Shown here one piece after another: positions 1 to 55,879 of a stretch of 55,879 nucleotides of DNA. The DNA comes from Promethearchaeati archaeon (GTDB taxonomy: Archaea; Asgardarchaeota; Heimdallarchaeia; JABLTI01). The stretch's first letter is position 1; every line of letters begins with the position of its first letter. A model generated the notes under the pieces. The model was given only the letters and a program-made list of their open reading frames with translations. It was not told where the DNA came from and ran no database searches. Location of the stretch: NCBI GenBank assembly GCA_013166835.1, contig JABLTI010000005.1, forward strand, positions 1 to 55,879. The letters are read 5' to 3'. The position numbers were made by a program, and so were the translations under genes.

Positions 1-206
1 AGAAATTACCTGTTATGGGATTGCTTACAGAATATAAACTTAGTAAAACACAAGAAAGACCAATTAGAGGACTTCGAGGATTAACCTCTATTGAACAATG
101 GTTACCAATCAGTTTATTTACAATGTATTCACTCGGACTCATTGTCCTTTCAGTTATCTTGATTCTTGTAGCAACAGGAGTAATAGCTCAAAGTCCATTC
201 GCTTAA
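1..206 (+). CDS. 3' end of a membrane protein (partial, runs off the window start)
   Basis: Frame is open upstream of the ATG at 15 (K-L-P-V-M); C-terminal hydrophobic helix LFTMYSLGLIVLSVILILVATGV. Confidence 0.55.
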   Translation, partial: KLPVMGLLTEYKLSKTQERPIRGLRGLTSIEQWLPISLFTMYSLGLIVLSVILILVATGVIAQSPFA

Positions 207-208
207 AT

Positions 209-616
209 TCAACGAGAATCATTTTCCATTAACTCTATAATGGCTTTGTGAATGGATCTAGAACTCCATCGAACTAATTTATCAGCGTAGGTTTTAACAA
301 ATTTAGAAATTCGTTTTTGTCCTCTGGGAATAACACCCAAAACAGGTTTCCTATAAACATTAGCTATAAGTACTTCTTTTTGAATCCACTCACTGTAAGA
401 AGGGTACATACTAGCAATGACAATTAACACATGATCACAAAGTTCTTTAATTAATTCTTTATCACCATCAGCAGAAAGAGGATTATGTTCAGGAACACTA
501 TAATTATAGAATACAAAATTGTCTATCTTCTTGAGTAAATTAATTAAGCTAATATAATCATCATTGTGATCCCAAGAATGACTGATAAAAAGCCTTACAA
601 TTTTTTCAGAAGACAT
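209..616 (-). CDS. Stand-alone TIR-like domain protein (MTH538/DUF1863, ThsB-like)
   Basis: Motifs RLFISHSW, NYSVP, YSEWIQKEV (putative catalytic Glu), KPVLGV, W..RSI..AI. Start placed at the ATG at 616 (MSSEKIV) rather than 718. Confidence 0.8.
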   Translation of the reverse strand: MSSEKIVRLFISHSWDHNDDYISLINLLKKIDNFVFYNYSVPEHNPLSADGDKELIKELCDHVLIVIASMYPSYSEWIQKEVLIANVYRKPVLGVIPRGQKRISKFVKTYADKLVRWSSRSIHKAIIELMENDSR

Positions 617-810
617 ATTTTTACAGGTTCCATTGAAATTATTATTAGATTTTTTAGTAAGAATCATTTGTTGTATTTTAAACCTAGTAATTAAATTTAT
701 CTGAAAAGTTGGATACAATATTTTCTAATAATTTCATTGTGCTTTTACCTTAGAAATAAAGGCAAGGAACTTTAAACAAATGGTTCTAATATAGAATTAG
801 GTGAAATTAT

Positions 811-1206
811 TTGGTCGATATTTTGAAAAAAGAAGTCACAAAGGATTTTGATGCTGCAGTTGAGCATATAGTAAAAGTTGTTGAAAAGGAAGGATTTACA
901 GTGATGCTCACAAAATCTATTGACGGAATTCTTAAGAAAAAATTAGGAATTACAGATTATCCACGGTATACTTCTATAATGGCTTGTGGTCCTGAATTAG
1001 CAAAAATGGCTTTGGATGCATCTCTCAATGTAGGTCTAGTCTTTCCTTGCAGTTTTGTAGTCTATGAAGAGAATGAAAAGATCTATGTATCTCATGTTTC
1101 AATTATGAAAATGGCTAAGGAACTCGGTCTCGCATCAGCAGAAGCTATGGATCCTATTATTGAAATAACTAGTAAAATGGTTCACAAAGCTTGGGAACAA
1201 TTCTAA
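811..1206 (+). CDS. DUF302 domain protein
   Basis: EGF..M...I...LKKKLG..Y....AC.P..A..AL.....GL.FPC..VVYE pattern; GGTGA RBS before the TTG start. Confidence 0.8.
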   Translation: MVDILKKEVTKDFDAAVEHIVKVVEKEGFTVMLTKSIDGILKKKLGITDYPRYTSIMACGPELAKMALDASLNVGLVFPCSFVVYEENEKIYVSHVSIMKMAKELGLASAEAMDPIIEITSKMVHKAWEQF

Positions 1207-1319
1207 ACATTTTTCTTTTTATTTTTTTTACATCTACATCAGACTAAGGTTATTGATTTCATTTGATTAGCTTAAAATAATCGATTGAATAAAAATTACT
1301 TAGATTATGGTGAAACTAA

Positions 1320-1733
1320 GTGAATGAAAACATATATCGTCGTCGAACATTTAGAAGACTTTGGAGTTCTTGGAGCTCATTTTTCTTTATGTTCTTTTTC
1401 TTCTATATTATTGGAGATTTGATTGCTGACTGGTGGGATAATCCTACCTGGATGTGGATAATTCTAGCATTTTCCTTATTCTTTGCAGTAATGAGTACAA
1501 TTAGAGTACTAATTTTTAGAAGTTCAAGAATTTCTCCTAATGCAGGAACAAGATATTACACTTCGAGTTCCGTTGATCCGGATTATATCCCAGAGAGTGA
1601 TCCACAACATCTTCCTGCTCAACCAGAACGCCTAGTTACAAAACAAAGTAAAACGTTTTGTAAATACTGTGGAAATAGTATCGAGAACTCAGCGCAATAT
1701 TGCGCTAATTGTGGTGCAATGGTCGAGGAGTAA
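1320..1733 (+). CDS. Two-TM membrane protein with C-terminal zinc ribbon
   Basis: Two hydrophobic segments; FCKYCG...YCANCG zinc ribbon at the C-terminus; GGTGA RBS. Confidence 0.75.
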   Translation: MNENIYRRRTFRRLWSSWSSFFFMFFFFYIIGDLIADWWDNPTWMWIILAFSLFFAVMSTIRVLIFRSSRISPNAGTRYYTSSSVDPDYIPESDPQHLPAQPERLVTKQSKTFCKYCGNSIENSAQYCANCGAMVEE

Positions 1734-1847
1734 TTCTTCTTCTCCTTTTTCTTCTTTATCCACGAATATATCGCATTATCATAATAATAGCAATTATTTT
1801 TAATGAGAAATCACATGAGGGATTATTGAATTGGTGTGGACAACAAG

Positions 1848-2006
1848 ATGAAATGCCCAAAATGTAAAAATAGTGATATTTTTGTCATGGAAGCTCAAAG
1901 AAGTTCTTATGATATTTTAACATGTAGTGGCAGTACATCGACTAGTTTTGCGATACTTAGAAGATTTAGATGCAAAGAATGTCTCCATGAATGGGAGAAA
2001 AGTTAA
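1848..2006 (+). CDS. Unannotated 52-aa zinc-ribbon microprotein (CPKC...CKEC)
   Basis: Hand translation MKCPKCKNSDIFVMEAQRSSYDILTCSGSTSTSFAILRRFRCKECLHEWEKS; GGTG upstream; fills the intergenic gap. Confidence 0.7.
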   Translation: MKCPKCKNSDIFVMEAQRSSYDILTCSGSTSTSFAILRRFRCKECLHEWEKS

Positions 2007-2009
2007 GAA

Positions 2010-2540
2010 TCAATCAAAAGTGATTTGAGGACTTGTGGTAGTTGGAGTATCACTTTTAATAGCAATGTTTTGAACCTCAATCTCACCGGAATAAATTGAA
2101 TTATAGTTTTTAGTCATAGTATCATAATTAACGATGTTATAGTTTTCCGGTCCGAGAGCATACAAGATATAGAGAAGAACTTCTGACAAATCTTTGAAAT
2201 AGGATCCTTTGACAGTTTGTAATATATCATATTTTTTGCCATTTGGTTTTCTAATAAACAATAAGCTATTACTGGTAAATGGCCTTATTCCTTGACCTTC
2301 TATATAACTAAGAGCAATTCTATCGACGAAGCGACCACATTTTGTACAAGTAGGTAGTAAGTCTCCACCTCTAAATTTACTATAGGCAAGACCCAATTTA
2401 CATAATGAATACACATCGCAGTGATCACAATAATAAGAATCATGAAGTTTTCTTTCACTAAAACGACTTACTTTTATCATTCTATCAAGAGATGGACAAC
2501 TGAAGCAGGGAGAATCACAGTGTAGAAAAATTTCTTCCAT
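2010..2540 (-). CDS. Cys-rich hypothetical protein (probably zinc-binding)
   Basis: CDSPCFSC, CDHCDVYSLC and CTKCG clusters. Confidence 0.6.
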   Translation of the reverse strand: MEEIFLHCDSPCFSCPSLDRMIKVSRFSERKLHDSYYCDHCDVYSLCKLGLAYSKFRGGDLLPTCTKCGRFVDRIALSYIEGQGIRPFTSNSLLFIRKPNGKKYDILQTVKGSYFKDLSEVLLYILYALGPENYNIVNYDTMTKNYNSIYSGEIEVQNIAIKSDTPTTTSPQITFD

Positions 2541-2691
2541 TTTTTTATTCCTTCCTTAATTAAGACCCAACTCTAAGTATAAACGTGGGTATTTAATGAC
2601 AGATATTGTAGTAATGTTTCACCATTTCCTTTTACATGTACTAAATTTGGATAAAATAAATCTTATTAAATCGGTAAATGCATATTTTTGA

Positions 2692-3486
2692 TTGACAATG
2701 ACGGATAATTGGCTAAACAAAATCTATCAAATGGATTGTATCAAAGGTATGAATGAGGTTCTCCCAGCTAAATCCATAGATGTCATTGTAACTTCTCCTC
2801 CGTATAATATCAATGTTGATTATAATAGCTATAATGACAATCGGCCATTTAACGAATACCTTGATTGGTTAGATAGGATAGCTCAAGGATGCTCCAGAGT
2901 GCTAAAAGATGAGGGATCCTTCTTCTTCAATATAGGTGATCGACCTTCTGATGAATTACGTTCACTTACGGTTGCTCAAAAGATTGCACAACATTTCAAA
3001 TTGCAAAATACCATTCATTGGGTAAAATCCATCGCTATTCCGGAAAAAGACATCAATATTGGTCACTATAAACCTGTGAATTCTCAACGTTACCTAAATA
3101 ATTCCCACGAATACATTTTTCATTTCACAAAACAGGGAGATGTTGAAGTCGATAAATTAGCTATTGGGGTCCCATATGCCGATAAGAGTAATATTGGTCG
3201 ATGGAAAAAGGCTCAAGAAGATTTGCGAGGAAGAGGTAATCAATGGTTTATACCTTACGAAACAGTTCAAGAGAAGAAAAAACATCCAGCAATGTTTCCT
3301 GTTCAACTTCCTGAAATGTGTATAAAATTACATGGTTTAGCGAAAAGTAAACCACTCATCATACTTGATCCTTTCATGGGTGTTGGAACAACAGCTCTTG
3401 CTGCTAAAAAACTGGGATGCAATTATGTTGGATTTGAAATAGACTCAAATTATATTGAATTGGCTTTAGAAGCCTTAAAGTTCTAG
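2692..3486 (+). CDS. Orphan site-specific DNA methyltransferase (N4-C/N6-A, beta class)
   Basis: Catalytic motif IV TSPPY precedes SAM-binding motif I LDPFMGVGTT; HPAMFP motif; GFEID. Confidence 0.9.
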   Translation: MTMTDNWLNKIYQMDCIKGMNEVLPAKSIDVIVTSPPYNINVDYNSYNDNRPFNEYLDWLDRIAQGCSRVLKDEGSFFFNIGDRPSDELRSLTVAQKIAQHFKLQNTIHWVKSIAIPEKDINIGHYKPVNSQRYLNNSHEYIFHFTKQGDVEVDKLAIGVPYADKSNIGRWKKAQEDLRGRGNQWFIPYETVQEKKKHPAMFPVQLPEMCIKLHGLAKSKPLIILDPFMGVGTTALAAKKLGCNYVGFEIDSNYIELALEALKF

Positions 3487-3547
3487 TTTAATTTTTCAAA
3501 ATTAACTGTTTTTCTCGAAAAAAGGGTCATATACTTAGTGTGCGATA

Positions 3548-3562
3548 GTCACAACTTGTGAC
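3548..3562. promoter_or_regulatory. Palindrome GTCACAA-C-TTGTGAC, possible operator
   Basis: Perfect 7-bp inverted repeat in the intergenic region upstream of the beta-helix gene. Confidence 0.35.
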
Positions 3563-3777
3563 CTCGACTTGAGTTCTAAAAAAGTGAATCTACCTTTTAA
3601 ATAAGAATAGTATAGTAAACATAAGAACAAAACTCATGGAGTAAGAAAAAAAATGTATAAAAGACAAAAAATTAAGAAACAAATCAAAAAGGAAATCGAG
3701 CGAACACGAATGAACATGTTGCTCATAAACGGTCGCTCCTGATTTCATTTTTCTAAAAATAAAAAGGTGATTAAGAA

Positions 3778-4941
3778 ATGTCCGTGGAAAAAATCGAATC
3801 CGGAAAAACAATTGAGCTAGATACAGTGAACAATAATCTTGAGCTTGGTGATGGAGTTACTCTTGTAGCCAAAAAGGAAACTATTGTTATTAAGGGATCA
3901 ATCGTTAGCAGAGGTAGTATTGAAGTTGAAGGTAACTTAGAAGTTGCCAGCATCAGGTGCAAACGAGGCGGTCTTGAAATTGAAGGCGATTTGAAAGTTG
4001 CCAAGTATGTCAAAATTGACAAACGTCTTATTGTAGAAGGGTCTTTAATCTGTCCAGAAGTTGGCGTTGGTGGTACTCTTGAAGTCACTGAAGAAATTCA
4101 AAGTGATGATGTTAAAGTCGGTGGTTCCGTTAAATTATATGGTAACACTGCAGTTGAAACTATTCAAGTTGGTGGTACTCTAAAAGTAGAAGGTGACAGC
4201 AATATTGGAACTATTTCTGTTGGCGGATCTGTTACATTAGAAGGTGAAACAGAGCTAGAATCCCTAAGAGTTGGTGGAACAGGTAGAGTTAATGCTGGTA
4301 AAATTGGCTCTGTTAAAATTGGTGGATCCTTTAAAGCAGAAAGCGAAGTAGAAGTTGAATCAATTGATGTTGGTGGTTCCGTTAAATTAGAATCAGATTC
4401 CAAGGTTGGTCAAGTTAGTGTAGGTGGATCCTTCACAGCAGAATCCGAATTAGAATTTGATACAATTAGAGTTGGTGGAACTGTAACATTAGAGAGTGAT
4501 AGTAAAGGTGATACAATTTCTGTTGGCGGGTCATTAAAAGCTGACAGTGATTTAGAGCTTACAGGGAAACTCAAAGTAGGTGGAACTGTTTCATGCGAAG
4601 GTAATGTAGTCGTTGATGAAGTATCTGTAGGAGGAACTTATAAATCTGCAAGCACAAAAGCAAAGTACTTTAAGATTGGTCGAAGAGGAACTGTCATTGG
4701 TCCAGTTCAAGCAGATAAAATTGTAATTTCCGCTCGTGCAACTGTTGAAGATTTATACGGTGGAGAAATCATTCTCGAAGAACGAAGCCGAGCTAAAAAC
4801 GTCTATGGTGATTCAATTTACATTGAAGAAGGAACTCGAATTCTAGGTGAAATACAATATACAGAGGAAATTTCACTCGAACCAAATGTTCACTTGAATT
4901 CCGAACCAAAGAAAACCAAAGGTCTTCCAAGACTAGATTAA
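3778..4941 (+). CDS. Beta-helix repeat protein, bactofilin-like / polymer-forming cytoskeletal family
   Basis: Roughly 14 tandem ~17-aa repeats centred on (V/I)GG(S/T); acidic, no TM segment; GGTGA RBS. Confidence 0.7.
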   Translation: MSVEKIESGKTIELDTVNNNLELGDGVTLVAKKETIVIKGSIVSRGSIEVEGNLEVASIRCKRGGLEIEGDLKVAKYVKIDKRLIVEGSLICPEVGVGGTLEVTEEIQSDDVKVGGSVKLYGNTAVETIQVGGTLKVEGDSNIGTISVGGSVTLEGETELESLRVGGTGRVNAGKIGSVKIGGSFKAESEVEVESIDVGGSVKLESDSKVGQVSVGGSFTAESELEFDTIRVGGTVTLESDSKGDTISVGGSLKADSDLELTGKLKVGGTVSCEGNVVVDEVSVGGTYKSASTKAKYFKIGRRGTVIGPVQADKIVISARATVEDLYGGEIILEERSRAKNVYGDSIYIEEGTRILGEIQYTEEISLEPNVHLNSEPKKTKGLPRLD

Positions 4942-4947
4942 GCTATT

Positions 4948-4990
4948 AATTTCTACCAATCCAGGTAGAAATTCTCATTTTTCTTTTTTT
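4948..4990 (+). terminator. Hairpin plus T-tract between convergent genes
   Basis: AATTTCTACC-N6-GGTAGAAATT followed by a long T-run. Confidence 0.5.
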
Positions 4991-5419
4991 TTATGCTTCA
5001 GGATCTAATCGTTTTGAGTAATAAGCTATTTCTTCTGAATATTGATAATTTTCTTTTTCAAAGAAAGCTCTAGATGGGATATTATCATCTTTTATTAGTA
5101 GAGCAATAACTTCTATTCCTATTTCATAAAGTGATTTTTCCGCAGCATGCAGGAGTTTCGTCGCAATTCCTTCCCTTATTCTTGATGGTTTTGTAGCCAA
5201 TCGGTTTATCCAACCTTTTCTGGTATCATGGGTAACAAGAACAACTCCAACAATCTCCCCAGATTCTTCAGCAACTAACATCCAAAGATTCGGTTCATTT
5301 AGTTGTTTGATTAAGTTTTCCGGAGCATCTCTCCCTTTTGGACGAATTGGCAATCCAGACTTATCCCAGATATCTATTATAACGTCTATGTCTTCTTTTG
5401 TCGCTCTACGTATCTTCAT
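4991..5419 (-). CDS. GNAT family N-acetyltransferase (YpeA-like)
   Basis: MKIRRAT, HDTRKGWINRLA, REGIATKLL (motif A), N..SRAFFEK. Confidence 0.85.
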   Translation of the reverse strand: MKIRRATKEDIDVIIDIWDKSGLPIRPKGRDAPENLIKQLNEPNLWMLVAEESGEIVGVVLVTHDTRKGWINRLATKPSRIREGIATKLLHAAEKSLYEIGIEVIALLIKDDNIPSRAFFEKENYQYSEEIAYYSKRLDPEA

Positions 5420-5459
5420 GATTAAAAAATAAAATCGTGCTAATTTAAAAAATTAGAGG

Positions 5460-7586
5460 TCATTTAATCTTCATTTGAGTGATTATATCACCAATTTCTT
5501 CATCAAGTATTGAAGTTAGTTGAGAGATAACAACAGGCACTTCTACCACACGCTCAGCAAGGGCATTTGCCCATAGTCTAATTTCTGCTGTTGCTTCTGT
5601 GGCTATAACTGCAACTATGCCGTTCTTTATCGGTTGAACTGTTATCAAGAATTTTTCATATAGAACTTCTCGTAATCTCCCCTCATCTTTTCCTTCAACA
5701 ATGCTTTCAGATAATTGGTTAATTGCTGTTAATAAACCGGAAAGAATCATTTTATCTGTTTTGAGATTAGAACCAAGATTAGTGTAAATCGGAACGCCAC
5801 TCTCTGTGATAATTAGAACTCCCAAAACTGAAGTATCTTTTGGTTTTCGTTCTGCAAGTTTAAATGATAACATGGTTTTAAACTGAGGGAGGATGTATTT
5901 AAACACGCTTTCAAGATCAAGTTCCATTTTCCCTTCGTTTTGAGCTTTGCTAATACTCTCTTCAATTGTTTTAATATCTTCTTTCCATTTTTCGTAATCT
6001 ATTTCTTTTTCTAATCTCTTCACTTCTTTGATATCTTTCTTAGCTTGCTTGAATTGTCCTTTACTAGCTCGAAGTAAAGCTCGAATAATCAAACCTAAGG
6101 ATAAGATTTGATTGTGTTTATTTTCAACTGCGAGTTGAATTGCAGTATCTATGTAATTTAATGCCGAATTCAAAATGTTTGGTTGCTCTTTTAATTTATA
6201 CCTTTGTAGAAAAACAGCTGCTAGAAGAATATTATTTGAAAGAATTAAATCCAGATCCTTAGATTGTCTTGCAAGTTCTAAGGAAGTAAGAAGATATTTT
6301 ATTGAATGGGAAAAGTTCTGTTCTAACATCTCATTATAACCGAGCAAATAATCTACTTGGGCATTAACGGAGATAGTTTGTAGTTCCTTGGATAAGGATC
6401 TTATCTCTTTAAAGTATTCAGGAACTTTTTCTAATTGTTCAGTACGAAGGTAATAGTGTATTAATTCAAACAAAATAAATGCTTTAAACAAAGAAGTCTC
6501 TTTTCTCTGAATTTCATAGGCATGAAGAAATGATTCTTCAGCTCTAGGATCACCGGTTAAATAATATAAATTGCCCATTTCTGTAAGATAGAGATAAGGC
6601 CACTTACCAGTAGAATCCTTATAGAGTTTTATAGCACGTTCCATCATTGATTTAGCAAGCAGGATTTTTCCTTCTATGAAATACGATTCCGATAAATTAC
6701 CTATGGCAATAGACAATCGATAATTATCGTTATATTTTTCATATTCTGCCATTAATACCTCAAAGCATTTTATACCATTTACATTATCACCGAAATAGCT
6801 ATGGATAGCCCCATTCAAATTTAAAAAGTCTGTATAAGAGAAATAAAATCTATACTTATTGATGTATGGCTCTAGAAAAGTAATCATTTCATTGATATTG
6901 GATTCCGCACCTGAATGAAGTAACCACCAAATCACATTTACAGCAGTATCTTGTAAACCAAAAATCTCCACAATATTTGTTGTCTCGAGTAAACGTTTAT
7001 TGAGGTTCTTATAGAGTTCCTTTAAAACAGCGACGTCGCCTTGTTGTCCATAGACCCAGGAACGAATTGAAAATACAAAAGCTTCCATTTCATGAGTGAA
7101 ATCAGATCTCGTTATGAGTGCTTTTGCTAGTTTGTCAACTGTTAATCTTGTTGCCTGGTAATTTGATGGATCTTCCTCAAAATATGCGATAAGTAAGTCA
7201 AGGTAAGGATGTTTTATTTCTTTGAGGAGTGATATGTAATCCTCAGTGGCTTTCATTTTCTGAGTTAAATAGGAACTCAAACAAGCAAGCTGAAAAGCTA
7301 CTTCTTGATTTAGCATCAATTTATTTTGTATAAAATCCCTTTTCTTTCTAATTTTGCTTTGTGTTCTAAGCTTTGCAAAAGGACCTTTTGAAGAAACGTC
7401 AATTTTCATCTTTTGCATTTCTTCTAATTCCTTCCTCTCTTCGAGAACCTCACCAAGAACCAGACTAACGCCTTTCTGTAATCGATCAGCTGGATTAAGG
7501 TCAGTTTGATGGCTTATAGCAGATTGTAAACGGTCTTTGACATCCATGGGAAAACGAGTTATAAAGGAGTCAAAGAGTAACTTCAT
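5460..7586 (-). CDS. TPR-repeat protein with C-terminal longin/roadblock-like domain
   Basis: Helical TPR-like repeats (AIGNLSESYF.EG, MGNLYYLTGD); C-terminal GVLIITESGVPIY...LSGLLTAINQLSESI pattern typical of Asgard longin/roadblock-fold domains. Confidence 0.65.
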   Translation of the reverse strand: MKLLFDSFITRFPMDVKDRLQSAISHQTDLNPADRLQKGVSLVLGEVLEERKELEEMQKMKIDVSSKGPFAKLRTQSKIRKKRDFIQNKLMLNQEVAFQLACLSSYLTQKMKATEDYISLLKEIKHPYLDLLIAYFEEDPSNYQATRLTVDKLAKALITRSDFTHEMEAFVFSIRSWVYGQQGDVAVLKELYKNLNKRLLETTNIVEIFGLQDTAVNVIWWLLHSGAESNINEMITFLEPYINKYRFYFSYTDFLNLNGAIHSYFGDNVNGIKCFEVLMAEYEKYNDNYRLSIAIGNLSESYFIEGKILLAKSMMERAIKLYKDSTGKWPYLYLTEMGNLYYLTGDPRAEESFLHAYEIQRKETSLFKAFILFELIHYYLRTEQLEKVPEYFKEIRSLSKELQTISVNAQVDYLLGYNEMLEQNFSHSIKYLLTSLELARQSKDLDLILSNNILLAAVFLQRYKLKEQPNILNSALNYIDTAIQLAVENKHNQILSLGLIIRALLRASKGQFKQAKKDIKEVKRLEKEIDYEKWKEDIKTIEESISKAQNEGKMELDLESVFKYILPQFKTMLSFKLAERKPKDTSVLGVLIITESGVPIYTNLGSNLKTDKMILSGLLTAINQLSESIVEGKDEGRLREVLYEKFLITVQPIKNGIVAVIATEATAEIRLWANALAERVVEVPVVISQLTSILDEEIGDIITQMKIK

Positions 7587-7721
7587 AATACTAAATCTTG
7601 AACTAGAGAGAATATAAGAATTATTTAAGTGACAAAAAAAATTTAAAGCATTGAAAAAGCTTTTAACTGAAATTAAATGTTAAAAGTAAATTGAAAACTA
7701 ATAGCTTTTGGTGAATCATAA

Positions 7722-8849
7722 TTGAAATTAAACATTGATGAATTCGGAAAATGGTGCGATGCATTTGGTCCTTCTGGTTTTGAGCAAGAAGTAGCAATTC
7801 TTGTGAAAGAATATACTGAACCTTTTGCAGATGAAATTTTACAAGATAGAACAGGTTCTATTATCTTTAAGAAAGGAAATAAAGGACCTAAAGTTATGCT
7901 TGCTGGTCACATAGATGAAGTTGGCTTCATGGTTTCAGGAATCAGTAAAGAGGGTTTTCTAACCTTTAATCAACTCGGTGGGTGGTGGGATCAAGTTCTT
8001 CTCAGTCAAAGAGTTGTTATTAAGATCCGAGATGGAACTAAAATCAAGGGAATCATAACATCTAAACCACCACATATTCTAAGTGCTGAGGATCGTAGCA
8101 AAGTTGTTACTAAAGACAAGATGTTTATTGATGTCGGTTGTAAAACCAAGAAAGGTGTTGAAGCTCTTGGAATTAAAATGGGTGATCCGATTATTCCTGA
8201 TGCCACTTTTGAATTAATTAATAGAAAACAATTCGTAAAAGATGAAGTTTCTGGAAAATTCAAGGAAAAAGAAGTCACTCTTGCAGTTGGAAAGGCTTTC
8301 GACGATCGACTTGGAGCTTTTATTATTTCTGAAGTTTTGAGGAAAATCAAGGAAGATAATATTGAACTTCCCAATACTCTTTACGGAGCTGCTACAGTAC
8401 AAGAAGAAGTTGGTCTTCGTGGTGCAAGAACATCAGCACAGATGATTCAACCTGATGTTGGTTTTGCACTTGAAGTTGATATCTCAGGTGATGTTCCAGG
8501 AGTAGACAGCACAAAAATGACAGCCTCTATGTCTAATGGACCTTCAATTTTAGTTGCAGATGGGTCTATGTTGCCAAATCCTAATTTGAAGCATTTTGTT
8601 ATGGATGTTGCTAAAGAAATGGGTATGGATGTTCAGTTATCAATCATAGCTAGAGGAGGAACAGATGCTGGTGTCATACATATTACAGGTAGCGGATGCC
8701 CAAGCTTAGTACTTGGAATCCCAACAAGACATATTCACTCCCACTATGGTATACTTGATGTAGCTGACCTCGAGAAATGCGTTGATTTATTGATTGAAAT
8801 CCTTAAACGATTAGATCAGAAAACAATCGATTCATTTACTAAAATTTAG
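7722..8849 (+). CDS. M42 family metallo-aminopeptidase (TET/Frv-like)
   Basis: GPSGFE, AGHIDEVG, KAFDDR, VQEEVGLRGA, GGTDAG, RHIHS motifs. Confidence 0.93.
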   Translation: MKLNIDEFGKWCDAFGPSGFEQEVAILVKEYTEPFADEILQDRTGSIIFKKGNKGPKVMLAGHIDEVGFMVSGISKEGFLTFNQLGGWWDQVLLSQRVVIKIRDGTKIKGIITSKPPHILSAEDRSKVVTKDKMFIDVGCKTKKGVEALGIKMGDPIIPDATFELINRKQFVKDEVSGKFKEKEVTLAVGKAFDDRLGAFIISEVLRKIKEDNIELPNTLYGAATVQEEVGLRGARTSAQMIQPDVGFALEVDISGDVPGVDSTKMTASMSNGPSILVADGSMLPNPNLKHFVMDVAKEMGMDVQLSIIARGGTDAGVIHITGSGCPSLVLGIPTRHIHSHYGILDVADLEKCVDLLIEILKRLDQKTIDSFTKI

Positions 8850-8853
8850 TTTC

Positions 8854-8876
8854 ACAGAAGGATAATCTCCTTCTGT
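8854..8876 (+). terminator. Stem-loop downstream of the M42 peptidase
   Basis: ACAGAAGGA-TAATC-TCCTTCTGT, a perfect 9-bp stem just after the stop codon. Confidence 0.45.
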
Positions 8877-8913
8877 CCATATTTCCTAAAATCTCCGATG
8901 ATTAAAAATCTAC

Positions 8914-10302
8914 ATGGAAGATTATTGTGACATGAGTAACAACGATTTTGTCTCTAAAATAATGCAAAATGGCAATCACAAAGGGATTTTAAGAAATATT
9001 ATTATTGTAAACTTTTTCTTCAGAATTTTTAGTGAAGGTTTCAGAACACTGCTGGTGCCTTTTTCTGCTAATATATTAGAGTTAACTGTTGATCAATACG
9101 GTCTAATACAGTCTATTGGCGGATATGCAGCAATGGGAGTTGTATTTTTACTTGGAATTGTGGTCGACATACAGTTCAAAAAAATCACAATGGCATTAGG
9201 AATAATCTGTTCTATTATCTCTGCAGTGTTATTTCCACTAATAACTAGTATTTACGGCCTTTCTGTGTTTTTCTTTTGCTTCTTCACAGTGGGACAATTA
9301 ATGATGATGATCTCTACTAACACTTTTATCGCAAATGAAACAAAAAGAGGAACAGAACGGACAACAGGATTCTCTGGAAATATGATTGCTAGAGGTATAG
9401 CAAGTGCCATTGCACCAATTTCTTTTACAGCACTCGTAGAAAAAACAACTTTGGAATATCATTGGGTGTATCTTATAATGGGTTTCTTTGGTTTAGTGGC
9501 TTTAGTTCTAGTATTCTCTCTACGTTTGATTGCTGAGGATACAGCCAAAGAAGAAATCCAGTATGCTGAAGGATTATCTGTGGAAAGTGGCGATGAATTT
9601 GCAAAGTACGAAGAGCATAAAGAAGGTAAAAGATCTGTTCTCTTTGTACAAACAGCATTTGGTGTAGGACGAATGTTGATGGGTTTTGCAAGCGGAATAG
9701 CAATTCCATTCGTAGGATGGTTTATGTTAACGCAACTTAGTCTCACGGCTTTTGAGTATGGTGTACTGAATTCTATCATGTGGGTCGTAATTACGTTTGG
9801 TTATTTATTCATGGCATTTATTGCTGAAAGAGTTGGTAAAGAAAAAATTGTGGTAATATATTGGACTTTAGTTATTCCTGCGGCACTTGGTATAATGTTA
9901 GCAGGAAACGCTGGAATGCTTTATCTAACATCGTTCTTCTTTATATTGAGATTCCTTTTTGCTATGACCCCATCTGCTGCGTGGAACAGCTTCCTATTCG
10001 AATGGATTCCTCCAAAACACAGAGGAAAAATAATGGGGCTACTTCAAACAGGTCAGAGAGGATTACGTGCTACAGGAACATTAGTAGGAGGACTCGTTTT
10101 CGGTACAATTGGTGCAACTATTTTTCCCGTGGCTATGGTTGTTTATCCTATAGCAGGATTAATCCCATTAGTTATGAGTCGTGTTGTAAAGAAAAGAATG
10201 GAAAAAGAATGCTTAGAGGAAGAAGAAGACAAAGATGCAAGCGAAATAAAAGAATCACTGTATGATGATTTCTTAGAAATTGTGGATGATCCTAACAAGT
10301 GA
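8914..10302 (+). CDS. MFS transporter
   Basis: About 12 TM helices in two halves with a central hydrophilic loop; AERVGKEK motif A-like, P.KHRGK..G. Confidence 0.85.
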   Translation: MEDYCDMSNNDFVSKIMQNGNHKGILRNIIIVNFFFRIFSEGFRTLLVPFSANILELTVDQYGLIQSIGGYAAMGVVFLLGIVVDIQFKKITMALGIICSIISAVLFPLITSIYGLSVFFFCFFTVGQLMMMISTNTFIANETKRGTERTTGFSGNMIARGIASAIAPISFTALVEKTTLEYHWVYLIMGFFGLVALVLVFSLRLIAEDTAKEEIQYAEGLSVESGDEFAKYEEHKEGKRSVLFVQTAFGVGRMLMGFASGIAIPFVGWFMLTQLSLTAFEYGVLNSIMWVVITFGYLFMAFIAERVGKEKIVVIYWTLVIPAALGIMLAGNAGMLYLTSFFFILRFLFAMTPSAAWNSFLFEWIPPKHRGKIMGLLQTGQRGLRATGTLVGGLVFGTIGATIFPVAMVVYPIAGLIPLVMSRVVKKRMEKECLEEEEDKDASEIKESLYDDFLEIVDDPNK

Positions 10303-10392
10303 AATGAAAAAGTAATTTCATTTCTAATGCTCTAAGTTTATTAATTGAATCTATGATAAAGATAACAGATTTACACTCTGAGGTAAAAAACA

Positions 10393-10722
10393 TTGGGTGA
10401 ACTCAAAATAGAAATTATTAAAGAAGGAACAGGACCAACTCCGAAGAAAGGAGATACCATCGTAGTGCACTACACAGGCTGGTTAACGAATGGTAAAAAA
10501 TTCGATAGCTCACATGATAGAAAGAAACCACTTGAATTCAAAATAGGAGTTGGGCAAGTAATAAAGGGCTGGGATCAAGGAGTTATTACTATGAAAGTTG
10601 GTGGGAAAAGAAAGTTAACAATACCACCAGAATTAGCATATGGTAATCGTAATGTAGGAAATGGGTTAATCCCACCAAAATCAACACTCATTTTTGAGGT
10701 AGAACTCATCAAGATAAAGTAA
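10393..10722 (+). CDS. FKBP-type peptidyl-prolyl cis-trans isomerase
   Basis: VHYTGWL..GKKFDSS.DR, GQVIKGWDQG, IPPELAYG, LIFEVEL. Confidence 0.95.
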   Translation: MGELKIEIIKEGTGPTPKKGDTIVVHYTGWLTNGKKFDSSHDRKKPLEFKIGVGQVIKGWDQGVITMKVGGKRKLTIPPELAYGNRNVGNGLIPPKSTLIFEVELIKIK

Positions 10723-10812
10723 GAATTACTTTATCCAATTCCTTTTTTTTACGGAAAATTTCACGAATTTGTTTCCAAGACATTAATATATTAAAACAAC
10801 ATAAATAATACA

Positions 10813-10910
10813 GCGTGTTATTGCCATTAACACGCCTTTTAGAAAAAGACTATCTCCTGTTTTGCGTGGAGCGTCTCTACTGAGAGTGCTTCCACGCACC
10901 AAATTCTTTT
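10813..10910 (+). ncRNA. Candidate small structured RNA or leader with two GC-rich hairpins
   Basis: GCGTGTTA/TAACACGC stem (10813-10835) and TGCGTGGA...TCCACGCA stem (10863-10898); TATA-like element upstream and T-rich tract downstream. Confidence 0.35.
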
Positions 10911-10962
10911 ATTCCTTATTGATTCTCTTAATTTTGAATTCATTTAGTCTTGGGTCTGGAAA

Positions 10963-11655
10963 ATGGAGCTCGAAAATTGTATTCGTTGCATGGGATATTC
11001 AGAAATGTATTCCAGTTCTGCAATTGTTCATACCAGCTTAAAACCAAACCTTGAGTATAAGGCAGATCTTTGGAAGCCTTATGAAATCAAAGTACTTTTT
11101 CTTGCTGAATCCCCTCCTTTTCATTCCACAAAAAGCAATGCTGTCAACGATAGTTATTTTTACAACTATAATGAATCACAGAGATTTTTTGGTGCCCCCT
11201 CTCCTTTACTTGGAACACTTTCTTGGAATCTTTTCTGTCTATTAGGTATTAGTAACAAATTGTCTAAGAAAGAGAAACTAGAGGAATTCCGTGATAAATC
11301 TTGTTACTACATTAATGTTGTGAAGTGTAGAACGGAACGCTATGATAAGAAAAATCTGATTAATCGTACTGTAAAGAATTGCGCAGTTTTTCTCGAGAGA
11401 GAAATTAAGGATCTGAATCCAAAATCTATTGTAGTTTTAGGAGAAAGAGCACTTTATGGATTGAAATGCTGCGAGCTATTTAAGAGTTCAATACCTACAA
11501 ATAGTATAAATTCCCTTCTTGAAGAGACAAAAAAACAACCCCTCAGAATTAGTGATTACAAGTTGTTTTTCTTACCATTACCTATTTGGAGAAATAGACA
11601 ATACTTAGAATCAATACTTTCTCTTTTCAAGTTGGTTAAAAAGGAAGTTCAATAA
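10963..11655 (+). CDS. Uracil-DNA glycosylase-like family protein
   Basis: VLFLAESPP (motif A-like), YINVVKC, C..FLEREI..LNPK.IVVLG..A. Confidence 0.7.
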   Translation: MELENCIRCMGYSEMYSSSAIVHTSLKPNLEYKADLWKPYEIKVLFLAESPPFHSTKSNAVNDSYFYNYNESQRFFGAPSPLLGTLSWNLFCLLGISNKLSKKEKLEEFRDKSCYYINVVKCRTERYDKKNLINRTVKNCAVFLEREIKDLNPKSIVVLGERALYGLKCCELFKSSIPTNSINSLLEETKKQPLRISDYKLFFLPLPIWRNRQYLESILSLFKLVKKEVQ

Positions 11656-11682
11656 TCTAAAATCTGGAAAAGGTGAATTAGA

Positions 11683-12417
11683 ATTAATCGATGGAAAATA
11701 TTACTAAGAGTTGTTTTCTTAGTTTCTGGAATTCTATGCTTGATCTTCTTAGTATTATTGAGTTTAAGTGTAGTTTTCTATCCAGGTGGAGGTAGATTAT
11801 TTGGATTAACTGACTCTATTGGTTATTCATTTTGGAATAATTTTATTAGTGATCTCGGACGAGTAACCGCTATTAATGGTGAGTCAAATACTGTTTCTCA
11901 CATTTTATTTGCTACAGGACTTATAATTTTGAGTGTTGCACAATTAGCTTACCATATTAATGTTCAATTTCTAATTCGACAGAAGAAGAGTTCAACAATT
12001 CTCGGAATCATTTCTGCGGTATTAGGAGGAACCTATTCCGTTCTCTACATTTCACTTGCTCTTATCCCTTATGATGTAAATCCTCCTCTTCATAACAAAT
12101 TCATTTACGCTGGTGCACCTTTTGTTTTTGTTGCATGTCTTACTTTGATGATCGCGATTTTCTTGGATAAGGATTTACCAAATTTCTTTGCTTATCTTTG
12201 GTTAGTCTTAGTGATTGGATTCACGATATTTGCGATATTAACAGGCATTGGAACTACCTTGGATAGAGATACTAATTGGATTATTCGAATGACTGGACAT
12301 ACAATTCTAATCTATCTTGAAACTATCCTCTTTGGAGTACAAGGGATTTGGACTTGGTGGTATCTTAGGAAAAAGCAGATTAATACTACAACAAATGTTA
12401 ATCAAGCAAATACTTAA
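11683..12417 (+). CDS. DUF998-like multi-pass membrane protein (probable ATT start at 11683)
   Basis: YPGG...YSFWNNFISDLG motif, conserved His, about 6 TMs. Frame extends to an ATT 6 nt after a GGTGA RBS, completing TM1. Confidence 0.7.
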   Translation: MNRWKILLRVVFLVSGILCLIFLVLLSLSVVFYPGGGRLFGLTDSIGYSFWNNFISDLGRVTAINGESNTVSHILFATGLIILSVAQLAYHINVQFLIRQKKSSTILGIISAVLGGTYSVLYISLALIPYDVNPPLHNKFIYAGAPFVFVACLTLMIAIFLDKDLPNFFAYLWLVLVIGFTIFAILTGIGTTLDRDTNWIIRMTGHTILIYLETILFGVQGIWTWWYLRKKQINTTTNVNQANT

Positions 12418-12455
12418 GAAACGATTAAGTTAACCAAAATCCATCCAATCAAAAC

Positions 12456-14066
12456 TTGAGGTTTTCTATGCGAGTCTCATCAGATTTTCTAGTAATAGGC
12501 AGCGGTATAAGTGGTTTGACCTATGCGTTAAAGGCTGCTCAATGTGGCACAGTTTCTCTTCTAAGTAAAGACGAAATAACAGAAGGATCTACTTTTTATG
12601 CTCAAGGAGGAATAGCTGCTGTTTTTGATGAGGAAGACTCGATTGATATTCATGTTGATGATACTCTAACAGCCGGAGATGGCTTGTGCCTTAAGGATGT
12701 AGCACAAGAGATCTGTTCTGAAGGTCCTAGAGTTGTTCAAGAATTAATTGACAATTATAATGTTAAATTTACAAGTAAAAAAGGTGAAATTGATCTTGGT
12801 CTAGAGGGAGGTCACTCTCAAAGGAGAGTTCTACATGCCCAAGATAAAACAGGTATTGAACTTGAGACAAAACTTGTTGAAGCAGCGAAAAAAGAACCAA
12901 ACATTTCTATTTTTGAGAATCACGTAGCGATTAATCTATTCACAGACAACAATGTTTGTTATGGTGCTTATGTTTATGATAAAACCAAAGGTAAAATAAG
13001 AAATTTCCAAGCAAGTGTAACAACTATCGCTACTGGTGGAGCTGGGAAAGCCTTCTTGGTGACAAGTAATCCAGATGTTTGTACAGGTGATGGTATTGCC
13101 ATGGCTTATCGTGCTGGTGCTAAAGTCATCAATATGGAGCTTATTCAATTCCATCCAACAAGTCTTTATCACCCTCACGCAAAAGCATTTCTTATTACAG
13201 AAGCAATGCGTGGTGAAGGAGCAAAATTAGTTGATAAAGATGGCACTCGTTTCATGAACAAATATCATCCTAAGAAAGAATTAGCCCCAAGAGACATTGT
13301 TTCTCGATCGATTGATGCTGAACTTAAAGCGTCTGGTGATGATTCTGTTTTTCTTGATATCACTCACAAAGACCCTACTTTTGTAAAAGAGCGATTTCCA
13401 ATGATCTATGAGAGATGTCTAGCTTTTGGCATTGATATTACAGCTCAACTAATTCCAGTTGTTCCTGCAGCTCACTATACAATTGGTGGAATTAAAGCAA
13501 CAACTTCCGGTGAAACTACTATTAAGAACCTCCAGGCAATAGGTGAAGCTGCATGCACTAATTTCCATGGAGCAAATCGATTAGCAAGTAATTCATTACT
13601 CGAGGCTTTGGTTTGTGGAAGTAAAGCAGCAAAACTCGGTTCTACAATTTGCATAGATAATGGTGCTCCCTCAAAAAGACCATTTCCAAAATGGGATCCT
13701 GGTGAAGCAGAAGATTCTGATGAAATGGTTATTATAAAACAAAATTGGGATGAAATTCGTCGTTTCATGTGGAACTATGTTGGAATTGTTCGCTCAAATA
13801 ATCGTTTGACAAGAGCCTCACATAGACTTGATATTGTAATGAAAGAAATTAATCAATTCTATTGGGACTTTAAAATTCATCCTCATTTACTAGATCTCAG
13901 AAACTTAGCACAAATTGCTGAATTAATTATAAGATGTGCTAAAGGTCGAAAAGAAAGTCGAGGAGTACATTACTCAATTGATTTTCCAATGAAATCAGAT
14001 GTTCTATATAATACAGAATTACAGATTTCAATGGTAGATAGAATTCCTATTAATGACAAATTATGA
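12456..14066 (+). CDS. nadB: L-aspartate oxidase
   Basis: IGSGISG FAD motif, AQGGIAA, EGGHS.RR.LH, QFHPT, TEAMRGEG, PAAHYTIGG, HGANRLASNSLLEA, ESRG.HY. Confidence 0.93.
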   Translation: MRFSMRVSSDFLVIGSGISGLTYALKAAQCGTVSLLSKDEITEGSTFYAQGGIAAVFDEEDSIDIHVDDTLTAGDGLCLKDVAQEICSEGPRVVQELIDNYNVKFTSKKGEIDLGLEGGHSQRRVLHAQDKTGIELETKLVEAAKKEPNISIFENHVAINLFTDNNVCYGAYVYDKTKGKIRNFQASVTTIATGGAGKAFLVTSNPDVCTGDGIAMAYRAGAKVINMELIQFHPTSLYHPHAKAFLITEAMRGEGAKLVDKDGTRFMNKYHPKKELAPRDIVSRSIDAELKASGDDSVFLDITHKDPTFVKERFPMIYERCLAFGIDITAQLIPVVPAAHYTIGGIKATTSGETTIKNLQAIGEAACTNFHGANRLASNSLLEALVCGSKAAKLGSTICIDNGAPSKRPFPKWDPGEAEDSDEMVIIKQNWDEIRRFMWNYVGIVRSNNRLTRASHRLDIVMKEINQFYWDFKIHPHLLDLRNLAQIAELIIRCAKGRKESRGVHYSIDFPMKSDVLYNTELQISMVDRIPINDKL

Positions 14067-14808
14067 ATCTGGGAGTAAAATGGATAAAAACAAAATTCTA
14101 CAAATTTTGTTTATAATTCTTACATGTATACCATTTCTAGCATTTATCTTACTTGGATTAGCAATTTACTATTATCCAGGCGGTCATTTGTTAGATAATT
14201 TCAATGAAGGATTTAGTTTTCTTTATAATACAATAAGTGATCTTGGTCATTTAATTGCATATAATGGAATCTCAAACACAATTTCCCGAATTTTATATAG
14301 AATTATTTTGATATCGTTAGCCGTTTGCTGTTTGATTTTTTTTTCTATCATATGGATATTTTTCCAGGAGAGAAAAGCAACTAAATGGTTGAGTTGGATT
14401 GGATCATTTTTTGGAATAACTTTAGCGGGATTATATATTGCTTTAGCTTTTGTTACAGATGACACCCATCCATATGCACATTTAAAAATGATATACTTAG
14501 CAGAATCCGTACTTTTCACATCAGTCCTAATCTATGATATAGTATATTTTATGAAAAAGGATTTCTCAAAATTGAATACTTATTCGTATCTAGCATTGAT
14601 TATTGTTTCAGTCTTATTGATGCTCACAGTAGCAATTGCTCCTCGTTTTGGAGATATTTTATTTCATGCTTCGCGTCGAGGTGGTCATGTAATTTTCACC
14701 TTTATTGTGACCTTTATTTATGGCTTACAAGGAATTGGTGCCTACCTGTATGTTAAGAAGCAAACAAAAAACAAACTAGATACAAAATTACTAAATAACC
14801 AAATATAA
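14053..14808 (+). CDS. DUF998-like multi-pass membrane protein (paralog of 11683-12417)
   Basis: YYPGG...FSFLYNTISDLG...NG.SNTISRIL shared with the upstream paralog. Confidence 0.7.
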   Translation: MTNYESGSKMDKNKILQILFIILTCIPFLAFILLGLAIYYYPGGHLLDNFNEGFSFLYNTISDLGHLIAYNGISNTISRILYRIILISLAVCCLIFFSIIWIFFQERKATKWLSWIGSFFGITLAGLYIALAFVTDDTHPYAHLKMIYLAESVLFTSVLIYDIVYFMKKDFSKLNTYSYLALIIVSVLLMLTVAIAPRFGDILFHASRRGGHVIFTFIVTFIYGLQGIGAYLYVKKQTKNKLDTKLLNNQI

Positions 14809-14832
14809 AAAATGAAAAAAGAGAAATGGCAA

Positions 14833-15675
14833 TTATTTTTGAGATAGAACTTGATACCATTTCTTTAATGACGTTTCTTTCCATGTTTCACGTCTTGGTG
14901 GATGAAACTCTACTTCATTTGCTTTTTCAACAATTTTATCCTCTGAAAATCCTTCAGTGATCATTTTACGCATCAAAACAACAACTTTGTCAAAATAATC
15001 AAGATATTCTTGGACCTCAACTTTGGTGCAAACTGGTCCATGTCCCGGAATAAAATACTCTACATCAAGAGAAAGATATTCTTTGAAAGTATCAATCCAT
15101 TTTTGAGGATTGGCTGATTGATCGCCTGCCCATGGAAAGCTGTTGATGAAAAGATTATCTCCTGTAATCAAAGCTTTTGCTTCAGGATAATAGACGTAAC
15201 TGGAACCAGCGGTATGACCTCCAGTATTTTTTACTTTGATTTTAGTGTCATAATCCTCGATTTCAATTGAATTTTCAAACGTTTCAGTGGGTAGGACAAT
15301 TTCTAACCCAGCTAAGGCAGTAGGATCCTCGGCTGTTTTCTTCCACTCTTCAATTTTCTCAGGAGTCCAATCAGTTTCCTTACTTGAAACCATTCGTTCT
15401 TTGGTATGTTTAGAAGCGATTATTCGACAATCAGAGAAAACTTGATTGCCAAAAACATGATCGCCGTGCGTATGTGTGATTACTAGTGTTGATACTTTTT
15501 TCCCTGTTTCTTTTTCTAATTCTTCTCTAAATTTCCTTATGAGAGGTAAACTCATTCCTGAATCCACAAAGATTATTTCTGATGGCAAAACAAATGCTGC
15601 AACATTCCCTCTTGTGCTTCCATCAGTTATTGCATAAACATTCTCAGTTACTTTATCATATGTCAATTTAATCAT
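14833..15675 (-). CDS. MBL-fold metallo-hydrolase (cyclase-like)
   Basis: THTHGDH, GGHT, TGD, PGHG motifs. Confidence 0.9.
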   Translation of the reverse strand: MIKLTYDKVTENVYAITDGSTRGNVAAFVLPSEIIFVDSGMSLPLIRKFREELEKETGKKVSTLVITHTHGDHVFGNQVFSDCRIIASKHTKERMVSSKETDWTPEKIEEWKKTAEDPTALAGLEIVLPTETFENSIEIEDYDTKIKVKNTGGHTAGSSYVYYPEAKALITGDNLFINSFPWAGDQSANPQKWIDTFKEYLSLDVEYFIPGHGPVCTKVEVQEYLDYFDKVVVLMRKMITEGFSEDKIVEKANEVEFHPPRRETWKETSLKKWYQVLSQK

Positions 15676-15819
15676 CTTGAGAGTATTTTTCTAATCTGCT
15701 TTATTCTTCTTCTTTCATTAACTTTTCTAGTTTTTTCAATAGCTTCGCTTACGTTTTTAAAACTAAAATGTATAAGAATTACAGTTAATTGTATAAGGAG
15801 TATTGTCTTCTTGTGACAG

Positions 15820-17904
15820 GTGATGGGTATGATATTTGATGTGAAGAAATTCTATGAAAAGGAAAATTCAAAAGTGTGTGAAACCTATAGCAGTTCTTTA
15901 GCTAAAATTGAAACAATTATTAAAGAACTAAATGAAACTGAGGATGAAACTAAAAGAGAATATTTTGATTTACTAAAAATAATTGCGAATTTTATTCTTA
16001 AAATGACGAAATATGAAAGTACCTTAAGCAAAGAGTATTTTTCGTCTAAAAATTTCGATGAATTGAAGAAAGAAAATCTAGAATTGTATCAGGATATTTT
16101 ACCTGAAAATTATGATTCGTCTTATGCTAATCCTGCTTTTTGTGTCAAGGTTTTTGGGGATAAGATAGGGCAATTAATAGCATTCTTTTATAATAATTAT
16201 CGATCCTATATTGACTTTTCTTTTAAGCATAAGATTTTTAGAATAACTGAGTACAATCAACTATTCATTGATTTGTATGATTATATTAAGAATAATTCAA
16301 TAGAGTATAAAGAACTCCATGAAATTATAACACGTCTTGTTCGACGTTTGCGTATAAGAGATTATATTATTCGAATGAAAGAGGTTTTTGATCCAGATTA
16401 TCGTTATTTCACAGACATTGTTATGAATGATGATCTTACAGATTTCAGATACCTTTTCAAGTATGGCAAATACATTTCTGAGAATGAAATCCAATTAGCT
16501 CGTTTTATCAGCAAATATCCACAGGATAAACTGAAAATTCTGGCCAAAGCAGTAGTAAAAGCTTACTTCAGAGGATTTGAAAGAGATGGTAAAGATGTAA
16601 CTAAAAAAACATCTGTAGAATTAATTCATCCCGTTGGAATGGAAGACTTGATTCGAGAAGTAATTAAAGAACTTGAATTGAATAATCTTAAAGTTATAAT
16701 TTCAGATGTTGAATCTAAAAAGGCAAATAAGCAATTGGAATTCGACCACAAGTTTGATAGAGCGCTTTATTTGGATAAAAAGGTCAAAGAACAGGATTTG
16801 AAAAGTTATACGGAAGGTTTGGAGAATAACAAAGAAATTGTTGAAACGGTATCAGGAGTTATTTATTTTATCAGTTTTGGAGAAGAACCATTTAGTCCTA
16901 GCAACAAAGAAGAATCATTGAAATTATCTGAAGAACAGACTAAGATCTTTCAATCATTAAATTCAGAAATTAATCATATTCATTCTAAATATCAACCACC
17001 AGCGGAAAAGAGTTTCAGTGTTATATCCTTCCCTTCGCCAGACATCGGCGATAATTTCGAAGAAATCTTTGATAAAATCGTTGAGATCAATATGTTGGAT
17101 TCAGACAAATATGAAAGATTGCAACAGATAATGATTGATGTTCTTGATCAAGCAGCTTATGTTCAAATAAAAGGTAAAGATGAGAATAAGACTGACTTAA
17201 TAATCCAATTGCAAAAACTAAGAAATCCGGATAAGGAAACTAATTTCGCAAATTCTGGTGCAAATGTTAATATCCCTGCTGGTGAGCTTTTCACTTCACC
17301 ACAACTGAAAGGTACAAATGGGATTTTACATGTCGATAAAAGTTATCTTAGTTCGTTGCTTTACAAAAATCTAACAATAACTTTCAAAGATGGATTTATC
17401 GCTGATTATTCCTGTACAAATTTTGATACTGAAGAAGAAAATAAAAAATACATTGAGCAAAATCTCCTATTTCCTCATAAAACCCTCCCAATTGGAGAAT
17501 TTGCTATTGGTACAAATACTTTAGCATATGTTATTTCAAGAGAGTATAATATTCTTCCAGTTCTACCAGTTCTCATCTCAGAGAAAACAGCTCCTCACTT
17601 CGCAATTGGTGACACTTGTTTTCAAATGCGAGAAGATGTTAAGACCTATAATAGATTTACAAAGAAAGAAATTGTTGCTTGTGATAATGAAAAATCTATT
17701 TTAAGAAAAACTGACAGAAATGATGAAGCCTATACTTTCAAGCACAATGATATTGTTTTACCATTTCAAGATATTGATTTTATTACTGCTGTAAAGTTTG
17801 ATGGAACAAAAATCGATATTATTCGAAATGGAAAGTTCAGTTTGAAAGGAACTGAAGAGCTAAATATTCCATTGATTGAGTACGAGAAGAAGATGGAGCT
17901 ATAA
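15820..17904 (+). CDS. M29-like (aminopeptidase T-type) metallopeptidase, long form
   Basis: NIPAGELFTSP, GEFAIGTN, EK...HFAIGD, H.D motifs in the C-terminal half; long helical N-terminal region. Confidence 0.8.
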   Translation: MMGMIFDVKKFYEKENSKVCETYSSSLAKIETIIKELNETEDETKREYFDLLKIIANFILKMTKYESTLSKEYFSSKNFDELKKENLELYQDILPENYDSSYANPAFCVKVFGDKIGQLIAFFYNNYRSYIDFSFKHKIFRITEYNQLFIDLYDYIKNNSIEYKELHEIITRLVRRLRIRDYIIRMKEVFDPDYRYFTDIVMNDDLTDFRYLFKYGKYISENEIQLARFISKYPQDKLKILAKAVVKAYFRGFERDGKDVTKKTSVELIHPVGMEDLIREVIKELELNNLKVIISDVESKKANKQLEFDHKFDRALYLDKKVKEQDLKSYTEGLENNKEIVETVSGVIYFISFGEEPFSPSNKEESLKLSEEQTKIFQSLNSEINHIHSKYQPPAEKSFSVISFPSPDIGDNFEEIFDKIVEINMLDSDKYERLQQIMIDVLDQAAYVQIKGKDENKTDLIIQLQKLRNPDKETNFANSGANVNIPAGELFTSPQLKGTNGILHVDKSYLSSLLYKNLTITFKDGFIADYSCTNFDTEEENKKYIEQNLLFPHKTLPIGEFAIGTNTLAYVISREYNILPVLPVLISEKTAPHFAIGDTCFQMREDVKTYNRFTKKEIVACDNEKSILRKTDRNDEAYTFKHNDIVLPFQDIDFITAVKFDGTKIDIIRNGKFSLKGTEELNIPLIEYEKKMEL

Positions 17905-18209
17905 GTGACATCACAGATGTTACCTATATCCCTGATAGACCTTATAGAATTGAGCAAAAATTAACTGGTGTGAAAATTGAATATAGATGCAAAGGATTAG
18001 GTAAGTGGTTGAAATCTGAAATGCTTCTCTTCATATAAGAGAAATATCCCCAAGTAAAATACATTAGCACTGGTAATGCTGATTCTAATGCTGCTATGCT
18101 CTCGATAAATAATAGAATGGGATTTAAAGCACATCAAAGTAGAAAGACATATAAATTCAAAATTTGCGAACTAGAAAAAAGAATTGCAGAAATTGAATCA
18201 AATATTTAA
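17883..18209 (+). pseudogene. 5'-truncated GNAT acetyltransferase remnant with internal stop
   Basis: Hand translation REEDGAISDITDV...QKLTGVKIEYRCKGLGKWLKSEMLLFI*EKYP...TGNADSNAAMLSINNRMGFK...; TAA at 18036-18038; no start codon. Confidence 0.75.
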
Positions 18210-18235
18210 ATCAATTGAATAATACGCAACAATTC

Positions 18236-19084
18236 TTACTTACCACCCCAGAATTTATACCAATTACTTAATGTATACCGCATTGCTCTTGCTTCAAAGG
18301 AATCATCATCCTCAATTGGATAAAAATTCTTTGCATATCCTTCTTCTTGAACTTCCTCTTTGGATTTACCTAAGGAAACTTGTTCTTTGATGAAATCACG
18401 GATGTTCTCAATGACTTCTATCATATATTTTACTAATTTATCATCACTAACTTTACCATGTCCAGGAATATATTTCTCAACATCCAGTGTCAAGTATTCC
18501 CTTAAAGTATTAATCCAAACATCAGGATCAGAACTAGGATCAGCACCGTATGGTGGAAAATTTGACAATAAATTATCTCCTGCTATTAAAATTTTATAAT
18601 TTGGGCAATAAACATATGTTGATCCTTTGGAATGACCACCTGTTCTCTTAACTACGATTTTTATATCCTCATCAATTATTTCTAAATAATCATCAAATAT
18701 TTCATTGGGAAGAGTAATATCCAAACCATCAAAAGCAGATTTGTCTTCTACTGCTTCTATCCTTCTTGCCAATTTTTCAGTAGTCATGCTTTTCTTCCAG
18801 GTTTTCAGCTTTTGAGCAACTGTTTTTGTTGCGATTATTCTACAATCAGAAAAAAATTGATTTCCCATTACGTGATCACTATGATGATGTGTTAAAATTA
18901 AGGAATCAAATTTTTTGCTTGTTTTCTCTTCTACGTATTTGCGAAATTCTTTCATTTTCGCTACGTGTACACCAGTATCCACTATTACTAGTTTATTCGG
19001 TAAAACTAATGCACTTGATATTGTATCATAATAACTCTCATCTATTAACAAGTACAAATAATCATTTACTTTTTTAAAAACCAA
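18236..19084 (-). CDS. MBL-fold metallo-hydrolase (paralog of 14833-15675)
   Basis: THHHSDH, GGHS, AGD, PGHG; shares GNQ.FSDCRIIA and EYL.LDVE..IPGHG with the paralog. Confidence 0.9.
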   Translation of the reverse strand: MVFKKVNDYLYLLIDESYYDTISSALVLPNKLVIVDTGVHVAKMKEFRKYVEEKTSKKFDSLILTHHHSDHVMGNQFFSDCRIIATKTVAQKLKTWKKSMTTEKLARRIEAVEDKSAFDGLDITLPNEIFDDYLEIIDEDIKIVVKRTGGHSKGSTYVYCPNYKILIAGDNLLSNFPPYGADPSSDPDVWINTLREYLTLDVEKYIPGHGKVSDDKLVKYMIEVIENIRDFIKEQVSLGKSKEEVQEEGYAKNFYPIEDDDSFEARAMRYTLSNWYKFWGGK

Positions 19085-19224
19085 TATTTTCTCCTCATTT
19101 TTACAATTTCCTTTCTTAATTAAAAGAATTCATATTTTTCTTGGTTTTTTCGAATACTTTCGATTAACTCTCTCGAGTTAATTTACTTATTATTAAACGT
19201 CTTTACTGTATCTTGGTGAGCATT

Positions 19225-19389
19225 GTGGCTGCTATAAGTATCAAATTTAAATGTCCAAAATGTCAACACGAACCACTCATGAAGATCGACCGAATGGTAA
19301 GATGCACTTGTGGTTGGTGGATGCAAACAGAAGAGGAAGAAGAACTACCAATTAACAGTGTAGAATATGCAACTGTTGTTGCTTCCTGA
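19225..19389 (+). CDS. Unannotated 54-aa zinc-ribbon microprotein with acidic tail
   Basis: GGTGA RBS then GTG start; MAAISIKFKCPKCQHEPLMKIDRMVRCTCGWWMQTEEEEELPINSVEYATVVAS; T-tract after the stop. Confidence 0.7.
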   Translation: MAAISIKFKCPKCQHEPLMKIDRMVRCTCGWWMQTEEEEELPINSVEYATVVAS

Positions 19390-19596
19390 TTTTTTCGCTT
19401 TTTTTTATTATCTTTGTTTTATTTCCAAATGAATTTTGTTTAGTTAACCTACTGATTTGTTATTCCGATAACTTTATTTGTAAGTGGGGTAGTTTATATT
19501 AAATTTAGTGAATAAAATTATTGTTAATAGAATAACAAAATATTAAAAGGAGTTAATTTGTCGAAAGCGAAGTCTCGCACATAGAGGTGAATTGCA

Positions 19597-19863
19597 ATGG
19601 AATTTTGCGAGAAATGTGGAAGTCTAATGAAACCAACTCGGGAAGAAAAATCAGCATTTTTAATATGTTCCTCATGTGGTAAGAAGGTTAAATTGACTAA
19701 GTCAAAATCCAAAGCTTACACAATAACAAGGAAGATCGAACACACTCCAGCAGACAAACTAGAGGTTATTGAAGTTAAGAAGATGAAGGCATTGACAGAT
19801 GAGGAACGAGAGGAACTTGAGGATTCGTATGGCGATATGTTAGAACAAATGGAATATGATTAG
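19597..19863 (+). CDS. TFS/RpoM-like protein with N-terminal zinc ribbon only and acidic tail (TFS3-like)
   Basis: MEFCEKCGSLMKP...LICSSCG N-terminal ribbon; the C-terminal QxRxxDE ribbon is absent; GAGGTGA RBS. Confidence 0.75.
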   Translation: MEFCEKCGSLMKPTREEKSAFLICSSCGKKVKLTKSKSKAYTITRKIEHTPADKLEVIEVKKMKALTDEEREELEDSYGDMLEQMEYD

Positions 19864-19960
19864 AATTCGTTTAGATGACATACTTTTTTTCGTAATTTTT
19901 TTATTTGAACGAACAATAGATAATTTTGAAAATACTAAAACGACACTTTTTGTGAGAACC

Positions 19961-21124
19961 ATGAGTGAGATTTTTGTTAGATTTGGAGAGCTTGGCCTAA
20001 AAAGTCCACCTGTACGAAGACGCATGGAAAAACGTTTAGCTATTAATATTAAAATCGTCTTGGAAAAGGAAGGGATTACTGAAGCAAAAATTACTATTAA
20101 TAGAGCTTGGGCAAGATTAATTGTCTCACTAGAAACTCCACAAAATTCTATTGAAAATGAAAGTATAATCCAGAAGATTATCACAATTTTAACTCAAAAT
20201 ATAGCTGGAATTACTTCAGTCAGTCATGTTATTAGATCTAGTTCTGATTTAAACGAAATTAAGAAAACAGCACTTAATCTAGCAAAAGAGAATTTAAAAC
20301 CAGACAGTTCTTTTGCAGTTCGAGCTCGTAGAATAGGTAATCACGACTATTCTTCTCAGGATTTGGAAAGATTAGTTGGGGAAGTATTATATGAAACATT
20401 AGCACAAAAACACAATCTTACTGTTAATTTAACAGATCCCGACTATACATTATCTATTGAAGTGAAAGATGAAGATGCATTTATTTTCGACCAAAAGATA
20501 CCTGGAATAGGTGGGTTACCTCAAGGAACACAAGGCAGAATAAATTCTATTTTGCGTGGATCATTAGAGGATGCTATTTCTGGGTTTCTTATGAGTAAAA
20601 GAGGATCTAATATTATCCCAATTGCTTTTATTCTTAAAAACTCAAAAACTCTTGGAACTAATGAGAATGCGATTGAAAGGCAATTAGAGATATTTAATTT
20701 AATGCAACCAAAAAAACACTTTTCTTATTATAAAGTGGATTTTGCTTATATCCTACAGGAAATTGGAATCGACAGATTGCAATGCTCTACTTGTGATAAA
20801 ATATGTATTGCGATTTCTGAAAGAATTTCTGGAGATCAATACATTGATGGTTTTTGTTTAGGAAATGCAAAGGATACAATTCTTGAAAGAATTCCTGAAA
20901 GCAGTAGAAATCAATTAGCGCCAGTTTATTATCCAGTGATTTCTCTGGATCCAACAAAAATAAGTCATCCATTTAAAGAGAGCTTTTCAAGCGAATTTTG
21001 TTTATCACAGTGTCCTGGTTATGAAAATCAAAAAAAGAAAGAAATAAAGCCACCATCACCAGAAGAAATTGAATGGATAGTGGCTAGTGCAAACTTCTCT
21101 TTAATCAAACCTGATAGTGTCTAG
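19961..21124 (+). CDS. ThiI-like THUMP-domain protein with degenerate PP-loop
   Basis: IFVRFGELGLKS, SFAVRARR, VNLTDPD, GIGGLPQGTQG; LRGSLED replaces the SGGxDS PP-loop. Start placed at the ATG at 19961. Confidence 0.8.
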   Translation: MSEIFVRFGELGLKSPPVRRRMEKRLAINIKIVLEKEGITEAKITINRAWARLIVSLETPQNSIENESIIQKIITILTQNIAGITSVSHVIRSSSDLNEIKKTALNLAKENLKPDSSFAVRARRIGNHDYSSQDLERLVGEVLYETLAQKHNLTVNLTDPDYTLSIEVKDEDAFIFDQKIPGIGGLPQGTQGRINSILRGSLEDAISGFLMSKRGSNIIPIAFILKNSKTLGTNENAIERQLEIFNLMQPKKHFSYYKVDFAYILQEIGIDRLQCSTCDKICIAISERISGDQYIDGFCLGNAKDTILERIPESSRNQLAPVYYPVISLDPTKISHPFKESFSSEFCLSQCPGYENQKKKEIKPPSPEEIEWIVASANFSLIKPDSV

Positions 21125-21357
21125 GTTATAATTATTGGAGAAGGTATTTGGTAGATTCTTAATCTAGCATCTTTTTTATCCAACATTCTTATAACAAGTC
21201 CCCTCTTCAATAAAATATCAAGTGCATAACCTAATGTTCTATCTGGCAGATTTGTTTCATTTAAAATCGAATAACGCGGCATTGGTCCTAAGCGATCTAG
21301 AACATAAAAAACATAGTTTGCACTAGGAGGTAACGTTCTAAGTATGAAGGCAAACAT
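21121..21357 (-). CDS. Small archaeal winged-helix (MarR-like) transcription regulator
   Basis: LPPSA..V..VL...GP.....I..ET.LP.RT..YAL..L...GLV......DAR..IY pattern. Confidence 0.75.
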   Translation of the reverse strand: MFAFILRTLPPSANYVFYVLDRLGPMPRYSILNETNLPDRTLGYALDILLKRGLVIRMLDKKDARLRIYQIPSPIIIT

Positions 21358-21443
21358 GATTCCTCATCATAATTTTATACTCCTAGTATAGGTAATTCTA
21401 AATGCTAGCTAAAAACATAAAAAGATTTTCTTTAGTCAAGGTT

Positions 21444-23297
21444 TTATGCTTTAGTAAGCAATTTCTGAAAAATATCATCAAACTTAATCATTTCTTCTTC
21501 GAAATTCCTGTAATCAAATTCATCCTTTATGTCTGCTGACCGTTTAGAGCCAACAATACAAATTGATTTCCCTTTACTAAGACCATCATGATTAATAATA
21601 TGATTAGGGAGAATAGTGAAAGATTCACCTAATAGTACTGGTGAAATGTTTTCTGCTGGCAAAAATTCTACATAGGTATCTATCTCAGGGTGATTTTCTA
21701 AAGCATCTTCGGAAACAAAAAATGATACAATAGCAGAATGCTCAACTAATAATCTATTATTCTCAAGAAATACGTGACTAATCATATCGGAAACATTTTT
21801 CTCAAAAAGATATGTTACATCACCAAAAGAGATGAATGAAAACTTATTCCCGGCATTTGATAATTGAACGTGTAGCTCGGACAATCTAGTCATAGAAAAT
21901 AATTTCCCGATATTTTGACCTAGAATTTTCATGTAATCAAATGATTGTGAGATATTTTTAATTGCTTCAGGAAATATTCCTTGTTTTCTGAAAAGCTCTG
22001 CTTGAGTGTTGTAATATACGGCATTAAGCTTTGGAGGAACGGGTGCTATGAGTTCTTTAGTTCCCTTTTTCAGCAATTGTTCTGCACGTTTAATTCGACC
22101 AATGAGAGCATTAATCCAAGCACTCAATAAATTGATTTCAGTTAGTTTCAATTGATTTTTACTTATTTGATAAAATCTGTAAGCTTCTCGAGCAAATTTA
22201 AGTGATTTTAGAAGTGAAGTTCGATAATCTTCATCCTGAAAAGTATAAGATGGAAAAGCCATCATCAAGTACAATTCAGCTTTAGCTAATGCCAATCGTC
22301 CATTGAGGTTCTCTGTAGGTTCACTTTTCTGGAATTCTTCCATAATTATTCGTTCTATATTTTCATAAATTCCTAATGCTTTGTAAAACCAACCTTGTTG
22401 AGAATAAATAAAACCAAGATCAAATAAACCATCAACGTGTAGTTTCCTCATTAAAATTGATTTTCGCTTACTAAATCGGAGATACTTAATCCCGCGATTC
22501 AAATACTCCTCAGCTAAAGCCAACTTATTAAATGCAACAAGATATCTACCAGAAATTAAGAGTGTCATACTCATTACATTCATTATATCTGGTCTTTTCC
22601 CAGTTGTAGATAATTTCACGCATTCAAGCAAATAGCTTTTGAACTCCTCCAAATCAATTTCTGGAGTTGTTTCTAATTCTATCATACTAACTATGCTAAG
22701 AAGATCGACATCGATTTTATAATGTTCATTGTAATTGTGTTTAGTAGCGTTATTTTTTAGTACTTCAATAATCCTAAGAGATCTTTCAGCATTGATGTTC
22801 AACCAGAACCAACCGAATCTTAGAAGAACCATGAACAGAGACTTATTCCCAGCAGCTTTTTCTTTAGTGGAGCTTAAACGTTTAATGGAATCTTCTGTAA
22901 TCAATTCCAAGACATTAGGTTGTAAAATTGAAATAGGTTCTAAATTTGCATCTTTACAGACTCTAGTGATCTTATCCTCTGCCGCAGATTCAAAACCTTC
23001 TGTCCCAATTATAACAAATCTTTGGGCAGAGATTTTTTCTTTCGTTCGAGAGAGAAAATTTCTTCTAAATAACAATTCATTTTCATCTGTCATCTCAAGT
23101 GCAGATGCAAACGTAGCAATCCAACCTTTTTCTTCAGCTATCCTAACATGATACAAGATATTTTGTCTGCTCATCTCTGTTGGGAGAATTTTCTCAGCAA
23201 TAAATCTAATCTGCTGAGTATTTGCTACACCCAAATATCTCACACAGGTTGCAATAAACCGTGACCAGAAAAATTTGGAACGTGTGGCAAAAGTCAT
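21444..23297 (-). CDS. Putative N-terminal wHTH plus TPR-repeat protein
   Basis: MSRQNILYHVRIAEEKGWI helix-turn-helix-like segment; TPR-like DLGFIYSQQGWFYKAL and YYNTQAELFRKQGIFPEA. Confidence 0.55.
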   Translation of the reverse strand: MTFATRSKFFWSRFIATCVRYLGVANTQQIRFIAEKILPTEMSRQNILYHVRIAEEKGWIATFASALEMTDENELLFRRNFLSRTKEKISAQRFVIIGTEGFESAAEDKITRVCKDANLEPISILQPNVLELITEDSIKRLSSTKEKAAGNKSLFMVLLRFGWFWLNINAERSLRIIEVLKNNATKHNYNEHYKIDVDLLSIVSMIELETTPEIDLEEFKSYLLECVKLSTTGKRPDIMNVMSMTLLISGRYLVAFNKLALAEEYLNRGIKYLRFSKRKSILMRKLHVDGLFDLGFIYSQQGWFYKALGIYENIERIIMEEFQKSEPTENLNGRLALAKAELYLMMAFPSYTFQDEDYRTSLLKSLKFAREAYRFYQISKNQLKLTEINLLSAWINALIGRIKRAEQLLKKGTKELIAPVPPKLNAVYYNTQAELFRKQGIFPEAIKNISQSFDYMKILGQNIGKLFSMTRLSELHVQLSNAGNKFSFISFGDVTYLFEKNVSDMISHVFLENNRLLVEHSAIVSFFVSEDALENHPEIDTYVEFLPAENISPVLLGESFTILPNHIINHDGLSKGKSICIVGSKRSADIKDEFDYRNFEEEMIKFDDIFQKLLTKA

Positions 23298-23449
23298 TTT
23301 ACATCACCTAGAGAATAGCTAAAATTACAGATGGAAAATCATCTATATTTTAACCATATATAACTATCTCCAAATATATTATGTCAAATGCTCACTTAAA
23401 AGTAATTACCAATATCATTTTTCTGATTAAATGAAAAGTAAGATTCAAA

Positions 23450-26400
23450 TTATTTTAGTGGTAATTGGCAAATTGCAGCAACAAATTCATCATTTTGATC
23501 AATTTTAGCTTTTAGCTCTAATTGGGATTTTCCTTTCAAATGAGTTTTCAGAAATTGATTGTCTATTGTAGAGATTTTGGTCGAATCGATTTCTAATACA
23601 ATTTCTTTATCTTTGATTTTACTGATAATTAAATCATGAAGATCAATTTTCAATCCAGTTCCAAGTACTTTAGAAGCGGCTTCTTTTGCGACCCAAATTT
23701 TGGTTAGGAGTTCCTCATTGATTTCTTTTTGCTGATTATTAATGAGTTCTTTTTCTTTTGAACTAATTAATTCGTCAACGAAAGAATTATCTCGCTTCAC
23801 TTTGATTTCTAAATCAATACCAGTATTGTTATTTGGATCAACGATCCCAACAGCGAAACCATTGCTGTGAGTAATTGATAAGCTAATATGTTTTTTATTT
23901 AGAATTATGAAGGGTTTACCCTGCTCATTCTTTTCGATTTTAATTTTGGATAATTGTATGTTAGGATTGATTTTCCTTAAAGCTAATTTTATAGCAATTA
24001 CACCGGCAATCCATTCTTTTCTTCTTTTTTCAACTGTAAGAGATTCATATTTTGTTTTCTCATCTGCATGAAGGAATTTATCCAAGTAATCATTTTCAGA
24101 TTCAATTTTCTTGCTTAATTGTTCTACATTAACTACTTCAAGAATTGCTTCTTTTGGTATCTCAAAGAGACGCCTTAATCGTTCAATTTGAATTTCTTGA
24201 GCTTGACTAATTTCTGCTCCAAAATCAACTTGAACTGTAGAGTACTCTTCTGCTTTTAGTAAAACTTGTCCTGTTTTTGATAAAACTTCAAAATTATAGA
24301 TACTACCAAGTTCTGAATCTTTTATCTTTGAACCTCGGATGAAAGCTGCTGGTTCTGTAGCTTTGTTAATGACGAGTGATTTAATTCCAAATGGTAAACC
24401 TAATTTACTATTCTTTATTATATCAAGTAATCCCATTGATTGGAATGCTGATTCTATGATTAGGGGATCAATAGTAAAACCTTTGTTCTCAAAACTGAAT
24501 TGGTTTTTATCACTTGTAGAAACTTTGGTAATAATATCTTGTTTGAAATCATTGATTTCTCTGAGAACATGGAATAATGGCCCATGTGGGAGAATACTAT
24601 AAATTGTTTCTTTACTAACTAATTCTTTTGGATGAAGTTTTGGTTTTGTAGCGGATTCTTCCTTTCTACTGCCCAGGATTACTTCTGCTGTGAAGTGAGT
24701 ATTTGGCTTCCCTACTACAGCGCCATCTTTTATAAATTCCGAGAATATTACGCACTTCGGATTTTTAGTGGAATAATCAATACGTGTTTTTAGGATTCGA
24801 GATTTGTCATTTGTAAATTTAATAGCGGATTTGAATTCAACATCATTAAATCCAACAAGCTTCGCTTTTGGAAATGCAATTTTTGTTAGTTCTGCGAATA
24901 TCTCAAGACCGATTACGCCAGGGAGAAATGGAATATTATCGAATCTATGATGATTTAAGTAAAGATCATCCTCAAGTGAAAAGTTCCTTTCAGTTACTAT
25001 AGATCCATCATAGTTTCGTTTGATTTTTCCAATAAGTGGATACAACTTCTTATCGACAGACAGATATTTGGAAGGTGATTCCATTAAAATGCCAATTTTA
25101 CCTGCAATAACTACTTCTGGTTCTAAGCCGAATTCAAGTTCATTGATGAAAGCCTTTACTCCGTCTTTGACTGTTATAGGAGTAACTCCAGCATGTTTCA
25201 AGATAGTCATAACAGAACCTCTTGTTGCCATACCTACTTCTCCCCAAGCAGACCAACAAATTGAAGTTGCACGAATGCCTGTGGACCTTAATTGCCAGCA
25301 ATTTTTGGAAAGATAATCATTGGCAGCGGAATAATCAACTTGCCCAGCATTTCCATATCTACCAGCAACAGAAGAGAAGCATTTGATGAATTTAACCTTC
25401 TTCAAGTTCACATTTTGAAGTAAATTGTCTAAACCAATAGCTTTCACATTATAGACTAAATCAAATTCCTCTGGTTTTTTATCTTTAATTAATCGGGATA
25501 TCTCTAATCCAGCACCATGAATTATTCCAATAATTTCTTGATTAAAATCTAATCTGATTTGATCTATAGTAGATTTCATTTGCTCAGGATTAACAACATT
25601 AGTGGTATAATATTTCACTTCAGATCCGAGAGAAGCTAGTTCTTCTTTTGCTTTCTCTATATCAATTGCTTTACTGATTTTAGACCATTCTTTCTCAATT
25701 AAAACAGGAGTGACTCTATCATTGTTTTGTTTGAGATCACTAATCAATTGTTCTTTTAGTTGAGCTAACCTTTCTTGATCATATTTAGCAATTTCAGTGA
25801 TTTTATCAGGTAATTCTTCAATACCTATTAACGCTAATTTTAGTTGATATTTTCTTGCCAATTCCCTAGTAATTTCATATGTGATACCTAATGCACCACC
25901 AGTAATCAAAACTAATTCGTCTTTTGCGATTGTAAATGGTTGTTCAGTAGGTTCGATAGGAGATTCCACTGTAATGAAAACTTTTCTCTTGCCTTCTTCT
26001 GTATAGGAAACCTCAAGAGATCCATCTCCAGCATACAACTCTTCAATAGCAAATTTAGGATTACTACAAGAAACACACTTGACAATACTATTGGTAAACT
26101 CTCGAGCAATTGCTTTAGTTAAACCTGTAAGGGAACCAGAAATAGGAGAGTATTTTCCTTCCCAGCCAAAGGAGGTTTCTGTCTTGCATATTGTTAAAAT
26201 CATAGGTGATTCAGAATATTTTACATCACGACAAAGGGTAAAGAAGATTCTTGCTGTTCTATCATGTTTATTACTTTGAGTTGTTTTTGGTTCAATGTAA
26301 ATTAGACCATCAATTACTTCTTCAGGTAATTCTTTGAGTATTTTGTCTCGAGTATTTTGGCTTTTCAAATCGATATGTTTTACTAATATAACTTTTTTAT

Positions 26401-29400
26401 TTTCTAATTGAGCAATTATCTCATTTGTAAATGGACTTGCTTCACCCGCAACTATGAACTTCTTATCCTTTAATTTTAGTTTTTCAATTTTAGGCATTGG
26501 GGCATCGATTAATTGCAAAGTTAAGCGTTGAGCAGGGACATAATCATCTTTGATTTCAGATACTGTAGTTGCAATTGCTGCTGTGGATGGTTGTAGAGCT
26601 TTATCAATTCGACTAAGAATGTAATCAGCAATTTTATTGACAGTAGAATAATCCTGTATCTGTATACCTTCTTCTCGAGGAAGATTCCATTTCGATCTAA
26701 TAATTCCAAGCATTTCAGCTTGTTTGACAGTATCAATCCCAAGATCTTCTTCTAATTCCATATCAGATTCTATCATATCTGCAGGATAACCTGTTTTTTC
26801 AGCAATTAAACTCAATACTTCATGAATGATTTCATCTTTCTTCCCTTCAAGGCTAACCACTTGTTCACCTTTCACTTCTGCAGAAGGTTGTGCTACAGAA
26901 GTTTGTGCTTCAGATGGTTTGGCTATAGGTGAGGTTATTTTCGAAGCAAGATAAGCAGCTATTTTGTTTACTGTGGAATAGTCTTGTATTCTAACACCTT
27001 CTTCTCGAGGTAGATCATATTGAGTTCTAAAAATACCAAAAAGCTCCGCCTGTTTGACTGTATCTATTCCAAGATCTTCTTCCAGATTCATATCAGGTTC
27101 AATCATATCAGAGGGATAGCCAGTTTTTTCTGATATCAGATCAATTATACTTTTAACAATTGCTCCATTAGCAACTACTCCTTTTAAAGGAATTGAAACT
27201 GGAAAAACTTGTTCTTGTTTTACAATTGATGGGTCTTCTTTTAATCGTAAAGTTCTTTTTACAACTTCAAGGGTTTTTCTACTTCCACCAATATCGTTTA
27301 ACCATTGCCCATATGCTTGTCCTTCTAGTCGTCCACTTGAAGTGTTTAGTCTAAAGAGTGCCATTGTTAATTGGGAACCAAAACCAGCTGCGAATCTTAG
27401 CGCATATTTAACATTGTATTTTCCACCTTTGGATAGATTCAGTGGTCCTAATTCTGGATCAAGTTCTTTCCAATTAGCTACAGGTGGAACAATACCTTTC
27501 TCAAGGATCTTAATTGCTACAACGTCTTCTATCCCTGCACCCATTGCGTGACCTGTAAATCCTTTGGTATTAGCTATTACTATTCTATCTAACATTGAGC
27601 CAAATGTTTTCCTTAATGCATCAACTTCAGCAGAAGCACTTCCACCTCGAGCTGGAGTATAAGTTTCATGACTAACAAATACCATTTCCTTAGCCATTTC
27701 CTCTCGAGAGATATTGAATCTTCTCTCGATTATAGAGATGAATTCATCCATTTGCGAAGAAATGTGCTCTCTATCTAATCTTGTTCCATGAAATGCTGAA
27801 TTAACAATATGAGTCCCAAGGAGATCCACAATTGGTTTTATTCCTCGAGTTTGAATTGCTGATTCCGACTCAATAATTACACCGACAGCACCCATTCCAA
27901 TGATCATTCCATGTCGTCTTTTATCGAATGGTAATGCTGCTTCTTTCACATCCTCTTTTGTAGTTGCTGCACCGACAGCTAGGAAACCAGAAGAAATCCA
28001 TTCCAACATTTCCTCATTAGTTACATCATCTGCTGCAATTACAATTACTCGCTGACATCTCCCAGTTCTAATCCAATCTTCAGCAATAGCTATAGCTTGT
28101 GTTGTAGAGGAACATGCAGCATTAACTTGTGTGTTTGGACCTCTCGCTCGTATGAATTGAGCGAATTGTGAGTGACCCATTGATAAAATCTCGAAAAGGA
28201 ATTTCCTACTAAATTGGAATCTTGAGTCTTTATCAGATGTGATTTGTGTTTTATTCTCTTGATACCACTGCAGCATTCGATCCTTTGATTTCTTATCTGA
28301 AATTTGTTCAATTAATTCATCAAATAATAAGTGAATTTCTTCTTTGTTTTTAGTTTTATATTTATCAGCTAGAAATTCAGAAAGAACTGAAATTAAATTA
28401 CTGTAAGCTGGAAAAGCAGAAGCAAATACAATTCCAGTTTCATTTCTAAGTGATTCTGGAAGTGCCCAACCCTTGACTATTTCCTTACCAACAGAGGTTT
28501 TCACTTTTAGTGGCATTAAAGGTATGCCAGCATCTCTTAGTGCCTCGATTCCAGCAGCAAACGCTAATTGGAAAGTGATATCCAATAAATCGGTAAAATC
28601 AGCATCCACACCATATTCTTTTGATAGATCAAATTGACCCTTTTGAGCTGCAAGTTTAATTACTTCTCCAACATCAGAAATTGTTTGGAATTGCGCACCA
28701 TTGACTGCATCTTTTACTAATCTTACAATGTTCTTATCAACCATCTTCTCACGCATATTCATTGGGATAAGATCAATGAAATTCTCTCCAGCAAGGATGT
28801 CATCAAAGTTTGAATCCCCGAAAACTTTCCTATCCTTACCTGGAAGACCGATTGAGATACCTGTAATTCCAATTGCTTCAGTATTGATGTTTAGTTTATC
28901 AAATTCTCTTTTCTCTTTTAGAGCTTCAGCAATTGTGCTTTTGTAGGTGTCAAATCCCGCTTTTAGAAATGCTCGAATAGCTGGGGCTTGTAATTCTAAA
29001 TAATCTGTGAAAGAGTCATCACTGATAACTTCGACAAGTTCTTGTGTTTCTAGAACATCAAAAGGTGATTCCTTGTGTATTATTTGAGTTCTTGTTTCTA
29101 TGGGTGGCGACACAGCAGAAACAAGTTGTTGTTTTGGTTTCTTTTCCAAAAATCTCTCAAGTGGTTTTTTGAATTCTTGAGTATAAAATGAATCGTCTAG
29201 TTTTGGAATCTTTAATGGAAATCCAAAAGATCCTAAAGCAGCAATCACTTCACTTAGATGTTGCATTTCACCCTTCTTAGGGTGACATGCTGCTAGTGCA
29301 ATAAAGTCATTCTTATCTTCTAATATTGCTCGTGCAAAACTCGTTAGTACATATTTAGGACCAATTTCAATAAAGGTTCTAACTCCTTCTTTCTCATACA

Positions 29401-32400
29401 TATTGACTATTTGCTTTTGCCATTCAACAGGAGAAGATACTTGCTTACACAATAATGGAACTATTTTGTCTCTTCCTTCTGGATAAATTTCACCAGTTAC
29501 GTTACTTGAAATTGGAATTATCGATTTATTATAAGTTAGAGGCTCAATCGATTTTCTGTATGCTTGAATAGCAGGTTTCACAATGTCAGAGTGAAAAGCA
29601 GCTGATACAGGTAAAGGAATTGCAGTTATACCTTCTTCAGTAAACAATTTTATTGCTTCTTTTATTGCAGATGATGCTCCAGATATAACAGTTTGTTTTG
29701 GTGAATTCTTATTAGCAGCAATCACATAACCTTTAACTTTCTTCAGTATCTTCTCTACTTGTTCATACCCAGCACCAACACCTGCCATCATTCCTTTATC
29801 CATTGCTTGGAGTGAAGCCATTGCTTGACCTCTTGGAATAATAGCTAATATTCCATCTCTGAAACTAAATATTCCTGAAGCAACCAATGCTGCATATTCA
29901 CCCATACTGTGTCCTGCCACAAAATCAGGTTTTATTCCAAATTGAATTAGAAGTCTGAATATGGCTATATCAAGAACGAAAATTGCTGGTTGAGTTATTT
30001 CTGTTTGCTTTAATAACTCTATTACTTCTTCATCACTTTTGTTTACAGCGAAAATAATCTCTGAGATTTTGAAACCTAACAACTCTTCCATTATTTCATC
30101 TGCTTCTTTGAATGTGGAACGAACAATTTCGAATCTTTCGTAAAGTTCTCTACCCATTCTAACATATTGGCTTCCTTGTCCTGGAAATAGAAAAGCAATT
30201 TTTCCGAGTTTGTGATCTTCGCCATAAAATATTCCCTTATTTCTCAGAATGGTTCGTTTCTCTTTGCTTTTCAAGCCACTCAATAATTGATCAATTGAAC
30301 TTGATAATTCAGTTAATGAGTTACAAGTAATTCCAGCTCTAACAGGTTTCTTAAGTGATTTAGTTGAATCAAAAGCAATTTCCCGAACACGTGGACCTAT
30401 ACCATCAATCGCAAAACTACTTGATATTTGTTTATTCTTAAGCTCAAGAATGCTTTTCTCTAATTCAGCTTCGGTTTCTCCACCAAAGAATATTGCATCG
30501 GTTTCTAGTGTTTTATATTGTTTCAAATACTCTTGCCATTTTTCTTGATTCAAAATTATATCAAATTCTTGTTTTACTGGAGAAACATCTGGAGAAATCT
30601 TGACACCAGCTAATAATCTTTGTAATTCTGATGGGCTAATAAGTGTTGGTAGATGACCTTTGGTTTTACCAGGAATATATTCTTCTATAATTGTATGGTA
30701 ATTTGTTCCACCAAACCCGAAGGAGGAAACTCCTGCAATACGTGTTCCTGTTTTTGGTTCAATCCATTTTTGACTCTTAGTATTGACAAAAAATGGTGAG
30801 ATATCCCAATTGATGTTTGGATTTGGAATCTCAAAATTAATTGAAGGAGGTAATATTTTGTGATGGAGAGCTAAAGCGACTTTAATTAATGAAGCAATTC
30901 CGGCAGCACTTTTAAGATGACCAATTTGACTTTTTATTGAACCAAGAGCAATAGATGAATAAGGAGCTTTTTCTGCGAGTTCATTTAGAACTTGTAATTC
31001 TATTACATCTCCAACAGTAGTACTGGTTCCGTGGGCTTCGACCAATTGAAGATCAGAAAAGACCACATCAGCTTGGTCTAAAGCTCTTTGTATTGCTAAT
31101 TTTTGACCAATAGGATTTGGAGCAGTAATTCCCTTACCTTTTCCATCAGAAGAGGAACCAAGACCTCTTACTACAGCATAAATTTTATGTCCATCTTTAA
31201 TAGCGTCAGATAATCGTTTAAGGACAATAAAACCAGCTCCTTCACCCATTACAAAACCATTTGCTCGTTTATCAAATGGGTAAGAACCATCGGCTGCTAA
31301 AGCCCCTATTTTAGAGAATTTTATAAAAGTTGTTGGATCAAGAGAACAATCAGCTCCACCACAAAGAGCAATGTCACATTCTTTATCCAGAAGTCCTTTA
31401 GCTGCAACGTTTAATGCAGCTAAGCTGGATGCACATGCTGCGTCTGTCGTCATATTTTTACCACGTAGATTGAAGACATTAGCAATTCTACCTGCAATAA
31501 CATTCGATAATTCTCCAGGCATTGAATCTTCATTTAATGGTTTCAATCGCAAATCAAAATCATCTTCTACAAATCTCTTGATGTCAGCCCATAGTTTGGG
31601 ATCCATGTCTTTGAAAGAGGATGATCTTTCAATTGCGTTAAAAGTTTCTGGGAGAAAGATTCTTCTTGAATAATGAGAACGAATTTCATCACCCATTGAA
31701 TTACCAATTATTATTGCGGTATTACTATGATCTACAGTTTTCCCAAGCAATCCTGCATCCATTAAAGCTTCTTTCGCTGCTACAAGAGCGAATTTCTGCA
31801 CTTCGCCCATTGTTATGGCAACTTTAGGTGGAATTTTAAATTCCAAGGAATCAAATGTGAAGTTTTTAATTGTAGCTGCAATTTTTGCATAAGTTTTGCC
31901 AGGGGCATTTCTATCCGCACTATAAAATAAGTCTAAATCATTTAACCAACGTTCTTTGGGTATTTCATGTATAGAATTCACTTTCTTCTTAATATTCTTC
32001 CAATAAGTCTCAATATTTGGAGCGTCAGGTAAAACACATCCAAGACCAATTATCGCTACACCTTCTCCCTCGAATATTTCTGTATTTACTATTTGTGAAT
32101 TTGACTCCACAGTAATCGTTTGTTGCTGTATTACAGGTTGTTTGGTTATTTTGGACATTTTCTCGAATTTTTCAAGTAATTCTGTAATTCTACCCATTAG
32201 CACTTTCTGTGAATTTCCAACTAATTCTTTATGTAAATGATCGATAGATCTTATACAACGAAGACTCGTGACAATTTGACCAATAAGGTAATTTCCTTTT
32301 TGGTACTGAATTTTTTCATCAACATACATGAATCTATTTGGTTTATCATCTTCTCCATCTGGATTCCAAATTTCTCCAAGTGCAGCAATTCTTGTTGCTC

Positions 32401-34249
32401 CTAGATTGTCTCTTTCATACTGATGTTTTCTCTCTTTTAATGGAACACCTTGTTCTATTCTATCGTGTTCTCTTTTTATAATTTCACGAGCACATGGTGT
32501 TGGTATTGATCTTGCTCGAGTGTTTACAGTATCGCCTAAAACCATTGTTTCCTTAGCGTTGAGAGCTAATTGCTGATATAATGGTTGAATTGCACCTGTC
32601 CCAACGATTTCTTTAACTAGAATGTATGCGGAACCAACCCACATTATTCCATTCATTAATTTTGGCAATGCTGATGCAATAATTCCTGCAATTGCTGCAG
32701 AAAATCTATCACCAATTCCACCTGCAAATGCTACAGTTACTTTTTGATTGCTTTGCTCAATAGACTCTTTTTGTTGTATTAGTTGATGTAAAGAAAGCTC
32801 CCACAAAACAAAACTGGTTAAGAAACCAATATGACCACCACATTCCATTCCTTCCAGAACGAGATTTTTAACATCTGATTTGATAGCTTCTGCAAAAATA
32901 ATTGGAGACGGTGTATGAAGAAACGTCTTAATTCCATAACTCATTACTTCTTTCGCATGATCAATAGTTCCAGCAGCTACAACAGCAAATGAAGGCTTAG
33001 TTTCTTTCAATATTTCAAGGTGTGCATCTCGAGCAGTTTTATTTGCATCCAAACAAATAATTCCACAACCAAATGGTTTTCCACCTAATTTTTCTTTTGT
33101 CTTTTTAATGAGAGTTCTGGTTTGATTTGGGAAAAGTGATCCTAAAGCTAGGATTGGTAATGCGCCTGCGTCGGAAATAACTTTAGCAAAAGTGGGATTT
33201 TCAGAAATATTTGCCATTGGACCTTGAATAATTGGGTATTTGATTCCTAATTCTTTTGCAATTTCATTTTTTTTCCTAAATGGATAATTTGTAACTGCAT
33301 TCCTGATTTGCTTCTCAGTTTGCTTCAATAATCCGTTAATTATTCCTAATACATTAGAAAACTTACTAGTCAGAATTTTGGCAAAAGGAACATCTTGTCC
33401 TAGTGGAATTAAACAATTAGAAAGATCATCTTTTTCAAACATCTCTCTTTGAGATAATAATTGTTCAGTGAATTGTTTTGTTCTTTCCTTCTTAGTTAGT
33501 TTAAGCAATTCCTTTTCTTTCTGTTGGAATTCTTTGACGACTCTTGTTCCTAATCTTGCATATACTCGGTATTTATTTTTGGTTGATTCACCTAGTACTT
33601 TAGTATCAGTCGCATCTAATTTTTCTATAAATTCTTTTGCATTTTTAGATAAGGGACTTTCAGGTGTAAGGTACAACTGTGAATCAAGAATGACCCCTTT
33701 AGCTCCTATACCAATAATTGCTGGAACAGTGTATAAACCCATACCACCTTGAATTATGAATGGTAATCCTGCATCAGCGAATTGCTGAGATAGAATAAAT
33801 GAAGTTTCATCACCAACACGACCTGCTGCTTCATTGCCTTTTACAATAAATGCCTGAGCCCACTTCTTCTCATATGCTTCTTTTAGAGAAATTACTTCGG
33901 CTAATAATACAATTGATTTTTTAGATGCATTGTTCAAATCACTTTTTGTTAATTGAAAATCACCAATTACAAGGATTAATGGAAAAGAGTCATTGTGGAG
34001 TTTTAAAACTAAATCTAGTTGTTCGTGATCACAAACCCTGACCCCAAAAGAACTTGTAAATTCTGTCAAACTGTTCTGTAAGAGTTGTTCTGATTCTTGT
34101 TGAAGAAGTCGTTCCAAGTCAACAAAACCAATTCCACCTGCATTTATGACTGCTTTAACTAAACTAGTGTTTAGCAATCCAGGGGGATTATATGCAAAAA
34201 TTGGTTTACGTTCACTTATGATAGATTCAAAATCATATTTTGGTGCCAT
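23450..34249 (-). CDS. Type I FAS/PKS megasynthase (Pfa-like): ER-ER-KS-AT-KS-ACP-ACP-KR-DH-PPTase, 3599 aa
   Basis: Two FabK/PfaD-like FMN barrels (KGNEAAG; YPIIQGPM, EGMECGGH). KS1 DAAC939, EAH1073GTST, GHLK. AT FPGQGSQ, GHS1448MG, AFHS. KS2 NAAC2046, SH2194ETY, GHAMG. Two LGIDTVKQAE ACPs. KR TGGALGI, SSVAG.YGN.GQ.DY. DH H3101RFDNIPFLPG. PPTase SITHS, GIDLE, WVAKEA. Confidence 0.93.
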   Translation of the reverse strand: MAPKYDFESIISERKPIFAYNPPGLLNTSLVKAVINAGGIGFVDLERLLQQESEQLLQNSLTEFTSSFGVRVCDHEQLDLVLKLHNDSFPLILVIGDFQLTKSDLNNASKKSIVLLAEVISLKEAYEKKWAQAFIVKGNEAAGRVGDETSFILSQQFADAGLPFIIQGGMGLYTVPAIIGIGAKGVILDSQLYLTPESPLSKNAKEFIEKLDATDTKVLGESTKNKYRVYARLGTRVVKEFQQKEKELLKLTKKERTKQFTEQLLSQREMFEKDDLSNCLIPLGQDVPFAKILTSKFSNVLGIINGLLKQTEKQIRNAVTNYPFRKKNEIAKELGIKYPIIQGPMANISENPTFAKVISDAGALPILALGSLFPNQTRTLIKKTKEKLGGKPFGCGIICLDANKTARDAHLEILKETKPSFAVVAAGTIDHAKEVMSYGIKTFLHTPSPIIFAEAIKSDVKNLVLEGMECGGHIGFLTSFVLWELSLHQLIQQKESIEQSNQKVTVAFAGGIGDRFSAAIAGIIASALPKLMNGIMWVGSAYILVKEIVGTGAIQPLYQQLALNAKETMVLGDTVNTRARSIPTPCAREIIKREHDRIEQGVPLKERKHQYERDNLGATRIAALGEIWNPDGEDDKPNRFMYVDEKIQYQKGNYLIGQIVTSLRCIRSIDHLHKELVGNSQKVLMGRITELLEKFEKMSKITKQPVIQQQTITVESNSQIVNTEIFEGEGVAIIGLGCVLPDAPNIETYWKNIKKKVNSIHEIPKERWLNDLDLFYSADRNAPGKTYAKIAATIKNFTFDSLEFKIPPKVAITMGEVQKFALVAAKEALMDAGLLGKTVDHSNTAIIIGNSMGDEIRSHYSRRIFLPETFNAIERSSSFKDMDPKLWADIKRFVEDDFDLRLKPLNEDSMPGELSNVIAGRIANVFNLRGKNMTTDAACASSLAALNVAAKGLLDKECDIALCGGADCSLDPTTFIKFSKIGALAADGSYPFDKRANGFVMGEGAGFIVLKRLSDAIKDGHKIYAVVRGLGSSSDGKGKGITAPNPIGQKLAIQRALDQADVVFSDLQLVEAHGTSTTVGDVIELQVLNELAEKAPYSSIALGSIKSQIGHLKSAAGIASLIKVALALHHKILPPSINFEIPNPNINWDISPFFVNTKSQKWIEPKTGTRIAGVSSFGFGGTNYHTIIEEYIPGKTKGHLPTLISPSELQRLLAGVKISPDVSPVKQEFDIILNQEKWQEYLKQYKTLETDAIFFGGETEAELEKSILELKNKQISSSFAIDGIGPRVREIAFDSTKSLKKPVRAGITCNSLTELSSSIDQLLSGLKSKEKRTILRNKGIFYGEDHKLGKIAFLFPGQGSQYVRMGRELYERFEIVRSTFKEADEIMEELLGFKISEIIFAVNKSDEEVIELLKQTEITQPAIFVLDIAIFRLLIQFGIKPDFVAGHSMGEYAALVASGIFSFRDGILAIIPRGQAMASLQAMDKGMMAGVGAGYEQVEKILKKVKGYVIAANKNSPKQTVISGASSAIKEAIKLFTEEGITAIPLPVSAAFHSDIVKPAIQAYRKSIEPLTYNKSIIPISSNVTGEIYPEGRDKIVPLLCKQVSSPVEWQKQIVNMYEKEGVRTFIEIGPKYVLTSFARAILEDKNDFIALAACHPKKGEMQHLSEVIAALGSFGFPLKIPKLDDSFYTQEFKKPLERFLEKKPKQQLVSAVSPPIETRTQIIHKESPFDVLETQELVEVISDDSFTDYLELQAPAIRAFLKAGFDTYKSTIAEALKEKREFDKLNINTEAIGITGISIGLPGKDRKVFGDSNFDDILAGENFIDLIPMNMREKMVDKNIVRLVKDAVNGAQFQTISDVGEVIKLAAQKGQFDLSKEYGVDADFTDLLDITFQLAFAAGIEALRDAGIPLMPLKVKTSVGKEIVKGWALPESLRNETGIVFASAFPAYSNLISVLSEFLADKYKTKNKEEIHLLFDELIEQISDKKSKDRMLQWYQENKTQITSDKDSRFQFSRKFLFEILSMGHSQFAQFIRARGPNTQVNAACSSTTQAIAIAEDWIRTGRCQRVIVIAADDVTNEEMLEWISSGFLAVGAATTKEDVKEAALPFDKRRHGMIIGMGAVGVIIESESAIQTRGIKPIVDLLGTHIVNSAFHGTRLDREHISSQMDEFISIIERRFNISREEMAKEMVFVSHETYTPARGGSASAEVDALRKTFGSMLDRIVIANTKGFTGHAMGAGIEDVVAIKILEKGIVPPVANWKELDPELGPLNLSKGGKYNVKYALRFAAGFGSQLTMALFRLNTSSGRLEGQAYGQWLNDIGGSRKTLEVVKRTLRLKEDPSIVKQEQVFPVSIPLKGVVANGAIVKSIIDLISEKTGYPSDMIEPDMNLEEDLGIDTVKQAELFGIFRTQYDLPREEGVRIQDYSTVNKIAAYLASKITSPIAKPSEAQTSVAQPSAEVKGEQVVSLEGKKDEIIHEVLSLIAEKTGYPADMIESDMELEEDLGIDTVKQAEMLGIIRSKWNLPREEGIQIQDYSTVNKIADYILSRIDKALQPSTAAIATTVSEIKDDYVPAQRLTLQLIDAPMPKIEKLKLKDKKFIVAGEASPFTNEIIAQLENKKVILVKHIDLKSQNTRDKILKELPEEVIDGLIYIEPKTTQSNKHDRTARIFFTLCRDVKYSESPMILTICKTETSFGWEGKYSPISGSLTGLTKAIAREFTNSIVKCVSCSNPKFAIEELYAGDGSLEVSYTEEGKRKVFITVESPIEPTEQPFTIAKDELVLITGGALGITYEITRELARKYQLKLALIGIEELPDKITEIAKYDQERLAQLKEQLISDLKQNNDRVTPVLIEKEWSKISKAIDIEKAKEELASLGSEVKYYTTNVVNPEQMKSTIDQIRLDFNQEIIGIIHGAGLEISRLIKDKKPEEFDLVYNVKAIGLDNLLQNVNLKKVKFIKCFSSVAGRYGNAGQVDYSAANDYLSKNCWQLRSTGIRATSICWSAWGEVGMATRGSVMTILKHAGVTPITVKDGVKAFINELEFGLEPEVVIAGKIGILMESPSKYLSVDKKLYPLIGKIKRNYDGSIVTERNFSLEDDLYLNHHRFDNIPFLPGVIGLEIFAELTKIAFPKAKLVGFNDVEFKSAIKFTNDKSRILKTRIDYSTKNPKCVIFSEFIKDGAVVGKPNTHFTAEVILGSRKEESATKPKLHPKELVSKETIYSILPHGPLFHVLREINDFKQDIITKVSTSDKNQFSFENKGFTIDPLIIESAFQSMGLLDIIKNSKLGLPFGIKSLVINKATEPAAFIRGSKIKDSELGSIYNFEVLSKTGQVLLKAEEYSTVQVDFGAEISQAQEIQIERLRRLFEIPKEAILEVVNVEQLSKKIESENDYLDKFLHADEKTKYESLTVEKRRKEWIAGVIAIKLALRKINPNIQLSKIKIEKNEQGKPFIILNKKHISLSITHSNGFAVGIVDPNNNTGIDLEIKVKRDNSFVDELISSKEKELINNQQKEINEELLTKIWVAKEAASKVLGTGLKIDLHDLIISKIKDKEIVLEIDSTKISTIDNQFLKTHLKGKSQLELKAKIDQNDEFVAAICQLPLK

Positions 34250-34295
34250 TTTTCTATCTCCTGATTAGTAAATATTTGATAGTGATTTTGTGAGC

Positions 34296-35903
34296 TTAAA
34301 GGGGTACATTCCCGTGTTTTTTGTTTAGCTTTCGTTCTCTCTTTCGTAATAAAGGCCATAATGCGGCTATCAATTTTTGACGAGTCTCACTTGGGATTAT
34401 AACATCATCAATATAGCCTTTCTCAGCTGCAAGATATGGATTATTAAATTCTTCGGCATAATCATCCTTCAAATCAGCCATCAAGTCCTCTTGATTCTCA
34501 GCTGCTGCTAGTTCTCTTCTGTATAGAATTTGAACAGCGCCCTCTGAACCCATAACAGCGATTTCTGCTGTTGGCCAAGCAAAATTCATGTCATTTGCTA
34601 AATGCTTTGAACCCATAACAATGTAAGCCCCACCATAGGCTTTTCTTGTAATAACAGTTAATTTTGGAACAGTAGCTTCTGCATAAGCAAAGATAAGTTT
34701 TGCACCATGTTTAATTATTCCATTGTGTTCTTGGTCTAATCCAGGTAGGAATCCTGGCACATCAACAAAAGTGAGAATAGGAATATTGAACGCATCACAG
34801 AAACGAATGAAACGAGCCGCTTTAACTGAAGCATTGATATCTAAAGCTCCTGCAAGGATACTTGGTTGATTAGCGACGATCCCTATTGGGTGTCCATTTA
34901 ATCTACCAAATCCAATAATGATATTTTGAGCATACTTTTTCTGTATTTCTAAAAAGTTACCTCGATCAACAACTCGAAGAATTATTTCTCTCATATTGTA
35001 TGGTTCTTGGGGATCACTGGGTATAATTGAATTTAGTTCTTCAAGAACATACCCATTTATAGTTGAAGTATCTTTCAAAGGAGGATCTTCTAAATTGTTG
35101 GAAGGTAAATAAGAGAGAAGCGCTTTGATGAGCTCAATGGATTCAATCTCATCGGAACCGACCAGATGAGCAATCCCAGATAGCGAACTATGTGTGGACG
35201 CTCCACCGAGTTCTTCAAAGGACGCTTCCTCTCCAGTCACAGATTTTACTACTGTGGGACCAGTGACAAACATATAAGAAGTATCTTCTGTCATGATGAC
35301 AAAATCTGTAAGAGCTGGGGAGTATACTGCACCACCAGCAGATGGACCGACAATACAAGATATTTGAGGAATAATTCCAGAAGCACGAACATTTCTTATG
35401 AAAATGTCTCCGTAACCTGCTAAAGAATTAGCTCCTTCTTGAATTCTTGCTCCACCAGAATCATTAAAACCTATAACTGGTGCACCATTTTGCACTGCTT
35501 GATCCATTAATTGAGTTATTTTTTTAGCGTGAGCTTCACCAAGACTTCCACCGAGAATAGTAAAATCTTGACTATAGACATAAATTAGTTTACCATTTAC
35601 TTGACCGAAACCTGTAATTACACCATCTGTGTATATTTTCTTTTTATCTAAACCGAAATTTCTGCTATTATGTCTTACAAACATATTGGTTTCTGTGAAT
35701 GAACCTGGATCAAGTAACAAATCTATTCTTTGACGAGCTGTTAGTTTACCTTTTGCTAACTGCTTCTGAATAGCTTCTTCTCCGCCACCTAATAGAGCTT
35801 CTTCCCTTTTTTCAATTAATTTGTTTATTTTTTTCTTTGATGAGTCCTCTTCAGACAGCATATCATCTGCCCTTTCAAGCTCTGATTTCAAATTCATATT
35901 CAT
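34296..35903 (-). CDS. pccB: Acyl-CoA carboxylase carboxyltransferase subunit (PccB/AccD-like)
   Basis: GKLTARQRI, QDFT.LGGSLG, DSGGARIQEG, DVPGFLPG..QE, KAYGGAY, KKHGNVPL. Confidence 0.92.
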   Translation of the reverse strand: MNMNLKSELERADDMLSEEDSSKKKINKLIEKREEALLGGGEEAIQKQLAKGKLTARQRIDLLLDPGSFTETNMFVRHNSRNFGLDKKKIYTDGVITGFGQVNGKLIYVYSQDFTILGGSLGEAHAKKITQLMDQAVQNGAPVIGFNDSGGARIQEGANSLAGYGDIFIRNVRASGIIPQISCIVGPSAGGAVYSPALTDFVIMTEDTSYMFVTGPTVVKSVTGEEASFEELGGASTHSSLSGIAHLVGSDEIESIELIKALLSYLPSNNLEDPPLKDTSTINGYVLEELNSIIPSDPQEPYNMREIILRVVDRGNFLEIQKKYAQNIIIGFGRLNGHPIGIVANQPSILAGALDINASVKAARFIRFCDAFNIPILTFVDVPGFLPGLDQEHNGIIKHGAKLIFAYAEATVPKLTVITRKAYGGAYIVMGSKHLANDMNFAWPTAEIAVMGSEGAVQILYRRELAAAENQEDLMADLKDDYAEEFNNPYLAAEKGYIDDVIIPSETRQKLIAALWPLLRKRERKLNKKHGNVPL

Positions 35904-35974
35904 ATCTCCTGTTCACAGTCTAATGCCAAACTGTATACTGAAACGACCTTTAGCTAATCAAAAACGTATCTTGT

Positions 35975-36029
35975 TTTTACTGTAAAAGCATATTTTCTGA
36001 TGATTCAGCATTTTACAGTTTTACTGTAA
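35975..36029. promoter_or_regulatory. Repeated palindromic TTTTACWGT sites in the divergent pccB/accC promoter
   Basis: TTTTAC-T-GTAAAA (35975-35987) and TTACAGT-TTT-ACTGTAA (36013-36029); TTTTACTGTAA occurs twice. Confidence 0.5.
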
Positions 36030-36074
36030 CATATCGTTAGTCTTAATAGCAAAGCCCTTCTTGCAGAAAGTATC

Positions 36075-37547
36075 ATGTTTGATACTCTGTTAGTAGCTAA
36101 CAGAGGTGAAATTGCTGTTAGAATTATTCGAGCTGCTCGTGAGCTCGATATTAAGACTTATGCAGTTTATAGCCCTGTTGACAAGAATGCACTTCACGTG
36201 AAATTAGCAGATGAATCTTTCCCTTTAATGGAAGATGGAGTCACACCAAGTTACTTAGATATAGATCAAATATTGGCTTGCTGTTTACGTGAAAACATAA
36301 CGAGTGTTCATCCAGGATATGGTTTTCTCTCTGAGAGTGAAATCTTTGCAGAGACTTTGATTAAACATGGAGTTAATTTCATAGGACCTCCACCAAAAGT
36401 GATTGAACTTCTTGGTAATAAGGTCAAGTCTCGGGAAAAAGCAGTTGAAGTTGGTTTACCAGTCCCACTAGGATCAGAAATTATTGAAAATGAGAGACAT
36501 GGGATTAAAGAGGCTAGATTAATCGGTTATCCAGTTCTTGTAAAAGCAGTTTTTGGTGGGGGTGGAATGGGCATTCAACGAGCCAGAACACCCAGAGAGT
36601 TGAGAATTGCAATATCAAATGCAAGTGCACAAGCGAAGTCTGCTTTTGGACGAGGAGATGTTTTCTTAGAGAAATTTATTGAGCAACCAAGACACATTGA
36701 ATTTCAAATTCTTGCAGATAACTATGGAAATGTAGTTCACTTAGGAGAAAGAGAATGCTCAATTCAAAGAAGAAATCAGAAATTACTTGAGGAAGCTCCA
36801 TCCACAGCAATCTCCAAAGAAGAAAGAAAAAGCATTGGAACTTTGGTTTGTAAACTTGCGAAAAAATTAGGGTATAAAAGTGCTGGAACAATTGAATTTC
36901 TGTACAAGGATAATCAAGTTATGTTTAATGAAATTAATCCACGAATTCAAGTTGAACATCCTGTTACTGAAATGTTAACTGGAAAGGATATTGTAAAAGA
37001 ACAAATCAAAATAGCTCAAGGAGAAGAATTATCTTTTAAGCAATCTGACATCAAATTCAGAGGTCATGCAATGGAACTTCGGATAAACGCTGAGGATCCA
37101 TTACAGAATTTTCAACCTACTCCAGGGTACGTCAGTAGATTTGTAGCTCCCGGTGGACCGCATATTAGATTTGACACAGCTATTTACGAAGGATATGAAA
37201 TTCCTGATTGTTATGATTCATTAATTGGAAAATTAATTGTAAGTGCAGAATCTCGGGAAGAAGTAATCTCCCGGGCGCAGAATGCTCTAAAAGAACTAAT
37301 TATTATTGGTTTCCCAAACAACATTACATTCTTTGATCAGCTGCTTCAAGATCGACACTTCCAGCAAGGAGACATTAGTATCAACTTCATAGAAGATAGA
37401 AAGATCCTTATGAAATTGGAAAAGAACGTTTGTGCGTTAGCTTCAGCCTTATTTGCTGTTGGACTAAAGAAAAGCCAAATGAATTTACCCAGCCTTTCAG
37501 AAAATTGGCGAATGAAAGGAAAGATGGATGGAATTGGGAGGGACTAA
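36075..37547 (+). CDS. accC: Biotin carboxylase subunit
   Basis: ANRGEIA.R, HPGYGFLSE, KAV.GGGG.G, ERECSIQRRNQK, RIQVEH, YDS.IGKL. Confidence 0.93.
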   Translation: MFDTLLVANRGEIAVRIIRAARELDIKTYAVYSPVDKNALHVKLADESFPLMEDGVTPSYLDIDQILACCLRENITSVHPGYGFLSESEIFAETLIKHGVNFIGPPPKVIELLGNKVKSREKAVEVGLPVPLGSEIIENERHGIKEARLIGYPVLVKAVFGGGGMGIQRARTPRELRIAISNASAQAKSAFGRGDVFLEKFIEQPRHIEFQILADNYGNVVHLGERECSIQRRNQKLLEEAPSTAISKEERKSIGTLVCKLAKKLGYKSAGTIEFLYKDNQVMFNEINPRIQVEHPVTEMLTGKDIVKEQIKIAQGEELSFKQSDIKFRGHAMELRINAEDPLQNFQPTPGYVSRFVAPGGPHIRFDTAIYEGYEIPDCYDSLIGKLIVSAESREEVISRAQNALKELIIIGFPNNITFFDQLLQDRHFQQGDISINFIEDRKILMKLEKNVCALASALFAVGLKKSQMNLPSLSENWRMKGKMDGIGRD

Positions 37548-37549
37548 TA

Positions 37550-38026
37550 TTGGAGAAGAAGTATAAAGTACGATTGCATGGGTCAGAATTTGATTTAGAG
37601 CAAACTAAGAAAGGAATCAAAGTAAATAATTATCAATTTAAGCCTGAAGTTATTTTCAACGGGAAATTCTACCGTGTTTTTGTAAATGGCAGAGAACTGA
37701 AAGTGGAATTTAGAGATAATGATATTTTATTGGATGGCAAAATTATTGATTTTGATTTCAAATCAGATCCACATATACAAACAAGAAAAGGTTCTATTCA
37801 CAGGAAAAGTGCAGACATACTTGCAGCTATTCCCGGAAAAATTGTGGATATTAGGGTGAACGAAGGAGATGAGGTAGCAGATCAACAATGTCTGCTAGTT
37901 TTGGAATCAATGAAAATGAGAAATGAAATACTCTCACCAATGGCAGGTGTAATCGACAGTATTTCTGTAAGTATTGGTGATCAAGTAAAATCTAGACAAT
38001 TAATGATTAAGATAAAATTAAAATAA
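37550..38026 (+). CDS. accB: Biotin carboxyl carrier protein
   Basis: ESMKM biotinylation motif. Start placed at the TTG at 37550, after GGGAGGGA and just after the accC stop. Confidence 0.88.
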   Translation: MEKKYKVRLHGSEFDLEQTKKGIKVNNYQFKPEVIFNGKFYRVFVNGRELKVEFRDNDILLDGKIIDFDFKSDPHIQTRKGSIHRKSADILAAIPGKIVDIRVNEGDEVADQQCLLVLESMKMRNEILSPMAGVIDSISVSIGDQVKSRQLMIKIKLK

Positions 38027-38052
38027 CGAATTAAAACAGGAAGAAATCAAGT

Positions 38053-47298: not shown

Positions 47299-48231
47299 AT
47301 GGAAGAATCCAATATTATAACAGAGGAAGTTAAAGAGGAAAGAGATCCGGAAATCGATGAAGCTGAATCTAAAAAATTTCAGTGGACAAAGGATAAAATC
47401 GTTTTAGCAATTATTTTCTCGATTATAATCTTAGCATCCATTGCATTACTTATTGTAATAATTGTGGATAAGGAATTCCTGTTCTTGACAATTAGAGACT
47501 GGTTCATCGCACCAATTATTGGAATTCATGTAGCATGGCAAGTATTGCTGTTTCTCGCATTAATGGTTTTGCAAAGCCTGTTCGCACCTATACCTTCTGA
47601 ATTAATACTACTTTCAGGTGGAATGATATTTGGTTGGGTTTGGGGTACTGTTATTGGTGTTGCAGGTTCAATGGTTAGCTCTGTTATTACATTTTATCTT
47701 TCTAAAAGAGGAGGTAGAGCTATTATTGATGCAACTGGAGAAAAAATAGGCATCTTGAAGAGATCGATTTTGGTTTTTGATATCTGGATTAAAAGATGGG
47801 GACTTTGGGCGATTTTGGTTGGAAGAGCTGTTCCAGTAATAATGTTTGATCCAATTAGTTATGCTGCTGGACTTGCGAAGGTAAAAGATTGGCAGTATTT
47901 CTTGGCTACATTTATTGGTTCTATTCCGAGATCAATATTCTATGTGTTTTTAGGTCAACAACTACTTGCAGGGAATCCTATTGAGTATATACTGGGATTA
48001 ACACCAGCAGAAGTAGATGATGTTGCTGGCAAATTTAACACATATTTCTTCATCATTTTCGGCATCCTAGTTTTCATGTTCATATTATCAAATGTTATTT
48101 ATTATCTACTAAAAAGAAAACAAGCAAAAGAAGCTAGCGAATTACCTGAAACAAAAGAAGATAACAATACAGAGGAAGAGACTATCTCTCAAGAAGACTT
48201 GAAAGAACCAATTAAGGAAGATACGAGTTAG
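47299..48231 (+). CDS. TVP38/TMEM64 (DedA/VTT) family membrane protein
   Basis: QSLFAPIPSE, GG..FGW..G, GR..P....D.ISYAAGL, F.ATFIG..P. Confidence 0.85.
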   Translation: MEESNIITEEVKEERDPEIDEAESKKFQWTKDKIVLAIIFSIIILASIALLIVIIVDKEFLFLTIRDWFIAPIIGIHVAWQVLLFLALMVLQSLFAPIPSELILLSGGMIFGWVWGTVIGVAGSMVSSVITFYLSKRGGRAIIDATGEKIGILKRSILVFDIWIKRWGLWAILVGRAVPVIMFDPISYAAGLAKVKDWQYFLATFIGSIPRSIFYVFLGQQLLAGNPIEYILGLTPAEVDDVAGKFNTYFFIIFGILVFMFILSNVIYYLLKRKQAKEASELPETKEDNNTEEETISQEDLKEPIKEDTS

Positions 48232-48334
48232 AAAAACAATTTATTATTGAGAAAAATTAAAATGAAATAGGATTGTTTTTATCAGTCATCAGTCCAATAT
48301 GTAATTATTAGATTAAATCAAATGTGGAATTAGT

Positions 48335-49231
48335 TTGAGTCAAATAAGAGAAAAAGTTCAGGATATCATTAGGAATTTTGATAATGAATCCAGTTTCACA
48401 ATACTCGCAACTGCTGCAATGATACCTTTCCTAGAAGAGCCTTTGAATCGAGCTCGCTTTTTCGAATATGATAAAAAATTAGAGTTGTATTTTGATTCCA
48501 AAGACTTGAATCGGTTTAGTCGAGTAAAAGAGCTTACTGAAAAAATCGCAAAACGAATTAACGTCCAAAAAGTCTCTGGATTTGAAAGATTTCTCAAAGG
48601 TTTTAGTGAAAAGGGAATTATGATTCGAGAAAAAGAAGGACCATCTGACGGCATGGCCTGGAAAGGTTTTGGTGGAGTTCATTCACATTATGATTTAACA
48701 CCATTAGGGGTAGCTTTGTTAATATTTCAAACCACATTAAGGTGCCCAGCTGTTAATTTTAGAAAACTGGAATTCTCTGAGGATTGGGATGCATTCTTTA
48801 AACAAGAAATGTTTCTAATTTCACTAGGAATTTCTACAAATAAGTTCAGAGTTAAATATCGAGATAATTGCTTTTATGCTAAAAGAGTAGAAGCTAGTTA
48901 TATCTCACAATTGATTTTCGAGTTTATTGCTGGCGCTCCCAAGAAAATTACTTTGGAAGATGTTCGAGCTTTCATTTTCGATAAAGCAGGTGAAATACAT
49001 TTAGGTGAAATTCCTGGAGCACTTGAAAGGCTTCAACCATTGCTTCAAATATCAGGAGAAACTATTAGTCTGAATGGTCGTGGCAGACACGCTAGTTGTG
49101 GTTATGCTAATGTTATCATTGAAGCAGCATTATTATTAGAAGATACAGAAATAGTTCATTATATGATTACCGCGAAGAATTTAGAAGAAGGATCTAGAAA
49201 GCTTTTGGAAAACTACGCTTATTATTTTTAG
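48335..49231 (+). CDS. Hypothetical protein, possibly tandem winged-helix
   Basis: Long ORF; YDLTPLG and ISLNGRG wing-like motifs. Confidence 0.5.
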   Translation: MSQIREKVQDIIRNFDNESSFTILATAAMIPFLEEPLNRARFFEYDKKLELYFDSKDLNRFSRVKELTEKIAKRINVQKVSGFERFLKGFSEKGIMIREKEGPSDGMAWKGFGGVHSHYDLTPLGVALLIFQTTLRCPAVNFRKLEFSEDWDAFFKQEMFLISLGISTNKFRVKYRDNCFYAKRVEASYISQLIFEFIAGAPKKITLEDVRAFIFDKAGEIHLGEIPGALERLQPLLQISGETISLNGRGRHASCGYANVIIEAALLLEDTEIVHYMITAKNLEEGSRKLLENYAYYF

Positions 49232-49238
49232 AAAAGTT

Positions 49239-50150
49239 TTATCCCTTTGCTGGATCACCAATAGCAAAAATTACTGGATTAGTAGTAGCTGGAGTTTTTA
49301 CACCAAAATACATTCTTAATGAATAGCTTGTTTGTTCAAATCCCAGTTCTTTCAATGCTTTAATTCCCCATTTACTATTCTCAAGTATTCCAAGAGCTAT
49401 AATTTGAACTTTCTCTTTTGTTTTTGCTGCTTCTAATGCTGCTCTTATTAAATCCATTGTAGCTTCAAATGAATGAGCTACTCCAGCTCTTAATTTTAAG
49501 GCTCCATTTTGAAGCGTACCAAATAAATAGCCGGCTAAGAAATTATCCCTATCACGAGTAATAAAGGAAAATTCAGGAAAGTCCTCGAAAAGAGGGAAAA
49601 GTAAGTTCTCACGATTACCTCCAAAGAGTTCTTTATCAGCTTCAATAATTTGTACTAAATCATCTTCTTTACAATTAACAACCGGGAATTTTTGTTCATA
49701 TTCTTTTGTTTTAGAAATAAGATCATCGAGATTAGATGGATTCTCAATTTTAATTTTGTAACGAAGTGAATTCAATTCAAAAACAAATCCAACTCTTTCA
49801 TATAGAGTTTTAGCTTTTGCAACAGCATCCAGTTTTATCGTTTTACAACCTTGAAATTCTAAAACCCTCATTGCTTCATTCATTAATTCCTGCCCAATTC
49901 CCATACCTCTGAAATTTGGATTGACAATAACATGACCAATTACGCCTATTTGACCAAAAGAAGCAGCTAATGTAATCCCTATCATTTCTGCTGTTTCATT
50001 ATCAATTACAGCTATATACGTTGTATTAGGATTCAGCATAGTTCTTTTGATATCAGCTCTTGTTTCTCCCCAACCTGTTAAATCTATTAATCTGTAAACA
50101 TCCTCAAAATCCTCTTGAGTTGCGATATAGAAATCCAAATTTCCAGTCAT
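49239..50150 (-). CDS. GNAT N-acetyltransferase with C-terminal second domain (YitH-like)
   Basis: GW, VIV.P.FRG.GIG..LM, LDA...A..LYERVGF, RMY.G. Confidence 0.85.
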   Translation of the reverse strand: MTGNLDFYIATQEDFEDVYRLIDLTGWGETRADIKRTMLNPNTTYIAVIDNETAEMIGITLAASFGQIGVIGHVIVNPNFRGMGIGQELMNEAMRVLEFQGCKTIKLDAVAKAKTLYERVGFVFELNSLRYKIKIENPSNLDDLISKTKEYEQKFPVVNCKEDDLVQIIEADKELFGGNRENLLFPLFEDFPEFSFITRDRDNFLAGYLFGTLQNGALKLRAGVAHSFEATMDLIRAALEAAKTKEKVQIIALGILENSKWGIKALKELGFEQTSYSLRMYFGVKTPATTNPVIFAIGDPAKG

Positions 50151-50217
50151 ACGATTCAGCTCTTCTATAGTCTCTCTTATAATTCATTGAAATTAAAGAT
50201 AAGATATGATTGATAAA

Positions 50218-51444
50218 TTATTTCAAAAGTCTCTTCATAAAATAATTCAAATGTGTTTTGAAATTAAAATACTCCTCAATTGTTTTTCTCGCTTCAGAAC
50301 CAAGGGCTTCCCGTAGGTTTTTATTCGAATACAAACCAGAAATCCAACGAATTAGTTCTGCCTTGTTCTCTGGTGGAACAATTAATCCATTTTGTGTGTG
50401 AATAATTAGTTCCTTTATCCCTGATAAATCCGAAGCAATACAGGGAAGCGAACAACTCATAGCTTCTATAAGAGATAAACCCAAGGCTTCTCTTTTTGAA
50501 GGCAGAATAAAACAATCAGCACTTGAATAAATATCTACAAGATCCTCATCAGAACTAACTGATGTAAAATGAAAACGTTTCTCTAGCTTATTTTTTGTAA
50601 CAAGCTCTTCAAGATCCTTCTTGTATTGGCCTTCACCGACAATTAACACACGCATAGTTCGAAATGAATTATCTCGAGTAATCATCTCATTGTAAATTTC
50701 TGGCAAAACTGCTAATCCCTTTTCTTCAATGATTCTCCCGGCATATAATAGTAAAAAGGAATTATCAGAAATATCAAATTTCTCTCTAACATTAGTATTT
50801 GGGGTCAAACGTTTCTTAAAGAAATCAATATCAATGCCTACGTAATTAACTTTTGATTTAATACCCATTTTAGTCATATCAGTTTGAACGGATTTGCTAA
50901 TTGCAAAAACTCCTTTGAACAAATTTTGAAAAGAGGTTAACACACTATAAAGGTTGCTTTCTTCACCTGAAGGTAAAATTAACTTCGAAGCAGGACTATG
51001 ACTCCAGAAATAAAAAGAAGTAGTTGGAAAAGTATCATGGTTTTGCTTCAAGAAATAAAGAGCATAAGGAGTAATGAAATATGAATTATGAACATGAATG
51101 GCCTTTGGTTTATTTTCTTTAATAAACAAGTGGAATTCTTTTGCTAATTTCATAGCAGAATTTTCAATATCACTGGGTTTAAACAGATTATTTGAAAGAG
51201 TTTGTTTTTCTTCTTCTGAGGCATTATTGAATTTCTGAATTCGATCTACAAAATCTCCACAATCAAACCTTAGAATTTTAATACCATCTATTACTTCTTC
51301 CTTCTGTTGATTACCCTCAGTTTTTTGTGTAAGAATAATTGGTTCAATATTCAAATTTTTTAGAGCCTTACTCATTCTTCTCAAATAGGATTTTACTCCA
51401 CCAATGTCATCTTTTGAGAAACGCTCAACAAAGAAAGCTATAAT
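50218..51444 (-). CDS. GT4 family glycosyltransferase (probable ATT start at 51444)
   Basis: GR...KG, VGEG, PS.REALGL..IEAM, G..E. Frame extends upstream to IIAFFVERF...IGGV, preceded by GGAGG. Confidence 0.88.
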   Translation of the reverse strand: MIAFFVERFSKDDIGGVKSYLRRMSKALKNLNIEPIILTQKTEGNQQKEEVIDGIKILRFDCGDFVDRIQKFNNASEEEKQTLSNNLFKPSDIENSAMKLAKEFHLFIKENKPKAIHVHNSYFITPYALYFLKQNHDTFPTTSFYFWSHSPASKLILPSGEESNLYSVLTSFQNLFKGVFAISKSVQTDMTKMGIKSKVNYVGIDIDFFKKRLTPNTNVREKFDISDNSFLLLYAGRIIEEKGLAVLPEIYNEMITRDNSFRTMRVLIVGEGQYKKDLEELVTKNKLEKRFHFTSVSSDEDLVDIYSSADCFILPSKREALGLSLIEAMSCSLPCIASDLSGIKELIIHTQNGLIVPPENKAELIRWISGLYSNKNLREALGSEARKTIEEYFNFKTHLNYFMKRLLK

Positions 51445-51591
51445 TTAAATTTCCTCCGGAGAATTATAACCAGTAATCAGTATTGAATAGGTTTTTCTTA
51501 TTTATGAATTAAGACTGTTAATTAAAGGTTTATGTTTATGAGAAATTATTAACTGATATTTAGCAAACAGAAAAAAACATTATATCTTCTA

Positions 51592-52614
51592 ATGGAAATA
51601 GAAATGTTAATGGAGAATAAGAGCATGGCAAAATTCAAAGTTTTTCTAACACGAAGAATTCCACAACCTGCAATAGATAAATTACTTGAGAGCAATATAG
51701 ATTTAGAGTTAAATGAAGAAGATAGAGTACTAACGAAAGAAGAGATAATAGAAGGAGTGAAAGGAAAAGACGGATTAATTTGTCTATTGACTGATACCAT
51801 TGATTCTGAGATAATGGATCATGCTGGACCTAAGCTAAAAATAATCGCAAATTATGCTGTTGGATACAATAATATTGACGTTCCAGCTGCTAATGCAAGG
51901 AATATTCCAATAACAAACACACCGGGTGTTCTAACTGATACAACAGCTGATTTTACTATGGCTTTATTATTAGCAATTGCTCGAAAAATTGTTATCAGTG
52001 ATAAATTCACTCGAGATGGAAAATTCAAAGGATGGGGACCTTTATTGCAGTTAGGGACAGATGTTTTTGAAAAAACAATAGGAATAATTGGTTGTGGGAG
52101 AATTGGTTCTGCAGTAGCTCGAAGAGCAGCTAAAGGCTTTCAAATGAAAGTTAGATATTATGATACTAAACGTTTTCCTGAATTAGAAAAGGAATTAGGA
52201 ATGGAATATTGTTCACTAAAAGAATTACTGAGAAACTCTGATTTCATTTCTTTACATATACCCCTGACAGATACAACAAAATATATGATTGGTCAAAAAG
52301 AAATTTCCATGATGAAATCTACTGCTTTTCTTATCAATACATCAAGAGGATTAATCATTGATGAAAAAGCACTTGTGAAAGCTCTAGAAGAAAAGCAAAT
52401 TACTGGCGCTGCATTAGATGTTTATGAAAATGAACCTGACCTATCCCCAGGACTTAAAGAACTCGATAATGTAGTACTTGCTGCACATATTGCCAGTGCA
52501 TCCATAGAAACGAGAACTAAAATGGGAATGATTGCTGTAGAAAATTTGTTGATTGGGTTGCAAGGGAAAATGCCGCCAAATTGCATCAATTCAATCATAT
52601 ATAAAAAAAACTGA
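51592..52614 (+). CDS. gyaR: D-glycerate dehydrogenase / glyoxylate reductase
   Basis: AVGYNNID, NTPGVLT, GIIGCGRIG, INTSRG, LDVYENEP, HIASA. True start may be the downstream MAKFKV. Confidence 0.88.
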   Translation: MEIEMLMENKSMAKFKVFLTRRIPQPAIDKLLESNIDLELNEEDRVLTKEEIIEGVKGKDGLICLLTDTIDSEIMDHAGPKLKIIANYAVGYNNIDVPAANARNIPITNTPGVLTDTTADFTMALLLAIARKIVISDKFTRDGKFKGWGPLLQLGTDVFEKTIGIIGCGRIGSAVARRAAKGFQMKVRYYDTKRFPELEKELGMEYCSLKELLRNSDFISLHIPLTDTTKYMIGQKEISMMKSTAFLINTSRGLIIDEKALVKALEEKQITGAALDVYENEPDLSPGLKELDNVVLAAHIASASIETRTKMGMIAVENLLIGLQGKMPPNCINSIIYKKN

Positions 52615-52761
52615 AGGACAATTTTTAAATTTCAAGTGATATGTTGTTCAAATGATTGCTAAAAGCTCCAACAATTAGTTCGAAGAAAAAGCTAATAAAT
52701 CTTTAGAACTAAGGGTAAGCAATCTAAAAAATATGTTAAAAGACTAGGAGTATAGAAAATC

Positions 52762-52995
52762 ATGGCTAAAGCATATGTACTAATAAACTCAGAAATCGGT
52801 GGAGAACAAGAGGTTGTTGATCAGCTAAAAGCAATGAAGGAAGTAGTTGAGGTAAGTATTGTTTACGGAGTTTACGATGTAATCGTAAAGCTTGAAGCAG
52901 ATTCCATGGAAGTTCTAAAGGAATTAATCACCTCTAAAGTTCGACACTTGAACAAAGTGCGATCAACGATGACAATGATTGCAAGTCAAGAATAG
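52762..52995 (+). CDS. Stand-alone Lrp/AsnC ligand-binding (RAM) domain protein
   Basis: AYVLIN.E.G.E..V, VYGVYD...K, KVRST.TMI. Confidence 0.88.
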   Translation: MAKAYVLINSEIGGEQEVVDQLKAMKEVVEVSIVYGVYDVIVKLEADSMEVLKELITSKVRHLNKVRSTMTMIASQE

Positions 52996-53180
52996 GTTTA
53001 ATTCAAATTCTCAATAAAAGCAAAAGGAATTAATCATTCCTTTTCTATTACTTGAGATGCTTTATCTCAACTGTATTATTTTTCTTTGTAAATTTAATTG
53101 ACAGAATCATATGTGAGAGAATGGACTAAGTGAATTCATTTACAAATAGAAAATAAAAAGAAAGGAAGAGTTTTCTTCGT

Positions 53181-53444
53181 TTATTTCTTGAGTACTCGGG
53201 ATTCTGCTGCTATCATAGTCATTGTAGATCTGACTTTATTGAGATGTCTTACTTTTGTTGTAATATTTTCTTTAAGAAGTTCCATAGTTTCTGAAGTGAT
53301 TTTAGCAACGATATCATATACACCGTATACGACAGAGACTTCCTCCACCTCTGGCATATCCTTTAGTTGTGCAATAACATCTTCTTCCCCACCAATTTCT
53401 GTATTAATTAATACATATGCACTAGCCACTTTTTTACCCACCAA
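53181..53444 (-). CDS. Stand-alone Lrp/AsnC ligand-binding domain protein (close paralog of 52762-52995)
   Basis: Shares AYVLIN.EIGGE, VYGVYD and KVRHLNKVRSTMTMIA with the convergent gene. Confidence 0.88.
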   Translation of the reverse strand: MVGKKVASAYVLINTEIGGEEDVIAQLKDMPEVEEVSVVYGVYDIVAKITSETMELLKENITTKVRHLNKVRSTMTMIAAESRVLKK

Positions 53445-53879
53445 TAGTTCAATTTATTTTTAATTACATCATTTAAGGATATATAATAATAAAAATTCTT
53501 CTACTAACATATAGCACTATTGTGGACAAAGAAAGATGATATTTAAGTTCTCTCAAATTTAAATTAGATTTCAGTTGTTGCTAGACGATGTTTTATATAA
53601 TCAAATTAATTTGTACATCTTTGTATTTCTTTGTGAAAATTAAAGAAGAAAAGAAACCTTCAATCTGTAATTAATCCTTATTTTTATTGTTCCGGTTTAA
53701 GCTCATATGAAATTTTTCAAAAATTTCGCGAAGACTCTCCCTAAAGTTTTTTAGCTTGTAAGTTTTAATATTCGATGGGAGGTATATACCTATCATCTAA
53801 TTCCATTAGATTAACCAGAAACTTATAACAATTTTATAACCATTGTTCTCTATGATAAGAATATAGGAGGGAAAAATGC

Positions 53880-55484
53880 CTGAACAAGAAAATTAACACT
53901 TTTTTAACAATTATAATTGTTATTAGTTTACCTTATCTAGAACAATTAGATAATACAATATTCTCTGTACAATCAATATCACCCAGCAAAGAAGAAATTG
54001 CATATTATTGGGCGCCTATTTGGTATCAAGAAGTAGACGTAAGTTTTTCTGAGGCTGATTTTATAACTACTTTCAATTTTGATGGCAACTGGATAGGTAA
54101 TGATAATTGGGAAAACTTGGAAAATAGCTCATATCCCGCTGGAATCTATTATTCAGTAGTTGAGACTGAAACTCATTGGTTTTTAGGATATTATGATTTT
54201 CATAGTCGTGATTGGACAGAAGTATTTATTTTACAACATGAGAATGATTTTGAGGGAATTTTAGTTGTAATTAAAAAAGAACCAGAACCATGGGGTGAAT
54301 TTCTCTGTTTGATAACAGAATCTCATGGAGCTTTATTACCCTATACTGACAGTGATAGTTACCCATCGAATGCAGTAACTAATAGTCACAATACAATTAG
54401 GGGAGATGTTGAATTCGAATATATTGATACTTACAATATAAGTGTACCATTTAGTGGCCATGATCATCCAATAATTTATGTTGATAAATGGGGACATGGA
54501 GTGCACGCAGATAATCGATGGGAGATTAATGGATTCCCAAATGATGCTGGAATCATTTACAAACCATTAGGTATAAGTGAAGAACCACAAAAAAAAGTAA
54601 ATTGTAATGTAAGTTATTCTCTAATTGATATTGATGTGTTTTGGGATATGAGAGGTGGACCTTATGGTGAAGGGCAAGCATTAGGTAGTTTTAACACAAT
54701 GGATGGAGATAATTTTGGAGTAGATGCAGCTCAATTTCCTTGGGCATGGGATGATTCAAATGATGGGCCAACTTTTGCTGGCGAATTATTTTACAATCCT
54801 GCAGGTTTAGTTGATACGCATTTAAATGGCTTAGGAGATTTTAGTCATAAGTATCTCTATAATCCTTATGCAATACAATTGACTTTAGATGCTTACAAAG
54901 TAAACTGGGATTTAGATGATGAACATGATGCTACTGATGGTTATTTAAATCTCTATATGATGGATGGAGCAGGAAATTATGAGCATATAAATTATGGAGA
55001 TGGCGTTCTAGATGGAAATAGTGGTAGTCAATTCAATTGGATAGGATGGGATATGGCCAACGGAATTTGGTTGGATATGCATCAGCAGATCCCAAAATCA
55101 TTTTATGGTATTTTATATCCCGACAAACCATGGTTTGGATTACGAAGCAAAGATTGGGATGAATTTTCATCTGATCCTTGGTTAATGACAAAAGAGAAAA
55201 CACATTGGTATGGTTCAAAAGGAATAGCTAGGATGGAAGGCGAGATAGTTCAAGAGATAGAGATTGGACAAACACATTTGGATTGGATAGGATCAGAACT
55301 CAATCTGACAATAAACCTAACAGTAAATGCCATGTTACCTCCACCAATTAGAAAACGAACAATCTGGTCATATTCAATTGGAGGAACAGGATTAATAATT
55401 GTTATAGGTTTCTTAAGTCTTAGAAGAAGAAGAAAAAAGAAAAATACTAAAAAAATTTTAGAAGGAGATTCAGGTCATAGCTAA
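53880..55484 (+). CDS. Secreted, C-terminally anchored acidic protein with NPP1/Vps62-like domain (probable CTG start at 53880)
   Basis: In-frame upstream extension gives MNKKINTFLTIIIVISLP (signal-like) and YWAPIWYQ...NFDGNW.GNDNWEN; YYSVVET, HENDFEG; C-terminal TM plus RRRRKKK. Confidence 0.6.
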   Translation: MNKKINTFLTIIIVISLPYLEQLDNTIFSVQSISPSKEEIAYYWAPIWYQEVDVSFSEADFITTFNFDGNWIGNDNWENLENSSYPAGIYYSVVETETHWFLGYYDFHSRDWTEVFILQHENDFEGILVVIKKEPEPWGEFLCLITESHGALLPYTDSDSYPSNAVTNSHNTIRGDVEFEYIDTYNISVPFSGHDHPIIYVDKWGHGVHADNRWEINGFPNDAGIIYKPLGISEEPQKKVNCNVSYSLIDIDVFWDMRGGPYGEGQALGSFNTMDGDNFGVDAAQFPWAWDDSNDGPTFAGELFYNPAGLVDTHLNGLGDFSHKYLYNPYAIQLTLDAYKVNWDLDDEHDATDGYLNLYMMDGAGNYEHINYGDGVLDGNSGSQFNWIGWDMANGIWLDMHQQIPKSFYGILYPDKPWFGLRSKDWDEFSSDPWLMTKEKTHWYGSKGIARMEGEIVQEIEIGQTHLDWIGSELNLTINLTVNAMLPPPIRKRTIWSYSIGGTGLIIVIGFLSLRRRRKKKNTKKILEGDSGHS

Positions 55485-55648
55485 TTGAATAAAATTTTAT
55501 ATAATATAATCATCTTCTGCAAAAGATAAAATATAATACTTAGTGTAACAATATTTTCATGTTTGGGCAAAGTTTCATAAAGGGAAATCTTATTTCTATT
55601 TCTTTGCCTAAATAACGAATATAGGTATTGATTTGGAGGAATAACTTA

Positions 55649-55879
55649 TTGCATAAAAGATTATTAATTCCAGGACCTACAGAAGTTAAATCTGACGTCC
55701 TAAAACAACAAGCGAAACCACTAATTGGTCATCGACCAAAGGAATTTACTGAACTTTATACAGGAATTTTCGACAAACTACAGAAATTCCATAAGACCAA
55801 ACAGTGGGTTACTGTTCCAACTGCTTCTGGCACATTATTTATGGATATGACAGCACGATCACTTGTAAAAGAAAAAGCA
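55649..55879 (+). CDS. Class V aminotransferase (serine-pyruvate/alanine-glyoxylate type), 5' part only
   Basis: GGAGG RBS, TTG start, hand translation MHKRLLIPGPTEV...IGHR..EF...SGT..M; runs off the window end. Confidence 0.85.
   Translation, partial: MHKRLLIPGPTEVKSDVLKQQAKPLIGHRPKEFTELYTGIFDKLQKFHKTKQWVTVPTASGTLFMDMTARSLVKEKA

Follow-up and report, generated by a model that had tools for sequence, protein, structure and literature searches.

We find that a single polypeptide encoded by an archaeon of the Heimdallarchaeia carries two ketosynthase domains around one acyltransferase (AT), and that the second of these ketosynthases (KS2) keeps every catalytic residue and is therefore probably a second catalytically competent enzyme. 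The window that we analyzed is the whole 55,879-nucleotide stretch of contig JABLTI010000005.1. The reading that we favor, and that we hold to be somewhat better than an even bet, is that the window encodes a self-contained, iterative, PUFA-synthase-like 'Type R' fatty acid synthase (FAS) of type I in which KS2 would be a second decarboxylative, FabF-like elongating ketosynthase.

The synthase is a single 3599-aa ORF (23450-34249, minus strand) that contains the whole 27350-32070 region and has the domain order ER-ER-KS1-AT-KS2-ACP-ACP-KR-DH-PPTase (Table 1). Pfam places ketoacyl-synt in two stretches of the ORF with exactly one Acyl_transf_1 match (residues 1353-1647) between them, and it detected neither a cis thioesterase nor a separate loading domain or starter AT in the ORF. 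Thus, two features of the original prediction, a pair of ketosynthases flanking a single AT and the absence of a cis thioesterase, are borne out by the Pfam domain set. The AT has the motifs GHSMG, with Ser1448, and AAFH, the latter of which we take to be malonyl-specific, and scores 246.5 bits against the TIGR00128 FabD model, below its cut-off of 260.9. In the enoyl-reductase (ER) region, Pfam NMO matches in three stretches and TIGR03151 FabK matches residues 327-597. Note that the DH assignment is a weak one, as PKS_DH_N and PS-DH score 25.1 and 26.2 bits, close to their cut-offs.

Table 1. Features of the megasynthase ORF and of its neighborhood in the window.
Feature	Position	Strand	Description
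Whole megasynthase ORF	23450..34249	-	3599 aa, Pfam and curated models
Enoyl-reductase region	32459..33970	-	residues 94-267 and 327-597, two NMO/FabK-like modules that appear to lie in tandem
KS1	30614..32065	-	residues 729-1212, PfaA/type-I-PKS-type by sequence; C939, H1073, K1106, H1111
AT, sole acyltransferase, presumably malonyl-type	29309..30193	-	residues 1353-1647, Pfam Acyl_transf_1 (1 stretch)
KS2	27335..28882	-	residues 1790-2305, divergent FabF-like KS; C2046, H2194, E2195, K2229, H2234, F2290
ACP1	26948..27148	-	residues 2368-2434, Pfam PP-binding
ACP2	26600..26803	-	residues ~2483-2550, second PP-binding stretch
KR	25241..25912	-	residues 2780-3003, Pfam KR and adh_short
DH, PKS-type	24227..25039	-	residues 3071-3341, Pfam PKS_DH_N and PS-DH
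4'-phosphopantetheinyl transferase (PPTase), C-terminal	23582..24037	-	residues 3405-3556, Pfam ACPS and 4PPT_N; NF042922 HetI-type
Acyl-CoA carboxylase carboxyltransferase subunit	34296..35903	-	directly upstream of synthase, same strand; Pfam Carboxyl_trans E 2.5e-194
Biotin carboxylase	36075-37547	+	divergent from synthase operon
Biotin carboxyl carrier protein	37430-38026	+	divergent from synthase operon
Alpha/beta-hydrolase, candidate trans release enzyme	38053..38856	+	Pfam Hydrolase_4, Abhydrolase_1, BAAT_C (E 6.4e-07)
Biotin protein ligase	38860..39624	-	Pfam BPL_LplA_LipB, BPL_C

The Cys-His-His motifs of both ketosynthases, with their codons checked, read exactly as the original prediction had them. 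For KS1 these are TDAAC (C939, 31433-31435), EAHGTST (H1073) and IGHLK (H1111), and this triad is invariant in all 62 rows of the family alignment. KS1 is covered in Pfam by the N- and C-terminal ketoacyl-synt models and by KAsynt_C_assoc, its residues 731-1198 are the best stretch of the TIGR02813 PfaA match, and its profile searched against the PDB retrieves type I PKS ketosynthases together with 6riw_A, named 'ORF10' (8.7e-99). By these matches KS1 is a ketosynthase of the PfaA/type-I-PKS type.

The motifs of KS2 are VNAAC (C2046, 28112-28114), SHETYT (H2194, 27668-27670) and TGHAMG (H2234, 27548-27550). When solved FabF chains are aligned with HMMER, their catalytic Cys, His, His and Lys fall on the KS2 Cys, both His and the Lys of an NTK motif, and the Thr-x-Thr of FabF is present as well. 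Conservation was counted over 254 rows (253 near-full-length domains out of 262 proteins with a KS2 match, plus the query, after nine partial ones were dropped; one of the rows, P0006, holds the protein encoded in the window). Across these rows the Cys is found in 253, the Lys and each His in 254, and the gate Phe in 252, a retention of the triad that, judged from this alignment, is more than chance. The constraint on KS2 also equals that on KS1: over 61 loci from about 10 phyla, identity to the window spans 51-58% in KS2 and 44-57% in KS1, and the two domains have the same mean column identity of 69%. An invariant Glu (E2195) directly follows the first catalytic His in all 254 rows, at a position where the aligned FabF chains have Gly or Ala, and this HE pair could reflect an altered chemistry.

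KS2 had been described as divergent and as carrying an insertion. The divergence stands, with 22% identity to KS1 (BLASTP, E 0.011) and with no significant PDB sequence match for its first 240 residues; however, the insertion, a helical hairpin at model residues ~160-215 in the AlphaFold2 prediction, is not specific to KS2: a profile-profile alignment pairs it with a corresponding segment of KS1. The AlphaFold2 model of KS2 has a pLDDT of 87.3 and a pTM of 0.87, with pLDDT 82-94 in the 10-residue blocks that hold C257, H405, K440 and H445 of the domain. Its best Foldseek matches are FabF structures (6olt, 4jb6 and others; target-normalised TM 0.82-0.88, E ~1e-29), and every description among the matches listed, up to rank 50, is that of a ketosynthase. 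The KS2 profile likewise finds FabF best in the PDB (2gqd, 2.7e-30). KS2 thus shares with FabF/KAS II the Cys, both His, the Lys, Thr-x-Thr, the gate Phe and a predicted KS-like fold. It differs from FabF in its 17-23% identity, in roughly 100 extra residues that include the helical hairpin, in having HE instead of HG/HA and GFGSQ instead of GFGG, and in lying inside a megasynthase. KS2 alone scores 128 bits against TIGR03150 fabF, far under the cut-off of 493.75, and is therefore best regarded as a distant FabF relative rather than an equivalog.

Of the roles originally offered for KS2, the extension of long chains fits these data best, priming of synthesis is possible but less likely, and head-to-head condensation as a release step is disfavored. 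In the mechanism that we propose, KS1 and KS2 would draw on one malonyl-AT and on the same tandem ACPs, and elongation cycles would be split between them by chain length or by type of intermediate, with KS1 serving for priming and early cycles and KS2 for later ones, or the reverse. The two domains may form a pseudo-heterodimer in which, unlike in a KS-CLF pair, both sites work. Two active ketosynthases are not exceptional in this superfamily: passages of a study of PUFA synthases describe two active KSs working on one MAT and tandem ACPs in the manner proposed here, with PfaA-KS priming and carrying out early cycles and the PfaC KS-CLF the last elongations (PMC12895367). We infer by analogy with PfaA-KS and PfaC-KS that cycles are divided between KS1 and KS2; a difference is that the second KS of PUFA synthases is accompanied by a CLF, and no CLF is present here. 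Complex prediction is consistent with the possibility that KS1 and KS2 may pair with each other, with a weak score of 0.43 against 0.00 for the best control, contact agreement of at least 65% between runs and a partner pLDDT of at least 77. Of 157 solved complexes, 116 attained the mark used, as did two of 215 mismatched pairs, and those attaining it at scores of 0.60 or less comprise only 18 of the 157 solved complexes plus both of the passing mismatches. Because KS dimers have already been solved, this pass may reflect memory of those structures.

A structural role is the alternative that we find least credible. In this case KS2 would be a non-catalytic, CLF-like partner of KS1 that keeps its triad for folding or substrate binding only, as would suit the CLF label given to the domain in the description by Shulse & Allen (PMC3098273) and the weakly predicted KS1-KS2 pairing. 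However, the loss of the nucleophilic Cys (usually to Gln) that defines a CLF is not seen, and neither are the degenerate His positions of CLFs: because Cys, both His and Lys are retained in 253-254 of the 254 aligned domains, KS2 is not a CLF, in line with what its motifs had first suggested. No CLF is named on its own among the Foldseek matches listed up to rank 50, where the actinorhodin KS/CLF entry appears at rank 34 as chain A (1tqy_A, taken as the KS chain from its name in sequence alignments) with a TM in the 0.82-0.88 range seen for FabF, and no CLF-only name occurs in the best 60 of 70 PDB profile matches, in which actinorhodin is again represented by its KS chain. A priming role is also unlikely, though distinctly less so. 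Here KS2 would convert malonyl-ACP to acetyl-ACP, or perform the first condensation only, and leave later elongations to KS1. CLFs and KSQ domains prime by decarboxylation, a reaction that needs two His and a Lys, all of which KS2 keeps, and neither a distinct loading domain nor a starter AT is present in the ORF. However, priming ketosynthases and CLFs have their Cys replaced by Gln, which makes this role less likely for a domain with Cys in 253 of 254 rows, and to maintain a dedicated 515-residue domain, 51-58% identical between phyla, for just one step would be possible but uneconomical. Moreover, it is the PfaA-type KS, the type to which KS1 belongs, that is reported in passages on PUFA synthases as the decarboxylating starter (PMC12895367).

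We consider it quite improbable, between these two alternatives in likelihood, that KS2 joins two acyl chains in a final Claisen, or head-to-head, condensation that doubles as release in a Pks13- or OleA-like manner. The missing cis thioesterase and the presence of two or more ACPs would accommodate such a step, and the invariant Glu beside the catalytic His could serve as an extra base, much as OleA uses a Glu. However, OleA-type thiolases have a Cys-His-Asn set where KS2 has Cys-His-His-Lys and a FabF-like fold, and the Pks13 model NF040607, whose cut-off is 2100 bits, scores 411.7, with its match (718-1686) covering KS1-AT and not KS2. This reading is disfavored because KS2 keeps the full decarboxylative set (His-His, Lys, Thr-x-Thr and gate Phe) and because release enzymes may be supplied in trans, candidates being the alpha/beta-hydrolase of the window and of related locus L004, the WS/DGAT genes found in 17 of 80 related loci, and PlsY, which adjoins the L004 cluster.

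In domain architecture the window synthase matches the Type R secondary lipid synthases, which Shulse & Allen catalogued in PLoS One in 2011 and describe, in the passages concerned, as KS-MAT-CLF-ACP(3-6)-KR plus a PPTase, as pfaA homologues sometimes found beside an acetyl-CoA carboxylase gene, and as occurring in Koribacter, Solibacter, Elusimicrobium and Roseiflexus (PMC3098273). The window ORF and related loci share that KS-MAT-'CLF'-ACPn-KR core and an associated PPTase, which is fused C-terminally in the window and adjacent or fused in its relatives. Relative to that description, the window differs in its archaeal host, in the fusion of an ER (two NMO modules) and the PPTase into the same polypeptide, in having only two ACPs and a multi-subunit carboxylase, and in a 'CLF' (KS2) that keeps a full catalytic set. 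A likeness to PUFA synthases is seen in the KS1-AT...ACPn-KR-DH portion, which matches TIGR02813 PfaA with 918.5 bits, under the cut-off of 1010.1, in the NMO/PfaD-like ER and in the Sfp/HetI-type PPTase. In contrast to PUFA synthases, the second KS lies between the AT and the ACPs and is closest in sequence to FabF, not to type I KSs; a scan of the ORF and of 32 further window ORFs, each 150 aa or longer, found no FabA-type DH/isomerase, a domain that PfaC carries twice besides its KS-CLF, and neither a PfaB nor a Cys-less CLF was found in the ORF or the window ORFs scanned. Enediyne PKSEs (KS-AT-ACP-KR-DH-PPTase) are iterative and PUFA-like, contain a single KS and a single ACP, lack an ER, and make a polyene. 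They have in common with the window the order AT, ACP, KR, DH, PPTase and a C-terminally fused PPTase, whereas the window ORF has two KSs, two ACPs and an ER.

Relatives of this protein are widespread. Heimdallarchaeota/Asgard MAG records include homologues that are nearly full-length (3558-3615 aa) and share its Pfam set. The KS1-AT-KS2 core has 618 representative clusters at E <= 1e-30, with relatives in 518 or more stretches from species-representative genomes, and the hosts of this architecture include Heimdallarchaeia and Thermoplasmatota as well as numerous bacterial phyla. Related loci conserve the KS1-AT-KS2-ACPn-KR-DH core, with KS1 and KS2 in one frame in 65 of 80. KS2 is 53-56% identical to Roseiflexus- and Terriglobales-named proteins (P0097, P0100, P0115) and to a Korobacteraceae-named locus (L067). 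The carrier domains of the KS1-AT-KS2 family have Thr at the position of the phosphopantetheine-bearing Ser of other ACPs. In ACP1 this is Thr2397 (27059-27061, codon checked), which stands opposite the DS-Ser of solved ACPs in five of five alignments listed, and the corresponding residue of ACP2 is Thr2507 (26729-26731).

The synthase is linked to acyl-CoA carboxylase genes. In addition to the carboxylase genes of the window, a long ORF beside the synthase matches the window's biotin carboxylase in 41 of 75 bacterial loci, directly downstream in most, and the sole such ORF scanned whole (in locus L006) is an 1880-aa fused ACC. The product would be a long, largely saturated acyl chain, freed in trans by a hydrolase or an acyltransferase. 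We infer that the alpha/beta-hydrolase at 38053-38856 is a candidate for this release step; its best PDB matches are generic esterases, and homologues adjoin the synthase in L004. For the reduction step, an NMO-type ER is fused into the synthase in the window and in L004, and an acyl-CoA dehydrogenase gene lies directly upstream in 57 of the 65 bacterial loci that include 2.5 kb or more of upstream DNA, accompanied by genes for EtfA, EtfB and an FeS protein in 27-29 loci. Not every member can be assumed to make a saturated product, because no reductase partner was found in the DNA examined of the Thermoplasmatota loci and of eight of the 65 bacterial loci.

What is new here is that the 'CLF' of the catalogued Type R architecture keeps, by alignment, a full catalytic set, and that there is an archaeal version with a fused ER and PPTase. 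With this 'CLF' re-read as a second ketosynthase that is active, a KS1-AT-KS2 machine must work in a different way. Every fatty-acid synthesis activity and a dedicated PPTase would be present in one archaeal polypeptide that adjoins an acyl-CoA carboxylase, in a host lineage central to the debate on the 'lipid divide' and eukaryogenesis. A broader reading, which is possible but on the doubtful side, is that KS1 and KS2 form an asymmetric pair, both catalytic, with the chain handed over at a set length, in a self-activating, ACP-dependent type I FAS native to Heimdall-type Asgard archaea and Thermoplasmatota, with a Thr-borne phosphopantetheine installed by the fused PPTase. If Thr really is modified as the carrier residue, a textbook post-translational modification would have a new form. 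The main weight of the finding lies in an ACP-dependent FAS in archaea. If the broader reading is true, some archaea near the eukaryotic stem would use a bacterial/eukaryotic-style ACP route for their fatty acids, which would contradict the view, expressed in passages of a 2024 preprint, that FAS I, FAS II and, nearly always, ACP are missing from archaea (10.1101/2024.07.05.601840).

The region at 27350-32070 falls within a single ORF of 3599 aa (23450-34249, minus strand), here called the synthase, whose domain order was read from Pfam and NCBIfam. Two conserved, intact ketosynthase (KS) domains, KS1 and KS2, are combined with one malonyl-type acyltransferase (AT), tandem ACPs, KR, DH, an enoyl reductase (ER) and a PPTase, and a carboxylase is encoded next to the ORF. 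The AT carries GHSMG and AAFH motifs and scores 246.5 bits with the FabD model against a cut-off of 260.9. No thioesterase domain was found in the ORF with Pfam or NCBIfam.

Features of the synthase, of its neighbourhood in the window and of two related loci (L006, bacterial; L004, Candidatus Heimdallarchaeum aukensis, CP084166.1)
Feature	Position	Remark
NMO/FabK-type enoyl reductase, two segments	residues 94-267 and 327-597	Pfam/NCBIfam
KS1	residues 729-1212	Pfam/NCBIfam
Acyltransferase, single	residues 1353-1647	Pfam/NCBIfam
KS2	residues ~1790-2305	Pfam/NCBIfam
ACPs, two		between KS2 and KR; Pfam/NCBIfam
KR	residues 2780-3003	Pfam/NCBIfam
PKS-type DH	residues 3071-3341	Pfam/NCBIfam
PPTase, C-terminal	residues 3405-3556	Pfam/NCBIfam
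Acyl-CoA carboxylase carboxyltransferase	34296-35903	same strand as synthase
Biotin carboxylase and BCCP	36075-38026	
Alpha/beta-hydrolase	38053-38856	
Biotin protein ligase	38860-39624	
Neighbours of the L006 synthase	L006:1158-6872 and L006:15878-21517	FeS/CCG oxidoreductase, EtfB, EtfA and ~570-aa acyl-CoA dehydrogenase before synthase; fused carboxylase after
L004 cluster	L004: 159-689, 3184-15724, 15759-19703	PlsY-type glycerol-3-phosphate acyltransferase beside cluster; two-ORF synthase; repeated neighbours

When checked by residue and by codon, the KS1 motifs TDAAC (C939), EAHGTST (H1073) and IGHLK (H1111) and the KS2 motifs VNAAC (C2046), SHETYT (H2194) and TGHAMG (H2234) are exactly those named in the original prediction. 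HMMER alignments with solved FabF chains place the Cys, both His and the Lys of NTKGFTGH in KS2 on the FabF catalytic positions. We then assessed conservation in a KS2 alignment of 254 rows, made up of the query and 253 near-full-length domains from 262 proteins with a KS2 match (nine partial domains were left out; row P0006 is the protein encoded in the window itself). The first His, the Glu after it, the Lys and the second His are each present in 254/254 rows, the Cys in 253/254 and the Phe of GFGSQ in 252/254. Judged by its residues, KS2 is thus probably a real ketosynthase, as had been proposed. The Cys, His, Lys and His of KS1 are likewise unchanged in 62/62 rows. In a comparison of 61 loci that represent about ten phyla, identity to the window is 51-58% for KS2 and 44-57% for KS1, with a mean column identity of 69% for both, indicating that constraint on KS2 is at least as strong as that on KS1. 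Note that the Glu after the first KS2 His (Glu2195, window 27665-27667) is replaced by Gly or Ala in the aligned solved FabF chains, and its invariance leaves some room for unusual chemistry.

The two domains were placed by PDB profile searches and a KS2-only tree. KS1 groups with KSs of type I PKSs and of the PUFA type, with matches to 7zma (1.4e-208) and, over the whole domain, to 6riw_A 'ORF10' (8.7e-99), which we take to be the Moritella PfaC KS-CLF (CLF, chain-length factor). The best PDB profile matches of KS2 are FabF/KAS II (2.7e-30) and cover only its C-terminal two thirds; its first 240 residues gave no significant PDB sequence match (best E 0.48). The AlphaFold2 model of KS2 has a pLDDT of 87.3 and a pTM of 0.87, with values of 82-94 in the 10-residue blocks that hold the catalytic residues, and its top Foldseek matches are FabF structures (target-normalised TM 0.82-0.88, E ~1e-29). 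Among the Foldseek matches listed, up to rank 50, the actinorhodin KS/CLF entry at rank 34 is chain A and none is an entry described as a CLF alone. The assignment of KS2 as a CLF was rejected, since loss of the Cys, which defines that class, is not the pattern in the 254 rows. Divergence of KS2, as originally described, is borne out by its BLASTP match to KS1 (22% identity, E 0.011). The insertion described along with it is no peculiarity of KS2, because hhalign aligns the two domains (probability 97.5%, E 5e-12, 20% identity across 407 columns) straight through this helical segment, which KS1 therefore shares. By features, the ESM Atlas clusters nearest to KS2 (P0004, a homologous protein) include KS clusters labelled as partly eukaryotic (Bacillariophyta/diatoms, Zoopagomycota; scores 0.93-0.96), an unverified lead that KS2-like domains may occur in eukaryotes.

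Both ACPs in the window read DLGIDTVK; in all five alignments listed, the phosphopantetheine Ser of the solved ACP falls on the Thr of this motif (Thr2397, 27059-27061, and Thr2507, 26729-26731). Thr occupies this position in 674 of the 692 ACP matches from 239 homologous proteins (Ser in 11, other residues in 7) and in 245/247 ACP matches from 73 loci, the two Ser both being in L004. Interchange of Ser and Thr at a single site, together with a dedicated PPTase that is part of the synthase or encoded beside it, suggests that the Thr is the phosphopantetheine attachment site. The phrase 'threonine instead of' was not found in phosphopantetheinylation papers among the open-access PMC/bioRxiv matches listed.

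The closest relatives of the window's synthase are proteins of 3558-3615 aa with a KS2 that is 74-96% identical and from sources named, for example, Heimdallarchaeota or Asgard group archaeon, and the next tier, at ~55%, comprises Thermoplasmatota and many bacteria. An index-free search returned 618 representative clusters at E <= 1e-30, and at least 518 relatives were confirmed in species-representative genomes. The 80 loci of the genome scan that were kept for context, a set from which the window's closest relatives are absent, span Thermoplasmatota, Heimdallarchaeum aukensis, Acidobacteriota, Actinomycetota, Myxococcota, Gemmatimonadota, Chloroflexota, Verrucomicrobiota, Bacteroidota and Pseudomonadota. 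The KS2 tree pairs the window with H. aukensis (SH-aLRT 98) and separates these two and four Thermoplasmatota from all bacteria (SH-aLRT 99). The synthase architecture matches that of the Type R secondary lipid synthase in the available text of Shulse & Allen 2011 (PMC3098273), which gives KS-MAT-CLF-ACP(3-6)-KR with a downstream PPTase, a product that is unknown, and occurrence in Koribacter, Solibacter, Elusimicrobium and Roseiflexus. The synthase is an archaeal, fully fused form of this known but uncharacterised family. The open-access PMC/bioRxiv literature searched yielded neither a later characterisation of Type R nor a reference to its occurrence in archaea; KS-AT-KS, KS-MAT-CLF or KS-AT-CLF architectures led only to Shulse & Allen, Asgard pfaA or an Asgard fatty acid synthase with a ketosynthase to nothing, and Marine Group II/Poseidoniales PKS/FAS only to reference-list mentions in one review.

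KS1 and KS2 share one frame in 65 of the 80 loci. In at least five (L012, L056, L065, L068 and L069) there is a break exactly between AT and KS2, and such loci encode KS1-AT and KS2-ACPn-KR-DH separately (e.g. L056:6259-16489, L065:6797-16384); the two stop-to-stop frames of L056 overlap by 8 bases. This splitting of the synthase in several bacterial genomes indicates that KS2 can head its own polypeptide. A long ORF beside the synthase, mostly directly downstream, matches the window's biotin carboxylase in 41/75 bacterial loci, and in L006, the sole case scanned whole, encodes a 1880-aa fused BC-BCCP-ACC_central-CT carboxylase; a PPTase usually follows. Upstream DNA of 2.5 kb or more is available for 65 bacterial loci, and in 57 of these the synthase is immediately preceded by an acyl-CoA dehydrogenase (ACAD) gene. 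Genes for EtfA, EtfB and an FeS/CCG oxidoreductase are found alongside the ACAD gene in 27-29 loci, and 17 loci contain WS/DGAT genes. An NMO-type ER match is confined to the window and L004 (0/75 bacterial loci), and ACAD/ETF may stand in for the absent ER in bacteria. From this distribution we infer that the reductase recruited by the core differs between lineages, being a fused FabK/PfaD-like ER in Heimdall archaea and probably ACAD/ETF in bacteria. By title and abstract, open-access PMC/bioRxiv yielded nothing relevant on a PUFA synthase with acyl-CoA dehydrogenase/ETF in Acidobacteria. In L004 the synthase appears as two ORFs, and a KS-AT segment occurs twice, ~2 kb apart. This repeat, whose copies have the same motif contexts and which shows a garbled end of the frame, accounts for an apparent third KS and may reflect either a genuine duplication or an error of assembly. 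The alpha/beta-hydrolase-BCCP pair is also present there in two copies, which are interspersed with and followed by one additional stand-alone PPTase gene and Csm6-HEPN genes.

In the window, the genes at 34296-39624 provide a full malonyl-CoA supply set of carboxyltransferase, biotin carboxylase, BCCP and biotin protein ligase. The best matches of the alpha/beta-hydrolase among them are generic esterases, with acyl-CoA thioesterase 4 reached only at E 6e-4, and this protein could be a candidate product-release enzyme. Immediately downstream of the synthase, and likewise on the minus strand, lies a 617-aa ORF (21444-23297) for which no Pfam family was found and which may be part of the synthase operon. 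Farther away, a TRAP-beta (translocon-associated protein) domain protein, an ArsA/Get3-type ATPase and a VTT-domain membrane protein adjoin one another at 44174-48231, and these eukaryote-like domains are consistent with the Asgard names of the closest relatives. A ThsB-like TIR domain protein (209-718), an N6/N4 DNA methylase (2692-3486) and a bactofilin-domain protein (3778-4941) lie near the window start.

Overall, the synthase is most likely an iterative fatty acid synthase (FAS) in which KS1 and KS2 would both elongate ACP-bound chains with malonyl-ACP and, by analogy, would split the elongation cycles by chain length. The PUFA synthase offers a precedent for such a division, as the available text of PMC12895367 assigns priming and early cycles to PfaA-KS and final elongation to PfaC KS-CLF, so two active KSs are not without precedent. 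The same precedent argues against KS2 as a priming domain, a role further weakened by retention of its Cys, and a non-catalytic CLF is contradicted by the conserved catalytic residues. Head-to-head condensation of two chains by KS2, suggested originally as a means of release, is the least supported of the roles proposed originally, given that KS2 retains every residue of the decarboxylative set and folds like FabF in its model, that the Pks13 model falls far short of its cut-off and has its match on KS1-AT, and that candidates for release in trans exist. Release would probably occur in trans through the alpha/beta-hydrolase, a WS/DGAT or an acyltransferase.

Prediction of the KS1:KS2 complex, a check proposed at the outset, lends weak support to a pairing, with a score of 0.43 versus 0.00 for the best control, at least 65% of contacts common to the runs and a partner pLDDT of at least 77. 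The mark applied is reached by 116/157 solved complexes and 2/215 mismatched pairs, and at scores of 0.60 or less by only 18/157 solved complexes and both passing mismatches. Since KS dimers have already been solved, the pass may reflect structures memorised by the predictor.

Archaea are stated, in the available text of 10.1101/2024.07.05.601840, to be without such ACP-dependent FAS systems. The main significance of the synthase is that it points, against this stated view, to ACP-dependent FAS in Asgard and Thermoplasmatota archaea.
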